Positions 1 through 64,000 of a stretch of DNA of 64,000 nt are shown here, piece after piece (the first letter of the stretch is position 1; each line of letters opens with the position of its first letter). Position numbers and translations under genes: made by a program. The DNA lies in the NCBI GenBank assembly GCA_964016885.1, contig OZ024741.1, forward strand, positions 181,474,001 to 181,538,000, in the 5' to 3' direction. The DNA comes from Eledone cirrhosa (lineage: Eukaryota). A model generated the notes under the pieces. That model saw only the letters and a list, made by a program, of their open reading frames with translations, was not told where the DNA came from and searched no databases.

Positions 1-329
1 CATCATATGTCATCAGACATAAAAACGTTGACCATGTCCTCAAGAATGAGTGAAATGATTGGTTGTTTCCGAGAGTCATTAAGGATATTAGTATAGAAGG
101 TGGTAACTTGTTGTTAGTTACTGAGTCAAGGGAACTTGTCTTAGTTAGGTTGGCATATTTATTAGTAGTCGGAAAAAATATTCATTATATTCAAAGTCGA
201 CTTTAAATAATGAAATATATCTTCCTAGCTTGGATTATCTTCTTGTAACGCTAAACTCCGCCAGTTGCAGACTGCGCAACAACATGAGATATTTTTCTCC
301 AAAAAGTTCGATCACCAGCAGCAGAGTTC

Positions 330-619
330 AAAGAGCAAAGATCAAGTCCAGTCCATAAATTGACATTATCAAGCCATCGTTTTCGCCTTTGCTTCTCTTA
401 CTAGCCAACCTTCCTTCCAGGCATAACCTAGTCACACCACGAGTTGATACTTTTATATGACCGTATAATTTGAGTATTCTTAACTTGACAATTGATGTAA
501 TTGGTCTAAGTTTGGTAATGTTGTGCAGGTCACTGATACAGATACGTTATATGAGCCGCTTGCCAGTCATAAGTCTCATGATGCGGTTCTGGAATGTAGA
601 GAGCTTCTGCAGTGACCTT

Positions 620-620
<1 letters not shown>
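330..620 (-). pseudogene. Decayed RTE-clade LINE 3' fragment (C-terminus of RT ORF)
   Basis: Minus-strand translation ...LSTFQNRIMRLMTGKRLI*RICISDLHNITKLRPITSIVKLRILKLYGHIK...LCLEGRLASKRSKG..KRWLDNV matches the RTE C-terminal pattern (GH...EG..G.R..G..RW.D); stops and frameshifts present. Confidence 0.65.
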
Positions 621-1329
<709 letters not shown>

Positions 1330-1379
1330 TTAGTATGTACGTTCTGAAAATTATTGTATATAATATCAATTATTTTTAC

Positions 1380-1550
1380 TTTTGGTACAAGGCCAGCAAT
1401 TGCCCCAGTACATTACTAGTGCTTTATTTTATCGACCCAGCAAGGATGAAAGGCAAAGCTAACCTCGGCGGGAATTGAACTCAGAACGTAAAAGGGCAGT
1501 ATCTCTATGCTGCAACGTATAGTGTCTGAGGTTCTACCGATACCGCCCTA
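1380..1550 (-). mobile_element. tRNA-derived SINE (octopus-like family A); further copies ~4165-4305(+), ~8695-8810(-), ~12610-12820(+), ~13750-13870(+), ~13985-14155(+), ~58535-58740(+)
   Basis: Shared core ttctgagttcaaattccgccgaggtcgactttgcctttcatcc...gtcgataaaataaagtaccagt...ggccttgtg recurs at least 6 times in the window. Confidence 0.7.
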
Positions 1551-2419
1551 AAATTAATATAGAACCATACTATGTTAGATAACTGACCAACTATTTTATA
1601 GAGATAAAAATATAACATTTACAAGATAGATTTAAATAGGTAATCTAAGTGACAAAGTTGGTGTAATTTCAATAATCTAATGCTTCCAAGGCTGCAACAC
1701 ACTAGATTAATTACATTAAATCGCTGAATTTCATCAGTTTGTAGATGCCGAATTAAATTCTCAAAGGCATTAACTTTGATTTTCATCCCTTAATGTAATA
1801 TAAACGTACCGGGCACCTATTGACATTACTATCTCGAAATATACCTAAAACCGTTTAACCCTATATTAATTAGAAACCTCTCGCTCTCATTCAAGTTTAA
1901 AACCCTCTATTGACGGACTCCCTCATAATTCATATGACAAATACAGACGTTAAGCTATATATAAGTTGAAAACATATGAATTTGTAAAATTTCTTATTTG
2001 TCTCAGCAAAGATTTGTACAAGGTGTTGATCAAGCTAGTTTTTGGTTCAAATCTGATGTAAGACTTTCGATGCATTTTTAGACATCAGTCATTCTTTTTA
2101 TACCATAAATAAAAGCTAAGTATTGGTCCTTTCACACCCTTAAAATATGAGGGAAATAGTTTTTGATTTATTTGTTACGAACTATGACTGAAAAGCAGAA
2201 TCTGTAGAGCTCTGATGAAAATGTCATGTATAATTTAGCTACATTCTTTTATATCTCAAGTTCGAATCTTAACTTTTAAAGTTTTACTATTCATTCATCA
2301 ACAAAATGTTCAATAAAGTACCGGACAAATGCTGAGGTCAACAAAATCAATAAATTAGAGAAATAATATTATAAGTGTTTGTATAAGCTAGTTGTCAAGT
2401 AAGACATAAATCTTCGTGG

Positions 2420-2770
2420 CAGTGTGGAATGGTCATCCGTCGGTTTCGACTACGAGCGTTCCAGTTGTTCGATCAACCGAACGGTCAGCTCATAGAATTA
2501 ACGTATAAGTGGACAACCATCCCACATATACTTATACCTTCAACGTAATTCTCAGAGAGATTCGGCATAACACAGTATGTAACAAAGCAAACCGTTTGAA
2601 GTACAAGTACAATCCATCCCACGGGCTTCCAACACTTTTCATTGACCCTATTCCATTTACAAGGAATGGGTCAACCCGAGACTATAATAAATAATTGCCC
2701 GAGATGATTCGCAGTGGATTTGAACCTGGGACCTAATGAAATCGAAGCAAACATCTTAACCATTCGGATA
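2420..2770 (-). mobile_element. Second dispersed SINE-like family; other copies ~4370-4580 (opposite orientation) and ~38720-39050
   Basis: Shared segments ccgtcggtt.cgac.acgag.gttccagtt..tcgatcaac.gaac...ttaacgt..aagt...ttaacgtaa.ttc recur at three loci; a B-box-like ttcaaatcc lies near 2720. Confidence 0.55.
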
Positions 2771-2875
2771 TGTTGTGTCCACATGTGGCAGGGAAGAACA
2801 AATACAGAATATTGATTAATAAACATAGCTTACATTTTATTCTGTTGAAAACATAATCTCTCCCCCACCCACGCA

Positions 2876-3006
<131 letters not shown>

Positions 3007-3032
3007 AAAGAATAGAGGTGTAACACACAAGT

Positions 3033-3419
3033 TATATATTGGTAAACGGAATAGAAAATGCTGACAAATTGTTCACAGTTGAAAAATGGTTTAATTAGGA
3101 ATAAAAGAGTATTAGTGATTGTATGGGTTAGTATTCAGTTGTGGTTTTAAGTTTTTAAGTTTTTACCGGTTGCGCATTTCTAAATGCTTTTCAAAAATAA
3201 TTTTGAGATAGAGTGTCCGTGCTGTTTGCTCACGGACACTCTATCTCAAAATTATTTTTGAAAAGCATTTAGAAATGCACAACCGGTAAAAACTTAAAAA
3301 CTTAAAACCACAACTGAATACTAACCCATACAATCACTAATACTCTTTTATTCCTAATTAAACCATTTTTCAACTGTGAACAATTTGTCAGCATTTTCTA
3401 TTCCGTTTACCAATATATA
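3033..3419. repeat. Long foldback inverted repeat (189-bp arms, 9-nt loop) ending in (TA)n
   Basis: 3033-3221 is the reverse complement of 3231-3419, with one mismatch seen (gcgca/gcaca). Confidence 0.95.
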
Positions 3420-5050
3420 TATATATATATATATATCTGTGTCTATGTGTACGTTTGTGCATCAATGTAAACGTTCAGTAAATGAATGTGTGTATATATA
3501 CGCGTGTGGATATATATGAATAGTCCAGGAAATAATGTGTGCATCCTTATGTGCATATATAGCTCAGTCTGTATACATGCACGTGAGTCTGTGTCTGAGT
3601 ATGTGTATGTATGAATGGACATATATGCATATGGTGATTCAGCTAATACGTGCTTCCAATATAAAAAAAACGAGCTGGAAACTGATGAAAATGAATCGTC
3701 TGCTCAGCAACGCCAGGGATAGTAAAGAAGTGCTAATCCATACTCGGTTGATAATTAAAACCAATTTCGCATCTCCAGCAAATGTGTGGTACAAACAAAA
3801 TAACAAGGTAACGTAGTTTGTAATATAATGAAATATGTGAACATATTGATGATGTGAGCATGTAAATGATGTAACGCCATCCATGAATCATTCTTCTTAA
3901 CATGAAGTAATGACTACAATTTTGTCCTTCAATGATCTCACTCTGACGACAGCATTGCATGATCTTTACAATATAGTTTTCAATTAGTAATACGTATGTA
4001 TGAACCCGTAACAGAGTCGCAAGGGGACTGTAGTGACATATATCATGTCTTAAGGACTTTAAATGGGAGAGATAAAGAGGAAGTGAGAAAGAGATGTTGA
4101 GGGATAATCGATTGAACTGAAGCTTTCTTATCGACCACGAAATGTAAAAAGGAAAAGTTATGGCTATTGATGTTCCGAGTTGAAATTCCGCTGCGATCAA
4201 CTTTACCTTTTCAGGGTCGATAAAATAAAATACCAGTCTAATACTAGACTAGATTTAACTAACTACCCCCACCATTTACTGGCCTTGTGTCTAATGTGGA
4301 AATCATTATGAGGAAATATATGAGTGATGAAGTTGTAGAATACGTATCACAACAAAGCGTATCAACGGCGGCGTGTTATGTTACTGTCCGTTCAGCTGGA
4401 AAAAATGAGTTGTACTTGTAATGCTAAGGACAATTTTGTCACACACTGAATCTACCGGAGAACTACGTTATTAGTAAACGTATAAATAAAAGCCTCAGTC
4501 ACTTGTACGTTAATTTCATGAGCAAGCCGTTTCGTTGGTCGTAGAACCGGAAAACTCATCGTCGTAACCGACAGAGACCCGATACATCACATTCTCAGTT
4601 CAATTTCCACCTAAATATTACTTATCCTTTCGTCCTTCCGCGCATTGCACCTAAACGTCTAGTCTCGGTGTCTATATTCGAAAATCTGTTTTATTTAAAA
4701 GTATACAGACACTAGCTTTACACAGCTCTGGTTTGTTTTGTTTAGAGTTAGAAAACGTAGTCATATTAGAAACTATCTCTATAGTTTGGCTGAAGCTGAT
4801 GGCTTGGGAAAAAATTTCGTTGACAACTGTAAATATAAAGATGATCTAAAAAAAATTATTGGTATCTCGAGTTTTCCTATGTGTTTTCTTCTTTCAAATT
4901 TAGTTTCGTTTTAAGCAGATCTTGTTTATACTTTTGCGCATTACTTCAAAACAATGCGACGCCAGATAAATATCCCTGACAGAAATATTATACGAAAGGA
5001 AAAAAAAAAGCAAACGAACTGAAACTACATAATATTTTCCACCATACACC

Positions 5051-5097
<47 letters not shown>

Positions 5098-5290
5098 TAA
5101 TTTAATATATCAACTAACATAAGCGCACAGATGCACGCCTATGCCAGCAAATACACAGGTTATGTCATAGTACCTAGGTGGTTCAATGCAGGAGGATGCA
5201 GAACAATAATATAAAAGACGTAAAATAAGAAAATCTCTTAAAAAAAAAATTTTTTTTTTTTTTAATTTTTACTTACTTACTTAAATTTTC

Positions 5291-5372
5291 ACTCCAACTA
5301 ATTAGTTTCCGCAATGGGATAAAGACAGTTACGTAATCTAACTGTCGAGAATTCATTGCGTCATCAGGGAGT
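5291..5372 (-). ncRNA. Type I hammerhead ribozyme, unit 1 (fully paired)
   Basis: Minus strand: ACUCC-CUGAUGA-CGCAAUG[...GACAGUUA gauuacg UAACUGUC...]CAUUGCG-GAAA-CUAAUUAG-UU-GGAGU; stem I 5 bp, stem II 7 bp plus an inner hairpin, palindromic stem III, GUU cleavage triplet. Confidence 0.88.
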
Positions 5373-5862
5373 CTATTCTCAGCTAAGTCTCCAGGCAATG
5401 CGCGGACACTGGCGGCTCATATAAAAATAATAATAATTCGGTAGATGGAACAGCTAGCGAGGACTGAATTCCATGCACTGAAATCCTCACTGCCTCTAGT
5501 CAAATGGCCGATTCTAAAGAATCAATCACGTGACACAGAGGCTAGTCAGAAGGAATGTGATGGTAAGATGACAGACGCCTACTAACACCCCCCCCCAAAA
5601 AATTTTTTTTAGAAGTGGTTTTGGCAGGTTTGCTCGACAAATCAGTGATTTGGAGATAAATATAGATAATTTAATATATCAACTAACATAAGCGCACAGA
5701 TGCACGCCTATGCCAGCAAATACACAGGTTATGTCATAGTACCTAGGTGGTTCAATGCAGGAGGATGCAGAACAATAATATAAAAGACGTAAAATAAGAA
5801 AATATCTTTAAAAAAAAAATTTTTTTTTTTTTTTTTTTTAATTTTTACTTACTTAAATTTTC

Positions 5863-5944
5863 ACTCCAACTAATTAGTTTCTGCAATGGGATAAAGACAG
5901 TTACGTAATCTAACTGTCGAGAATTCATTGCGTCATCAGGGAGT
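5863..5944 (-). ncRNA. Type I hammerhead ribozyme, unit 2
   Basis: Same as unit 1, but the core-proximal stem II pair is C.A (CAUUGCA-GAAA). Confidence 0.8.
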
Positions 5945-6432
5945 CTATTCTCAGCTAAGTCTCCAGGCAATGCGCGGACACTGGCGGCTCATATAAAAAT
6001 AATAATAATTCGGTAGATGGAACAGCTAGCGAGGACTGAATTCCATGCACTGAAATCCTCACTGCCTCTAGTCAAATGGCCGATTCTAAAGAATCAATCA
6101 CGTGACACAGAGGCTAGTCAGAAGGAATGGGATGGTAAGATGACAGACGCCTACTAACACCCCCCCCCCAAATTTTTTTTTTAGAAGTGGTTTTGGCAGG
6201 TTTGCTCGACAAATCAGTGATTTGGAGATAAATATAGATAATTTAATATATCAACTAACATAAGCGCACAGATGCACGCCTATGCCAGCAAATACACAGG
6301 TTATGTCATAGTACCTAGGTGGTTCAATGCAGGAGGATGCAGAACAATAATATAAAAGACGTAAAATAAGAAAATATCTTAAAAAAAAATATTTTTTTTT
6401 TTTTTTTTAAATTTTTACTTACTTAAATTTTC

Positions 6433-6514
6433 ACTCCAACTAATTAGTTTCTGCAATGGGATAAAGACAGTTACGTAATCTAACTGTCGAGAATTCATTG
6501 CGTCATCAGGGAGT
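6433..6514 (-). ncRNA. Type I hammerhead ribozyme, unit 3
   Basis: Same as unit 2. Confidence 0.8.
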
Positions 6515-7000
6515 CTATTCTCAGCTAAGTCTCCAGGCAATGCGCGGACACTGGCGGCTCATATAAAAATAATAATAATTCGGTAGATGGAACAGCTAGC
6601 GAGGACTGAATTCCATGCACTGAAATCCTCACTGCCTCTAGTCAAATGGCCGATTCTAAAGAATCAATCACGTGACACAGAGGCTAGTCAGAAGGAATGG
6701 GATGGTAAGATGACAGACGCCTACTAACACCCCCAAAAAAAAATTTTTTTTAGAAGTGGTTTTGGCAGGTTTGCTCGACAAATCAGTGATTTGGAGATAA
6801 ATATAGATAATTTAATATATCAACTAACATAAGCGCACAGATGCACGCCTATGCCAGCAAATACACAGGTTATGTCATAGTACCTAGGTGGTTCAATGCA
6901 GGAGGATGCAGAACAATAATATAAAAGACGTAAAATAAGAAAATATCTTAAAAAAAAATATTTTTTTTTTTTTTTTAAATTTTTACTTACTTAAATTTTC

Positions 7001-7082
7001 ACTCCAACTAATTAGTTTCTGCAATGGGATAAAGACAGTTACGTAATCTAACTGTCGAGAATTCATTGCGTCATCAGGGAGT
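7001..7082 (-). ncRNA. Type I hammerhead ribozyme, unit 4
   Basis: Same as unit 2. Confidence 0.8.
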
Positions 7083-7492
7083 CTATTCTCAGCTAAGTCT
7101 CCAGGCAATTCGCGGACACTGGCGGCTCATATAAAAATAATAATAATTCGGTAGATGGAACAGCTAGCGAGGACTGAATTCCATGCACTGAAATCCTCAC
7201 TGCCTCTAGTCAAATGGCCGATTCTAAAGAATCAATCACGTGACATAGAGGCTAGTCAGAAGGAATGGGATGGTAAGATGACAGACGCCTACTAACACCC
7301 CCCCCCAAATTTTTTTTTTAGAAGTGGTTTTGGCAGGTTTGCTCGACAAATCAGTGATTTGGAGATAAATATAGATAATTTAATATATCAACTAACATAA
7401 GCGCACAGATGCACGCCTATGCCAGCAAATATATATATATATATACCATGATATTAAATAAATGGAAACTATATTTATAAAACCATATTTAT

Positions 7493-7555
7493 TTTTATTA
7501 TATATATTTCAAGGGCAACCAAGCCAATCTTGGTGCGCTTTCATCAGATAAAATA
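7493..7555 (-). ncRNA. Minimal type I hammerhead (left arm)
   Basis: UUUUAU-CUGAUGA-AAG[..ACCAAG auugg CUUGGU..]CUU-GAAA-UAUAUA-UA-AUAAAA. Confidence 0.72.
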
Positions 7556-7689
7556 CAAAGTTTGTTTTATAAATAAAGACGTACCCATGAAGATTCAACC
7601 TTATCTGTCGGAAATTCACTGGATAAGGTTGAATTCACTGATAAGGTTGAATCATCATGGGTACGTCTTTATTTATAAAACAAACTTTG

Positions 7690-7754
7690 TATTTTATCTG
7701 ATGAAAGCGCACCAAGGTTGGCTTGGTTTCCCTTGAAATATATATAATAAAATA
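7690..7754 (+). ncRNA. Minimal type I hammerhead (right arm)
   Basis: UAUUUUAU-CUGAUGA-AAG[..ACCAAG guugg CUUGGU..]CUU-GAAA-UAUAUA-UA-AUAAAAUA; 8-bp stem I, palindromic stem III. Confidence 0.75.
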
Positions 7755-7902
7755 AATATGGTTTTATAAATATAGTTTCCATTTATTTAATATCATGGAA
7801 TATTTACTCCAGTAATTTGTTGAGTGCTCTATATCAGTTATAAACATTTATTTTTGTCGGAATTCCAACAAATTAAATACAACTTCTACATATATATATG
7901 TA

Positions 7903-7949
<47 letters not shown>

Positions 7950-8029
7950 TGTCCCCCCAAAATATATACACACTTTGATTACCTGTACAGGCAATATAAA
8001 TTAGAATGGTACATACATTTTTTGGGGAC

Positions 8030-8034
<5 letters not shown>
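7950..8034. mobile_element. Tiny Tc1/mariner-type MITE
   Basis: TIR remnants tgtcccc..aaaa / ttttggggacaccc within (TA)n; same family as 10613 and 11762. Confidence 0.6.
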
Positions 8035-8079
<45 letters not shown>

Positions 8080-9139
8080 AATAAATATATATGGTGCACA
8101 CACAATCACTAACACAAACACCTACTTACTGTGTAACACCTCCAACTCAAATACAAACCAAATACACGCAATACGCACATAGACATACGTATAGAGAAAC
8201 TCACACGTAAACATATACAAACATACACACATAACCGAGAAACCCACCACCCCCACATACGTGTACATTCTACTACTGACACACACAAACTACACACAAA
8301 CCGACAAGCACACAAACACACAGACTATATACGCACAATTTGATGGATACACTCATACAGGCAGACACCAAAAACAAAGGGCCCAAGTCACACGATGTAT
8401 CTCACCCCCGCACACACATATCACAACCGACTGAGCTGGAAACCCTATGACCACTGCTGAACCCTTTCCCACGCATCCCTACATAAAACCTATATGTCTG
8501 CCCACCTCACCCTTCGTGATAAACCCCTCTATCATTTTTTCTTTCTTTTCCCCCTTCCAAACTTCTTTCTCTCGCCTAATTTTACTATTGTTTAATAAAT
8601 GAAAGACTAAAATTAGGGGAGAGAAACTGATAATTCTTCCTAACTTTGCACCATTTGCGGAAATGGAAAGTTAATTAATTATATTAACATCAGTACTTAT
8701 CGATCACAGAAGATTGAAAGACGGGATTTAAACTCAGAACATAAAGGGCCATAACTTAATACTGCAAAGCATTTTGTCCGACGCTCTACCGATATTGTCA
8801 ATCATCCACCCTAAGCGTGAAACTAGCCTCGCGAGCTGGAATGGCCCTTTCAGCGCGTTCCCATACCATCCTCCAGAAAATTGCCATCTCCATTCTATCC
8901 GCCGGGGCCGCAGAACGACCAGCGCATGGGCTCCCATCTGCTTATAATAGTGAGAGATGGGGAGAATGGAAGAGACGGAGGCAGTGACAGTGGGAGTTGT
9001 GTTCTTTTGTGTTCGGACCTTGTGTATGTGTATATGTTTTACGGACTTCCTTCCTTAATAGTTCATCTCACCGTGTAATTTTCCCCCGTGTTTATCGTCA
9101 ATTTTTAAACCTTGAATAGTATATATATATATGATGGCT

Positions 9140-9680
9140 GCAAACTCACGCTAAGAGTATTGCAATCACTTGTCAGATTGACATGTGTGGCGTTCGGATA
9201 TGGCTTTCCAAGCCTTCTAGAGACTTACACTCCTTCGCACATTGACAGCAACTATGGATCTCCCTGGCCTCAGGTTTTGCATCAGGTTGCCTGTGAACCT
9301 TCACATTCCACTTCAGTCCTGTTAGAGATCGACATTCTTTGCCACATTCATTACATTTTTCAATACCGTGGTGATCATAGTTCACTGGTTGTCTTTGAAC
9401 ATAGCTGTGACTGTGGCTCCTGAGACCGGATTTTCTCAAGCACATCTTTTCACACTAAGGGTACGCCAATTCAATGGAGATACCGATCGTTTCAAGAGAT
9501 ACACCAAGGAATTGCTTACGCACATCCCGTTTGATCTTCACGTGCTCTAAGCGTTTGTCCTCAAAATTATGGACCCCATCATTCACCATTGCACGCCAAG
9601 TTTCTCTTTCAAGAGCTTTTATCTCCCAGTCAGCCACCATCAAACCAGTTTTATATGTAGGTATGTGCAATCGGGGGTAA
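9140..9680 (-). pseudogene. RTE-clade LINE 3' fragment with C-terminal C2H2-like zinc fingers
   Basis: WEIKALERETWRAMVNDGVHNFEDKRLEH..KRDVRK followed by CNECGKECRSLTGLKWNVKVH and CCQCAKECKSLEGLESHIRTPH; frameshifted. Confidence 0.65.
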
Positions 9681-9732
9681 CCACAGTAAGTAAGGTACTC
9701 AATAGTAGAGTATATAATGTTTGATATAAAAA

Positions 9733-9786
9733 TGGCTTCTACAGGACTAGAACTGTTTCATTCGAAGGAAATCATCAGTAAAGCCA
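9733..9786 (-). ncRNA. Candidate solo type I hammerhead (slightly degenerate)
   Basis: UGGCUUU(A)-CUGAUGA-U UUC cuuc GAA U-GAAA-CAG uucuaguc CUG-UA-GAAGCCA. Confidence 0.6.
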
Positions 9787-10612
9787 ACTGTCATTGTGAT
9801 ATTGGGATATTTATACGTTCTCTGATGGTAGGGAAAGGTCGTGATTAGGATGGGTAGAGGTCATTAGCCGAGGGATTTTAAGAACAGGGATTCTTTGAAA
9901 AAACTATATTTAGAGGAAAATACACAGTAATACAAAGAATGTAAGCATTCACACTAAGTACCCATAAACAAACATACACATACTGATTTATATATATATA
10001 TGTGTGTGTGTGTGTGTATGTGTATTGAGAGTAAGTGAGAGAGATAAATGCACACATCACGTATACCAAACTATTAGCACTAGCTAGACGTTATAAACTT
10101 AGTGAATAAATTTATGTATACTAAAAACACATGTATATCTATACATAAAATAAGTATTAATGTATTTTTCAAAATTAGATATAGAATTCGTTTGCTTAAT
10201 GTATCTTTTCCCGGTCGGTATAAATTTATCACACATTTTTGCATTGCTTTTGGTGGAAATGAAGCGGACGGAGTGTACGAAATGTCGAGTTTGTTGCAAA
10301 ATACTTAAATATTACATTTAATTTCCGCCTCATACCGCAATTCTCTAATTCGGTATATTTTCGACGTCTTCTGATAATGTCAGCCGCTAACAACGGTCTA
10401 TACTTTCTTCAATTTCTTTCCTAATACAAACAGCAGCAACAGTAATAATAACAATAATAATGACACCAACAATCGCACAAACAATTTTAAATGAACGATG
10501 TTTTCATCAACACCCCACTCTCCAGAGCGTGAAATTAATAAACATTCGTTGTACTGCCTCTCTGTTTTGTCCCTGTTCAAATTTTTCCATTATATATATA
10601 TATATATATATC

Positions 10613-10667
10613 TAGGGTGTCCCCCCAAAATCCTGTTGAAGTGTGTATACGTTTTTGGGACACCCTA
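10613..10667. mobile_element. Tiny Tc1/mariner-type MITE
   Basis: tagggtgtccc...gggacacccta TIRs in (TA)n. Confidence 0.65.
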
Positions 10668-11032
10668 TATATATATATATATATATACAAAACAAAAGGG
10701 CGTACTGGACAAAGATAACGGAAAAAACAGAATATCGGCGTTTCAGTGCATCAGGGTCAACACTTCCTGTGCACAATGGAACGATACAAAACGGGTAGAT
10801 ACCGGACGATTTGTGCTTTTCGGTAAATTACACACATCTATATACTACTAAAATTCTGTGATTGCTTGCTTGCTTGCTTGTCTGTAATGTAATACAACCA
10901 AAAGGGCGCATGATGGGAAAATACTTCGAAAGGAAGTTGAACCTGAAATGGGGATACAAATGGAATAAAATAAGTTTCGCGTAAATCAGAGAAAGGGTTC
11001 CCGAGATATATGGTTTTTCCGGGTATCTTCAT

Positions 11033-11104
<72 letters not shown>

Positions 11105-11761
11105 TGAGAGAGAAAGAAAGACAGATAGAGTGAAAGAGATAGTGGTTGTGAGAGAGTAGATGAAATAGAGACATAGAGAGAGGGAGAGGAGACATAGAAG
11201 GAGAATGGAAGAGAGAGGGGGATTGAAAGAGCTGGTGGTGTTGTGCGTGTGTATATATATATATATGTGTGTGAATGTGTGTGTATATATATAATATATA
11301 TATATGTGTGTGTGTGTCTATGACCAGTGCATATAGATTACAGACACCTACACATATATATATATATACACACACTTAAATATATATACACACACACATT
11401 TATATATATACATACACATACGTATATATATGGGCCTTCCGGTTTCATTTAACATTATATAAGTCTGTGTATATTCTAATTATTTAAAAATCATTTTTAA
11501 GTGAACATGATTTAAAAAAATATTTTGAAGTGAACGTGACCCAACGGGTCATGGGTGGTCTAGTAAAGACTAAATACAGAAAAAAGGCTACAAACTAAAG
11601 GAATGATGCACTGAAACTCTAGTGATTACCAGACGTTGACTGATGAGAAGGGACTCCGTTTTTCTGGTTTTTTTTTTCTTTTGTCTTTAGCCTGTACGCC
11701 CACCTGTTTTAGATTCATATAATCTTTCTTTGTCTGTACGTTAGACTGTGGTCCATATATA

Positions 11762-11840
11762 CAGGGTGTCCCTCCAAAATGTATACACATGTGTATTAAA
11801 ATGCTATTGAAGTATGTATACATATTTTGGGGACACCATG
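11762..11840. mobile_element. 79-bp Tc1/mariner-type MITE with TA target duplication
   Basis: TA-cagggtgtccctccaaaatgtatacaca ... tatgtatacatattttggggacaccatg-TA. Confidence 0.75.
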
Positions 11841-12113
11841 TATTTTCTAATTTTTTTTTATTTCTCTCCTTTGGCTACGCCAGTGCGCATTATTTCTATC
11901 TCTCTCTTCCTTGTCAGTTAATGCACTTTGGTTTGTAGTACTGTTTTTTCTTTTATCGTCTTTATTTGTGTAATTCCCCAAAAGGCACTAGTCTTGTGTC
12001 TACCTCTGTTATTTTGCCCTAATGTGCTTAGGAATGAATTGTATCAACGCAAATAGGGGAAATCGGTCAAAAGATTAACGTATACAATAGATATAGAATG
12101 ATAGAAATTGTAA

Positions 12114-12335
12114 TTCTTCTTCTTCTTCTTCTTCTTCTTCTTCTTCTTCTTCTTCTTCTTCTTCTTCTTCTTCTTCTTCTTCTTCTTCTTCTTCTTCTTC
12201 TTCTTCTTCTTCTTCTTCTTCTTCTTCTTCTTCTTCTTCTTCGTGAGAGGGTCGTAGTGGTAGAGTCTTCAGATACATCTTCCAAAGCGTCTTATCTTGA
12301 AATGCGCCGGCTGGACACCAAGTTAGACTAATCGA
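12114..12335 (-). mobile_element. RTE LINE extreme 3' end with (GAA)n tail
   Basis: Reverse complement (..gaagactctaccactacgaccctctcac-(gaa)n) aligns with the RTE 3' end at 38330-38479 (..gaggactctgcatccacgatcctctcag..(gaa)n). Confidence 0.6.
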
Positions 12336-14324
12336 GATTATAAATGTTATGCAACCTCTGGGTCTTCTGTCGGTTGACTTTGCCCTTAATATCTGTCTGT
12401 GATTCTCTCCTGGAGCGACTCACTGACCTGCGAGCTACACACTATAAATAAAGTAACGTGACTCCAAAGACCCCTGTGAGTTCAAGTCCTCAAGGTTCAT
12501 TTTTATCATCAGGTATTGATAAAATAATTACTAGTCAACAACTAGTGTGGATTCGGTACACTACTCCTCCAATCATAAGCGTATGACCTTAAACCAATGT
12601 GATATATCAACGGATTGGCAGGATCAGTAAAGCGTCGTACAAACTACTGAGACGTAGTTTGGTACAGCTCTTTACATTTTGAGTTGGAACAACTGAGATT
12701 AACGTTATCTCTTGTTCTTCCAACTTCGATATCATAAAGTACCAGTCAAGTACTGCAGTAGATATAATCAACAATATCTCTTTCATAATATACTGTCTTG
12801 TGCCTGTAGTAGAAATCAATATTATACCTATACTCTAATGGCCTTCCAATTTTCTGTCGATCACTAGAGAAATGGATTTTCACACTTATTTAGTAACTAG
12901 ATAAGTTATAAAGATATATTAGACACGAACAATTCACGAAGTACATAGGTCATTCAAGCGTAACATCACACTCTTGTCTGCTATTGTGATACTTTTAATT
13001 AGGCTACAACACCGTATATTAAATTATTTAACATGGTGGCGTATTAAATTACATTCAGGTGCATTAGTTTGATTAGACCTAAATTAACAGTAAATAACAA
13101 TTCGTCTCTAATACAACAGAGGACTTGTCGTCCAACGGTATCTTTTTCTTTCTTTTTATTTTTGTGCCTATTCAACTATTATGACTTTTCCAAAATTGAC
13201 ACAGGTTCTTTGAAACCAAACCACACATTTTAAAGGGTTCTTATTTAAATTAAAATATTTCAAAAAAATTAAGTCATGTTAAGAATATTGACCTAGTAAT
13301 GAAATAATCATTTCAGTAAATCCTTCAAAATTCGTCATTAATTAATTGATAAACAGTGTATTTAAATAGTAATACGATCATAAAAGGGTTAAACACAAAG
13401 ACCATATTACAATATGAAAATGAGAATGTTTCCTAATAACATTCATAGCTAAATGAGCAAAATGGGGTCACAGTTTTGTAATTTATGTTAGTATGGGTCT
13501 ATGTTTTTAGAAGGGTTTAAATAAATTGATGGCAATACTTATGTCTATTCCAAAGGTTTTAGTAACTTAAATAAACATCTCTCAGGATTATCATCGTGTC
13601 TCTGAGATGGATACAATAGCCTGTGAGATGGTCTAGCTTGGCTGTATACATGGCATTAATATAGTACTATATATGCGATCAGTGGCTTGCTAAAACAGGC
13701 AAGTATTGGGAAATGTCTTGCGTTATTTAGTTAAGACTTTCTATATAAGAGGTCAACTTTGCTTTTCAGACTTCCGAGGTCGATAAAATAAAGTATGACT
13801 TAAGTACTTGGGTCGATGTAATCGACTTTCTCCTTCCCCAAGATTGTTGGCCTTGTGCTAATGTTAGAAATAGTTATTTAGTAACGTTCCTTTACATTCT
13901 ACGTTCATACTTCGCCGAGGTCGACTTTGTTACCTTTAAACTTTCTAGCTCGATACAATAAGTTGAAGTTAAAAATTGGAGTGGAGGAATGCGGTGAGTT
14001 GTCAGAGTCGTTAAAATGTTGGATAGAATGCTTTGCAGTATTCCTTCAGCTCTCTCCGTTCTGAATTCAAAGCCCGCCGAGTTCAATTTTACCTTTCATC
14101 CTTTGGTATTTGATGAAAAAGTAACAGTTTAGTACTGGGGTCAATTCAATCTCACTTCTTCTCTATCACACTGTCTCCTTTTCTGGAAGAAATCAGCTGT
14201 GTTCAAACCGGGAAACGGGATGGGCTCTGGTAGATTTAATGTGTTTAAGAAACGTCTACTATTACTACGGCGTTCCTACGACTCTATCAGGAATTACGGA
14301 TCCACATATATATATTCGCCAGCA

Positions 14325-14413
<89 letters not shown>

Positions 14414-14416
14414 ACA

Positions 14417-14462
<46 letters not shown>

Positions 14463-15547
14463 TAATACACACATAGACGTGAGGGAGAAGTGTGTGAGAG
14501 AAAGTAAAAGTAACAACTCGATTGCAGTATATATTAAAATCATTGACAACCAAATTATAGATGAACTGAGTGACTTTATGATTACACGTCTCTGGAAAAA
14601 TGACATCAGAAAGGATGATTTTCTTAGTGATGTTCACTTTTAAGAAATGTATACTGCAGTGATTCCCAACTTTTTCATTACCAGGTATCCCGTTTATTTA
14701 AATGGATTTTCCCACAAACCTCAGGATTTTGAAAATTCTGTCAATTCAACAAGCTGGGAGACTCGCATTAATACCCCTGTTGAAGCTCTCCACCCAGTTA
14801 TCCAGGGACTGTTGAATGTAATTAAAAAAGGTGTACACACATATACTGTATATTAACTTATAATAAACATACATTTAGTTTCACTGCATATTAAGCTGAC
14901 ACAGTTAACTCAATATACTCATAAGAGGTAAAAGTGGCAGATACATGCATTTCATTCTTATTGATATCCATCAGCACTCGCTTGCTTACATGTTGAAGTA
15001 TGAAAGACAATATTGTCTTATAGTGTTTGTAAACTAACTCTTCTTGGTGAAGGTTTATTTACATATCATAGTGGAAGGTTGACTGGCTAGTAGTATTAAT
15101 TAACGCTAGCACTAACACAGCCTGAGTCAAAATATAGATGTGAACGCATATACAATATGTTTACGTATAATAAACACTCATTTTGTCACACTGAGAGTAT
15201 TTTTAGACGAGATTACTTTTGTTTAATTCATTTGTCAGATTCTATAAATTTATGCAACGGCCATCTTAAAAGTGTCTCAAGAAAGTGCTGCTTGGCCGCG
15301 TAGATAAAAAATATGTAGTTTATGAGTTTGTATGAGATTTTATCCGAATGACAGGAAGTTCAACTGAGAGAAGAAAAATACGTTTCTCTCTTTCTCAGAT
15401 AATGTGCCGCTCCCGAAATTTCAATTTAGATTACCCTTCTTGCTACATAAAATCTTACCAACTGAAGAGATGTTTACTAAGCATACGTAGTACTTAAGCC
15501 ACAGAATATATAAACTGTTTTATCAAATCTTAACAAGAGGCTTTTTA

Positions 15548-15624
<77 letters not shown>
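15548..15624. repeat. (TATC)n / GATA microsatellite, 5' flank of Tx1-like copy 1
   Basis: Pure tetranucleotide repeat abutting the element. Confidence 0.95.
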
Positions 15625-15625
<1 letters not shown>

Positions 15626-15707
15626 CACCCCTTCCTGGGGTAAAATTTTCGTTTTGAAAAAAATTTCGCCGGTGAAAAAAAGTGTAAACAAACCTTGCAT
15701 TCAGTCA

Positions 15708-17574
15708 TGAACGCTGCGTTTATAACTAGAAGTGGTGGAGAGTCGGTAAGAGTGTTAAGCTCGCAGTCACCTCCTCTCACTACCTCATTGAAAGACATCG
15801 AAAATGTCGTCAGTTTTGAAAACACGATGTCGGACGTTGATTGTAACATCAACACTAACACAAACACCAATAACATGCAAAATATAAACAACACCAACCA
15901 GAACAACAACAACAACAACAATAATGACAACAAGAACAACAATGACAACAAGAACAACAACAGCAACAATGATAACAACAACACCACCACCAACAACAAC
16001 AGCAACACGAACAACTCGACGAACAAGGAAAAGATTTCTTTTGCTCAAACCGTCCAAAAGACGGAACTGTTCACATACCTTGACATTTCCAATGCTAGGG
16101 AAATGTTAAGCGATGCAAAACAGTACGTAACTTTTGGTGAGAGTGGTGCTTTCAGCATCACTTCTCCTCAACAGTTACGCAGAGAAACTGTTCTAAAAAC
16201 AGTAATTTTTAGGACGGTTTCAAATGTGTCGAAAAAACCAGTTCAGTTATCCAAAAACGATATTGAACTGGTTCTGAAGAATTCCATGAAGGATATTGCC
16301 TTCATCCAAAAAGGAAAACTTTTTGGAAGCATTTCGGTGTTGTTGAAAGACCAATTGACAGCACAAAAATATTCTGTATCGCCGATTGTGTCCCCCCTTT
16401 ACACCTTTTTCCCCACATATATGGGAAAAAGAACTCAAAAAATAAAAATTTTGAACATAGCACCAAATGTAAACATCTGGTGGATTCTAACTGGCTTCAT
16501 CGATTTCGACGAAGATACCATCATATCGGTGGGAAAGTCCTCCAGAGGCACATTCAATGGTACAAGCATGGAAGTTCTGGTCCAAATGAGGCCAGAACGG
16601 ATAGCTAAAATACCCCAACGTGTGCCTCTGGATGGAATTTCACACAAACATTTCTGTTGAGGGTAGGCGGCCTTCATGTTACCACTGTTTAAGCAGTGGT
16701 CACCTGAAGGCTTACTGTCCTCAGTTAACTAAAATAAAAAAAGAGGCACTACTACCAACACCCAAAACAACAACACAACCACCACCACCACCACAACAAC
16801 AACAACAACACGCAAACACAACCAAAACAAGAACAACAAACCTACCTGCAAGCACAGTCTCACCCAACCCCACTCCACCTAAAACCACTGCAAAAACACC
16901 CACAAACACAACAGCTCCCGAAAACATACCCTTCCAAATAACACAGACACCACAACGGACGAGGCGCCCACATCATCACCAAGTGATGAAAAGAAAGAAG
17001 AAAAGACACCACAAGAACAAAAAAACAACAAACATCACTACAAACATACAACCACCAACACAAACAACACAAACATTACAAACAAAACCCCCCCGTCCCG
17101 AAAACAAAACCACGACATCACTCCAAACACAAACACCTACAACAAAACGAAAGCTCCCACAAGAACAACAGATAAAAACCACCGCAACACAACAAGAACA
17201 TTACACACACATAAACAGTCAAAACAAAACTTTAATGGAGGTCATCTCCAACGACCCTTCGGTTTTCACCGAAGGGAAAACTTTTTCGAACTGTGTAGAC
17301 AAACCTAATTTAAAGATGATTAGGGTCCCTACGGACACCTATAAGTCTTTAAAGGAAAACTTTCCTAAGGACGTGGGTAATCCTTGTGTTAAACCCATTA
17401 ACCGCGTCCTTTTAAAAAGTTTCCCCACCCTCACCCCAGACACACCTACCCCAGACACCCCACCCCACCAAACATCTCCGTCCTCACCCCGCCGGAAACC
17501 ACCACCCACCCAGACAACTCCTCTAACACCCCCATGGACACATGCGGCCTGATCCCCGGGAGACGAAGAGGTGA
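15708..17574 (+). pseudogene. ORF1 (Asn-rich N-terminus, RRM-like region, zinc knuckle, Thr/Pro-rich linker), frameshifted
   Basis: CYHCLSSGHLKAYC; FFPTYMGKRT motif shared with the other copies; ends DPRETKR*. Confidence 0.8.
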
Positions 17575-17608
17575 GTGTTTTTTTCTCTTTTAACTTTTCA
17601 GAACCAAC

Positions 17609-20600
17609 ATGGTCAATATAAGAGTTGGGTGTGTAAATGTACGCGGCCTGGGGATGCCCTGGAAACAGGGCAAACTCTTAAACGACCTCAGGTCGCACAG
17701 TATGGATGTAGTAGCCATTTACGAGTCCAGGATCCACAGCGAGCGACAGCTGGCCCCCATCTACGCATCTCTCTGTCAGCCGAGGGGGTGGGTGCAGGCT
17801 TGCCGTTTTGCTGCGGAAACACCTGGGGCTCGTAACACAGACGGTACATATGGACCCGGAGGGTCGACTGGTGGTCCTAGACGTTGACGGTAGTGAAGGT
17901 GGAGCCTTCAGGCTGGTGGCCGCATATGCCCCATTCGGGACACCGCGGCCAGACTTCTTCAAACGTCTAGAGACTTTTCTGGGAACGTCCCGATCCTTGC
18001 TTTTAGTGGGGGACTGGAATGGATTCCTAGATGCACGTTGGGACTATGTGGGAGCATGTCCCGATAAAGGGGGTTGTAACATCCTCAAACAGTTAATCGG
18101 TCGATTTGACCTGGCCGATAGATATCGACTAGATTTTCCGACCTATGCCACTGTGGACGTGGAGTAATCGTAGCGGAACATCTAGATCGTATCTAGATAG
18201 GGTTCTAGTTAGAAATAATGATAGGGACATGTTAAGCTGTCCACAAATGTTCATGGTTGCTTATTCAGACCACAAACTTGATAGAACCTGCATGGTCAAA
18301 CTTGATAGAACCCAGAGACAAGGACCCGGCTACTGGAAGCTGAACTTGTCGTTACCGACATGCAAAGCCTACAGTAGACGGATTAGCACTTTAGTTAAAC
18401 AGCACTTGACAGGGGCCATTGTCAACAACAGATGGTGGTACTCTCTCAAGAGGGCACTTAGATTAGACTCGTTAGTTTTTAGTAAAGAATTAGCATTAGA
18501 TAGAAATAGAACCGAGAAAGAACTGGTAGATAAAGTAGAAGAGGCAATTAAAAGTGGCAACGTAGCCAGCGTGCTAGCAACGAGAACGGCCTTGGACCAG
18601 TTCTTCGACGCAAAGCATGAGGGCTGCGTTGTCAGAAGCAAAATACGTGCTCTGGGAAACGAGGGAGCCAAAGCTGTTAGCTGGGCCAGAGTGACGGAGG
18701 CAAAAAGTCCACGATTCAGTCTTTGAAGGACCAAAACGGACGCGTGATACGTGAGCCGAAGCAGATGTGTGCGGCCTTTCAGCGGCATTTTGCTCAGCTG
18801 TTCGGGCAGGGCGGCGCGCCGGGAGAGGCTATGGATTTCGGTCCATACCTCGACGGCCTACTGCCACTCTCGGACAGCGAGACAAAGTTCTGCGAAAAGC
18901 CGATTTCAGCCGCTGAGATAGGGGTCGCGTTGAGCCAATGCGGCAAATGCAAATCTCCAGGTCTCGACGGTCTACCCTACGAATTTTACGTAGCAATGCC
19001 CGACTTATTATCCGGTTTCCTGGAAGCGGTCTACTGCAACTGGCAATAGAACGGGAGAATTCCCATTTCCGTGACCAGGGGCGTAGTCACACTAGTCAGG
19101 AAGGACGAGAATAAGGGGGATGACATAGGAAACTTCCGGCCCATAACTCTGCTAAACACAGAGTTACAGATTTTGGCCAAGGTGTTGGGAAAGAGGCTGG
19201 CGCTTGTCGTCGGGAACCTGGTGGGAGAAGCGCAGACATGTGCAATCCCGACCAGGTCAATACACGACAACCTCCACCTCATGCGATACATCGTAGAGAG
19301 GGTAGGGTGTAAACCCGGCTTCGGTGGGGCCCTGATCAACTTGGATCAGTCTAAGGCTTTCGATAGGGTTGAACATCGTTACCTGGATGCGGTGCTCGAG
19401 GCGGCAGGCTTCGGACCCGTGTTCAGGGGCTGGATTGCTGCAATGCATAACAGCAACATCTGCACAAGGGTTAAGGTGAACGGCTACCTCTCGGAGCCCT
19501 TCCATATCGCGCGATCCATTCGACAGGATGCACTCTCTCCTACCTTCTGTACGTATTGACTCTCGAGCCACTACTGCGGAAGTTGGAGCTATTGCAGGGC
19601 ATCCCTCTGGAACCGGGACTGCGGAAAGCGGCGTCGGCCTACGCCGACGACGTGACAGTAATGGTGTCGAGAGCCTCGCAAATCGAGGAAGTCGGCACCT
19701 TACTGAAGGAATACGAAAGGTTCACAGGAGCGAAGCTGAACCGGGACAAGTCCATCGGTTTGCAACTCGGATCGTGGAGAGGCAGACCGATGCCTTCCGA
19801 TGGCGTCGTCGGACGCTGGACGGAAGGACCAGTAAAGCTGCTCGGGGTCTGGTTTGGTCCGGACCTCCAGGTGGAGAAGAACTGGAACGAGGTGTCGGCC
19901 AAGGTGTTTGCACTCACCCAGAAGTGGGCCGACTGCAAACTATCCTTGAAAGGTCGAGCGGAGGTGGCGAACACTTTTATAGCGTCCGCCATCTACTACT
20001 GCTTGACCGTCGTGCCTTGTCCAGCCAAAACGCTCGCCAAAATGGAGCGCGCGCTCTTCCAATTCCTTTGGAAGAGGCGGGCTTCTATGGTGAGAAGATC
20101 CGTCTGCTGCCAACGCCCTGGGTAAAGCAAGACCGGGTAAAGCAGTCCTGGGTAAAGCAAAGACCGAGGAAAATGGGCGACTGGCACATCGAATGTGCTC
20201 AGGCGCTCACAGCCCTCTGGCAGGCGGACCCGGCAATCAGTGGAGACTCCACTTCGTCATTCTATAGAGGGTTGTCCGCAACAAGTGCGACGACGTGCTC
20301 GGTGAAACTCTCGGCGTAGAGGAAGACGAACTGGCCAGTCTGTTCGGTAGGACCTTCCGCCCGGGACCGATGGACAACTTCCAAAAGTCCCTGGCCTGGC
20401 AGTGCTACCGAGGAGCTCTACCAGTTCGAGACAATCTCTACAGACATGGGCGCCCGGGCAGGGACCCTGCAAAAAAGATCTGTCCAAGGTGCGTGCGAGA
20501 CGAAGTAATCATCGCGCACGCATTCATACATTGCCCGGGCGTCACCGACCTGTGGGGCTATGTAGAATGACTATTGTCGCGGGTGAGCCCAATCCGGTTG

Positions 20601-20951
20601 ACCACGGAGTCCATTGTCATGATCAAACCGCCACCCTCCTTCAGAAACGAAGGAGAGGCGGTTTTCCTTTGTGTGATAGCTATGGCGAAAGAGGTTGTGT
20701 GGTGGACAAGGTTGAAAGGGCTGAGATCAGACACCTTTCTCTCCGGCCAACAACTGATTCTTTTTTTCAAATACCATTTTGGAAGAAGAATCAGGATGGA
20801 GAGAGAGGTGCTGTACCCAAGCAAGTTTTATGAAAGGTGGGTGAAAGTGGCGAGAATGGCCCGAGTGAATGGGCCTTCTCTCTGTATCAGCCTGTGGGTT
20901 GAGGAAAAGGAGGAGGAGAGGAAAGGAGTACAAACTCTTCGTACTCCTTGA
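17609..20951 (+). pseudogene. ORF2 (APE endonuclease + reverse transcriptase), multiple frameshifts
   Basis: NVRGL, GDWN, YLDR, SDHK (APE); SPGLDGLP, FRPITLLN, LDQSKAFDRV, AYADD (RT). Confidence 0.9.
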
Positions 20952-21130
20952 GATGAGGGCTGCACATTTTTTCGGGGGTATGTGTTACCCATATGAACTG
21001 TCTCCCCCTATTGGGGAAAATCGACTAATTTTAAATTGCATTTGTGATAATATTTTACACGTTTTTATTATATGTAAACTCCCCCTTTTATTTGCCCCTT
21101 CTTTTGGTCACTGTGGCTAATAATGAAACA

Positions 21131-21214
<84 letters not shown>

Positions 21215-21434
21215 CTACGATGGACACATGTGCTGAGCTCGCTCGGTAAGTTTCGTTTAAATTTATCTGGAAATTGTGAACTGTAAACTTTCATTTTCGT
21301 ACCATTTTGTAGAGGGACTGCCAGGTCAAATTTTGATCTGGTCAGTCTCTCAAAATATTCTACGCCTTTAGGCGAAATAGTGTTGTAAACATTTTATCTT
21401 TCGAAAAATTTCGAAAAATCCTATTTTGAGAAAA

Positions 21435-23271
21435 ATGGCTGAAGCATCTTCACCAACAGTCAAAGGAAGAAAAGGGAAATCATACTCACAGCTTCCCCCT
21501 GCCACTGTCACAGCAGCAGATTCCAAAGGCAGAGGTCAGCCAGAGGAAGAATTTTCGTCACCTGTTGACCGACAACTTGATGTAGCCACAACTATACAAG
21601 AAACTGAAAACAACAACAACAACGACAACAACAGCAACAATAAAGACAACAAAAACAACAACAACACAAACGTCACAAGTATCCACACACCAAACGAGAA
21701 AGACAACAACAACAAAGATGAAAACAACTCAAACGACGAGAAACAAAACAATACAAACACCAACAACGAAAACAAAATATCTTTTGCACAAACGGCTAAA
21801 TTATCAGTCACTTATGTGCTTGAAGATATTTCAAAAGCCAAAGAAATGCTGGAAAAAGCCAAAAAATATGTATCTTTTGGCGAAAGCAGTTCGTTTTCTA
21901 TAAATTCACCTCCAGAACTAAAAAAACAGACGGAATTACGAACTGTCGTATTCCGTACAATTTTAAATAAAACAAAAAAACCAGCACAACCATCTCAAGC
22001 TGAAATTCAGTTAGTACTGAAAGAAGCGATGAAAGACATCACTTTCATACAAAAGGATAAAGTCTATGGGAGTTTATCCATATTGATGAAAGACGAATTG
22101 GCGGCGAAAAAATACTCTGTGTCGCCAATTCGTTCCACACACTACACCTTCTTCCCCACCTACATCGATAAAAAAACCCCAGAGAATATGGATAAGCAAT
22201 ATCACCCCAAACATAAACTACTCGTGGTTACTAACCGGTTTCCTCAATTTAGACGAGGACAACCTCATTTCAATAGGGAAGGCATCCGGCGACGCGTTCA
22301 GTGGAACGAGTATCGAAGTTCTGACACAAATAAGGCCAGAACGTATCGCCCAAATCCTTGAGCGCGTCATGCTGGATGACCGTACCCACCTCAACATTAT
22401 TGTGGAGGGTAGGCGTCCCTCCTGTTACCTCTGTGGCAATAGATGTCACCCGAGGGCTGCCTGTCCCCAGCCCGCACAGAAAAAAAACACTGCTTCCAAC
22501 ACCAACACCACCCCAACAACAACAACAAAACAACAACACCAAAAACCAACAACACCACCACCACCACCACCACCACCACCACCACAACAACAAAAAACAC
22601 GTGAAAAAACAACACAGAATACTGTCCCACCCAACCCCTCCCCACCCAAAACAAATACAAAAACACACACACCGCAAACACTACCAGAAAACATACCCCT
22701 CCCACCCAACAAGGAAGACGAACCCCTTTCGTCGCAAGACGAAAAAGATCCCTTCCAAACAGTAAAAAGAAAGAAGAGGAGGCGCACCACAGACACACTT
22801 GTTAACTTTAACCCTCCCCAAGAGAACACAAACTATATACAAACCACCCCTCCTCGTCACACAACACTAACTGCTACACAAAAAAAGACTTTACAATATA
22901 CATACATGAACACAGACAACAAAGAACTACTGAAAACAATTTCATCAAACCCTTCGGTCCAAACTGAAGAGCCTAACTTTATAACTGCTGTGGGACTACC
23001 TCATTTAAAAATGATTAAAGTCCCAATGAACTTTTATAAAACACTGAAAATAGATTTCACGGAGGACGTGGGCCCCCCCCTGCGCCAAACCAATCAACCG
23101 CGTCCTCCTAAAAAGTCCCCACCCCACCCAGACATCCACTCAACCACAAACACCCCAACCTCACAACACACTGATGCCCCTTCACTTCCACAAACCACCA
23201 CCCCACCCAACAACCCATCCCCAACCAGCATGGAAATTGAGCGGCCCGCTTCCCGGGACGCAGAGAGGTAG
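21435..23271 (+). pseudogene. ORF1, frameshifted near 22175
   Basis: MAEASSPT..., Asn-rich tract, CYLCGNRCHPRAAC knuckle. Confidence 0.8.
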
Positions 23272-23295
23272 GTGCCTTTTCTCCTTACCACCAAC

Positions 23296-26200
23296 ATGGC
23301 TGTGCTAAGAATAGGGTGTCTAAATGCGCGTGGCCTGGGCTCATCTTGGAAGCAAGCAATGCTTCTAAATGACCTCAGGTCACGATCTATAAATGTGATG
23401 GTTATCTGCGAGGCCCGGATCAGCAGCATGCGACAGCTAGCCTCCACCTTTGACGACTTTGAGATGCACGCATCTCTCTGTCAGCCCGGAGGTGGGGGTG
23501 GGGTTGTCGTTCTGCTGCAAAAACATCTGGGTCTTGCCACACAGATAGTTCACTTGGACCCAGGGGGTCGACTGGTGGTGCTGGACCTTGGCAGTGGCGA
23601 AGGTGGAGCCTTTAGGCTGGTAGCCGCATATGCCCCTTTTGGGACAGAGCGGCTCGAATATTTCCAGCGTCTGGAGTCTTTTCTAGGGACGTCCCGTTCC
23701 CTGCTTTTAGTGGGGGACTAGAATGGTATCCTGAATGCACGTTGGGACTATGCAGGGGCATGTCCCGATAGAGAGCGGTGCAACAGCCTCAAGGGGTTAC
23801 TCGGCCGATTTGACCTGACCGATAGATTTCGATTAGATTTTCCGACGCTGCCAACCTGGTCTTGGTCAAATCGCAGCGGATCATCTAGGTCGTACCTAGA
23901 TAGGTTTTTAGTTAGAAATAAGGACAGGGACTTTTTAAGTTGTCCAGTAATGCTCATGGTTGGCTATTCAGACCACAAGTTGGTGACCTGCATGGTCAAC
24001 CTTGATAGAACGCATAGACAGGGCCCCGGTTACTGGAAGCTCAACTTGTCCTTGCCGGCAAGTAGAGCTTACAGGGATCGGATTAGTACGTTAGTTAAGG
24101 AACGGTTGACTGGAGCGATCGTCAACAGCAGGTGGTGGGTATCTCTAAAGAGAGAGATTAGAGTAGTTTCGATAGAATTTAGTAAGGTTCTAGCTGCGGA
24201 TAGGAATAGCAAGGAAAGGGAGCTAATAGATAGAGTAGAAGAGACAATTAGAAGCGGCGACGTGGCCAGAGTGCTAGCGTCGAGAACGGCTTTGAGCCAG
24301 TTTTTCGACGCGAAGCACGAAGGCTGCGTTGTCCGAAGTAAAATACGTGCTCTAGGGAACGAGGGGACCAAAGCTGTTGGCTGGGCCCGCGTGACAGAGG
24401 CCAACAGTGGAACTAAATCCACCATCCGGTCTTTGCGAGACCAGGATGGACGGGCGATTCTTGAGCCTAAGCAGATGTGTGAGGCCTTTCAAAGGCACTT
24501 TGCCCGACTGTTCGTAGGGGGCGGGGAGCCGGTTGGGGATGTGGACTTCGGTCCATACCTCGACGGCCTGCCGCGTCTCTCGGACAGGGAGGCGAAGTCC
24601 TGCGAGGAGCCGATTTCGGCCGCTGAGATAGAGGACGTGCTGAGCCAATGCGGCAAACGCAAATCCCCGGGTCTCGATGGTCTTCCATACGAATTATATC
24701 TAGCTATGCCGGACTTGTTCCCCGATCTCCTCGAGGCGGTCTACTGCAACTGGCAACAGAACGGGAGAATTCCCTGTACTGTGACCAAGGGCGTATTCAC
24801 GTTTGTGAGGAAGGACGAGAACAAGGGGGACGAAATAAGTAACTTCATGCCCATAACTCTGCTAAATACAGAGTTACAGATTTTGGCCAAGGTGCTAGCA
24901 AAGAGGTTGGCGCTTGTCGTGGGCAACCTGGTGGGAGATGCGCAGACACGTGCTATCCCGTCCAGGTCCATCCATGACAACCTCCACCTCATGCGATACA
25001 TCATAGAGAGGGTTGGGAACGAACCCGGCTTTGGTGGGGCTCTGATCAACTTGGATCAATCTAAGGCACTCGATAGGGTTGACCATGGTTACCTGGATGC
25101 GGTGCTAGAGGCGGCAGGCTTCGGACCCGTTTTCAGGGGCTGGATCACTGCTATGCACAGCAGCCGCATCTGCTCTAGGGTCAAGGTGAACGGCTACCTC
25201 TCGGAGCCGTTCAAAATTGCTCGGTCCATCCGACAAGGGTGCCCTCTCTCCTCCCTTCTCTATGTGTTGACTCTCGAGCCACTACTGCGGAAGTTGGAGT
25301 TGTTGCAGGGCATCCCTTTGGAACTGGGATTGCGGAAAGCGGTGTCGGCCTACGCCGATGACGTGACCGTAATGGTGTCGACGGCCTCCGAAATCGGGAC
25401 GGTCGGCACCTTACTGGAGGAGTACGAAAGGTTCACAGGGGCTAAGCTGAACCGGGACAAGTCGATCGGTTTGCAACTCTGCACGTGGAGGAGCAGACCG
25501 ATGCCCTCCGATGGCGTCGTCGGACGCTGGACGGAGGGGCCGGTGAAGTTGCTCGGGGTCTGGTTCGGACCAGACCTCCAGGTGGAGAAGAACTGGGCGG
25601 AGGTTACGAACAGGGTGTTTGCACTGACCCAGAAGTGGGCCAGTTGCAAACTATCCCTGAAAGGTCGGGCGGAGGTGGTGAACACCTATATAGCGTCCGT
25701 CATCTACTACCGCCTGACCGTAGTGCCTTGTCCAAGAGAAACCCTCGCCAAGATGGAGCGCGCGCTCTTCCAATTCCTTTGGAAGAGGCGGGCTCCCTTA
25801 GTGAGGAGATCCATCTGCTGTCAACACCCTTCGAAAGGAGGGCTGGGGATGCCGTGGCTAATGATGCGTAAACACGCATTAAGGCTATGGCACCTCCACG
25901 TATTCCTCACCGGTCAACCGGTGTGGGCCTCGTTTGTGAGACGAACCTTTCCCAGACTCGTCTCACTCACCGAGCTGCAATCCTGGGTCAAGCAAAGACC
26001 GAGAAATCTGGGCGCCTGGCACACTGAGTGTGCCCAGGCGCTCACCACCCTCTGGCAGGCGGATCCGGTTATCAGTGGAGACTCCACCGCAACATTCTAT
26101 AGAGGGCTGGTACGCAGCAGGTGCGACGACGCCATTGGAGAAGCCCTAGGCATGGAGGAAGACGAACTGGCCAACCTGTTCGGTAGGACATTCAGCCCGG

Positions 26201-26731
26201 GACCCATGGATAACTTCCAGAGGTCCCTGGCCTGGCAGTGCTACCGAGGGGCTCTACCCGTTCGAGAAAGGCTCTACAGACACGGGCGCCCGGGTAGGGA
26301 CCCGCCAAAAAGATCTGTCCCAGATGCGTGTGCAACGAGGAAACCGTTGCACACGCATTGGTACACTGCTCGGGCGTAGCCGATCTGTGGGGCTATGTCG
26401 AACAACTGCTGTCAAGGGTGGGACCGATCCGGTTGACCACCGAGTCTATTGTAATGATCAAGCCGCCTCCCCCTTCAAAGATGAAGGAGAGGCGGTGTTT
26501 CTGTGCGTAATAGCCATGGTGAAAGAAGTTGTATGGTGGACGCGTCTAAAAGGACTGAGGTCAGGCACCTTTCTCTCTGGCCAACAACTGGTCCGTTTCT
26601 TCCGATATCATTTCGGAAGAAGGATCAGGATGGAGAGAGAGGTGCTCCACCCCAGTCGTTTTTATGAAAGGTGGGTGAAAGTGGCGAGAATGGCTCGTGT
26701 GAATGGGCCTTCTATTTACATAAGCCTGTAG
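23296..26731 (+). pseudogene. ORF2 APE + RT; premature stop at ~23719, frameshifts near the 3' end; 809-aa open segment
   Basis: NARGL, SDHK, RQGCPLS, AYADD, GGLG motifs. Confidence 0.92.
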
Positions 26732-27000
26732 GTGGAAAAGAGGAAGGAACGAGGGAGCACCCCCTCTCTGTGCTCCTGAGGAGAAGGGTTGCACACTTTT
26801 TCGGGGGGGGGGGGGGGTGCGAGCCCCCAAGGCGCCTCCTCTCTATTGAGGATTTTGTTATAAATTTTATTTTTTGTTATATTTTATTTTATTTTTATAT
26901 TTTGTTCTTGCCTCCTCCTTATTGAGGACGCCTTGTTTTGTAAACTCCCCCCATTGTACTTGTCCCACTTTTGATGCCCTGGTGGCAAATAAAAGAAACA

Positions 27001-27046
<46 letters not shown>

Positions 27047-27047
27047 A

Positions 27048-27094
<47 letters not shown>

Positions 27095-27095
27095 A

Positions 27096-27162
<67 letters not shown>

Positions 27163-29823
27163 GTGTAGAAGAGGCAATTAGAAGCGGTGACGTGGCCAGA
27201 GTGCTAGCGTCGAGAACGGCCCTGGGCCAGTTCTTCGACGCGAAACACGAAGGCTGCATCGTCCCAAGCAAAATACGTGCTCTGGACCAAAGCTGTTAGC
27301 TCGGCCCGCGTGATGCGAGGCTTTTCAAAAGCACTTTGCCGGATTGTTCGGAAGGGGCGGGGGGCCGGTTGGGGACGTGGACTTCGGTCCATACCTCGAC
27401 GGCCTGCCGCGTCTCTCGGACAGGGAGGCGAAGTCCTGCGAGGAGCCGATTTCAGCCGCTGAGATAGAGGACGTGCTGAGTCAATGCGGCAAACGCAAAT
27501 CCCCGGGTCTCGATGGTCTTCCATACGAACTATATCTAGCTATGCCGGACTTGTTCCCCGATCTCTTCGAGGCGGTCTACTACAACTGGCAACAGAACGG
27601 GAGAATTCCCTGTGCTGTGACCAATGGCGTAGTCACGCTAGTGAGGAAGGACTAGAACAAGGGGACGATATAAATAATTTCAGGCCCATAACTCTGCTAA
27701 ATACAGAGTTACAGATTTTGGCCAAGGTGCTAGCAAAGAGGTTGGCGCTTGTCGTGGGCAACCTGGTGGGAGATGCGCAGACATGTGCTATCCCGTCCAG
27801 GTCCATCCACGATAACCTTCACCTCATGCGATACATCATAGAGAGGGTTGGGAACGAACCCGGCTTTGGTGGGGCCCTGATCAACTTGGATCAATCTAAG
27901 GCATTCGATAGGGTCGACCATGGTTACCTGGATGCGGTGCTAGCGGCGGCAGGCTTCGGACCCGTTTTCAGGGGCTGGATCAATGCCATGCACAGCAGCC
28001 GCATCTGCTCTAGGGTCAAGGTGAACGGCTACCTCTCGGAGCCGTTCGAAATCGCGCGGTCCATCCGACAGGGGTGCCCTCTCTCCTCCCTTCTGTATGT
28101 AATGACTCTAGAGCCACTGCTGCGGAAGTTGGAGTTGTTGCAGGGCATCCCGTTGGAACCGGGATTGCGGAAAGCGGTGTCAGCCTACGCCGATGACGTA
28201 ACAGTAATGGTGTCGACGGCCTCGGAAATCGGGGCGATCGGCACCTTACTGGAGGAGTACGAAAGGTTTACAGGGGCTAAGCTGAACCGGGACAAGTCGA
28301 TCGGTCTGCAACTCGGCACATGGAGGGGCAGATCGATGGTGTCGTCGGGCGCTGGACGGAGGACCCGGTGAAGTTGCTCGGGGTCTGGTTCGGACCATAC
28401 CTCCAGGTGGAGAAGAACTGGGGTGATGTGACGAACAGGGTGTTTGCACTGACCCAGAAGTGGGCCGAGTGCAAACTGTCCCTGAAAGGTCGGGCGGAGG
28501 TGGCGAACACTTATATAGCGTCCGTCATCTACTACCGCCTGACCGTTGGCGCCTTGCCCAAGGGCAACGCTCGCCAAAATGGAGCGCGCACTCTTCCAAT
28601 TCCTTTGGAAGAAGCGGGCTCCTATGGTGAGGAGATCCATCTGCTGTCAACACCTTTCGAAAGGAGGGCTGGGGATGCCGTGGCTAATGATACGTAAACA
28701 CGCATTAAGGCTACGGCACCTTCAGGTATTCCTCTCCGGTCAACCGGTGTGGGCCCCGTTTGTGAGACGAGCCTTTCCCAGACTCGTCTCACTCACCGAG
28801 CTGCAATCCTGGGTCAAGCAAAGACCGAGAAAACTGGGCGCCTGGCACACCGAGTGTGCCCAGGCACTCACGGCTCTCTTGCAGGTGGACCCGGCTGTCA
28901 GTGGAGAATCCACCTCGTCATTCTATAGAGGGCTGGTGGTTAGCAGGTGCGACGACGCCCTCGGAGATGCCCTAGGCATGGAGGAAGACGAACTGGCCAA
29001 CCTGTTCGGTAGGACATTCAGCCCGGGATCCATGGATAACTTCCACAGGTCCCTGGCCTGGCAATGCTACAGAAGGGCTCTGCCCGTTCGAGAAAGGCTC
29101 TACAGACACGGGTGCCCGGGTAGGGACCCATCGAAAAAGATCTGTCCCAGATGCGTGTGCGACGAGGAAACCGTTGCACACGCACTGGTACACTGCTCGG
29201 GCATTGCCGATCTGTGGGGCTATGTCGAACAACTGCTGTCAAGGGTGGGACCGATCCGGTTGACAACCGAGTCTATTGTAACGATCAAGCCGCCTCCCCT
29301 CTTCAAAAACGATGGAGAGGCGGTGTTTCTGTGCGTAATAGCCATGGCGAAAGAGGTTGTATGGTGGACGCGTCTGAAAGGACTGAGGTCAGACACCTTT
29401 CTCTCTGGCCAACAACTGGTCCGTTTCTTCCGATATCATTTCGGAATAAGGATCAGGATGGAGAGAGAGGTGCTGCACCCCAGCCGTTTCTATGAAACAT
29501 GGGTGAAAGTGGCGAGAATGGCCCGTGTGAATGGGTCTTCACTCTACATCAGACTATAGGTGAGGAAGATGAAAGACCAAGGGAGCACCCCTTCTCTGTG
29601 CTCCTGAGGAGAAGGGTTGCACACTTTTTTCGGGGGTGTGTGCGACCCCCCAAGGCGCCTCCTCACTATTGAGGACTTTGTTATAAATTTTATTTTTTGT
29701 TATATTTTATTTTATTTTTATATTTTGTTATTGCCTCCTCCTTATTGAGGACGCCTTGTTTTGTAAACTCCCCCCATTGTACTTGTCCCACTTTTGATGC
29801 CCTGGTGGCAAATAAAAGAAACA
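27163..29823 (+). mobile_element. Tx1/L1-clade retrotransposon, copy 3 (5'-truncated, same subfamily as copy 2)
   Basis: Starts mid-ORF2 directly after (TATC)n; RT motifs; 3' UTR nearly identical to copy 2; followed by TATC(TC)n. Confidence 0.92.
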
Positions 29824-29885
<62 letters not shown>

Positions 29886-32800
29886 ACGTTTAAAAAAAAT
29901 GGCTGAAGCAACAACTTCTTCACCAACATTCGAAGGAGGAAAGGGGAAGATATGCTTACAGCTTCCCGCTTCCAATGTCATAGTAGCAGATGTCTCAGAC
30001 AAATGTCAGACAGAGAAAGGAATTTGTTCACCTGCTGACCAACAACTTGACGTTGCCATGGCAACAAACCAAAACCAAAATTGTGAAACAATGAACAAAA
30101 ACAACACAACCGGCACCACCAGCAACAACAACAACGAAGACAACAACAATAACAAGAACAAAAACAACTCCAGCACAAACCAAAACAACCTAACACACCA
30201 AAAGAAAAAAAAAACTTTTGCAGAAAGCCTTACCAAAGAGACAGAGTTTATAGAGATAGATCGTTCAAACCAAGGGCAGCACCTAAAGGACGCTGCACAA
30301 CATATAACTTTCGAAGGAAACGGCTTTCGAATAAGTACCCCACCGGAAATTAGGGCTGCGAACTTAACAAAAACAATTTTATTCCTGACGATCTGCTCAC
30401 AAACCGAGAAACCGATGGCTTTAAGCAATAGCACGGTGGAAACCGCGCTAAAGGAGGCAATGCCAGACATTGCTTATCTCCAGAGGGCCAAGCAGTGCGG
30501 GAGCATCTCGGTGCTCTTTAAAAGCGAGGCCCTCGCCCAGAAATATTCAGTGGCTCCATTTAGAACGAGCCAACACATCTTCTTCCCAACATACATGGGA
30601 AGAAGAACCCATAAAATAAGGGTCTCCAGATCCCACCGAACACCAACACTTGTTGGATCCTGGGTGGCTTTTTGGAGGAGGGTGAAGACAACCTCCTCTC
30701 TGTAGAAAAATCAATCCGACAGAACTGGAGCGGGACCTCAGTTGAGCTTTTAGTTCAAATGAAACCGGAGAGGATTGACAAAATACCGGAAAGGGTGCCT
30801 GTGGATGATAACCATGTTGTCCACATGGCAGTGGAGGGCAAAAGACCACAATGTTTCAAATGTGGAAAAAAGACACATTTAAAAGCATTTTGCCCAATGC
30901 TGGATGTGGAAAAACAAGAGAAGGCGTTGTTGCCAACCCCAAAACTACAACAGACACACCCGAAAACAAAAAATACAACCCCAAAACCATCAACATTCAC
31001 CCAACTATCACAAACCACAAAAGACACCACACCAAACATTCTCCTGAAGGACTCTGTCCCACCCCTTCCCCCTCAGTCCAACACTCCCACAAACACACAC
31101 ACAAACACTCCACCACCACACAAGATACCCCTCCTACCTACCCACAATGATAACACCTCAGGCACGGGAACCTCAACATCTCCAAGTGAGGATGAAGATG
31201 AACCCAAAAAATCCAAGAAGCAAAAAATACAAAAAAAAAAAATACAACAAAAAACATCAACTGAAAACACGCTCACATCCAACATTGACATAAACATACC
31301 GCCACAAACGACAACCAAACCAACAACACAACCAGACACTTCACCAACAAAACAAACACCCACACCACCACAATCACAAACCGCAACCACAAAAAGAAAA
31401 CTACAAACAGAAACAGTACACATAAAAAACAAAACACATTACACATACATAAAAACAAGAAACAAAGAACTGGTGGAAACTGTCCGAAAGGACCCCACGA
31501 TACAAACGGAAGGGAAAATCTTCCCCACCAACGACCCACCTCCAAACCTCAAACTTATCAGGGTAACAACCCTACAGTACGAAACTTTAAAAGAGAACTT
31601 CTCACATGATGTGGGCCCCCCTTGCCCAAAACCCCTTAACCGTGTCCTGCTAAAAGGATTCCCTCCTTCCCCAAGCACCACCAATCTGGACTTGGAGATC
31701 GAACAACCCGACCTGCAGGAAACGAAAAGGTAAGTGTTCCTGCCTTTTCTCTCCCTAACTCTTCTTCACCAACATGGCGACTATACAAGCTGGATGTTTG
31801 AATGTACGTGGCCTGGGCATGTCCTGAAAACAGGGCCAGCTTTTAAATGATCTCAGGTCACATTGTATAGATGTGATAGCCATCACTAAGTCCAGGATTC
31901 ACGACAAGCAGCAGCTAACCCCCATATTCGATGATTTTGAGATCTACGCATCTCTCTGTCAGCCAGGAGGTGGAGGGGGAGTTGCTGTTCTGTTTCGAAA
32001 AAACTTGGATCTCAAAATACAGACGATTCACTTGGACCCGGTGGGCAGCTTGGTGGTCCTGGACGTGAATGGTAGTGAAGGTGGAGCTTTCAGACTGGTG
32101 GCCGTATATGTCCCGATTGGGACATCGCGACCAGAGTTCTTCAAGCGTCTGGAGCCATTCTTGGGAACGTCTCGCTCCTTAGTGTTAGCGGAGGACTGGA
32201 ATGGCATCTTAGACGCACGTTGGGACTATGTAGGAGCTTGTGATAATAGAGGGAGGGGTAATAGCCTCAAAAATCTCATCAGCCAATTCCAACTGGCTGA
32301 TAGATATCGACTAGACTTCCCAAGTGCACCAGTGTGGACGTGGAACAACCGCACTGGGTCTTCTAGATCGTAGTTAGATAGATTTTTAATTAGACAGAAT
32401 GATAAGGAAACATTAAACTCTACGCCGCTGCGGGAAACGCAAGTCACCCGGTTTAGATGGTCTATCCTATACGTTTCACATAGGCATGCCAGACTTGTTC
32501 TCTGGCGTCCTCGAAGCGGTCTACTGCAACTGGCAGCAGAACGGGAGGATTCCCAGTACTGTAGGCAGAGGCGTAGTAACGCTGATCAGGAAAGATGAGA
32601 ACAAGGGGGATGAGATAAGCAATTTCAGGCCCATAACTCTGCTCAACACAGTGTTAGCAGCGAGGCTGGCGCTTGTCGTCGAAAACCTGGTAGGGGAAAC
32701 GCAAACGCGTGCAATCCCGACCAGGTCCATACACAACAACCTCCACCTGATGCCATGCATCATAGAGAGGGTAGGGTGTAAACCTGGCTTCGGTGGGGCT

Positions 32801-33534
32801 CTGATCAATTTAGATCAGTCTAAGGAATTTGATAGGGTCGACCATCATACTTGGCAGCGGTTCTACAAGGCGTCCGGCTTCGGTCCAGTCTTCAGAGGCT
32901 GGATCTCTGCCATGCACACCAGCATCTGCTCGGCAGTCAAGGTGAATGGTTACCTATCGGATCCATTCCAAATCATGCGTTCCATCCGTCAGGGATGCCC
33001 CCTCTCCTCCATTCTGTATGTACTGACTCTCGAGCCGTTACTGCGGAAATTGGAGCTGTTGCAGGGCATCCCGATCGAACAAGGACTGCGGAAAGCGGCG
33101 TCAGCCTATGCCTACGACATAACCGTAATGGTGTCGAAAACCTCGGAAATCGGGGTAATCGGCAACCTATTACAGGAATACGAAACGTTGACAGGAGCAA
33201 GACTAAACCCAAACAAGTCTGTCGGTTTGCAACTCGGCACATGGAGAGGCAAACCCATGCCTTCCGACAGTGTCGTTGGACGCTGGACGGAAGGACCAGT
33301 GAAATTGCTCGGGGTCTGGTTTGGGTCTCGGGATCTGGTGTTGAGTGTTGTTCTATCCAAGGGGTGTAAAACAACTCTGCAGTAACGTTCACCCATATTG
33401 GGAATTTGTTATTTTATTATATATAGTTTATTGTTATTTATTAATGTTAAAGTTATATGATTTTTATGTAAAGCCCCGCCGTCACGTCTTGTAATGTCCC
33501 ACTTTTGTACGCCCCTGTGGCTAAGAAAGAAAGA
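29886..33534 (+). mobile_element. Tx1/L1-clade retrotransposon, copy 4 (5' UTR truncated, two internal ORF2 deletions)
   Basis: ORF1 29899-31733 (CFKCGKKTHLKAFC); ORF2 from 31774 with deletions at ~32420 and ~33325; 3' end tgtggctaagaaagaaaga + tatctatgtatctatc. Confidence 0.9.
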
Positions 33535-33783
33535 TATCTATGTATCTATCTATCTTTCATCTTTCTTCTTGAGAAAGATGAACAAACCTGCCTCACCACT
33601 TAATTTTAATTCTTTTTAATTGTAATACTTAACGTTTGATAATATGGATTTCACTAATACATCGAAACCGATTATATTTTATATATTTTATACACATTAT
33701 ACAACTCTTTATTTAAAATAATTGTCCCTCTCAAGAAAAAAAGAAAAACAGATCTTTCAATAATTTTCCGTGCTATTTCCAAT

Positions 33784-33895
<112 letters not shown>

Positions 33896-33917
33896 TTATA
33901 TACGTATATATATATAC

Positions 33918-33976
<59 letters not shown>

Positions 33977-35352
33977 AAATATAATTCGCGGCACTGATGT
34001 TGCTTTTCTCCTGAAGATATGATCATATGATCGAAGTATTTCAGTTTAATTTGCGTAGAGTTTACCTTAATTCTAAGGTCTGCACTTGGTCATTTAACGC
34101 CGTGGAATTATTTTAGATTTTGTTTCCATGGTAACGGCCATCATTAATATGAGAAACCGAGAAAGTCAATGTGGAGGAGACATGCGAAATATGGAGTAGA
34201 AGCACACAAAGATGAAATAAATATGAAGGATAAATATTGATATTGGAAAATGTGGAGAGACGTAGACATATATATGCTTCTATCCAAATCAGGTTAAGCG
34301 TAATATCTCTATTTTCATATCTTCCTGCTCCTCTTGTCATGTATAATCCAATATTACCTGGAGTACACTCTTCAGTGATTTCTCATATCTATCTAAAAGC
34401 TATTCATATGAAATATTTTGAATCAGTGAGACACGGATTGTTTATTTTGGTTAAGTATCCACTATGTCATAAATATGTCTATATATCTATTGCAAATGTT
34501 TTTGACATTATATTAAACAATTTCACATTATAAGTTATCAATTTAAATCTTTTACAGCATAATGAAATTGGTTTCAAACTCGAATTTTTCTACTTTAAAA
34601 TTTATTATAGAACTGCAGGTACTATTTCAATTATTTTAAAGCTATTGAGTTGCAAATGACTTCTTCAATTTCCAAGTATGAAGTATCTAGAAGAATCTCC
34701 ATGGAACGATATATAAAAATAGCCTCTCGGTGTCTTGTGTGAATATGACGACTGAAATTCAGAGTCAAGTCAAGTTCTTCCTCGCAGATATATCACATTT
34801 ATATAGCTTACTGTTTGCTGTAAGTGTATGGTGTCACAATATTTAACATTGAGGTGTAATTAGAAACCCACTAGATTGTAGGAAAGAATCATAAGATATG
34901 GAAACACTTCTCCAACGCGTGCTTCTGTGTCATTGATAAATTGATGAGTATTACGTTAGTTTGAATTACTTGGTTAACTTCTTCCCCTACAGTCCTGGAA
35001 TGGTGATTACTATCGTCAGTAATACGATAATTTACGACTTGTTAAATATGACACACAAGCAGACGATATATAACCAAGTTTGGAAAACACGAATGAATTA
35101 CTAATAGCACCAAATATATACGACTCTTTCTTAAGATTAAAGGAACAAAGTGCCCTTCTAAGCTTAGATTTTTTCTTAGATATATTTGACAATTCTCGCG
35201 AGAATTAAAGTCATATTGATTTAATTACATCCATTTAATACGATAACAAATAAACATTTCATAATCACGATTTGTTTGAATTGTTCGCCTACTTTAACAT
35301 ATATAATTGTAAGAGTCAATATACCATCCGACAAAGATAGATGAATAGACAG

Positions 35353-35452
<100 letters not shown>

Positions 35453-37449
35453 GGGAAGACAAGCAGAAAAATGTGTGTGTGTGTGTAAGAGAGAGAAAGC
35501 GAGAGTGAGGGTGAGAAACGGGTAATCTAGTGAAAGGTGACTATTGATCGAAAACAATCACAGGATATTAAAAGCATACTTCTAACCCGGGGGGAGGAAT
35601 GGCGAAGATAAACTTATTAGTATACTCACCCCATATCTATCTATCTATCTATCTCTCTTTCTATATACATACATACATACATATATATATATACACACAC
35701 ACATACATATATATACATATGTATATATGTATATATATATATATATATATATACATATATACATATATATATTTACCAATGAACTGCATATAAACAATAA
35801 CTCTCACATTGCTACTAGGCTATAAAATGTCTTTGAGTTGCTGGGCGTATGGTGGTAGTGGGTTGTAATCGGTACAATTGATCCTTCTACAAAACTTACA
35901 CATATTCTACTGAGCTAGAAGGGATGTTAAACACAGTCAACCACTGCGAGATTATAAATTTATGTAACCAAATATTCCTTATTTTATTGCCTTTTTATAT
36001 TTTCACTTCACCGTCCATTGTTTAAAAAGAATGATTTGTTATATTCATTCAAATCCTCGAATTTGTTGGCGGGTTGGGGGAAATTTCGATTGAATTAATC
36101 CTGTAAGACTTAATCTGACCAGAACTAAGCTGGAGGTCATAAGGGAAAATAAAGTAGTGGGATTAATCTTTTCACTCTAATGGCTTTCTGTATGAATGCG
36201 AAAGCTGGACGCTTATTAATCACACAAAACGAAAATTCCAAGCGATCAACACCAGATGCTTTAAACATAAAGCTGCGACGCAACTCATAAAAAACACAAG
36301 ACTAAGAAATTTGGAAGCCAGCGTGCCATCAAATTTGATGGTAGGCATGAATCACCCATCGTTACAGTGACATGCCGAGGCACGTTTAATGCCATGGCTC
36401 TGTGTCGAAAATCATTATCTAGGGTACAGCTGAAGGAAAGCGAAGAAATCAGGCAAAGAAAATCCATGTCGTACATGAAAGAATAAATCCGATGATGGCC
36501 CTTAGATGATTGCTGTCTACCAGAGAGTCTAATGTAACATTCCAACGACTGGTTACACCAGTCAGGGCAAGATAAGAATGATACAACATAATTAGACTCG
36601 AAACATGGAGATATGAAACATTTTGAAATAGTAATTGAAATTGAAATTAAGATGTTTTTGCCAATCGCAAATTTCTTTATAGATTTTCTATTCACTAGTG
36701 TGGATGGGTTACCTAGTGGGTCAATGCTGGTCTGACGATCGTAAGTTCGATTTCCGGAGTGCGTGGCGTCTTTGAGCAAGACATCTTATTCCATGTTGCT
36801 CCAATCCACTCAGCTGGAACAAATGAGATTGAACAGCAGCTCTCACTTGCTTAATGCCAAGATAAGCTATGGCTCATAGATAGACAAACACTTATTTTTT
36901 TATTAACGGAAGTTGAAATGTGATAATGTAACATTCATCCCTTTCTCAAAGTCATTAGTGACACTATTCAAAAGAACTTATATCAACCGAGAATAGAGAA
37001 TATGTCACTGTCTGGATTAGTCACGATTTCAGCTTGTCCCTCACAGCTTGTCACACTCGTATGAAGCAATGATTTTTCACGGCCTTAAATATTGGAGACG
37101 TGTATAGTCAATTATAGTAATGACCAGGGACCTAATGGATAAGGTGTCCGACTCACGATGATAAGGACGTGGGTTTGATTCCTGGACTGGGTAGTAAGAC
37201 ACTATATTTTACGTTATCCCAGTCTACTCAAATGAAAATAAATGAGCACCAGTAGCAGGAGCTGGAGTTTACTCTGCGACGCATTAACAGAGAGGAGGCT
37301 TGTACTCTCTGTCGCTCAAAACCAAGGGAACCGCGTAAGCTCCAGCGTGATGAAGATCTTTAACTCCAGCTTTAGCAGTCAATTAAATCGACAACAGTAC
37401 TTGGTTGGTATTTTATATTATCGCTACCAGAAGTTGTTGATTTGAACTG

Positions 37450-38479
37450 AGTACATAAAGGACCTGGACAAATACCGTAAGTTCGATGCTCTAACATTTC
37501 TGCAATCCCGCTCTCCACATTATAAGAAATATTGATTTCTAAGATTGGTAAACAATCGCTTAACAAGAGGATCCCTCTGTAATTCGAACAATCTCTATTG
37601 TCTCTCTTTTTGAAAAATGGGATTATCACTCCCGATTGCCATTCAAGTCCAAGCTAGCTGATGAATAGTGCGGACGTAGACCAGCCGGCCAAATATCCAC
37701 ACTGCCGCAAGTCTTTGAGAAATCGTGGGAGTATTTTCAAGAAGTAGATTCTTGTTTTTTCGACCTTGAAAAGGCATATGACCACGTTCATCGGGACATG
37801 CTGTGGAAGATTCTGCATGAGTATGGGATCGATGGTCAGCTTCTTGCTGCCCTGATGTCTCTATACGAATGCCCAAGTATTTGTATCCGGATAAATTGAG
37901 CTAAATCGAAACCATTGAAAGTGGAAGCCGGACTCCACCAAGGGTGCGTACTGTCAGCTCTCCTGTTCACATGAATAGGATTGACACTCGCAGCTGGGTT
38001 GGAAGTGGTATCATGACTGGTGGGTGTAAAATCAGTCGGCTGGAATTTGCAGACCACATGGTGTTACTTAACTCGACAGAGTGCTACAGGGCTGAAATGA
38101 AAATCAGAGTGCGTAGTTCGTAGATCAGAGAGTAATTCCGCTACTTCTTCGAATTGAGAGATCACAGCTCCGATACTATGGGCATGCTGTTAGAATGTCT
38201 CAGGTAAGAATCACTGGACAGATTTTATGGGCGACAGGAAACTCAAGGGGAGATCTAGAGCAAGCTGTTTGGATAACATTCATGAGCTTGGCTGGTCATC
38301 CTTAGGGATCCAGCCGGATTAGTTGAAGACAATTGCTTCTGACAGGACCTGCTGGAAGGAGTGTTTGAGGACTCTGCATCCACGATCCTCTCAGGAATAA
38401 GTGGACGAAGAAGAAGAAGAAGAAGAAGAAGAAGAAGAAGAAGAAGAAGAAGAAGAAGAAGAAGAAGAAGAAGAAGAAG
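37450..38479 (+). pseudogene. Decayed RTE LINE with inverted 5' segment and (GAA)n tail
   Basis: Minus 37450-37640: IIPFFKKRDNRDCSNYRGILLLS; plus 37640 onward: DLEKAYDHVHRDMLWKILHEYG...GLHQGCVLSALLF; (GAA)n at 38407-38479. Confidence 0.8.
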
Positions 38480-38661
38480 AGCGAGTTCTTCGCCAGTAGT
38501 TAGTTCATGAACCATCGGAAAGTGGAAAGTTCAAGTCAACTCTGTTGCGATTTGAAATCAGTATGTAAAGAGAGTTATTGAAGGTCGCCAGATGTGTTGG
38601 CCGATTCTCGATTGCCTTCACACTGGTAAGAAATATGTATTTGATGATGATGATAATGAAT

Positions 38662-38699
<38 letters not shown>

Positions 38700-39743
38700 A
38701 ATGATAATGATGGATCCTTCGGCGGCTTCAATGATGAGCATTTACTTCTTCGATCAACTGAACGTCCACCTCGTCAGTTAACGTGTAAGTCGGTGAAGTA
38801 TTTCGCAGACAAGTGTATCCTTAGCGTAACTTCCAGGCCGAATCAGCGTAAAACATTATGGGAGAAATCTTGACTTTTGAATTATAGATACAGTCCATCT
38901 GATGGGCTTCTACACAGTTTGTACCTACCCAATGTCACTAACAAGGCTTGGGTGGGCCGGAGGCTAGAGTAAAGATGCTAGAACAAGATGCCACACAATG
39001 GAATCGGAACCTGGGACATCATGATTGCGTAAAGAACTTAACGATTCAGTCATGCCTACGTCCAAATATATAAAATGGTTGGCAGAATTATATGAACTGG
39101 GTGGCAGAATAAAGTATTTACTTGACAGGAAATATAATTGATAAGAATAAAAACTGGGAAAAAATATGTAATCGTACTAAGAAGATTATTCAAAGTAGAC
39201 ACATATCCATTTTCACTTGATTGTTTTTGTCTATATTTTTTCATTTCCAATCCTTTTCGATCCATTGACTATTCTTGAGTTCAAGATGCAGAAGTCAGTG
39301 TCTTCCATTTACTGTTTATTTTTGTATCATAATGTTCTTAATTTAACACAGTCACTGGTTGAAGAATCTTATCAGGAATTCTTTTGTGTTTATTGTTTAA
39401 TGTTTCTTTATTGTTATGTGAATAGAAGGATTTCGATTCCTACTGAATAATGTTAGCTTTCTTCTGAAATACATATGGTTATAATGCCGAAGTCAATAAT
39501 GGCACTTGACTCGCAGTCTGAGAGAAGTTTACTTAGTAGCCAAATTAGAGAGATGGTCGGGTGGTTGGTTGATTTGCAGACGTCACTTTTGCACTAAGTT
39601 TACGGATACAAAGTATTTAACTCTTCAGAACACACCTACACATATTTATTGACTCAATGACTTTCGCGCACGACTTTTTCCTATTTCTCTTTATCTCTCT
39701 ATCTCTAATTCTCTTATCTTCAGAAGCATACATACATGTACAG

Positions 39744-39855
<112 letters not shown>

Positions 39856-39948
39856 ACGAGGGAAGTATGGTAATGAACCAGATGGACCATAACGCACCAG
39901 AGTACTCAATACTTAGGGTAGTAGAGTGGGTAATAGAAAAATGTATAA

Positions 39949-39980
39949 CCCCGACGGCAGAGCTCAAGCCGTTTCGATGG

Positions 39981-39981
<1 letters not shown>
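39949..39981 (-). ncRNA. 3' half of a hammerhead, truncated by (TA)n
   Basis: GCCAUC-GAAA-CGGC uugagcucu GCCG-UC-GGGG: perfect stem III and GUC triplet; the CUGANGA half is missing. Confidence 0.5.
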
Positions 39982-40048
<67 letters not shown>

Positions 40049-40059
40049 GACTATATATA

Positions 40060-41900
40060 TACTAATGACACAGGACCGACAATAAGACGGACGAAGGCAC
40101 ACATGGGCGATAGACCAGCCAGTACACGTAGGTCATAGGCCCGGCACGCATACCACATGCGTCGCGGTAACTGGAACTAGGGACAGGGTAACGACAAGTA
40201 CGGCCGTGGCACCCTCTAGAGGGAACACCCGGCCTGGTAGCATTGGTATAGCCCCGAGAACAGCACCACATAGCTTTAAAGAGACTAACAGTAGAGCCGA
40301 CAATATAGAACGGAATACCATAGTAAGTGAAAGGCAGAACCATGACGCCCACAGCAGACATACAGATAGAGGCAACATAGAGGACGTAATAATAGGCGGG
40401 CAAAACCCGAGACGGACATCAGATCCAGGGCACACTCACACTACTACACACACGAAAGAACAAGACTAGATCTAAGGCCGTTACATGGTTTAACGCGCCA
40501 TACTCTAAGCATGTATGCAGCAACGTGCCAGGGCTTTTTTCCAAGCGTTCGACGAGTGCTTCTCGCCGTCGAACAAATACCACAAGATTTTCAACCGCCA
40601 CACGGTGAACGTTTTCTTTCTCCACAGCACCTAACATGGCCGACTACATGGCCAAAACCAACGCGGTAAAGATGGGGAACATCGACCGTCAACCGCGGCG
40701 GCAGAATGACCGTCCATCGGAGCGTGGAGAACCCTTCGGGGACCGGCCTTCCAACAACAACCCGGCCCCCGCGGCTGCCGCCACGCCCACGGAAGGCGAT
40801 ACAATCCAACGCCAGGAGGGAACACGAGTGACGGGGGGGGGGGGACAATTGTGCCGGCGGAACAACACCCTGGGAATCGGGAGAGGGCCCTAGCAGATCG
40901 AGGGCCAGGGGTCCGAAGTGAACAAAATAACGACAGAACATGTAACTGAAGAGCGGGAACCCAGTGCCCCATACAGGGAAGATGCCTGACGAAGGGCCTG
41001 GTATATAAATATGTGGTTAGCACCCACAATATAAAGCGCACCTACATCGGCGCAACATCCACGACCTTTAAATCGCGGATGTATAACTACACCAACTCTT
41101 TCAAGGACCGCAGTAAGAGGCACTCCACTAGGCTAGCGGACCTGGCGTGGGACTTGATTGGAGTATTGTTCGGCACGCGAATGCATACTCGGTGTAGCCT
41201 ATGCCTATACGAGGCCATGGAAATAGTCAGACTGAAGGATGATGCGGTCAACCTGAAATCGGAAATTATCATGACCTGCAGACACCAGAGAAGGTGCACA
41301 CTCTCCGCATGGAATCCACCGGGAAGCCCATGCTAAGGGCATGCAGTGGAGCACGCGCCGACCAGAGCGACGAAACGAGTTCAAGGGATCAGACACCATA
41401 CCCTGATGACAATATATGCCCCGTTGGGTAAACCAAAACAACCCAGGATGCATACCCGACTCTGCACGTCACCCTGGGCAAGAACATTGCCTGAGCCGGG
41501 ACAGGTTGACTCGGATTCCGCGGTCTTTCAGTCAAATACCTTACACCTATAGGACAACATACCTCAAACATAGTGACATACTCCAATATGGCCGGACTAC
41601 GCACCCCTATGCATATGTACCTTTTCAATCGAAAATACATACTCTCCACGTATTCCTTTTTGGAACACATATTATTTGTTCCGTATACAGACCCAAGTGT
41701 GCATCTCATATTCCCCATATGTACTATATCATACGCATACACGTCCCTCCTTCTTTCTTCTCTTTTTTTTATATATTTCTATGTGACGTTATATGTATAT
41801 TTTAATATAATTGAGAGAGATATATATGTATATGTTATGTGAATGGGAAATGGATGTATGCATATGATTATACTGTTTATATTCGTGCATGTTTAGTACA
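40060..41900 (+). mobile_element. Penelope-like element remnant (Naiad-type): RT C-terminal region, Cys linker and GIY-YIG endonuclease
   Basis: RSKAVTWFNAPYSKHVCSNV and YHKIFNRHTV (~40470-40610); CN*RAGTQCPIQGRCLTKGLVYK..YIGATSTTFKSR..H..CSLCLYE..NLKSE..CRH (40941-41336). Confidence 0.82.
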
Positions 41901-42922
41901 AGATACATCTTTTAATGTATGACGTTATATGTATATTTTAGTATATTGTAGGTTTTTTTTATAGATGTGTATGTACACATATATATGTGTGTGTGTATAT
42001 ATATTGAAGTTCGGACTGATCTGCGGAAAAAGTTTGAATTTTGAAATTTAAACTTGTCTAGGTACCAAGGCCTTTTGCCGATATGTGTTTGTGAGTATTG
42101 ATTTATTATTTTTTAGATCGATACAGGCAGACTATATGTATTTGAATTAAGATATTTCATTCTAGCTATTTTATTGTCAATTACAATAAAAACACGTAAG
42201 TGTTTATCATATATTAATTTATATTAACTTGTATGTGTATATATATATATATATACATTTATTTATTTTTTTATTTACTTATTTATTTATTCATATGTGT
42301 GTATGTATACCTGCATGTATATGTATGGATGTATGTATTTGGTTACATTGCCTATATTTGTGCATGCGTATAACAAGATGCATCCTTTCATGGATGACCC
42401 TGTATGACCCATTGTGCAGTTTTATATGACTCTGTGAGTATATCATATTTGAGTACGGACAGATATATGTATGTGTGTATGTATCTTTGCAGATGTACGT
42501 GGGCATGGAGGTAGTGGGCGCGTATTTGTTTGAGTGTATATGAGCCAGTGTGTGAGTGTGTGTGTGTGTGTGTGTGCGTGCGTGCACCTATTGTAGGGTA
42601 AGGGCTTGTTTGTGTGTACATTTATGTGTGTGTACATATACATATATATATGTGGGTTTGGGAGCGAGTCTATCTTTGTGCCTGTATATACGGACACGTG
42701 TGTGTATGTGCGTGTGCGTGTCTATGTATATGTCTGTACTTGTTTGTGTATACGAGTAGATATACGCGTATGCATGTGTGTGCGCATGTATGCGTGTGCG
42801 TGTGTGCGTGCATGTGTATGTGTGTGTGTGTGTGTGTGAGAGCTGATGTACGTGGGCAGGTAGACAGGCGTATGTGGAGGCGTATGTTGTTAGTTATATG
42901 GTTGTGTGTGTATGTGAGTATG

Positions 42923-43027
<105 letters not shown>

Positions 43028-43395
43028 ATGTGTGTGTGAGTGCGTGAGTGGCCTTGTGAAATACCAAACCCAGCATGAATTCATTGAAAGTGTATCAGGC
43101 GGAGGGACAGCTGATGGCCAGTCTGACAGCAACTATTGGCCAGAATTTATGATGACGTAGAAAAACAACAGCCAACAGCAGGACAAGCGAGGAAGATGTT
43201 TTTTGACGCTTACACCCCAGTGGGAAAATTTGTTCCGAAATTATTGCAAGTGTCCGACGAACCTGCAGGTCCAGAATCAGACAGATCCATACAATGATCG
43301 TGTCTCGAGCTGTCCGCCGGCGAAACAATTGTAACACACAATAAATTGAGTTCAGATGCATCACTGATTTTTCGTTTTACATTATATATATATAT

Positions 43396-43720
43396 ATATT
43401 GTTATACTTTGGGAGGGTCATCTTGCCAATAAGAAACACACGCACCAGTTGCTTTCACTTCAATTTATTATAATAAATTTATAAATTTAGGAATTTATAA
43501 ATTTCCGATTGGTTGGTTGGTTCCACAACCAGATGGTTGTTTATATATTGTCAAAGTTCTTTCGTCACACATTCCACAACCATCTCGTTGTGGAACCAAC
43601 CAACCAACCGGAAATTTATAAATTCCTAAATTTATAAATTTATTATAATAAATTGAAGTGAAAGCAACTGGTGCGTGTGTTTCTTATTGGCAACATGACC
43701 CTCCCAAAGTATAACAATAT
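43396..43720. repeat. Foldback inverted repeat (~145-bp arms, ~35-nt loop) next to (TA)n
   Basis: 43396-43540 is the reverse complement of 43576-43720 with about 3 mismatches. Confidence 0.92.
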
Positions 43721-43775
43721 CGGTTTCAACACACGTTTTCAGATAAAGAATCTTGCTAAACAAATTCAGAAACGA

Positions 43776-43808
<33 letters not shown>

Positions 43809-43809
43809 A

Positions 43810-43973
43810 TAGAAGTAGTTCCACAACAGTTAGTTCACCATACCAAGAAAAAATGTTTAACCTTATGCGGATCTTCAGCTCGGTCTGAGTGGAGTTGTAC
43901 GGAGCTGAAGATCCGCATAAGGTGAAACGTTTGTTCTCGGTATGGTGAACTAACTGTTGTGGAACTACTTCTA
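43810..43973. repeat. Foldback inverted repeat (~72-bp arms) containing hammerhead motifs
   Basis: 43810-43881 is an imperfect reverse complement of 43902-43973. Confidence 0.9.
43898..43942 (+). ncRNA. Minimal type I hammerhead (right arm); the left-arm copy has GAAA>UAAA
   Basis: UACgGAG-CUGAAGA-uCC gcauaa GGu-GAAA-C guuu G-UU-CUCgGUA; the two-arm consensus gives a perfect CCGAG/CUCGG stem I. Confidence 0.6.
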
Positions 43974-44028
43974 CCAAACTCGTCCCATGGACTGAGTGCT
44001 CTACTACTACGGATATAACTCTCCAGTG

Positions 44029-44124
<96 letters not shown>

Positions 44125-45135
44125 GGTGTATGTATGTGTCGAAGTTGTAGCCGCAGTAGAGCAGATACCAATCAAATTGGTTGAGGTGGTCATGAAGCAC
44201 TCGATGGTGCGAAAAGCGAGTGCTTTTTTCGTCCAGAGTAAGCACAAAGTCAAGAAAGTGTGACAATATGAATAAAACGGCCAGGTGTACGTGGCCATAG
44301 TTTATAGCCACAACAACGCTAAACACAAAAAGGTAGGAGACTAACCTGGACTATCTCAAATAGATAAGTATCGATAGAAATCGATAAAAATCTTCGATAG
44401 GTTTCTTCTGGGATTCCGGGCGGGAAGGTACATCACATGTTGCACAATGGATATGTAAGTTGTAAGTGCATCTAGCTATTGTTTAGCAATGGAACTCGAG
44501 CTCCTTTCTTCAGAAGGTCTTTGTTCATTAGTACCCGCCGTGGTTCTGCTGCGATTAAACAGGGAAATATTATACGGTAATAGTAAATTATTCTGTGCCA
44601 TCACGCGCCCTCGCCCAAAAGAGGAAGATAATTTGACCAAACTTTAGACGGGTAAATTCAAGGTGTGAACAAAGAATTTTTACAGCCTCAAAAAAAAAAA
44701 AATCTCCACTAGTGTTTATAAACAAAAAATAACCAGTATGTTATTAATGAAGTACATAAAACTAGAAGAACAATATTTGGTATAAATTGAAATTGTAGCC
44801 GGTAGGAGACTAATGTGTGTATATATATTTGAAAAACACAGAGATACAAAGTCATATTCGTTTCAAGCTTATTGGAAAAGGAAAAGGAATGTTTCAACGT
44901 ATCGGACGTTAGGCCTTTATTGGAAAAGTGGGTAAGTGTAAAGTTAAGATAAAGAGGAGGATGGAAGTTTATCTGGATGCGTGAGATGAGCAAGCAAGTA
45001 GTCCGGTGTGTGTGTGTGGGTACCGAGTTGGTTGCAGAGTGTCCGGATTTAACATTGGTGCTGTTATGTGTGTGCGGATGAGGTGTATTTTGTGAGTGTT
45101 CCTTGTTGTTCGTATTTCCTTTTTGTTTGTGTGTG

Positions 45136-45212
<77 letters not shown>

Positions 45213-45320
45213 CTTGTGTGCAACTTTATGTACGCGTGTGTGATTGTATATATGTGCATGTCTATGTAAGAGCGTGTGATTGTGTCTGTGTGTATAAGCG
45301 TGAGTGTTTCTTCAGGTCTG

Positions 45321-45351
<31 letters not shown>

Positions 45352-45586
45352 AGTGTTTTTGTGTATGTGTATGTGTATGTGCGTATGTGTATGTGTGTAT
45401 GTGTATGTGTGTATGTGTGTGTGTTTGTGTGTGTGTGAGTGTATGTGTACGAAGTGAGAGAAGATATCCAAAAACCTATTTCAGAATTTCAGAAGTGGAG
45501 TTAGGAATGCTTGTATTCGGTATGAGAGAAGAACATTTCTTGCGGTGGTCTTCATTGGTACAGAAAGCTATGCAGTAGCCAATAGT

Positions 45587-45717
<131 letters not shown>

Positions 45718-46145
45718 CATACATACACACACAGAGTTATATATATATATATATACACACACATAGACAGTGTATCCACGCTGACTACACTGACGTCATA
45801 TATAATCGTACATCACCATTTAAATATTAAATGTGGCAAGTGTGTATCCTGCTCTTATTAGGAGAGATGTTTCACTTTTAGTTATATACAGATCGTTACA
45901 CAACCTCTACTTAGTATAGAGGTTATGATAAAATACAACTGTTTCATTCGAAAATCAGTAGGGATTCGAATTTCATCGAATTTGCTGTACTCTGCTATTT
46001 CAATCATGCTTCTGCTTATTATTAGTTCATATTCTAAATTTACTTGATCAAGTGGGTGAGTCGCCATTTTGCACTGAATAAACATTCTTAATTAAAATTA
46101 AATAGACAGCAATACGAAATATGTCCTGATAATATTTTACTGATG

Positions 46146-46239
<94 letters not shown>

Positions 46240-46352
46240 TCTGCAATATATATATATATATATATATAAAACAAACAAATGGTTATAATTGCAAACGAAT
46301 CGAATATTATTAATATTCGAAAATCTCAGATTCACACACACATATATGGAGA

Positions 46353-46436
<84 letters not shown>

Positions 46437-48967
46437 GATGGAATAAATGATCACATGCAAGTAAATCGAAACTGTTATTAAATACACAAGGGAATTAGAT
46501 TTGGGAAAACTATGCTACTGACTGTTTCTGTGAAATCAATATTGGTAGACAAAAAGTGAATAAATGATCTAGTCAATCAGGTAACTTAGTGATATATTTA
46601 AAGAGTGCCGAATAAATCAATATACTTATATAGAGGATTCTTTCGGCGGTCTATCTATTAATGTCACCGTACACTCCTTTCGTGGGGCTCTTTAAAAGTA
46701 TGTTCCAGAATTTCATCGAACTTGAATCTGGGTAGTAACGCTATAAGAAAGTTTGCGACAAATATTTCTGGTCTCTTTTGACAGGTAAAATGTAGATATC
46801 ATTGTTTGGCAAATACAGTTCAAGAAATGCTTCAGCTGATATTAGAATTTGTCGTCATGGCAACTTATTTCTACTGAGATCGAAGCCTGACTGCTATGTA
46901 TGCATGTAAACAACCAAAACTGAAGATCGATAGGTATAAAGCAGCACCTTTTCTCCAATCATATGAATAGCTCTTATACCATTCTATCTTTTTAGTGTGA
47001 GGTAACATGGTGCTGAACTGGAAGGGAACATATGCGTGATGTACCAGCAATACACTGCTTAATACTTGAAGCACCGTTTGCAGAGGCTTGAGTGATGTGG
47101 TAACCAAACAAGACAAATATCTACATGTGGTGTTTTCCCTATGTATAATAGTTCCGAAAAATTGATGCTTTTCCATTATTTTAGTAGCGATGAAATTATT
47201 GGTAATTTTGTTTCTCATGTTGAACCCAGGCACAAATCCTGATAATTGAAATCCATCAATTAGTAAAACGATTCTCAGAGCATTTCCCCCCCAACTTGGA
47301 GGCTAATCAGCGTTAAGCGATTGAGAGTACAATACATTCCCTTGAACGCCAACCCAACGAAAGATTAACCGAAAAACTACTGCTATTTCTTATTTTTTGC
47401 TGAGCGTATTAGGGCGATGTGAAATGAAATGCTTTGCTCAAGAACACAACGTACCATCCGGTCCAGGAAATGAATGCATGACATTATGGTCGTAAATCCA
47501 ACATCTTAGCCATTAGGCTAAGCACCTTTATATTCCCATAGGTACAAGAAGTGAATGATGGAAGAAACACTAATCTCGTTTTCGAGGAGGTCATCAGAAA
47601 TATATTGAAGAAGCTCTGAAGTTTCGAGATTTCTCAGACGATGCTTATAACTTGGCTATAGATGATGTACTTACTAATCACGAAAAAGAATATGTTTAGC
47701 AATTTACTGATCGCTTCTGCCTGAATGTCAGGAAGACTTAATACGTTCAACACTCAAGTCTCTTATCTCCATAATCTTTAATGGTTCCAACTTGAACGAT
47801 CAAGGCAAAAGTAGTTCCCAGTCTATCCTGACGTAAGCCAGTGCATAATTTGCAACACAAGAACATCTCATACTGCTGTAAGGACTAGACACACTCCACT
47901 CAAGAGGAAGGAGAGCCAATCCTTATTGCTTTTTGACATTGAATGCTCTCAGACAAGAGATAATCAAACTGCAAAAGCTTTTTAAACAAGAATACATGAT
48001 GATTCAGAACTTTATAAAAACACCCGGTACCAAGAGCCGAGACTATCGACGCAGAAGAGATAATATTTTGATATTGTGTTGGGACATTTAAAACAAAATA
48101 TGTATGATCTTATGTAATATTGTTTTGCTATTAGCAATCACAATGTAACACTTTTATTCAGTTGTATAACAGCATGTAGATTAGAAAACATGAATTTTAT
48201 TTCTTGTTTTAGCAAACAATAACTGATACGTGTTAATAATGTACAGCTAATCAACCTGGGAATTAAAGCTTGGTTGCAAATTCAGTTTACTGCAAATATA
48301 CTCCGATAGCAGAGCAAAGATAAAGAAGCATATTTAAAAAATAACATAGTTCATACACTTTTATAAAATAATTTCTATTGATCATATTTAAAGGGACGAC
48401 TTATAACAGATTCAATCAACCCGAATAATTTACAGGCATTTACTCTATTGCTTTTCTGTGTATGAATATCATTGTAGAAAATGGTGAAATTTGAACAGCA
48501 TTCGTCTATCAGAGTCTATGATGAAATATACATCCCCTAGGTACCGCGCAGTGAGATGAAATCCTAAATCATGTAGCTGCAAGGATAATATTTAATTACA
48601 TCCTCTTTCGTTTTGAATTCAAATATGGGGTATATATTATTTACAGTTGGTGTCTCAGGATAAATACCATTCTGTATTTAATAATATACTTTTCTATACT
48701 GAGCTCTGATTCTGGAGGGATGTCTATATGTTCGATAAAGTTAATAAACATACCTTTAGATTGATTCAATCGACTTCTGCAGTACCTTAGACAAAGTCGC
48801 TTATTGCGAATGGGAAAAAAATTGTTATTTGGCACAATTATCTTATCAGTTTACCAGAAACCAAAATCTAACATGCAATTTGGAAAATTCAAGTTTGGAA
48901 AGTTATATATAATATAATTTGCAAGTAGAATTTTAGTATGAAAGTTTGAATACTTTCTATCCCATTT

Positions 48968-49047
<80 letters not shown>

Positions 49048-49102
49048 CCCATCCCTCTCTTTCTCTCCCTCTCTTTCTTTCTCTCTCTGTCTCACATAGT
49101 CT

Positions 49103-49198
<96 letters not shown>

Positions 49199-49214
49199 AT
49201 CTCTTTCTGTCTGA

Positions 49215-52200
49215 TACTTGAAACATCGCCAGTAAGATTTTTTGTAAATTTATATACGAAAAACAGAACAAATTGTTTCAAAAAACATATTATTTTGTAG
49301 ATTAACCCCCAAGCTGAATTGTCAGCTGGGTGGTAATCCCATTTTTCGCCTCTTTAGGGGCGAACATTTTATTTTAAAAATTGTTTTAAAATATCAAATT
49401 TTACAAGCTATATAACTTGAACAACACAAGAACGCTGGAGAACGTCAATAGAGAAAAGAGAGAGAAAGAGGCAGATATTAACGTTATATCTGCTTCTGTT
49501 ACTATGGACGTCGTCATAGATACGACTGTCAACAAAGAGGAAAAAATGTTACCACTCGAAAATTGTACAATTTCTACCGTCGAAGAGGAAAAAAATAACA
49601 CTAACTCACATGAAAACACAGAAATTAAACCTATTAACATACATACACATGAAAAAGATATCAACAACTCCACAGATACATCTACACATAAAGTCTCACC
49701 TCATCAAGGAACTGAGATTTCTAACACCGAGGCTAACAACGATAACAACAACAACAACAGCAACACCACACAAAAAAAGAAAATGTATTTCGCTGAAACA
49801 GTGAACAAAAAACAAGATTTTATAAATCTTGATATCTCCAATGCAAGAGATATTCTCCAGCAAGGGAGAAAATTTGTAACTTTCGAACAAAAGGGTGGGT
49901 TTAGAATTAACTCACCCCTTGAAATAAAAGAAGACACAATTCGCAGATCAGTCACCTTTAGGACTGTGTCCAATTCCACAAGAAAGCCGACATTTGTTAG
50001 CCAAGCAGATATAGAAGCTACTTTCAAGGAAATTCTAGCAAATATCGATTTTCTCCAGCGAGGAAAACAGTACGGAAGTGTTTCCGTACTGTTTAAAAGC
50101 GAGGCACTTGCCCAAAACCATTCTGTGACACCAATCGTGTCAAAAGCATTCACCTTTTTCCCTACATACATGGGAAAAAGGACACAAAAAATAAAAATAA
50201 AAAATATACCCCAAACATTAACATCTGGTGGATCTTGGCTGCTTTCGTAGAGCCAGAAACTGATATGATTCTTTCGATACGAAAATCTATTCGACAAAGG
50301 TGGGCGGGTTCTGATTTGGAGATTCTGTTGCAAATGAAGCCGGAGAGAATCTCCAAAATACCCGAAAGAGTCGTCATGGATGATAACAACAAAATAAACA
50401 TTTCGGTAGAAGGACGAAAATTTCATTGCTTTCGCTGTGGTAGCACAGCACCCCTAAAAGCCTATTGTCCACAAACACACAACAACAGCATCATTAAAAA
50501 ATCACTAATACCAACACCAACACCAAAACAACCACCACCACCACAAGTACAACGACAGACGAAACAAGCAACCACACCAAAACAAACAGACACTCAACCA
50601 ACAACAGCATAAAAACAGAGACAACACCCCTGAAGAACACAGCCCCACCTCATCCCACTCCATCAAAAACTACCACAAACACACACACCGAAACACCACC
50701 TCCACACAACATACCCCTACCCCGATGATTATTCATCGACGGATGAAGCTGCTTCTCCTTCTTTAAGTGAAGAAGAGGGAGAGCCGCGGAAATCTAAAAA
50801 ACAAAAAAAGAGACACCACAAAACCCCCAAAACTCCAATCACCAACACCAACACACAACCACAGACACAAACAATAACACAATCAACACCACAGTCAAAC
50901 ATCCTCCTATCAGCAAAACCAACACCAACACCACCACCACCATAAAAAGAAAACTCCCGGACGAACAACAAACTAAAACAACACAACAAAAACACAAACA
51001 ACAATACGCATATATCAACACAAACAACAAGAATTTGATGGAGGTCATCTCCAAAAACCCCAAGGTGGAGACGGAGGGCAAAACTTTCGTCAAGGCAGAA
51101 TCGTCTCCACACTTATAAGGGTTTCTATGGAAACCTATAATGACCTAAAAAATAAATTTTCACAGGACGTGTGCAACCCCTGCCAGAAACCCATCAACCG
51201 GGTCCTGTTAAAATGTTTCCTCACCCCACTCAACACCCCATCCAGCACCCAAATGGAGATTGAACAATCCGATCTCGAGGAAACGAAAAGGTAAGTGTAC
51301 CTTTCGTCCTTTTTCTCTAACTCTTCTTCACCAACATGGCTAGTTTACGAGTTGGAAGCGTGAATGTGCGTGGCCTAGGGATGCCCTGGAAACAGGGCCA
51401 ACTTTTAAACGACCTTAGGTTACACGGTATGGATGTGATAGCCATCACCGAGTCCAGGATCCACAACAAGCAGCAACTAACCCCCATCTTCGACGACTTT
51501 GAGATCTACGCATCTCTCTGTCAGCCAGGTGGTGGGGGTGGAGTGGCAGTCATGTTGCGGAATAACCTGGACGTCGAAGTACAGCAAGTACACTTGGACC
51601 CGGAGGGTAGACTGGTAGTCCTAGACGTGAACAGTATTGGAGGTGAAGCCTTCAGACTGGTGACCGTTTATGCCCCGACCGAGCCATCGCAATCACGGCC
51701 AGACATCTTTAAACATCTTGAGTCTTTTCTGGGAACGTCTCGCTCCTTTCTTTTAGTGGTGGACTGGAATGGTATCCTAGATGCGCGATGGGAATATGTG
51801 GGAGCATGTCCAGTAGAGGGGGGTGCAACAGCCTCAGAACTTTAATCGGCCAATTCCAACTGGCCGATAGGTATCGACTGGATTTCCCGACTGCACCACA
51901 GTGGACGTGGGTAAACCGCAGCGGGACATCTAGATTGTATTTAGATAGGTTCTTTATTAGAGAAAGGGACAAGGAGATGTTAAGCTGTCCACGAATGCAC
52001 ATGGTTGCCTATTCAGATCACAAATTAGTCGTCTGCTTAGTCAACCGTGATAGAACACATAAACAAAGACCCGGATACTGGAAGCTGAACCTGCCGTTGC
52101 CGGCACGTAAAGCTACAGTGAACGGATAAGTAGACTAGTCAAGCAACAGTTAACAGGAGCCATCGTCAACAATAGATGGTGGTACTCTCTCAAGAAAGCA

Positions 52201-54960
52201 ATTAGAATAGAATCGATAGGGTTTAGCAGAGAGTTAGCCTTAGAGAAAACAAACTAGAAAGAGAACTAATAGCCAAGGTAGGGGAGGCACTTAGAAGTGG
52301 CAACGCGGCTAGAGTGTTAGCGTTGAGACCGGCACTGGACCAGTTCTTCGATGCGAAACACGAAGGCTGCGTGGTCAGAAGCAAAACACCTGCTCTAGGA
52401 AACGAAGGAGCGAAAGCTGTCAGCTGGGCTCAAGTGGCGGAGGCAAAAAGTGGCAACAAGTCCACGATTCGGTCTTTGAAAGACCAAAACGGACGCGCGC
52501 TACTTGAGCCCAAGAAAATGTGCGCGGCCTTTCAGCAGCACTTTGCGCGACTGTTTGAGCAGAACGACGGTGAGCCGAACGGGGCAATGGACTTTAGTTC
52601 ATACCTTGACGGCCTGCCGCGTCTCTCGAACACGGACGCCGAGTTCTGCGAAAGACCGATCACGGACACTGAGATACGGGACGCTCTGGGCCGCTGCGGG
52701 AAACGCAAGTCACCCGGTCTAGATGGCCTACCCTATGAGTTTTACATAGGTATGCCGGACTTGTTCTCTGGCGTCCTCGAAGCCGTCTACTGCAATTGGC
52801 AGCAGAACGGGAGAATTCCCAGTTCTGCAGGCAAGAGCGTAGTAACGCTGATCAGGAAAGACGAGAACAAGGGGGACAAAATTAACAACTTCAGGCCCAT
52901 AACTCTGCTCAACACAGAGTTAAAGATTTTGACCAAGGTGCTAGCGACGAGGTTGGCGCTTGACGTCGAGAACTTGGTAGGGAAAGTGCAAACGTGTGCA
53001 ATCCCATCATAGAGAGGCTGGGTAGTAAACTCGGCTTCGGTGGGGATTTGATCAATTTGGATCAGTCTAAGGCATTCGATAGGGTCGACCATCGATACTT
53101 GGAAGAGGTTCTCAAGGCGGTTCTCAAGGTTTCGGTCCCGTGTTCAGAGGCTGGATCGAGGCGATGCACACCAGCATCTGCTTGAGGGTCAAATGTGAAC
53201 GGCTACTTATCGGAGCCATTTGCAATCATGCGTTCCATTCGACAGGGGTGCCCTCTCTCCTCCATTCTGTATGTATTGACTCTAGAGCCACTACTGCGGA
53301 AATTGGAGCTGTTGCAGAGCAACCATCTAGAACCGGGACTGCGCAAAGGAAATCGGGGTGATCGGGGTGATCGGCAACTTACTGAAAGAATACGCAACGC
53401 TGACGGGAGAAAAACTAAACCCGGACAAGTCTGTCGGTTTGCAGCTCGGTACGTGGAGAGGCAAACCGATGACGTCCGACAGCGTCGTTGGACGCTGGAT
53501 GGACGGACCGGTGAAATTGCTCGGGGTCTGGTTCGGTCCAGACCTCCAGGTGGAGAAAAACTGGAACGAGGTCACGGCCAAGGTGTTTGCACTCACCCAG
53601 AAGTGGGCAGAGTGCAAACTGTCCTTGAAAGGTCGAGCGGAGGTGGCAAGCATTTTCATAGCGTCCGTCATCTACTACCGCTTGACTGTCGTGCCTTGTC
53701 CCCGTGAACACCTCGCCAAGATGGAACGCATGCTCTTCCAGTTTCTGTGGAAGAAGCAGGCTCCGCTGGTGAGGAGATCCGTCTTCTGTCAGCATCCTTC
53801 CAACGGAGGGCTGGGATGCCAGGGCTGGGAATGCCATGGCTGATGATGCGCAAACATGCGTTGAGGCTGCGGCAACTCCAAGCATACCTCACCGACCCCC
53901 AACCGGTGTGGGCACCGTTTGTGAGACAGGCTTTCCCACAGCTCGTCTCGCTGACGGAACTGCAGTCCTGGGTCAAGAAAAGACCGAAAACGATGGGCGC
54001 CTGGCACATTGAATGCGCTTAGGCGCTCACAGTCCTCGGGCAAGCGGGCGCAGCAATCAGTGGAGACTCTACTTCGACATTCTATAGAGGGATTGTACGT
54101 TACAAGGGCGACGACGTGCTCGGAGAGACTCTGGGTGTCGAAGACGATGAGCTCACCAGTCTGTTTGGTAGGACTTTCCGCCCGGGACCTATGGACAACT
54201 TCCAGAGGTCCCTGGCCTGGCAGTGCTACCGAGGAGCTCTACCGGTTCGTGACAAGATCTACAGACAGGGACGCCCCGGCAGGGATCCTTCCAAGAGGAC
54301 GTGTCCAAGATGCGCACAGGACATTGAAACAGTCCTGCACGCAATTGTACACTGCCCGGGTGTAACCGACCTGTGGAGCTATGCAGAACAACTGCTGTCG
54401 TGTATGCGACAAATCCAGTTGACTGCCGAGTCCATAATAAGGATCAAACCGCCAACCTCTTTCAAAAACGAAAGAGAGGCGGTTTTCCTCTGTACGGTGG
54501 CTATGGTGAAAGAGGTTATATGGTGGACGAGATTGAGAGGACTGAGGACAGATGCCTTTCTCTCCGGACAACAATTGATTCCCTTCTTTAAGTATCACTT
54601 TAGAAGGAGAATCAGAATGGGGAGAGAGGCACTGCACCCCAGTAAATTTACTGAAAGGTGGGTGAATGAAGCGAAGATGGCCCTAGTGATTGGGCCTTCT
54701 CTGTTTATAAGCCTGTAGGTTAAAGAAGAGAGCAAAAGGAAGAAGAGAGCACTTGCACAACACGCTCCTGGAGTTGAGGGATGTTCTATCGACGGGGTAT
54801 TAAACAACCCATTTGTGGCGTCTTCCCCCTATTGGGAATTTCGATTGCTATAATTGTTTGTTTGTTTTATATACTTTTTTATACGACTGTATGTAAAATC
54901 TCCGGCATGTGTCTTTGTATTGTCCCCTTTTCTTGTGCGCCCTTGTGGCAAATAAAGAAA
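49215..54960 (+). mobile_element. Tx1/L1-clade retrotransposon, copy 5 (full length, disrupted)
   Basis: Preceded by (TC)n and (TATC)n 49104-49198; ORF1 ~49417-51294 (CFRCGSTAPLKAYC); ORF2 51336-54718; 3' end tgtggcaaataaagaaa + tctatctatc. Confidence 0.92.
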
Positions 54961-55794
54961 TCTATCTATCTATTCTATCTACCTATCCCATTTCCCTCTC
55001 TTATATATACTATTTTGGTGCGCTAATATGGAAAGGTGGATGCAGCATGCCCGAAGGGTTAAAAAATTGGTTTCACAATCAAAAAGGTCCGACTTCGGAT
55101 ATCTTGGACAAATATTGATTTAGGTCCGAATAGTTAGCAGTAAGGAAATTCTTATTGTAAGATGCAACGACCTCACCTTGAACTATGAACATTATACTCT
55201 TTCTGATGAAATGCAATATTTTACGTAATGCTTGCGATTGAGCATAGGACTATGCAGTTAGCGCTCATAGACTGATATTGTATTGAAACATACGTTAAAG
55301 AACGAACTCTAAATAAATATTTCTCCTCTAACCTTTACTTCTTGCCCAATCATTTATTTTTCCTGGTACTATACCTTTACTATTATAAATACTCCGTGAT
55401 CTTCTCTTTGGATACTGTACCTTAAACTCTCTAATTCGACTGTTACTGTACCTCCTGCAATGACCACATTAAGAAAAATACTTTGGTAAGCAATCTTCCA
55501 TATTTATTCTTCCTTGCACATTTGATTCACACTAACAAAATTTAACCTGTCATATCTTCTCTTAACTATTTTTTCTTTCCTTTCCCTCATGGCCTTTTGA
55601 TCGATAAAATGCCTTGGGCGCGCGGCTGATTGATTTCGATGTCCTGTGTTAAGTGCCGAAACATCTATGATCGCAGTTAACAGCTGATGAAGGGTTTCTT
55701 CTCTTGTTTACGTTCATATTATTATCTTACACTTTGTTTACAGTAACCACAGAGCCCGCGACGTTTCTTGTAATTTTATATATATATATATATA

Positions 55795-58470
55795 ACTTTG
55801 ATAACTTTAATAGGCTTCGGCCAGTATTGGCCCAGGCCATGTCTAACTTAATAGCACCACCTGGCGAAGTCTTACAAATCAGTGTTTGGGCACCATGGCC
55901 CACTCGAGCAGAGAGTTATTGTTTACGGAGGCATATCCGGGTGTAGGAGGCTTATCCGGGATTTCTTGAAGGAATTTATCCAAAGACTTCTTGAACTTGA
56001 TGGGGTCTGTTTCTGCTTTGATGTGTCTTGGTGTAATGTTAAAGAGAGCAGGGCCAATTGATGTGAAATAATATTGTTGTTATGAGATGCGAGTGAGATT
56101 TTTGTCGTGGGCGGATAGCATGGGGCCCAAGTCTTGGGTGTACATTAAAGGTGATGCCAACATCATTTGGGCAAAGCTGATGGAATATTTCCCACACCAT
56201 GCAGATAATGTAGCGCTCACGGCGACGTTGGAGAGAATAAAGGTTGAGCTTTTCTAATCGACTCCAATAGTCAAGGCCTGTCATGCCATCTATCTTTTTT
56301 GTAATTGACCTTTGGGGTGCTTCAACTTTCATGATACTTTGTTTCGTGCGGGGAGACCATAGTGGACAACAGTATTCAAGGTGGGGTCGGCGGGCAAAAG
56401 TGGAGAAGAGAAGGATAACAGTGTGGATATCTCTCGACTGGAACGTTCTGAGAATCCAGGAGCACATTCTGCGGGCCATATCAACTTTGCTGCTTATATG
56501 AGTGGCCCAGCTTATGTTGTTGTTCACAATTACTCCCAGGTCTCTGATGTTATTGGATGCCACTAGAGTTTCACCCGAAGGAAGAGCGTATGGTAATTTC
56601 AGGGCATTCTTTTTTTCCCAAATGGAATAATTCAAACTTATCTTCATTCAAATGGCATATTATTCTTTTCTGCCCATTGGATAACAGCCAGTAGGTCTGA
56701 CTGAAGGCAAGTCCGGCCACCCACCTCATTTATGACCCTTTGGATCTTGGAATCATCTGCGAAGATTTTTATGTTGCTGTGCTTGATGATGTCAGTAATG
56801 TCATTAATGTAGATGATAATAAGAAGTGGGCCCAACACAGTGCCTCGTGGGACGCCACTGCTGACTTTGGCAGGGCTTGATTTTACTCCTTCGACTACAA
56901 CATGCTGGGTTCTGATGTCAGGAAACATTTGATCCACTGTAGTAACCTTCCAGAGACACCAACATTGGATAGTTTTTTCAGTAGAATCTTATGATCAACC
57001 CTGTCAAAGGCCTTGCTGAAATCAAGGTAGATGACATCAGTGTTGGACCCTCTCCCAAGGCTCTCAAAACATCGTCAAAGTGATGCAGGAGCTGCGTTAG
57101 ACAGTCCCTTCCATTACGGAACCCATGTTGGTGGAGTTCAGCAGGCCGTTGCTTTCAAGAAAGTGAGTTATTCGTGATCTTACCACCCTCTCAAATACAT
57201 TGATAATATGAGAGGTGAGTGAGATCGGACGGTAGTTCACTGCACGGGACTTATTTCCCTTTTTGAAGACTGGGACAACGGACTGGGACAGAAAGTTTCA
57301 GGAATATAGCCAGTGTCCAGTGAGTTCCTGTGTCCAGTGTCCAGTGAGATTAGCAAGAGGAGATGCAAGTTGGTGTCGACACACCTTCAGGACACAAGCA
57401 GGGAACCTGTCAAGGCCTACTGCTGAATTGTATTTAATTTCGTTTATTGCCGCTAAGACATCAGGGGCGCCAAACGTTATGTCTGATATAGTGTGTGGGG
57501 GATTAACATCACTGATACGGTCCAGATCGGCCATATCAGGGTTACTGAAAACAGAGCAGTATTGTTTCTGCAGTATCTCGCCCATGGTTTTGGTATTGTC
57601 TTGTAATGTGCCATTTTCATCAACTAGGGGGCCAACAGTGGAGACGGTGACCATGTGTTTTTTTAGCAAATGAAAAGAACACTTTGGGGTTGAGTTTGAT
57701 TTTCTCAATGGCCCACCTTTCTTCAGCTATTCTTTGGTTATTGATGATGACCATCATGCATTGCTGGAGGTTATATTCTTTTGACTCAAGCAGGGCGATA
57801 GCCATCGAATGTGTGTGTTGCTGTTGGCAGTATTTTAGTGTGTTAATATTTTTGTTTGTTCTTTTTATCTTTCTGATAATTGTTTTTCTGTTTTGGGGGA
57901 TACTGCATTTGGTTTTGTTCACAGGGTTTTGGTGGGGTGTGTTTTGTACATATATTTGTGACAGTGTCTACAAAGATCTGCCAAGATGTTTTGATGTTGG
58001 TGGAAATGTGTGCGTGTGTAAAAGACCAGTCAACATGTGATAGTTCGTCCATAATTGCATCACAGTTGGCATTGTAGAGATCCCTGTTATCAAATGGGTG
58101 GGCTGGAAAGAGGACCCTGGGATTAGCTTTCGGCTGGTGGGATCTCAGGTTACAAAGAACCATGTGATGGTCTGAGAGAATGGTTTTTTTTCCACTGTAA
58201 TATTATGTATAGTGTTAGTGTGGTTACTAAACACTAGATCCTGAATGTTCTACTGATGCCTCGTTGGTGCAAGGATAAGTTGGGACAAGAAAAACTCATT
58301 CATGAAGTCAAGAAGTGACTCGACAGCCTCTTTGTCAGTGGTTGAGCTTGGGGTGCCTGGTTTCAAACTACATGTAGACCAATCGACACAGGGTAGATAA
58401 AAGTCTTCCATCAAAAGTATGTTGTTAGAATGGCAGTGTTTAATAAAGCATTTAATACTGTTGAGGCATT
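55795..58470 (-). pseudogene. CR1-clade LINE, 5'-truncated and decayed (end of APE + RT)
   Basis: NYRPISLTS, YLDFSKAFDRVDH, SGVPRGTVLGPLL, FADDSK, RPHLEYCCPLWSP, LYSLQRRRER. Confidence 0.88.
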
Positions 58471-58482
58471 CTTTATACATAC

Positions 58483-58517
<35 letters not shown>

Positions 58518-60284
58518 ATATATATATATATCGCATGGCTTAGTTAGAACGCCGGACATACAATCGTGAGATTGTGAGTTCGATTCTCGGACAAGTTGCG
58601 ACTTCACTGGTGCCAAGTTCAACTTTCTCTTTCCTCCTTCTGAGCTCAATAAAATAAAGTACTAGTTAAGTATGGGAGTTGATTTAATCCCATTTGCCAT
58701 TTCTCTAAACTTGCTGGCCACTAGTCTAAATTAGAAATTAATAATATATTTCAATAATATTATGGTTGGCTTTTATGTATTTATTATTGCTTTCTTTAGC
58801 GTATCTCATGCACTATAGCCTATTTATTTCGGTTTCCTTGTAATTCGATTATGTTTCTATTTAATTTTTATTCAGTATGTTGATAGATGGTTTTATAAGA
58901 GAACGTAGATGTTCGTCTTTTTAAAAATAATTCTGTTAAACCTTTTAATACCTAACTGCTTCCAACTATCATAACAATACTAAGCTGTTTATTTTAGTGT
59001 ATTTATATTTATCTAATAACCTTCTATCATAATATTATGTAAAAACGTTAAAGCTGTGTTTCAATGTCAGCTGAATGATAGTTATATCAATATATTCCAC
59101 AAAGGTCTTTCATTAGAAATATATTTAAGAAAGGATAAAGCATTACGTTATTTTATTCATCGGCATCTAGAAAATGCCCCACACACATCTCCGGGGTTTC
59201 CAAATTACATTAATTTATGTCTTATTCTTATTTGGAAATGTTGGCGATTTTTCCAAATAAACTGCCAGTTAATGTTTCTGGCTATACTCCATCTTTGCCA
59301 GGGCGGATTATCAAGATATTAGGTGATTTATTGTTTCTTTAGATTTACTGCAAGTTGATCAATTGCTCTTAGTTGCTTTAGCTGCTTTTATATTTTGTAG
59401 TAATCATAAAGTCATTCTGTGTAGATATAATCACGTTCTCTGTTTCTAACTTAAGCTGCTTTGGATATTTTCCAGACATAACTGCTTTCCATCTCAATGT
59501 ACTTTTGCTGTTTCTTATGCAAGTAGGCAAGATCAGACTGTTTGACAAATGAATTTTAGAGATATCTTTAATGCTTAAGTCAATGCACCTTTAGCCATCA
59601 AGGTGGTATGGAAAATAATTATCAGCTAGATAATTTTTCAAGCAAGTAAAAGCATTTTAGTTAACATAAAACCGTCAGATAAAAAAAGCCAGCTTTCTAA
59701 AATGATATTTTATACACATACCTGAACACCACATAAATATACCAAAACTATATTCGATAAATATGAATCGTTTATTACCCACACACACCAAACGAAATAT
59801 ATTTATCATACAAACTTTGCAAAAAAGCATAAAATTGTTCGATACATACATGTGATGATTTATGCCGCAACTTATACTACTTATCACGACATATGTCCGA
59901 ATGTTACGCTTTTATGGAATGAAATTAGCTCCGCTTGTACATATACTAATGACTGTAAACACTACGTTGCCATTTCGATAAAATATCCATAGACAGGGAA
60001 TAGATTGTTATAATTTCTCATTGGAGGAAAAAAACTACATCCAACTATATATAATTTCTATTGTGATAAAAATGTTATTTATATAAAGATGGAGTTATTT
60101 ACTTCTAATATCGCTGGAGAAAGTGTTGCTGCATATGGCATCCCAGATGAGTGGTTTACCACTGCTGAACGGGAAGATGGACAAGCCTTCTGGTCTTTTG
60201 CCGTTGCCTCAGTCCAGCCCAGCCGGCTCGAGCTGGGAGGGGAATTCTATAGCATCCAAATCATGCTTTAAAAGGTGCAACGTA

Positions 60285-60503
60285 CAGGGTGGTCCGAAAG
60301 TCTTGTCACCCCTACCATAAAGCAATGAGAAACAGTTTATGTTCCTATCGTAGTATCTTCCTCTTCGGAGGAGCTGGTCTGCCGAATCTTGCAGTGAAGT
60401 CATGTTGCACATCCTCCATGCTCTTGCCAGACTGCACACGATCATGTGTCCATACACTTGCAAGCAGCCTCTCTTCCAACTGTAGGAGCTCTGAAATAGA
60501 AAA
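60285..60503 (-). mobile_element. Tc1/mariner relic: TIR plus N-terminal HTH coding fragment behind a splice-acceptor-like site
   Basis: TA-cagggtggtccgaaagtc TIR at 60285; minus strand ttttctatttcag|..LEERLLASVWTHDRVQSGKSMEDVQHDFTARFGRPAPPKRKILR*EHKLF resembles a DUF4817-type transposase N-terminus. Confidence 0.55.
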
Positions 60504-60538
60504 TTATTATTATTATTATTATTATTGTTATTGTTATT

Positions 60539-63500
60539 CCTTGAATCTCAGTCATTGATGTTGGTTAACTGGAAAGTCCGTTGGATTGAATATCAAGCCA
60601 CTACCTGCAGCCTCAGATATTCAGGACGTATCGGAGGGTTCTTGCCGTTCCAAGCAAGCATGCCTTTTGGAGCGTTCCAAAAAGCGTGAAGGGGCCGATT
60701 TTCTTTAACCATCCCTGGAAACCTTTGGAGATAGTCCCCAGTGCGCCTATGACGATCGGGATCACTTTGACTTCATGGCAGTTCCAAATCCTTTTCACCT
60801 CCCACTTTAGGTCCTGGTATCGGTTAATTTTCTCCCTCTCCTTCTCTTGCACTCTCGTGTCGAACGGGCAGGCCACATCCACAATCAGGCACGATCTTTT
60901 TTCTTTGTCCACAACCACCAGGTCAGGTCTATTGTGTTCCAGTTTTTTGTCCGTCTGTATCCTAAAATCCCACAGCACCTTCACCTGACTGTTCTCCATC
61001 ACCGCCTCTGGCCTATGCTCATACCATTTCTCAGAATGTGGTAGATTGTTTACTTTGCACAGGTGCCAGTGGATCACCCTGCCCATCACATCGTGTCTCC
61101 AGCCCTTATAGTGGGTCTGGGCTAGGTGTTTACACTCGGACACAATGTGAGCCACAGTCTCCTCTCTCTCTCCACAGATCCTGCACAGTGGGCTAGCCTC
61201 CTCCTTGTAGATATGGTGCTTCAACCACTTCGTTTTGAGGGCCTGCTCCTGCGCAGCCATTAGCATTCCTTCTGTAGCCTTTTTGAGGTCTCCTCTTCTC
61301 AACCAGTTCCATGTCTGTGGATCTCTAAATTCAGTTTTCTCAAAGAAGGTACTATGAAGGGATTTTCCCTTAAGGCTGCTCTTCCTCCTTGATGTTATTT
61401 CCTCCTTGGATATCCCCTGGCCTACTGTCCCCTCCTTCAGTACAGCTCTGAGCATTGGCTCCTTACTACAGGTCACGTATTTGTATAGGTTGTTTTTCTC
61501 CATCTGAACACAGTCCTCTATGCTGATAAGACCTCTTCCACCCTCAGATCTCCTTAGGTAGAGTCTATCGACGTCACTCCTCTTGTGGAACATGTTGTAG
61601 ATAGTCAATAGCTTCCTAGTCTTCCTATCCATTTCTTTTTGTTCAGCAACATTCCATCTCAGAATTCCCGCACTGTACCTAATAATAGACACAGCTCGGG
61701 AATTTACTGCGCTTATGGCATTTCTGCTGTTCAGATGTGACTTCAATACGCTCCTTACTCTCCGAATGTATTCAGTTCTTAACAATTCCTTCATTTTTTT
61801 GTTCTTTATGCCATCAGCCTCCAGAACGCCCAAATACTTGTATCCTTCCTCAGAGTCAATTTCCTTTATCATCTCACCTGTTGGTATCTGGATCCCGTTA
61901 CTTCTGCTCAACCTACCCCTCCTCATCACAATGACTCCACATTTACCAATACCAAACTGCATACATATATCACTGCTGAAAATACGGACAGTGTCAACAA
62001 GCACATCCAACTCCTTCTCACTTTTCCCGAAGAGCTTAAGATCGTCCATGAAGAGGAGGTGATTGATGGTAAGCTCTCCCCTTCCCAACTTGTATCCTGC
62101 TCTCACTTTTCGCAGCATAATGGTCAAGGGCATCAGGGCAAGGACAAACAACAGAGGGGACAGGCTATCTCCCTGGAAGATACCTCTCTTGATCTTCACG
62201 CTTCCCAAGGATACTCCAGTTGATGTCAACTCTGTCTCCCAGGACCCCATACTCCTGCCCAGCAACTGTCTGATGTTATCTGCCACCCTGAAGATCTCCA
62301 GGCTTTTGGTGATCCAGGAATGAGGCACCATGTCAAATGCCTTTCTGTAGTCTATCCATCCCATGGCAAGATCAGTGTGTCTCCTCCTGCAATTCCCCAT
62401 TACCATCTTATCAATAAGCAACTGGTCCTTTGTACCACGTGACTTCTTTCGGCATCCTTTCTGTTCGTCCGGCAACAAGTTGTTTGTGTGGAGGTGATGG
62501 TAGATTTCCTCAGACACAATGCTCGTCAACAGTTTCCACATTACGGGCAGACATGTGATAGGTCTATAGTTGGTAACATCATTACCCTTGATTCGGTCTT
62601 TCATTATCAGAACTGTGGTACCTTTTGTCAACCACTCTGGCACCTCACCCGACACCAAGCAGTCATTGAACATGGCCGTCAGCTTCGGGTGGAGGGATGT
62701 TAAATGTTTAATCCAATACCCCTGCACACCATCTGGGCCTGGTGATTTCCAGTTGGTTAGTTTTTTGGCTTGCCCCTTAAGAGTTTCAACTGTGATACTC
62801 AAATCAGTCTGTTGCTGTGCCTGCTCACCGATCACCCTCTGTACTGTCTCAATCCACCCTGCCTGGGCATTGTGTCTAACATCCTGCTCCCATATTCCTC
62901 TCCAGAATGTTTTAGCTTGTTCCGCCCCAGGGATCAAGTCGTTGCCTCTTTCTTTCCCCTCAAGCTGTCCAAACAGCATCTTCTGGTTGTTGTCGAACAT
63001 GCGGTTCTGTTTATACTGACTGACTCTGTTCTCGTATCGCCTGATTTTGGCACTCTTTGCTACAATGCGTTGCTTCAATTCCTCTATGATAATATTTAGC
63101 TTTTTACTCCTAGTTTTGTATTTTATTTCCAGTCTATTTTTAGTGCCTATGTTTTTTAGTGTCCCATTCAGTAGTGACTCAAGCTTTCCTATGTCATTTC
63201 TCATTTCCCCGATTTGCCCACTCAGTCGCTTCTTCCACCACGGCTCTGCTCTTTCTTGTCTGTTGTTTCCTCTCGCTTTTATACCAAGTAGTTTCCTCAC
63301 CGTATTTGCTGTTGCTTTGAGGATATTGTTGCACTGGTGAAGACTCCTCGCCTCAAGGTATGGGATGACTTTGTTTACCTTAGCTGTTGTTTCTTTTAAC
63401 TTTTTCCTGTCTACAAATCTTAGGTTCATAGGTCTCCCACTATCATTGTTCAACTCATCTACCACTAAATTTAGGATGTCAACCGAATCTTGTCCTAGCC

Positions 63501-64000
63501 CGTCAGCATTCATCTCCTCAGTGGCCGTATCTCTGTTCCAGGTATTATTTATCTCAGTATTCAGATCATTGTCTGCTTCGGGTGGTTCCTCCGTTCTCAG
63601 GACCTCCTCACCTTCATTTCCCGCCGGCTCGCTTGTCTGGCATACTACACCCGCCATCTCCAAGCCATTCTCTCTGCTCAGTTCCTCCAGTTCCAGCTCG
63701 CTTATCCACCCATTAGTTCTTATTACCCGAGCCTGCCCGGCCAATTTTTGTTCATCTAATTTAAATAAACCAATCTCGTTCCAGATGTTATGCATCCGTC
63801 TCCTGTAGCCCCTCTCCTTGGGGTTACTTTTCAGGTAGCATTGCATAACAGTTCTATTCAATTCTTTCGTCCAGTTGGTTCTGGCCCCTTTCCTTCTTCT
63901 TCTTCCTCCAACATCAGCAGTATTTGGTTGACAGTCAGGTTCCTGCTGCTGAGCCAGGGGGCACCTGTTGGGTGAGAGTCTGTCACATGACGTTCTAGTC
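60539..64000 (-). mobile_element. R4-clade (Dong-like) non-LTR retrotransposon inserted in (TAA)n; 5' end lies outside the window
   Basis: Single ORF, ~75-nt 3' UTR, then (TAA)n at 60503-60538. Confidence 0.88.
60613..63999 (-). CDS. Reverse transcriptase + CCHC zinc finger + restriction-like endonuclease (R4/Dong); frame open to the window edge
   Basis: KSPGPDG, YRPITCLP, DYRKAFD, QGDSLSPLLF, FMDD; CRICGEREETVAHIVSEC, RHD, RPDLVV..VDVACPFD..K..Y; no stops in more than 1082 codons; the frame stays open from 63861 up to 63999. Confidence 0.93.
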   Translation of the reverse strand, partial: TRTSCDRLSPNRCPLAQQQEPDCQPNTADVGGRRRRKGARTNWTKELNRTVMQCYLKSNPKERGYRRRMHNIWNEIGLFKLDEQKLAGQARVIRTNGWISELELEELSRENGLEMAGVVCQTSEPAGNEGEEVLRTEEPPEADNDLNTEINNTWNRDTATEEMNADGLGQDSVDILNLVVDELNNDSGRPMNLRFVDRKKLKETTAKVNKVIPYLEARSLHQCNNILKATANTVRKLLGIKARGNNRQERAEPWWKKRLSGQIGEMRNDIGKLESLLNGTLKNIGTKNRLEIKYKTRSKKLNIIIEELKQRIVAKSAKIRRYENRVSQYKQNRMFDNNQKMLFGQLEGKERGNDLIPGAEQAKTFWRGIWEQDVRHNAQAGWIETVQRVIGEQAQQQTDLSITVETLKGQAKKLTNWKSPGPDGVQGYWIKHLTSLHPKLTAMFNDCLVSGEVPEWLTKGTTVLIMKDRIKGNDVTNYRPITCLPVMWKLLTSIVSEEIYHHLHTNNLLPDEQKGCRKKSRGTKDQLLIDKMVMGNCRRRHTDLAMGWIDYRKAFDMVPHSWITKSLEIFRVADNIRQLLGRSMGSWETELTSTGVSLGSVKIKRGIFQGDSLSPLLFVLALMPLTIMLRKVRAGYKLGRGELTINHLLFMDDLKLFGKSEKELDVLVDTVRIFSSDICMQFGIGKCGVIVMRRGRLSRSNGIQIPTGEMIKEIDSEEGYKYLGVLEADGIKNKKMKELLRTEYIRRVRSVLKSHLNSRNAISAVNSRAVSIIRYSAGILRWNVAEQKEMDRKTRKLLTIYNMFHKRSDVDRLYLRRSEGGRGLISIEDCVQMEKNNLYKYVTCSKEPMLRAVLKEGTVGQGISKEEITSRRKSSLKGKSLHSTFFEKTEFRDPQTWNWLRRGDLKKATEGMLMAAQEQALKTKWLKHHIYKEEASPLCRICGEREETVAHIVSECKHLAQTHYKGWRHDVMGRVIHWHLCKVNNLPHSEKWYEHRPEAVMENSQVKVLWDFRIQTDKKLEHNRPDLVVVDKEKRSCLIVDVACPFDTRVQEKEREKINRYQDLKWEVKRIWNCHEVKVIPIVIGALGTISKGFQGWLKKIGPFTLFGTLQKACLLGTARTLRYVLNI

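Follow-up and report, generated by a model that had tools for sequence, protein, structure and literature searches.

A Tandem Hammerhead Retrozyme Family in Eledone cirrhosa with Penelope-like Insertion Anatomy

The 64,000-nucleotide stretch of Eledone cirrhosa DNA analysed here (the window; contig OZ024741.1, positions 181,474,001 to 181,538,000, forward strand) contains a tandem array that was very probably inserted by Penelope-like machinery acting on a non-coding parasite, a non-LTR retrozyme. Fixed termini, a (TA)n target, asymmetric use of two sites, a template common to partner arms, and covarying ribozyme stems were found in the family.

Structure of the Array

The array lies at 5096–7431, with the minus strand as RNA sense, and consists of four full units and a 58-bp stub. 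Unit starts were 5096, 5665, 6237, 6806, and 7374, with lengths of 569, 572, 569, and 568 bp before the stub. This agreed with the sequence-only reading made earlier on the same DNA, which had described about 4.1 units of ~570 bp within (TA)n. The units had also been called non-coding, and no open reading frame of at least 150 aa overlapped 5096–7431. The left part of the (TA)n target is at 5052–5095, probably the primer side, and the right part is at 7432–7445. Position 5096 is the RNA-3′ end of the array, at the fixed long terminus A; position 7431 is a variable RNA-5′ truncation. A 113-bp tail (5096–5208, minus strand) runs from terminus A at unit position 1 to the short terminus B at unit position 114, which falls at 5209 in unit 1 and 5778 in unit 2. 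The array is an A-primed, unpaired arm of 4.1 units without an inverted partner. A ~60-bp partial repeat at its end had been taken as a sign of rolling-circle reverse transcription. The repeat is there (58 bp), but it is the RNA-5′ truncation end of the A-primed arm and is no proof of rolling-circle copying.

Window units were 97–98% identical to unit 2 by BLAST and differed by 0–0.9% outside homopolymer tracts. The A-run/T-run and C/A/T tracts (5233–5270 and 5589–5612, in every unit) varied in length between otherwise identical units and were absent from diverged subfamilies. The proposed young age suited the window array and not the wider family, in which relatives are 70–87% identical. The monomer had also been thought unusually long; ~570 bp falls inside the range of 51–972 bp given in bioRxiv 2026.07.22.740005. 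The retrozyme circles described in PMC7229834, of 170–400 nt, are shorter than this unit.

Elsewhere in the window, a further type I hammerhead at 55198–55301 (plus strand), with a stem II of at least 11 bp and stem III CAUACG, belongs to another element. RVT_1 reverse-transcriptase frames were found on the plus strand at 23722–26379, 27463–28371, and 32417–33385, in GC-richer blocks with (CAA)n; these are probably LINE copies.

Distribution in the Genome

The genome searched comprised 3.0 Gb in 1,796 contigs. A 22-mer pattern from the ribozyme gave 4,446 matches, and its reversed control gave 0. The first 100 of these matches in position order represented 57 loci, so roughly 2,500 loci would be expected by extrapolation; a first-look search returned 2,702 candidates. 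Arms ranged from <0.1 to ~11 units on many contigs, as expected from the earlier proposal of dispersed arrays with variable unit number. The two strands were unevenly represented among the 22-mer matches (1,903 forward and 2,543 reverse), which may reflect at least one very long array outside the 57-locus sample.

A pattern leaving out the window subfamily gave 8,344 further matches, and the identity of their monomers fell as low as 70%. There were also two sister families (483 and 457 bp), which differed in their hammerheads and had a common tail motif (2,236 matches; control, 2). The 483-bp unit has stem III CCGAUCGG and the two-terminus architecture (locus L034, 331–900; L077; L144–L173); nine tandem matches and one inverted match of this family were seen at C1:82116822–82120242. 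The other family has a 457–459-bp unit, stem III CCGUCGG, and a tail of ~112 nt (L170, 1090–2065; L275, 5699–6360). Diverged subfamilies and both sister families keep their termini about 110–115 nt apart.

Insertion Anatomy

The 96 arms of the 57 sampled loci were compared. The RNA-3′ end was at A (44 arms) or B (51 arms, including 4 placed by their flank where BLAST had dropped a homopolymer tract) in 95/96 arms, with an A–B spacing of 113 bp. A truncated partner in head-to-head inverted orientation was present at 34/57 loci. Of 35 inverted pairs, 34 were A+B and thus carried the one-sided 113-bp tail, one was A+other, and none was A+A or B+B. The probability of such an A+B excess under independent site choice was about 2e-11. 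All 91 directly aligned A or B termini abutted a TA or GA run, which extends the (TA)n flanks noted earlier in the window to the sampled family. The (TA)n runs themselves act as landing pads, since the flanks of L001–L112 contained the ends of more than 20 different elements with hammerheads.

Partner arms differed by 1.5% from each other and by 7.2% from other loci in the 22/35 pairs with enough overlap, although the partner was strictly the closest match in only 9/22. The comparison showed that partner arms were, as judged from their sequences, copied from one shared template. Neither arm was contained in its partner in 7/35 pairs, and inner ends were equal in only 3/35. A simple fold-back origin of the inverted arm was rejected on these two counts; therefore, both arms were primed on RNA. 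The RNA-5′ ends were scattered over the unit, and 19/26 unpaired arms ended at a microsatellite. A long hairpin precedes terminus A in the tail (approximately 5675–5724 in unit 2, minus strand). In the tail alignment, 3/33 predicted pairs changed on both sides, all of them within this hairpin.

Probable Mobilisation by Penelope-like Machinery

In PMC8557442 and PMC3846280, Penelope-like insertions are recognised by an inverted 5′-truncated copy together with a one-sided tail, which is their hallmark, and in the in vitro system of PMC11167929 the tail ends were two internal reverse-transcription start sites and both strands were extended. The retrozyme copies have both the hallmark of PMC8557442 and the two-start pattern of PMC11167929 and can therefore be regarded as scars of Penelope-like machinery. 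The link to Penelope-like mobilisation, until then a suggestion for this array, was strengthened by the A+B termini and the common template of the partner arms. Its identification as a tandem type I hammerhead non-LTR retrozyme also gained support, since the family is dispersed, high in copy number, and covarying in its stems.

The following route is proposed. The minus-strand RNA carries one hammerhead per unit, which would probably cut out ~570-nt monomers; cutting likely needs two units pairing through the palindromic stem III. A Penelope-like protein with reverse-transcriptase and GIY-YIG domains would act in trans and cut (TA)n. Reverse transcription would be primed inside the RNA at A and B, fixed sites separated by 113 nt, and the two target ends would use different sites on one template. 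Head-to-head joining of two truncated cDNAs would give an inverted insertion, and direct joining of one cDNA to (TA)n would give a plain array such as the window copy. The unit contained no reading frame for such a protein, and none was attached upstream in loci L114–L173.

Ordinary satellite DNA spread by recombination, or a LINE-mobilised SINE, with a hammerhead-like motif arising by chance was also considered. Some long arrays occur, and the window has LINE-type reverse-transcriptase frames, as such an origin would predict. The two fixed internal termini, their strict A+B pairing, and the overlapping inverted arms do not fit it, nor do the lack of a poly(A) end and the covarying ribozyme stems. 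This origin was largely refuted by the termini pairing and stem covariation and is considered very improbable. A polymerase III B-box in plus-strand GGTTCAATGC was rejected: subfamilies break the box yet keep the hairpin pairing.

Hammerhead Ribozyme

The minus strand of all four full units contains stem I (ACUCC/GGAGU), CUGAUGA, GAAA, the palindromic stem III CUAAUUAG, and UU, so that the complete core, stem I, and palindromic stem III claimed for every unit were recovered in 4/4. The type I hammerheads lie at 5291–5372, 5863–5944, 6433–6514, and 7001–7082 in units 1 to 4, with predicted cuts after 5296, 5868, 6438, and 7006, respectively; the first is the site between 5296 and 5295 already proposed for unit 1. 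Cleavage would give a 570-nt monomer at 5868–6437, as well as monomers of 572 nt (5296–5867) and 568 nt (6438–7005). The core CUGANGA, GAAA, and UH and three stems were present in the array, and the 5′ core was intact in 83/90 sampled copies.

The stem II originally described, CGCAAUG/CAUUGCG, was correct for unit 1 only; units 2–4 read CAUUGCA. The G beside the core of unit 1, which forms a C-G pair, was private to that unit and occurred in 0/77 other arms covering the position. All of the first 100 matches listed had A there, with a pattern open to either base. Therefore, the family form, present in unit 2, has C·A beside the core and, beyond it, a 6-bp stem whose first pair is G-C. The flanking G-C was found in 45/49 distinct hammerheads and C·A between it and the core in 48/49, the 3′ C and the A being partly fixed by the search. 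Unrelated long-stem-II hammerheads at L045, L067, and L103 also had C·A beside the core, and this variant may be common in the Eledone cirrhosa genome.

Stem pairs were compared among the 49 distinct hammerheads. Stem II pair 2 was C-G in 29, G-C in 9, U-A in 8, and A-U in 3; stem II pair 5 was U-A in 37, G-C in 11, and unpaired in 1; and stem I pair 4 was C-G in 37, U-A in 9, U-G in 1, and unpaired in 2. In these counts, the search patterns partly dictated the 3′ bases near GAAA and left their 5′ partners free, and the hammerheads are kin, so that the counts represent a handful of independent changes. As read from the alignment, the compensatory changes show selection on the ribozyme fold.

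The folding of the hammerhead region was more stable than that of shuffled sequences (z −2.8 to −3.4), and z was −5.75 for the monomer. The predicted lowest-energy monomer fold pairs the CUGAU core with a stem III strand, which would be an inactive form. This fold and the palindromic stem III agree with the dimer mode that PMC4209133 describes for hammerheads of animals. The Penelope-like minimal and extended type I hammerheads of that paper also have an extra nucleotide between A9 and the G-C pair. Long helix II, short helix I, and a palindromic helix III that suits dimers are common to those hammerheads and the array. Unlike them, the array has a second extra nucleotide, an A preceding GAAA; its helix II region spans 50 nt and encloses an inner hairpin, and its cleavage triplet is GUU. 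An Rfam search, the check proposed for the hammerhead, was carried out on 4000–9000 and returned no hammerhead match up to E 1. Its only hits were microsatellite-driven miRNA noise, and canonical-looking neighbour hammerheads were missed as well; the long stem II insert is the probable reason.

Template of Reverse Transcription

Within the Penelope-like route, the template may be a self-cleaved, ligated circle of ~570 nt copied by rolling-circle reverse transcription, to which we give an even chance. The cut site was crossed by 76/95 arms, and only 6/96 ended within 10 nt of it, so run-off at the cut site was not enriched. Units within an array differed by 1.4% (42 pairs) against a median of 6.7% between loci, and arrays of about 7–11 units occur. 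PMC7229834 demonstrated circular retrozyme RNAs in coral, mussel, and axolotl. Against this, multimeric RNA left uncut would give the same junctions, and insertion by a Penelope-like protein in vitro proceeded with uncut RNA, hammerhead cleavage being dispensable (PMC11167929). The rolling-circle argument from the arms crossing the cut site loses force through the latter result, and both these arms and the stub fit a circle or an uncut multimer alike.

The template would then be linear read-through RNA of multi-unit arrays, with a ribozyme that is slow, protein-dependent, or meant for another step. This is possible, with a probability well short of even. The in vitro result, obtained with the anole Poseidon element, speaks for it, as do the self-blocked monomer fold and the non-canonical C·A beside the core. 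In bioRxiv 2026.07.22.740005, 8/9 Xenopus retrozyme dimers were without cleavage in vitro and 1/9 cleaved. The compensatory stem changes argue against an uncut template, in that they point to selection on the ribozyme fold. Only 5/96 arms reached two units; therefore, few copies could be parents of a multi-unit RNA.

Bulged Hairpin near the Start Sites

A bulged hairpin was found just 3′ of each terminus on the minus strand. The hairpin after B, GUUC-UGCA...UGCA-UU-GAAC, is at 5750–5773 and again at 5181–5204, 6322–6345, and 6891–6914. The hairpin after A, CUC-CAAAUC...GAUUUG-UC-GAG, is at 6205–6228 and at 5633–5656, 6774–6797, and 7342–7365. A descriptor written post hoc, after the tails of all inverted stumps had been compared, matched 16/35 tail clusters no farther than 22 nt from the short terminus, where shuffled sequences would give 0.8; it also matched 216/5,000 real background windows. 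Six of the 16 clusters were retrozymes, 5 of them from the window family, and 10 were other elements. Among 12 distinct families, the outer pair, which the descriptor did not require, was split evenly between G-C (6) and A-U (6). In the hairpin after A it was unpaired; the pair next to it was U-A in the hairpin after B and C-G elsewhere.

The tail clusters were provisionally labelled by clade (Neptune/Poseidon-type or Hydra), partly from linker motifs. The bulged hairpin stood at the short end in 3/4 Hydra-linked clusters, two of the three links resting on one locus each, and in 0/7 Neptune/Poseidon-linked clusters; the fourth Hydra-linked cluster had, by eye, a version with a 1-nt bulge. The hairpin after A folded weakly (z −1.6), and the Hydra motif of the window (7806–7825) preferred another fold (z −0.3). 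The bulged hairpin 3′ of each start site may be a positioning signal, at just under an even chance.

Candidate Driver Element

A separate neighbour in the same (TA)n, at 7446–7890, is a stump of a Hydra-clade Penelope-like element. It has inverted arms (a 353-bp inverted repeat, 7446–7798), one hammerhead per arm (7493–7553, minus; 7690–7754, plus), and a one-sided tail of ~92 bp (7799–7890) that includes the bulged motif at 7806–7825. The stump family had 1,531 first-look candidates in the genome. The stump end was 91–92% identical to a copy continuous with an ORF bearing DKT, YxDD, and CxCX5C, which are Hydra-clade marks in PMC8557442; the clade targets (TA)n in the same source. Hydra elements are plentiful in the genome, with 51,866 first-look candidates in a search with a Hydra-type protein. 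The most likely driver of the retrozyme is a Hydra-clade Penelope-like element, with a slightly better than even chance.

The (TA)n target is common to the retrozyme (91/91 termini), the Hydra clade, and Naiads, and Naiads have been reported in cephalopods (PMC8557442). A driver outside the Hydra clade, such as a Naiad, Neptune, Nematis, or Poseidon element, is hence a lesser possibility, though a serious one. Neptune-type copies with long open frames (775–1096 aa) exist in the genome, and among the Hydra families compared none had a matching tail sequence of ~113 nt; the tail of the stump family is 92 nt, against 110–115 nt in the retrozyme families. The distribution of the bulged hairpin (0/7 Neptune/Poseidon-linked against 3/4 Hydra-linked clusters) argues for Hydra over the Neptune/Poseidon-type elements sampled. 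Some Neptune-type copies (L271–L275; frames of 775–938 aa) have a hammerhead-like motif starting with UUGAAGA, not CUGA, ~1.0 kb after the ORF.

The retrozyme tail profile was compared with Penelope-like copies by nhmmer in 283 loci and the window, including a small Hydra sample, and the best E value was 0.73. GIY-YIG, Neptune-type, and Hydra-type protein searches and 20 long-ORF loci gave no terminal repeat like the retrozyme tail, and the Penelope fragments compared with Pfam matched none of its families. With a short-spacer tail pattern, nearly all of the 100 matches listed, of 156, were variants of the family. Apparent driver links at L165 and L142 were rejected as separate insertions in the same (TA)n.

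A wider proposal, held tentatively and with less confidence than an even chance, joins the hairpin to the Hydra clade. A hairpin of YUC, an upper stem, a two-base U-led bulge, and GAR, 5–12 nt 3′ of the start, would be the positioning signal of the Hydra-clade reverse transcriptase. Three retrozyme families would use it to hijack the enzyme, and an enzyme dimer would always place the two target ends at different sites of a single RNA, which might be circular.

Comparison with Known Systems

Animal non-LTR retrozymes have been described by Cervera and de la Pena (2020; PMC7229834) and by Li et al. (bioRxiv 10.64898/2026.07.22.740005). Like those, the present family is low in GC and consists of tandem units that are non-coding and each contain a single type I hammerhead. 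Its thousands of dispersed copies occur alongside Penelope-like elements, and its unit length is within 51–972 bp. The link to Penelope was argued in these papers from co-occurrence, common hammerheads, and terminal-repeat homology. Fixed twin termini, inverted arms, and a (TA)n target, all found here, do not appear in their available descriptions. Circles and cleavage were demonstrated for some species in those papers; in the present family, cleavage is predicted and circles are possible. The four invertebrates of the preprint, as described, include no mollusc. In the open-access literature, no description of the window retrozyme family, or of twin termini in retrozymes, was found.

The family resembles endonuclease-bearing Penelope-like elements, above all those of the Hydra clade (Craig et al. 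2021, PMC8557442; Arkhipova et al. 2013, PMC3846280), in that copies are truncated at the 5′ end and have an adjacent inverted copy, a one-sided tail, a hammerhead lying upstream of the termini, and a (TA)n target. It differs from them in having many tandem units and no ORF. Its tail is 113 bp, against the 30–40 bp described for Penelope-like elements and about 80–92 in the local Hydra families.

In vitro, the anole Poseidon element (Frangieh et al. 2024, PMC11167929) likewise has two internal reverse-transcription starts bounding the tail, extension of both strands, and an AT-rich target. Top and bottom strands did not differ in start site there, whereas the genomic pairs here nearly always combine A with B. 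The Poseidon start is in an AC-rich stem-loop; the starts here are in UAUA-like sequence 5′ of the bulged hairpin.

Conclusions

The element is an ordinary genomic parasite and an added member of the known retrozyme class; its insertion anatomy is the new part. The mobilising enzyme of animal retrozymes has so far been argued from co-occurrence and homology (PMC7229834; bioRxiv 2026.07.22.740005). Here, the insertion scars carry the Penelope signature in a countable form (34/35 pairs). From them follow predictions of two exact start sites and a target, together with candidates for the enzyme clade and the RNA signal, all of which can be tested in the assay of PMC11167929. The strict A+B rule constrains how Penelope-like enzymes complete insertion. 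If the reading of the hairpin and the Hydra clade is true, the mobiliser of animal retrozymes would be named, and the hairpin would provide a portable RNA tag for (TA)n-targeted insertion.

Follow-up and report, generated by a model that had tools for sequence, protein, structure and literature searches.

Inserted Penelope-like elements (PLEs) usually show head-to-head inverted pLTRs, palindromes at the junction and a one-sided tail (PMC3846280; bioRxiv 2021.04.23.441226). In the Adineta vaga Penelope elements treated in PMC3846280, inverted arms of ~180–220 bp meet in a junction palindrome or overlap and are followed on one side by a 31-bp tail; the pLTR pairs flank an ORF or cargo and often have target duplications of 8–10 bp. 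In PMC11167929, an anole PLE protein was purified that cleaves both strands of AT-rich DNA and extends them, with two internal reverse transcriptase (RT) starts defining the tail. The tables of PMC8557442 list (TA)n as the target of 26 of 27 Hydra-clade families (counted by eye), an octopus family included. This clade is described there by RWK, DKT and CxCX5C protein motifs and no CCHH, and for one of its members, Penelope-13_HM, the tables give an inverted 5′ copy and a hammerhead on each strand. The cephalopod Naiads of the same paper also target (TA)n, without canonical hammerheads.

Among the 56 hammerhead motifs published in PMC4209133, G10.1-C11.1 is the consensus at more than 80%. A10.1-U11.1 occurs in three (counted by eye from extracted text), including those of shrimp and Drosophila willistoni PLEs, in which A17 and a palindromic helix III occur as well. 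The same source reports opposite-strand hammerhead pairs 100–700 bp apart in Schistosoma. Type I hammerheads are likewise found in non-LTR retrozymes, described as short, ORF-less and low in GC, arranged as head-to-tail tandems and proposed to be mobilized by PLEs (PMC7229834; bioRxiv 2026.07.22.740005).

Here we describe a foldback in a 64-kb stretch of Eledone cirrhosa DNA (the window) that carries a hammerhead motif on each strand and lies beside a retrozyme-like array. It resembles the Hydra-clade EN+ PLEs Penelope-13_HM and Hydra-1_Obim in its (TA)n target and its hammerhead near the 3′ end, and the former also in the inverted 5′-truncated copy that places a hammerhead on both strands; unlike them, it has no ORF (PMC8557442). 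It shares the head-to-head arms and the junction of the A. vaga elements as described above, and probably a one-sided tail, here 91 nt long, but has neither ORF or cargo nor a visible target duplication. With the retrozymes it has in common its small size, low GC, type I hammerhead and a proposed PLE-driven mobility, whereas its head-to-head arrangement cannot release a monomer circle. Judging from its sequence features, we consider it quite probable that the foldback is a heavily 5′-truncated, inverted PLE insertion, which came to lie beside the array through shared (TA)n targeting.

Structure of the foldback

Self-comparison and alignment of the arms delimited the palindrome (Table 1). The predicted arms of ~160 bp were borne out, and they differ at four sites, three substitutions (7516/7729, 7528/7717 and 7591/7654) and one indel (7492). 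Three of the four fall inside the ribozyme, where two weaken stems, and none in its core; four differences are too few for a test of selection on the ribozyme. In the junction, 16 nt are unique, the next 13 nt repeat the start of the arm and 5 nt follow; the region contains an 18-bp tandem duplication (7613–7652, 2.2 copies). We looked for a continuation of the palindrome on the far side of the array and found none, nor was a second copy of the foldback sequence found elsewhere in the window. The predicted cut lies 52 nt from the end of the arm and ~142 nt from the end of the tail.

Table 1. Coordinates of the foldback, its surroundings and the further foldbacks in the window.
Feature	Position	Strand	Details
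Tandem array, non-LTR retrozyme-like	5091–7431	−	4 units of 568–572 bp plus 63 bp
(TA)8 tract, probably the target and the left-arm primer	7430–7445		Separates foldback from array; from sequence
Left arm, PLE-type 3′ end	7446–7605	− (outward, leftward)	160 bp; self-comparison, arm alignment
Type I hammerhead motif, left copy	7493–7553	−	Core 7547; GAAA 7510–7507; predicted cut after 7499
Head-to-head junction (spacer)	7606–7639		34 bp; sequence, tandem-repeat detection
Right arm, PLE-type 3′ end	7640–7798	+ (outward, rightward)	159 bp; self-comparison, arm alignment
Type I hammerhead motif, right copy	7690–7754	+	Core 7698; GAAA 7735–7738; predicted cut after 7746
Probable one-sided tail	7799–7889	+	91 nt; same position as comparator extensions; could be host flank
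Compound TA/TG microsatellite, right-hand border of the insertion	7890–7949		Sequence, tandem-repeat detection
Foldback A	3033–3419 (with flanks 3003–3435)		189-bp arms, 1 difference; one-sided tail; TA tracts both sides
Foldback C	43396–43720 (with flanks 43383–43799)		145-bp arms, 3 differences; ~59-nt tail; TA tracts both sides
Foldback D	43810–43973 (with flanks 43800–44121)		75-bp arms, 5 differences; ~60-nt tail

Hammerhead motifs on both strands

Both motifs read outward from the centre of the palindrome and, at the level of motif, contain the conserved core (CUGANGA, GAAA and UH) with stems I–III. The AAG/CUU stem II, its ACCAAG/CUUGGU extension, the AU-palindromic stem III and the AUA triplet were present as the original prediction had described them. 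The 8-bp AU stem I claimed for each arm was found in the right copy, which has lost one G-C pair of the stem II extension, but not in the left copy, where the extension is intact and an extra A shortens stem I to 6 bp. Stem III consists of 3 bp plus a loop, within an 8-nt AU palindrome, which makes the motif a “palindromic helix III” variant instead of the minimal type I hammerhead first proposed.

With the PLE variants of small palindromic helix III in PMC4209133 the motif shares a type I core and an expected activity as a dimer; it differs from the variants described there in its 8-bp all-AU stem I, its long interrupted stem II and the absence of G10.1-C11.1. The base of its stem II is A-U, a departure from the consensus that is also seen at 10.1-11.1 in Hydra-1_oBim (PMC8557442). 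Like the Hydra-clade hammerheads tabulated in that paper, it has U before GAA (18 of 26 rows, counted by eye), A17 (often in Hydra; 12 of 26, likewise by eye) and a near-palindromic stem III. In all 26 Hydra rows stem III starts with AC and spans 9–10 nt, whereas that of the foldback starts with AU and spans 8 nt. Three exact arm motifs of 12–14 nt are absent from the supplement of PMC8557442. A head-to-head layout with hammerheads is already known in print; the hammerhead family of the foldback is unmatched to the listed ones.

To score the motif we used a descriptor consisting of the core, stem II, a palindromic stem III, UH and stem I, which in the window matched the two foldback copies and one array copy. 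The prediction of a hammerhead on each strand holds, as dinucleotide shuffling of one arm, 280,211 times, gave no match. Five loose matches occurred in 1,348 shuffled windows, none of them combining a stem I of at least 6 bp with a palindrome of at least 6 nt. As the two foldback motifs are copies of each other, they count as one event, not two. The check by covariance model (cmsearch) was negative, as Rfam models do not score the foldback hammerheads: the whole window gave 0 matches at the gathering threshold, and the 28 weak matches at 4900–8100 in E-value mode include no hammerhead family. The presence of hammerheads on both strands, which was overstated earlier, is not remarkable, since it is the automatic outcome of any inverted duplication; here it would result from insertion of the element into a TA repeat as a back-to-back pair.

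Predicted folding

Read-through RNA is predicted to form a hairpin of 166–168 pairs (−240 to −245 kcal/mol), in which stem I has a probability of ~1e-53 to 1e-56. Such a hairpin had been expected to compete with ribozyme folding. The effect is seen in the model and exceeds mere competition, as folding is abolished. In read-through RNA the antisense arm would always be transcribed first, whichever the direction, leaving the ribozyme locked in the long duplex. A transcript would have to start in the junction for the ribozyme to fold, and even this would yield no more than a weak dimer held by the AU palindrome. In the monomer, stem III has a predicted probability of at most 0.001. The dimer-ready fold is predicted to lie 0.4–1.3 kcal/mol above the best fold of the whole arm, and the AU-palindrome duplex is predicted at −3.2 kcal/mol, against −9.0 for the palindrome of the array. 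These values for the monomer and the dimer suggest that the foldback holds at best a weak dimer ribozyme. Dimeric hammerheads in PLEs were reportedly described by Lunse in 2017. The rod-like fold of a single arm is within the range of shuffles (42 and 11 of 200). A putative action of ADAR or Dicer on the hairpin is probably incidental, and nothing points to a selected function.

Tail, TA tracts and three further foldbacks

Self-comparison of the window revealed three further foldbacks, A, C and D (Table 1), the one at 7446–7798 being B. The four are mutually unrelated in sequence, and all share one layout: a (TA)n tract, head-to-head arms, a one-sided tail and another (TA)n tract. At one end the TA tract is reached with a gap of −1, 1, 0 and 11 bases in A, B, C and D, respectively (in B between the left arm and the (TA)8 tract), while 1.9% of window positions are within 12 bp of a TA-tract edge. 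On the other side a unique extension of 36, 91, 59 and 60 bases precedes the tract, and a tract begins no more than 95 bp to the right of 5.6% of window positions. C and D are not fully independent, as they share the TA tract between them. A fifth self-inverted stretch (45337–45737) consists only of TG/CA microsatellite and is not counted among them.

The span 7446–7798 given in the original prediction is right for the palindrome. As the three other foldbacks carry one-sided extensions in the same position, the element itself probably extends through the 91-nt tail to ~7889, although the tail could instead be host flank. It is longer than the 30–40 bp of PLE tails in print, is unique within the window and forms no significant hairpin (39 of 200 shuffles did as well). 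At the untailed end of B the TA run matches the start of the tail at 4 of 5 nt; in A, C and D the corresponding matches are 7, 4 and 2 nt. No target-site duplication is visible, the flanks differing at every boundary tried. Junction and tail resemble each other over 12 nt, which we attribute to chance (313 of 5,000 shuffles; 31 of 705 windows).

An exact 11-mer is common to the tails of B and D (7821–7831 and 43993–44003), in the same orientation and nowhere else in the window. This was equalled in 7 of 3,000 shuffles, a post hoc figure for one of six possible tail pairs, and the 11-mer could be a cis signal for the protein of the element.

Foldback D contains a decayed, outward-reading hammerhead-like motif (cores at 43905 on the plus and 43878 on the minus strand), damaged differently in each arm and not scored by the descriptor. 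At the base of stem II it shows the same U-U step as motifs in the Hydra-clade tables. In A and C no hammerhead was detected, and cephalopod Naiads are a possible source of these two. A is probably the youngest of the four. C and D lie side by side across one TA tract and illustrate, as an internal control, how insertions can stack independently.

The neighbouring retrozyme-like array

The units of the array run head to tail, as in retrozymes, whereas the foldback is an inverted pair. Each full unit has one hammerhead motif with a 10-nt palindromic stem III of the Hydra type (4 bp), and the base of its stem II is C-A in three of the four copies and C-G in one. The sequence is unrelated to that of the foldback, as originally claimed for the hammerheads: the similarity of the foldback to the array unit is within chance, with 24 of 300 shuffles scoring as well. 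The length of the array fits copying of more than unit length.

Between the arms we counted 3 substitutions in 318 bp, as compared to 5 in ~2,100 bp of the array outside homopolymer runs. The point estimate thus makes the arms ~4 times more diverged than the array units, with equal age not rejected (P = 0.076), and suggests that the array is younger than the foldback. Most likely the array inserted separately, and probably later, into the same TA tract.

Search for a parent element and other features of the window

The foldback locus has no RT/GIY-YIG ORF, as is expected of a 5′-truncated copy. None of 134 window ORFs (132 of the 160 listed plus 2 from a LINE cluster that was otherwise left out) matched GIY-YIG, and neither a parent element nor a further copy was found in the 64-kb window. 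A 92-aa open frame across the palindrome had no Pfam match and no protein relatives, and the GIY-YIG-like look of its middle was dropped on these grounds. A two-pattern scan of prokaryote genomes (0 and 0) and blastn against plasmids and phages gave no match; these are not the relevant collections for this element. A sigma-70 promoter scan, irrelevant to animal DNA, was at chance level.

Other repeats are present in the window. A short repeat, lying between TA runs and having inverted ends, is dispersed over three sites (7950–8033, 10608–10672 and 11757–11843) and resembles a Tc1/mariner-type MITE. A decayed 3′ end bearing zinc fingers (9120–9760, minus strand; weak Pfam matches) finishes at a TA run and looks like the end of an RTE-type LINE. 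Related LINE copies with ORF1-like and RT ORFs cluster at 15600–33400 and 49300–54990, pairs of them being 64–92% identical; several end in (TATC)n and are apparently stacked head to tail. At 60616–63999, on the minus strand, an open RT frame of 1,128 aa with relatives of up to 70% identity runs off the end of the window. The 120 RT matches listed include two labelled with an organism, a shrimp, at 56–58% identity.

Discussion

A type I hammerhead motif on the sense strand of the 3′ terminal region and an inverted, 5′-truncated head-to-head copy are the PLE features found at this locus. Together, the probable one-sided tail, the three comparators and the Hydra-clade tables support two proposals of the original prediction, namely that a second hammerhead family used the same (TA)n site and that the foldback is an inverted PLE end, the parent PLE that it had envisaged not being found. 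Points that speak against a PLE origin are, besides the missing parent and second copy, the length of the tail, the lack of a visible target duplication, the AU start of stem III, the A-U pair at the base of stem II and the failure to detect hammerheads in A and C. By the style of its ribozyme and its target the element appears Hydra-like; the preference for (TA)n is present but not diagnostic, as it is shared by the cephalopod Naiads.

The array and the foldback might also stem from one compound PLE insertion. A PLE RT primed at the left (TA)n would have copied a retrozyme circle 4.1 times and jumped to its own pLTR RNA, so that the inverted pair caps the insert and the array occupies the place of the ORF in a canonical PLE. 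On the minus strand the inverted arm comes first, followed by the direct arm and the array, as in the PLE layout with a 5′ inverted copy (bioRxiv 2021.04.23.441226), and PLEs carrying foreign cargo between pLTRs are described in PMC3846280. The spacer between foldback and array is only 14–16 bp, the array hammerhead has the Hydra-type 4-bp stem III, and the substitution counts are compatible with equal age. We nevertheless find such an event unlikely. The spacer is pure (TA)8 and resembles target DNA, foldback and array share no sequence, and by point estimate the arms are the more diverged. No part of the foldback is missing if the array is disregarded, and three of three comparators are likewise complete; C and D adjoin each other in this manner too, and the orientations would agree by chance half the time. 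We found no description of a retrozyme-foldback compound junction in the available text of the literature on retrozymes and inverted Penelope elements.

That a solo hammerhead repeat (a retrozyme monomer or an old PLE end) was later duplicated in inverted form by template switching during host replication or repair appears quite improbable. Such an origin fits the short, messy junction with its 18-bp duplication and would make the unique right flank original sequence, but leaves unexplained why two-sided TA tracts and a one-sided extension recur in four of four unrelated foldbacks and why the motifs point outward in both B and D. The long hairpin predicted for read-through RNA, together with the antisense small RNAs reported for rotifer Penelope families (PMC3846280), could suggest that the locus has been retained for a regulatory role, as a hairpin or as a ribozyme switch, a putative substrate of ADAR or Dicer by which the family or the array would be silenced. 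We consider this very doubtful, since the hairpin and the array have no sequence in common, so that the one could not silence the other, since of the four arm differences three lie in the ribozyme and two weaken its stems, and since a hairpin is a by-product of every such foldback. A foldback DNA transposon (MITE) with a chance motif in its terminal repeats would also show a short spacer between long inverted arms, and chimeric foldback reads are a known artefact, which might have entered the assembly. To these two we give hardly any credence: there is no target duplication, the hammerhead motif is far beyond chance, the arms differ at four sites, and the asymmetric tail between TA tracts recurs.

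For a truncated, inverted PLE insertion we propose the following course. The GIY-YIG nuclease of the element would have cut a (TA)n tract, and the two TA ends would each have primed reverse transcription on element RNA, one at an internal AU-rich site (the arm end) and the other ~90 nt further 3′ (the tail end). Both cDNAs may have ended after ~160–270 nt; a short slip as their 5′ ends were joined would have given the 18-bp duplication. As the ORF was never copied, the insert would be dead, and the ribozyme would be baggage from the parent element. Priming from both ends is our inference; self-priming on an antisense template, the Arkhipova model as given in PMC3846280, is an alternative. If the tail is real, two primings fit better, as a single cDNA snapping back would copy the TA primer and not an RNA-derived tail. 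Twin priming of the LINE type was rejected, as it inverts without duplicating.

Read in this manner, the foldback is an ordinary fossil of PLE integration with modest value as a marker. A compound event, if true, would be a physical footprint linking a non-LTR retrozyme to PLE machinery, a link so far argued in the literature from co-occurrence and sequence kinship. If array and foldback did arrive together, the enzyme that moves animal retrozymes would become a directly testable question. Four ORF-less foldbacks of one layout in 64 kb suggest that such PLE ends are common in the genome, where they are easily mislabelled as MITEs. As the outer ends of each foldback map two priming sites, a genome-wide census could test the model of integration on both strands from two start sites.
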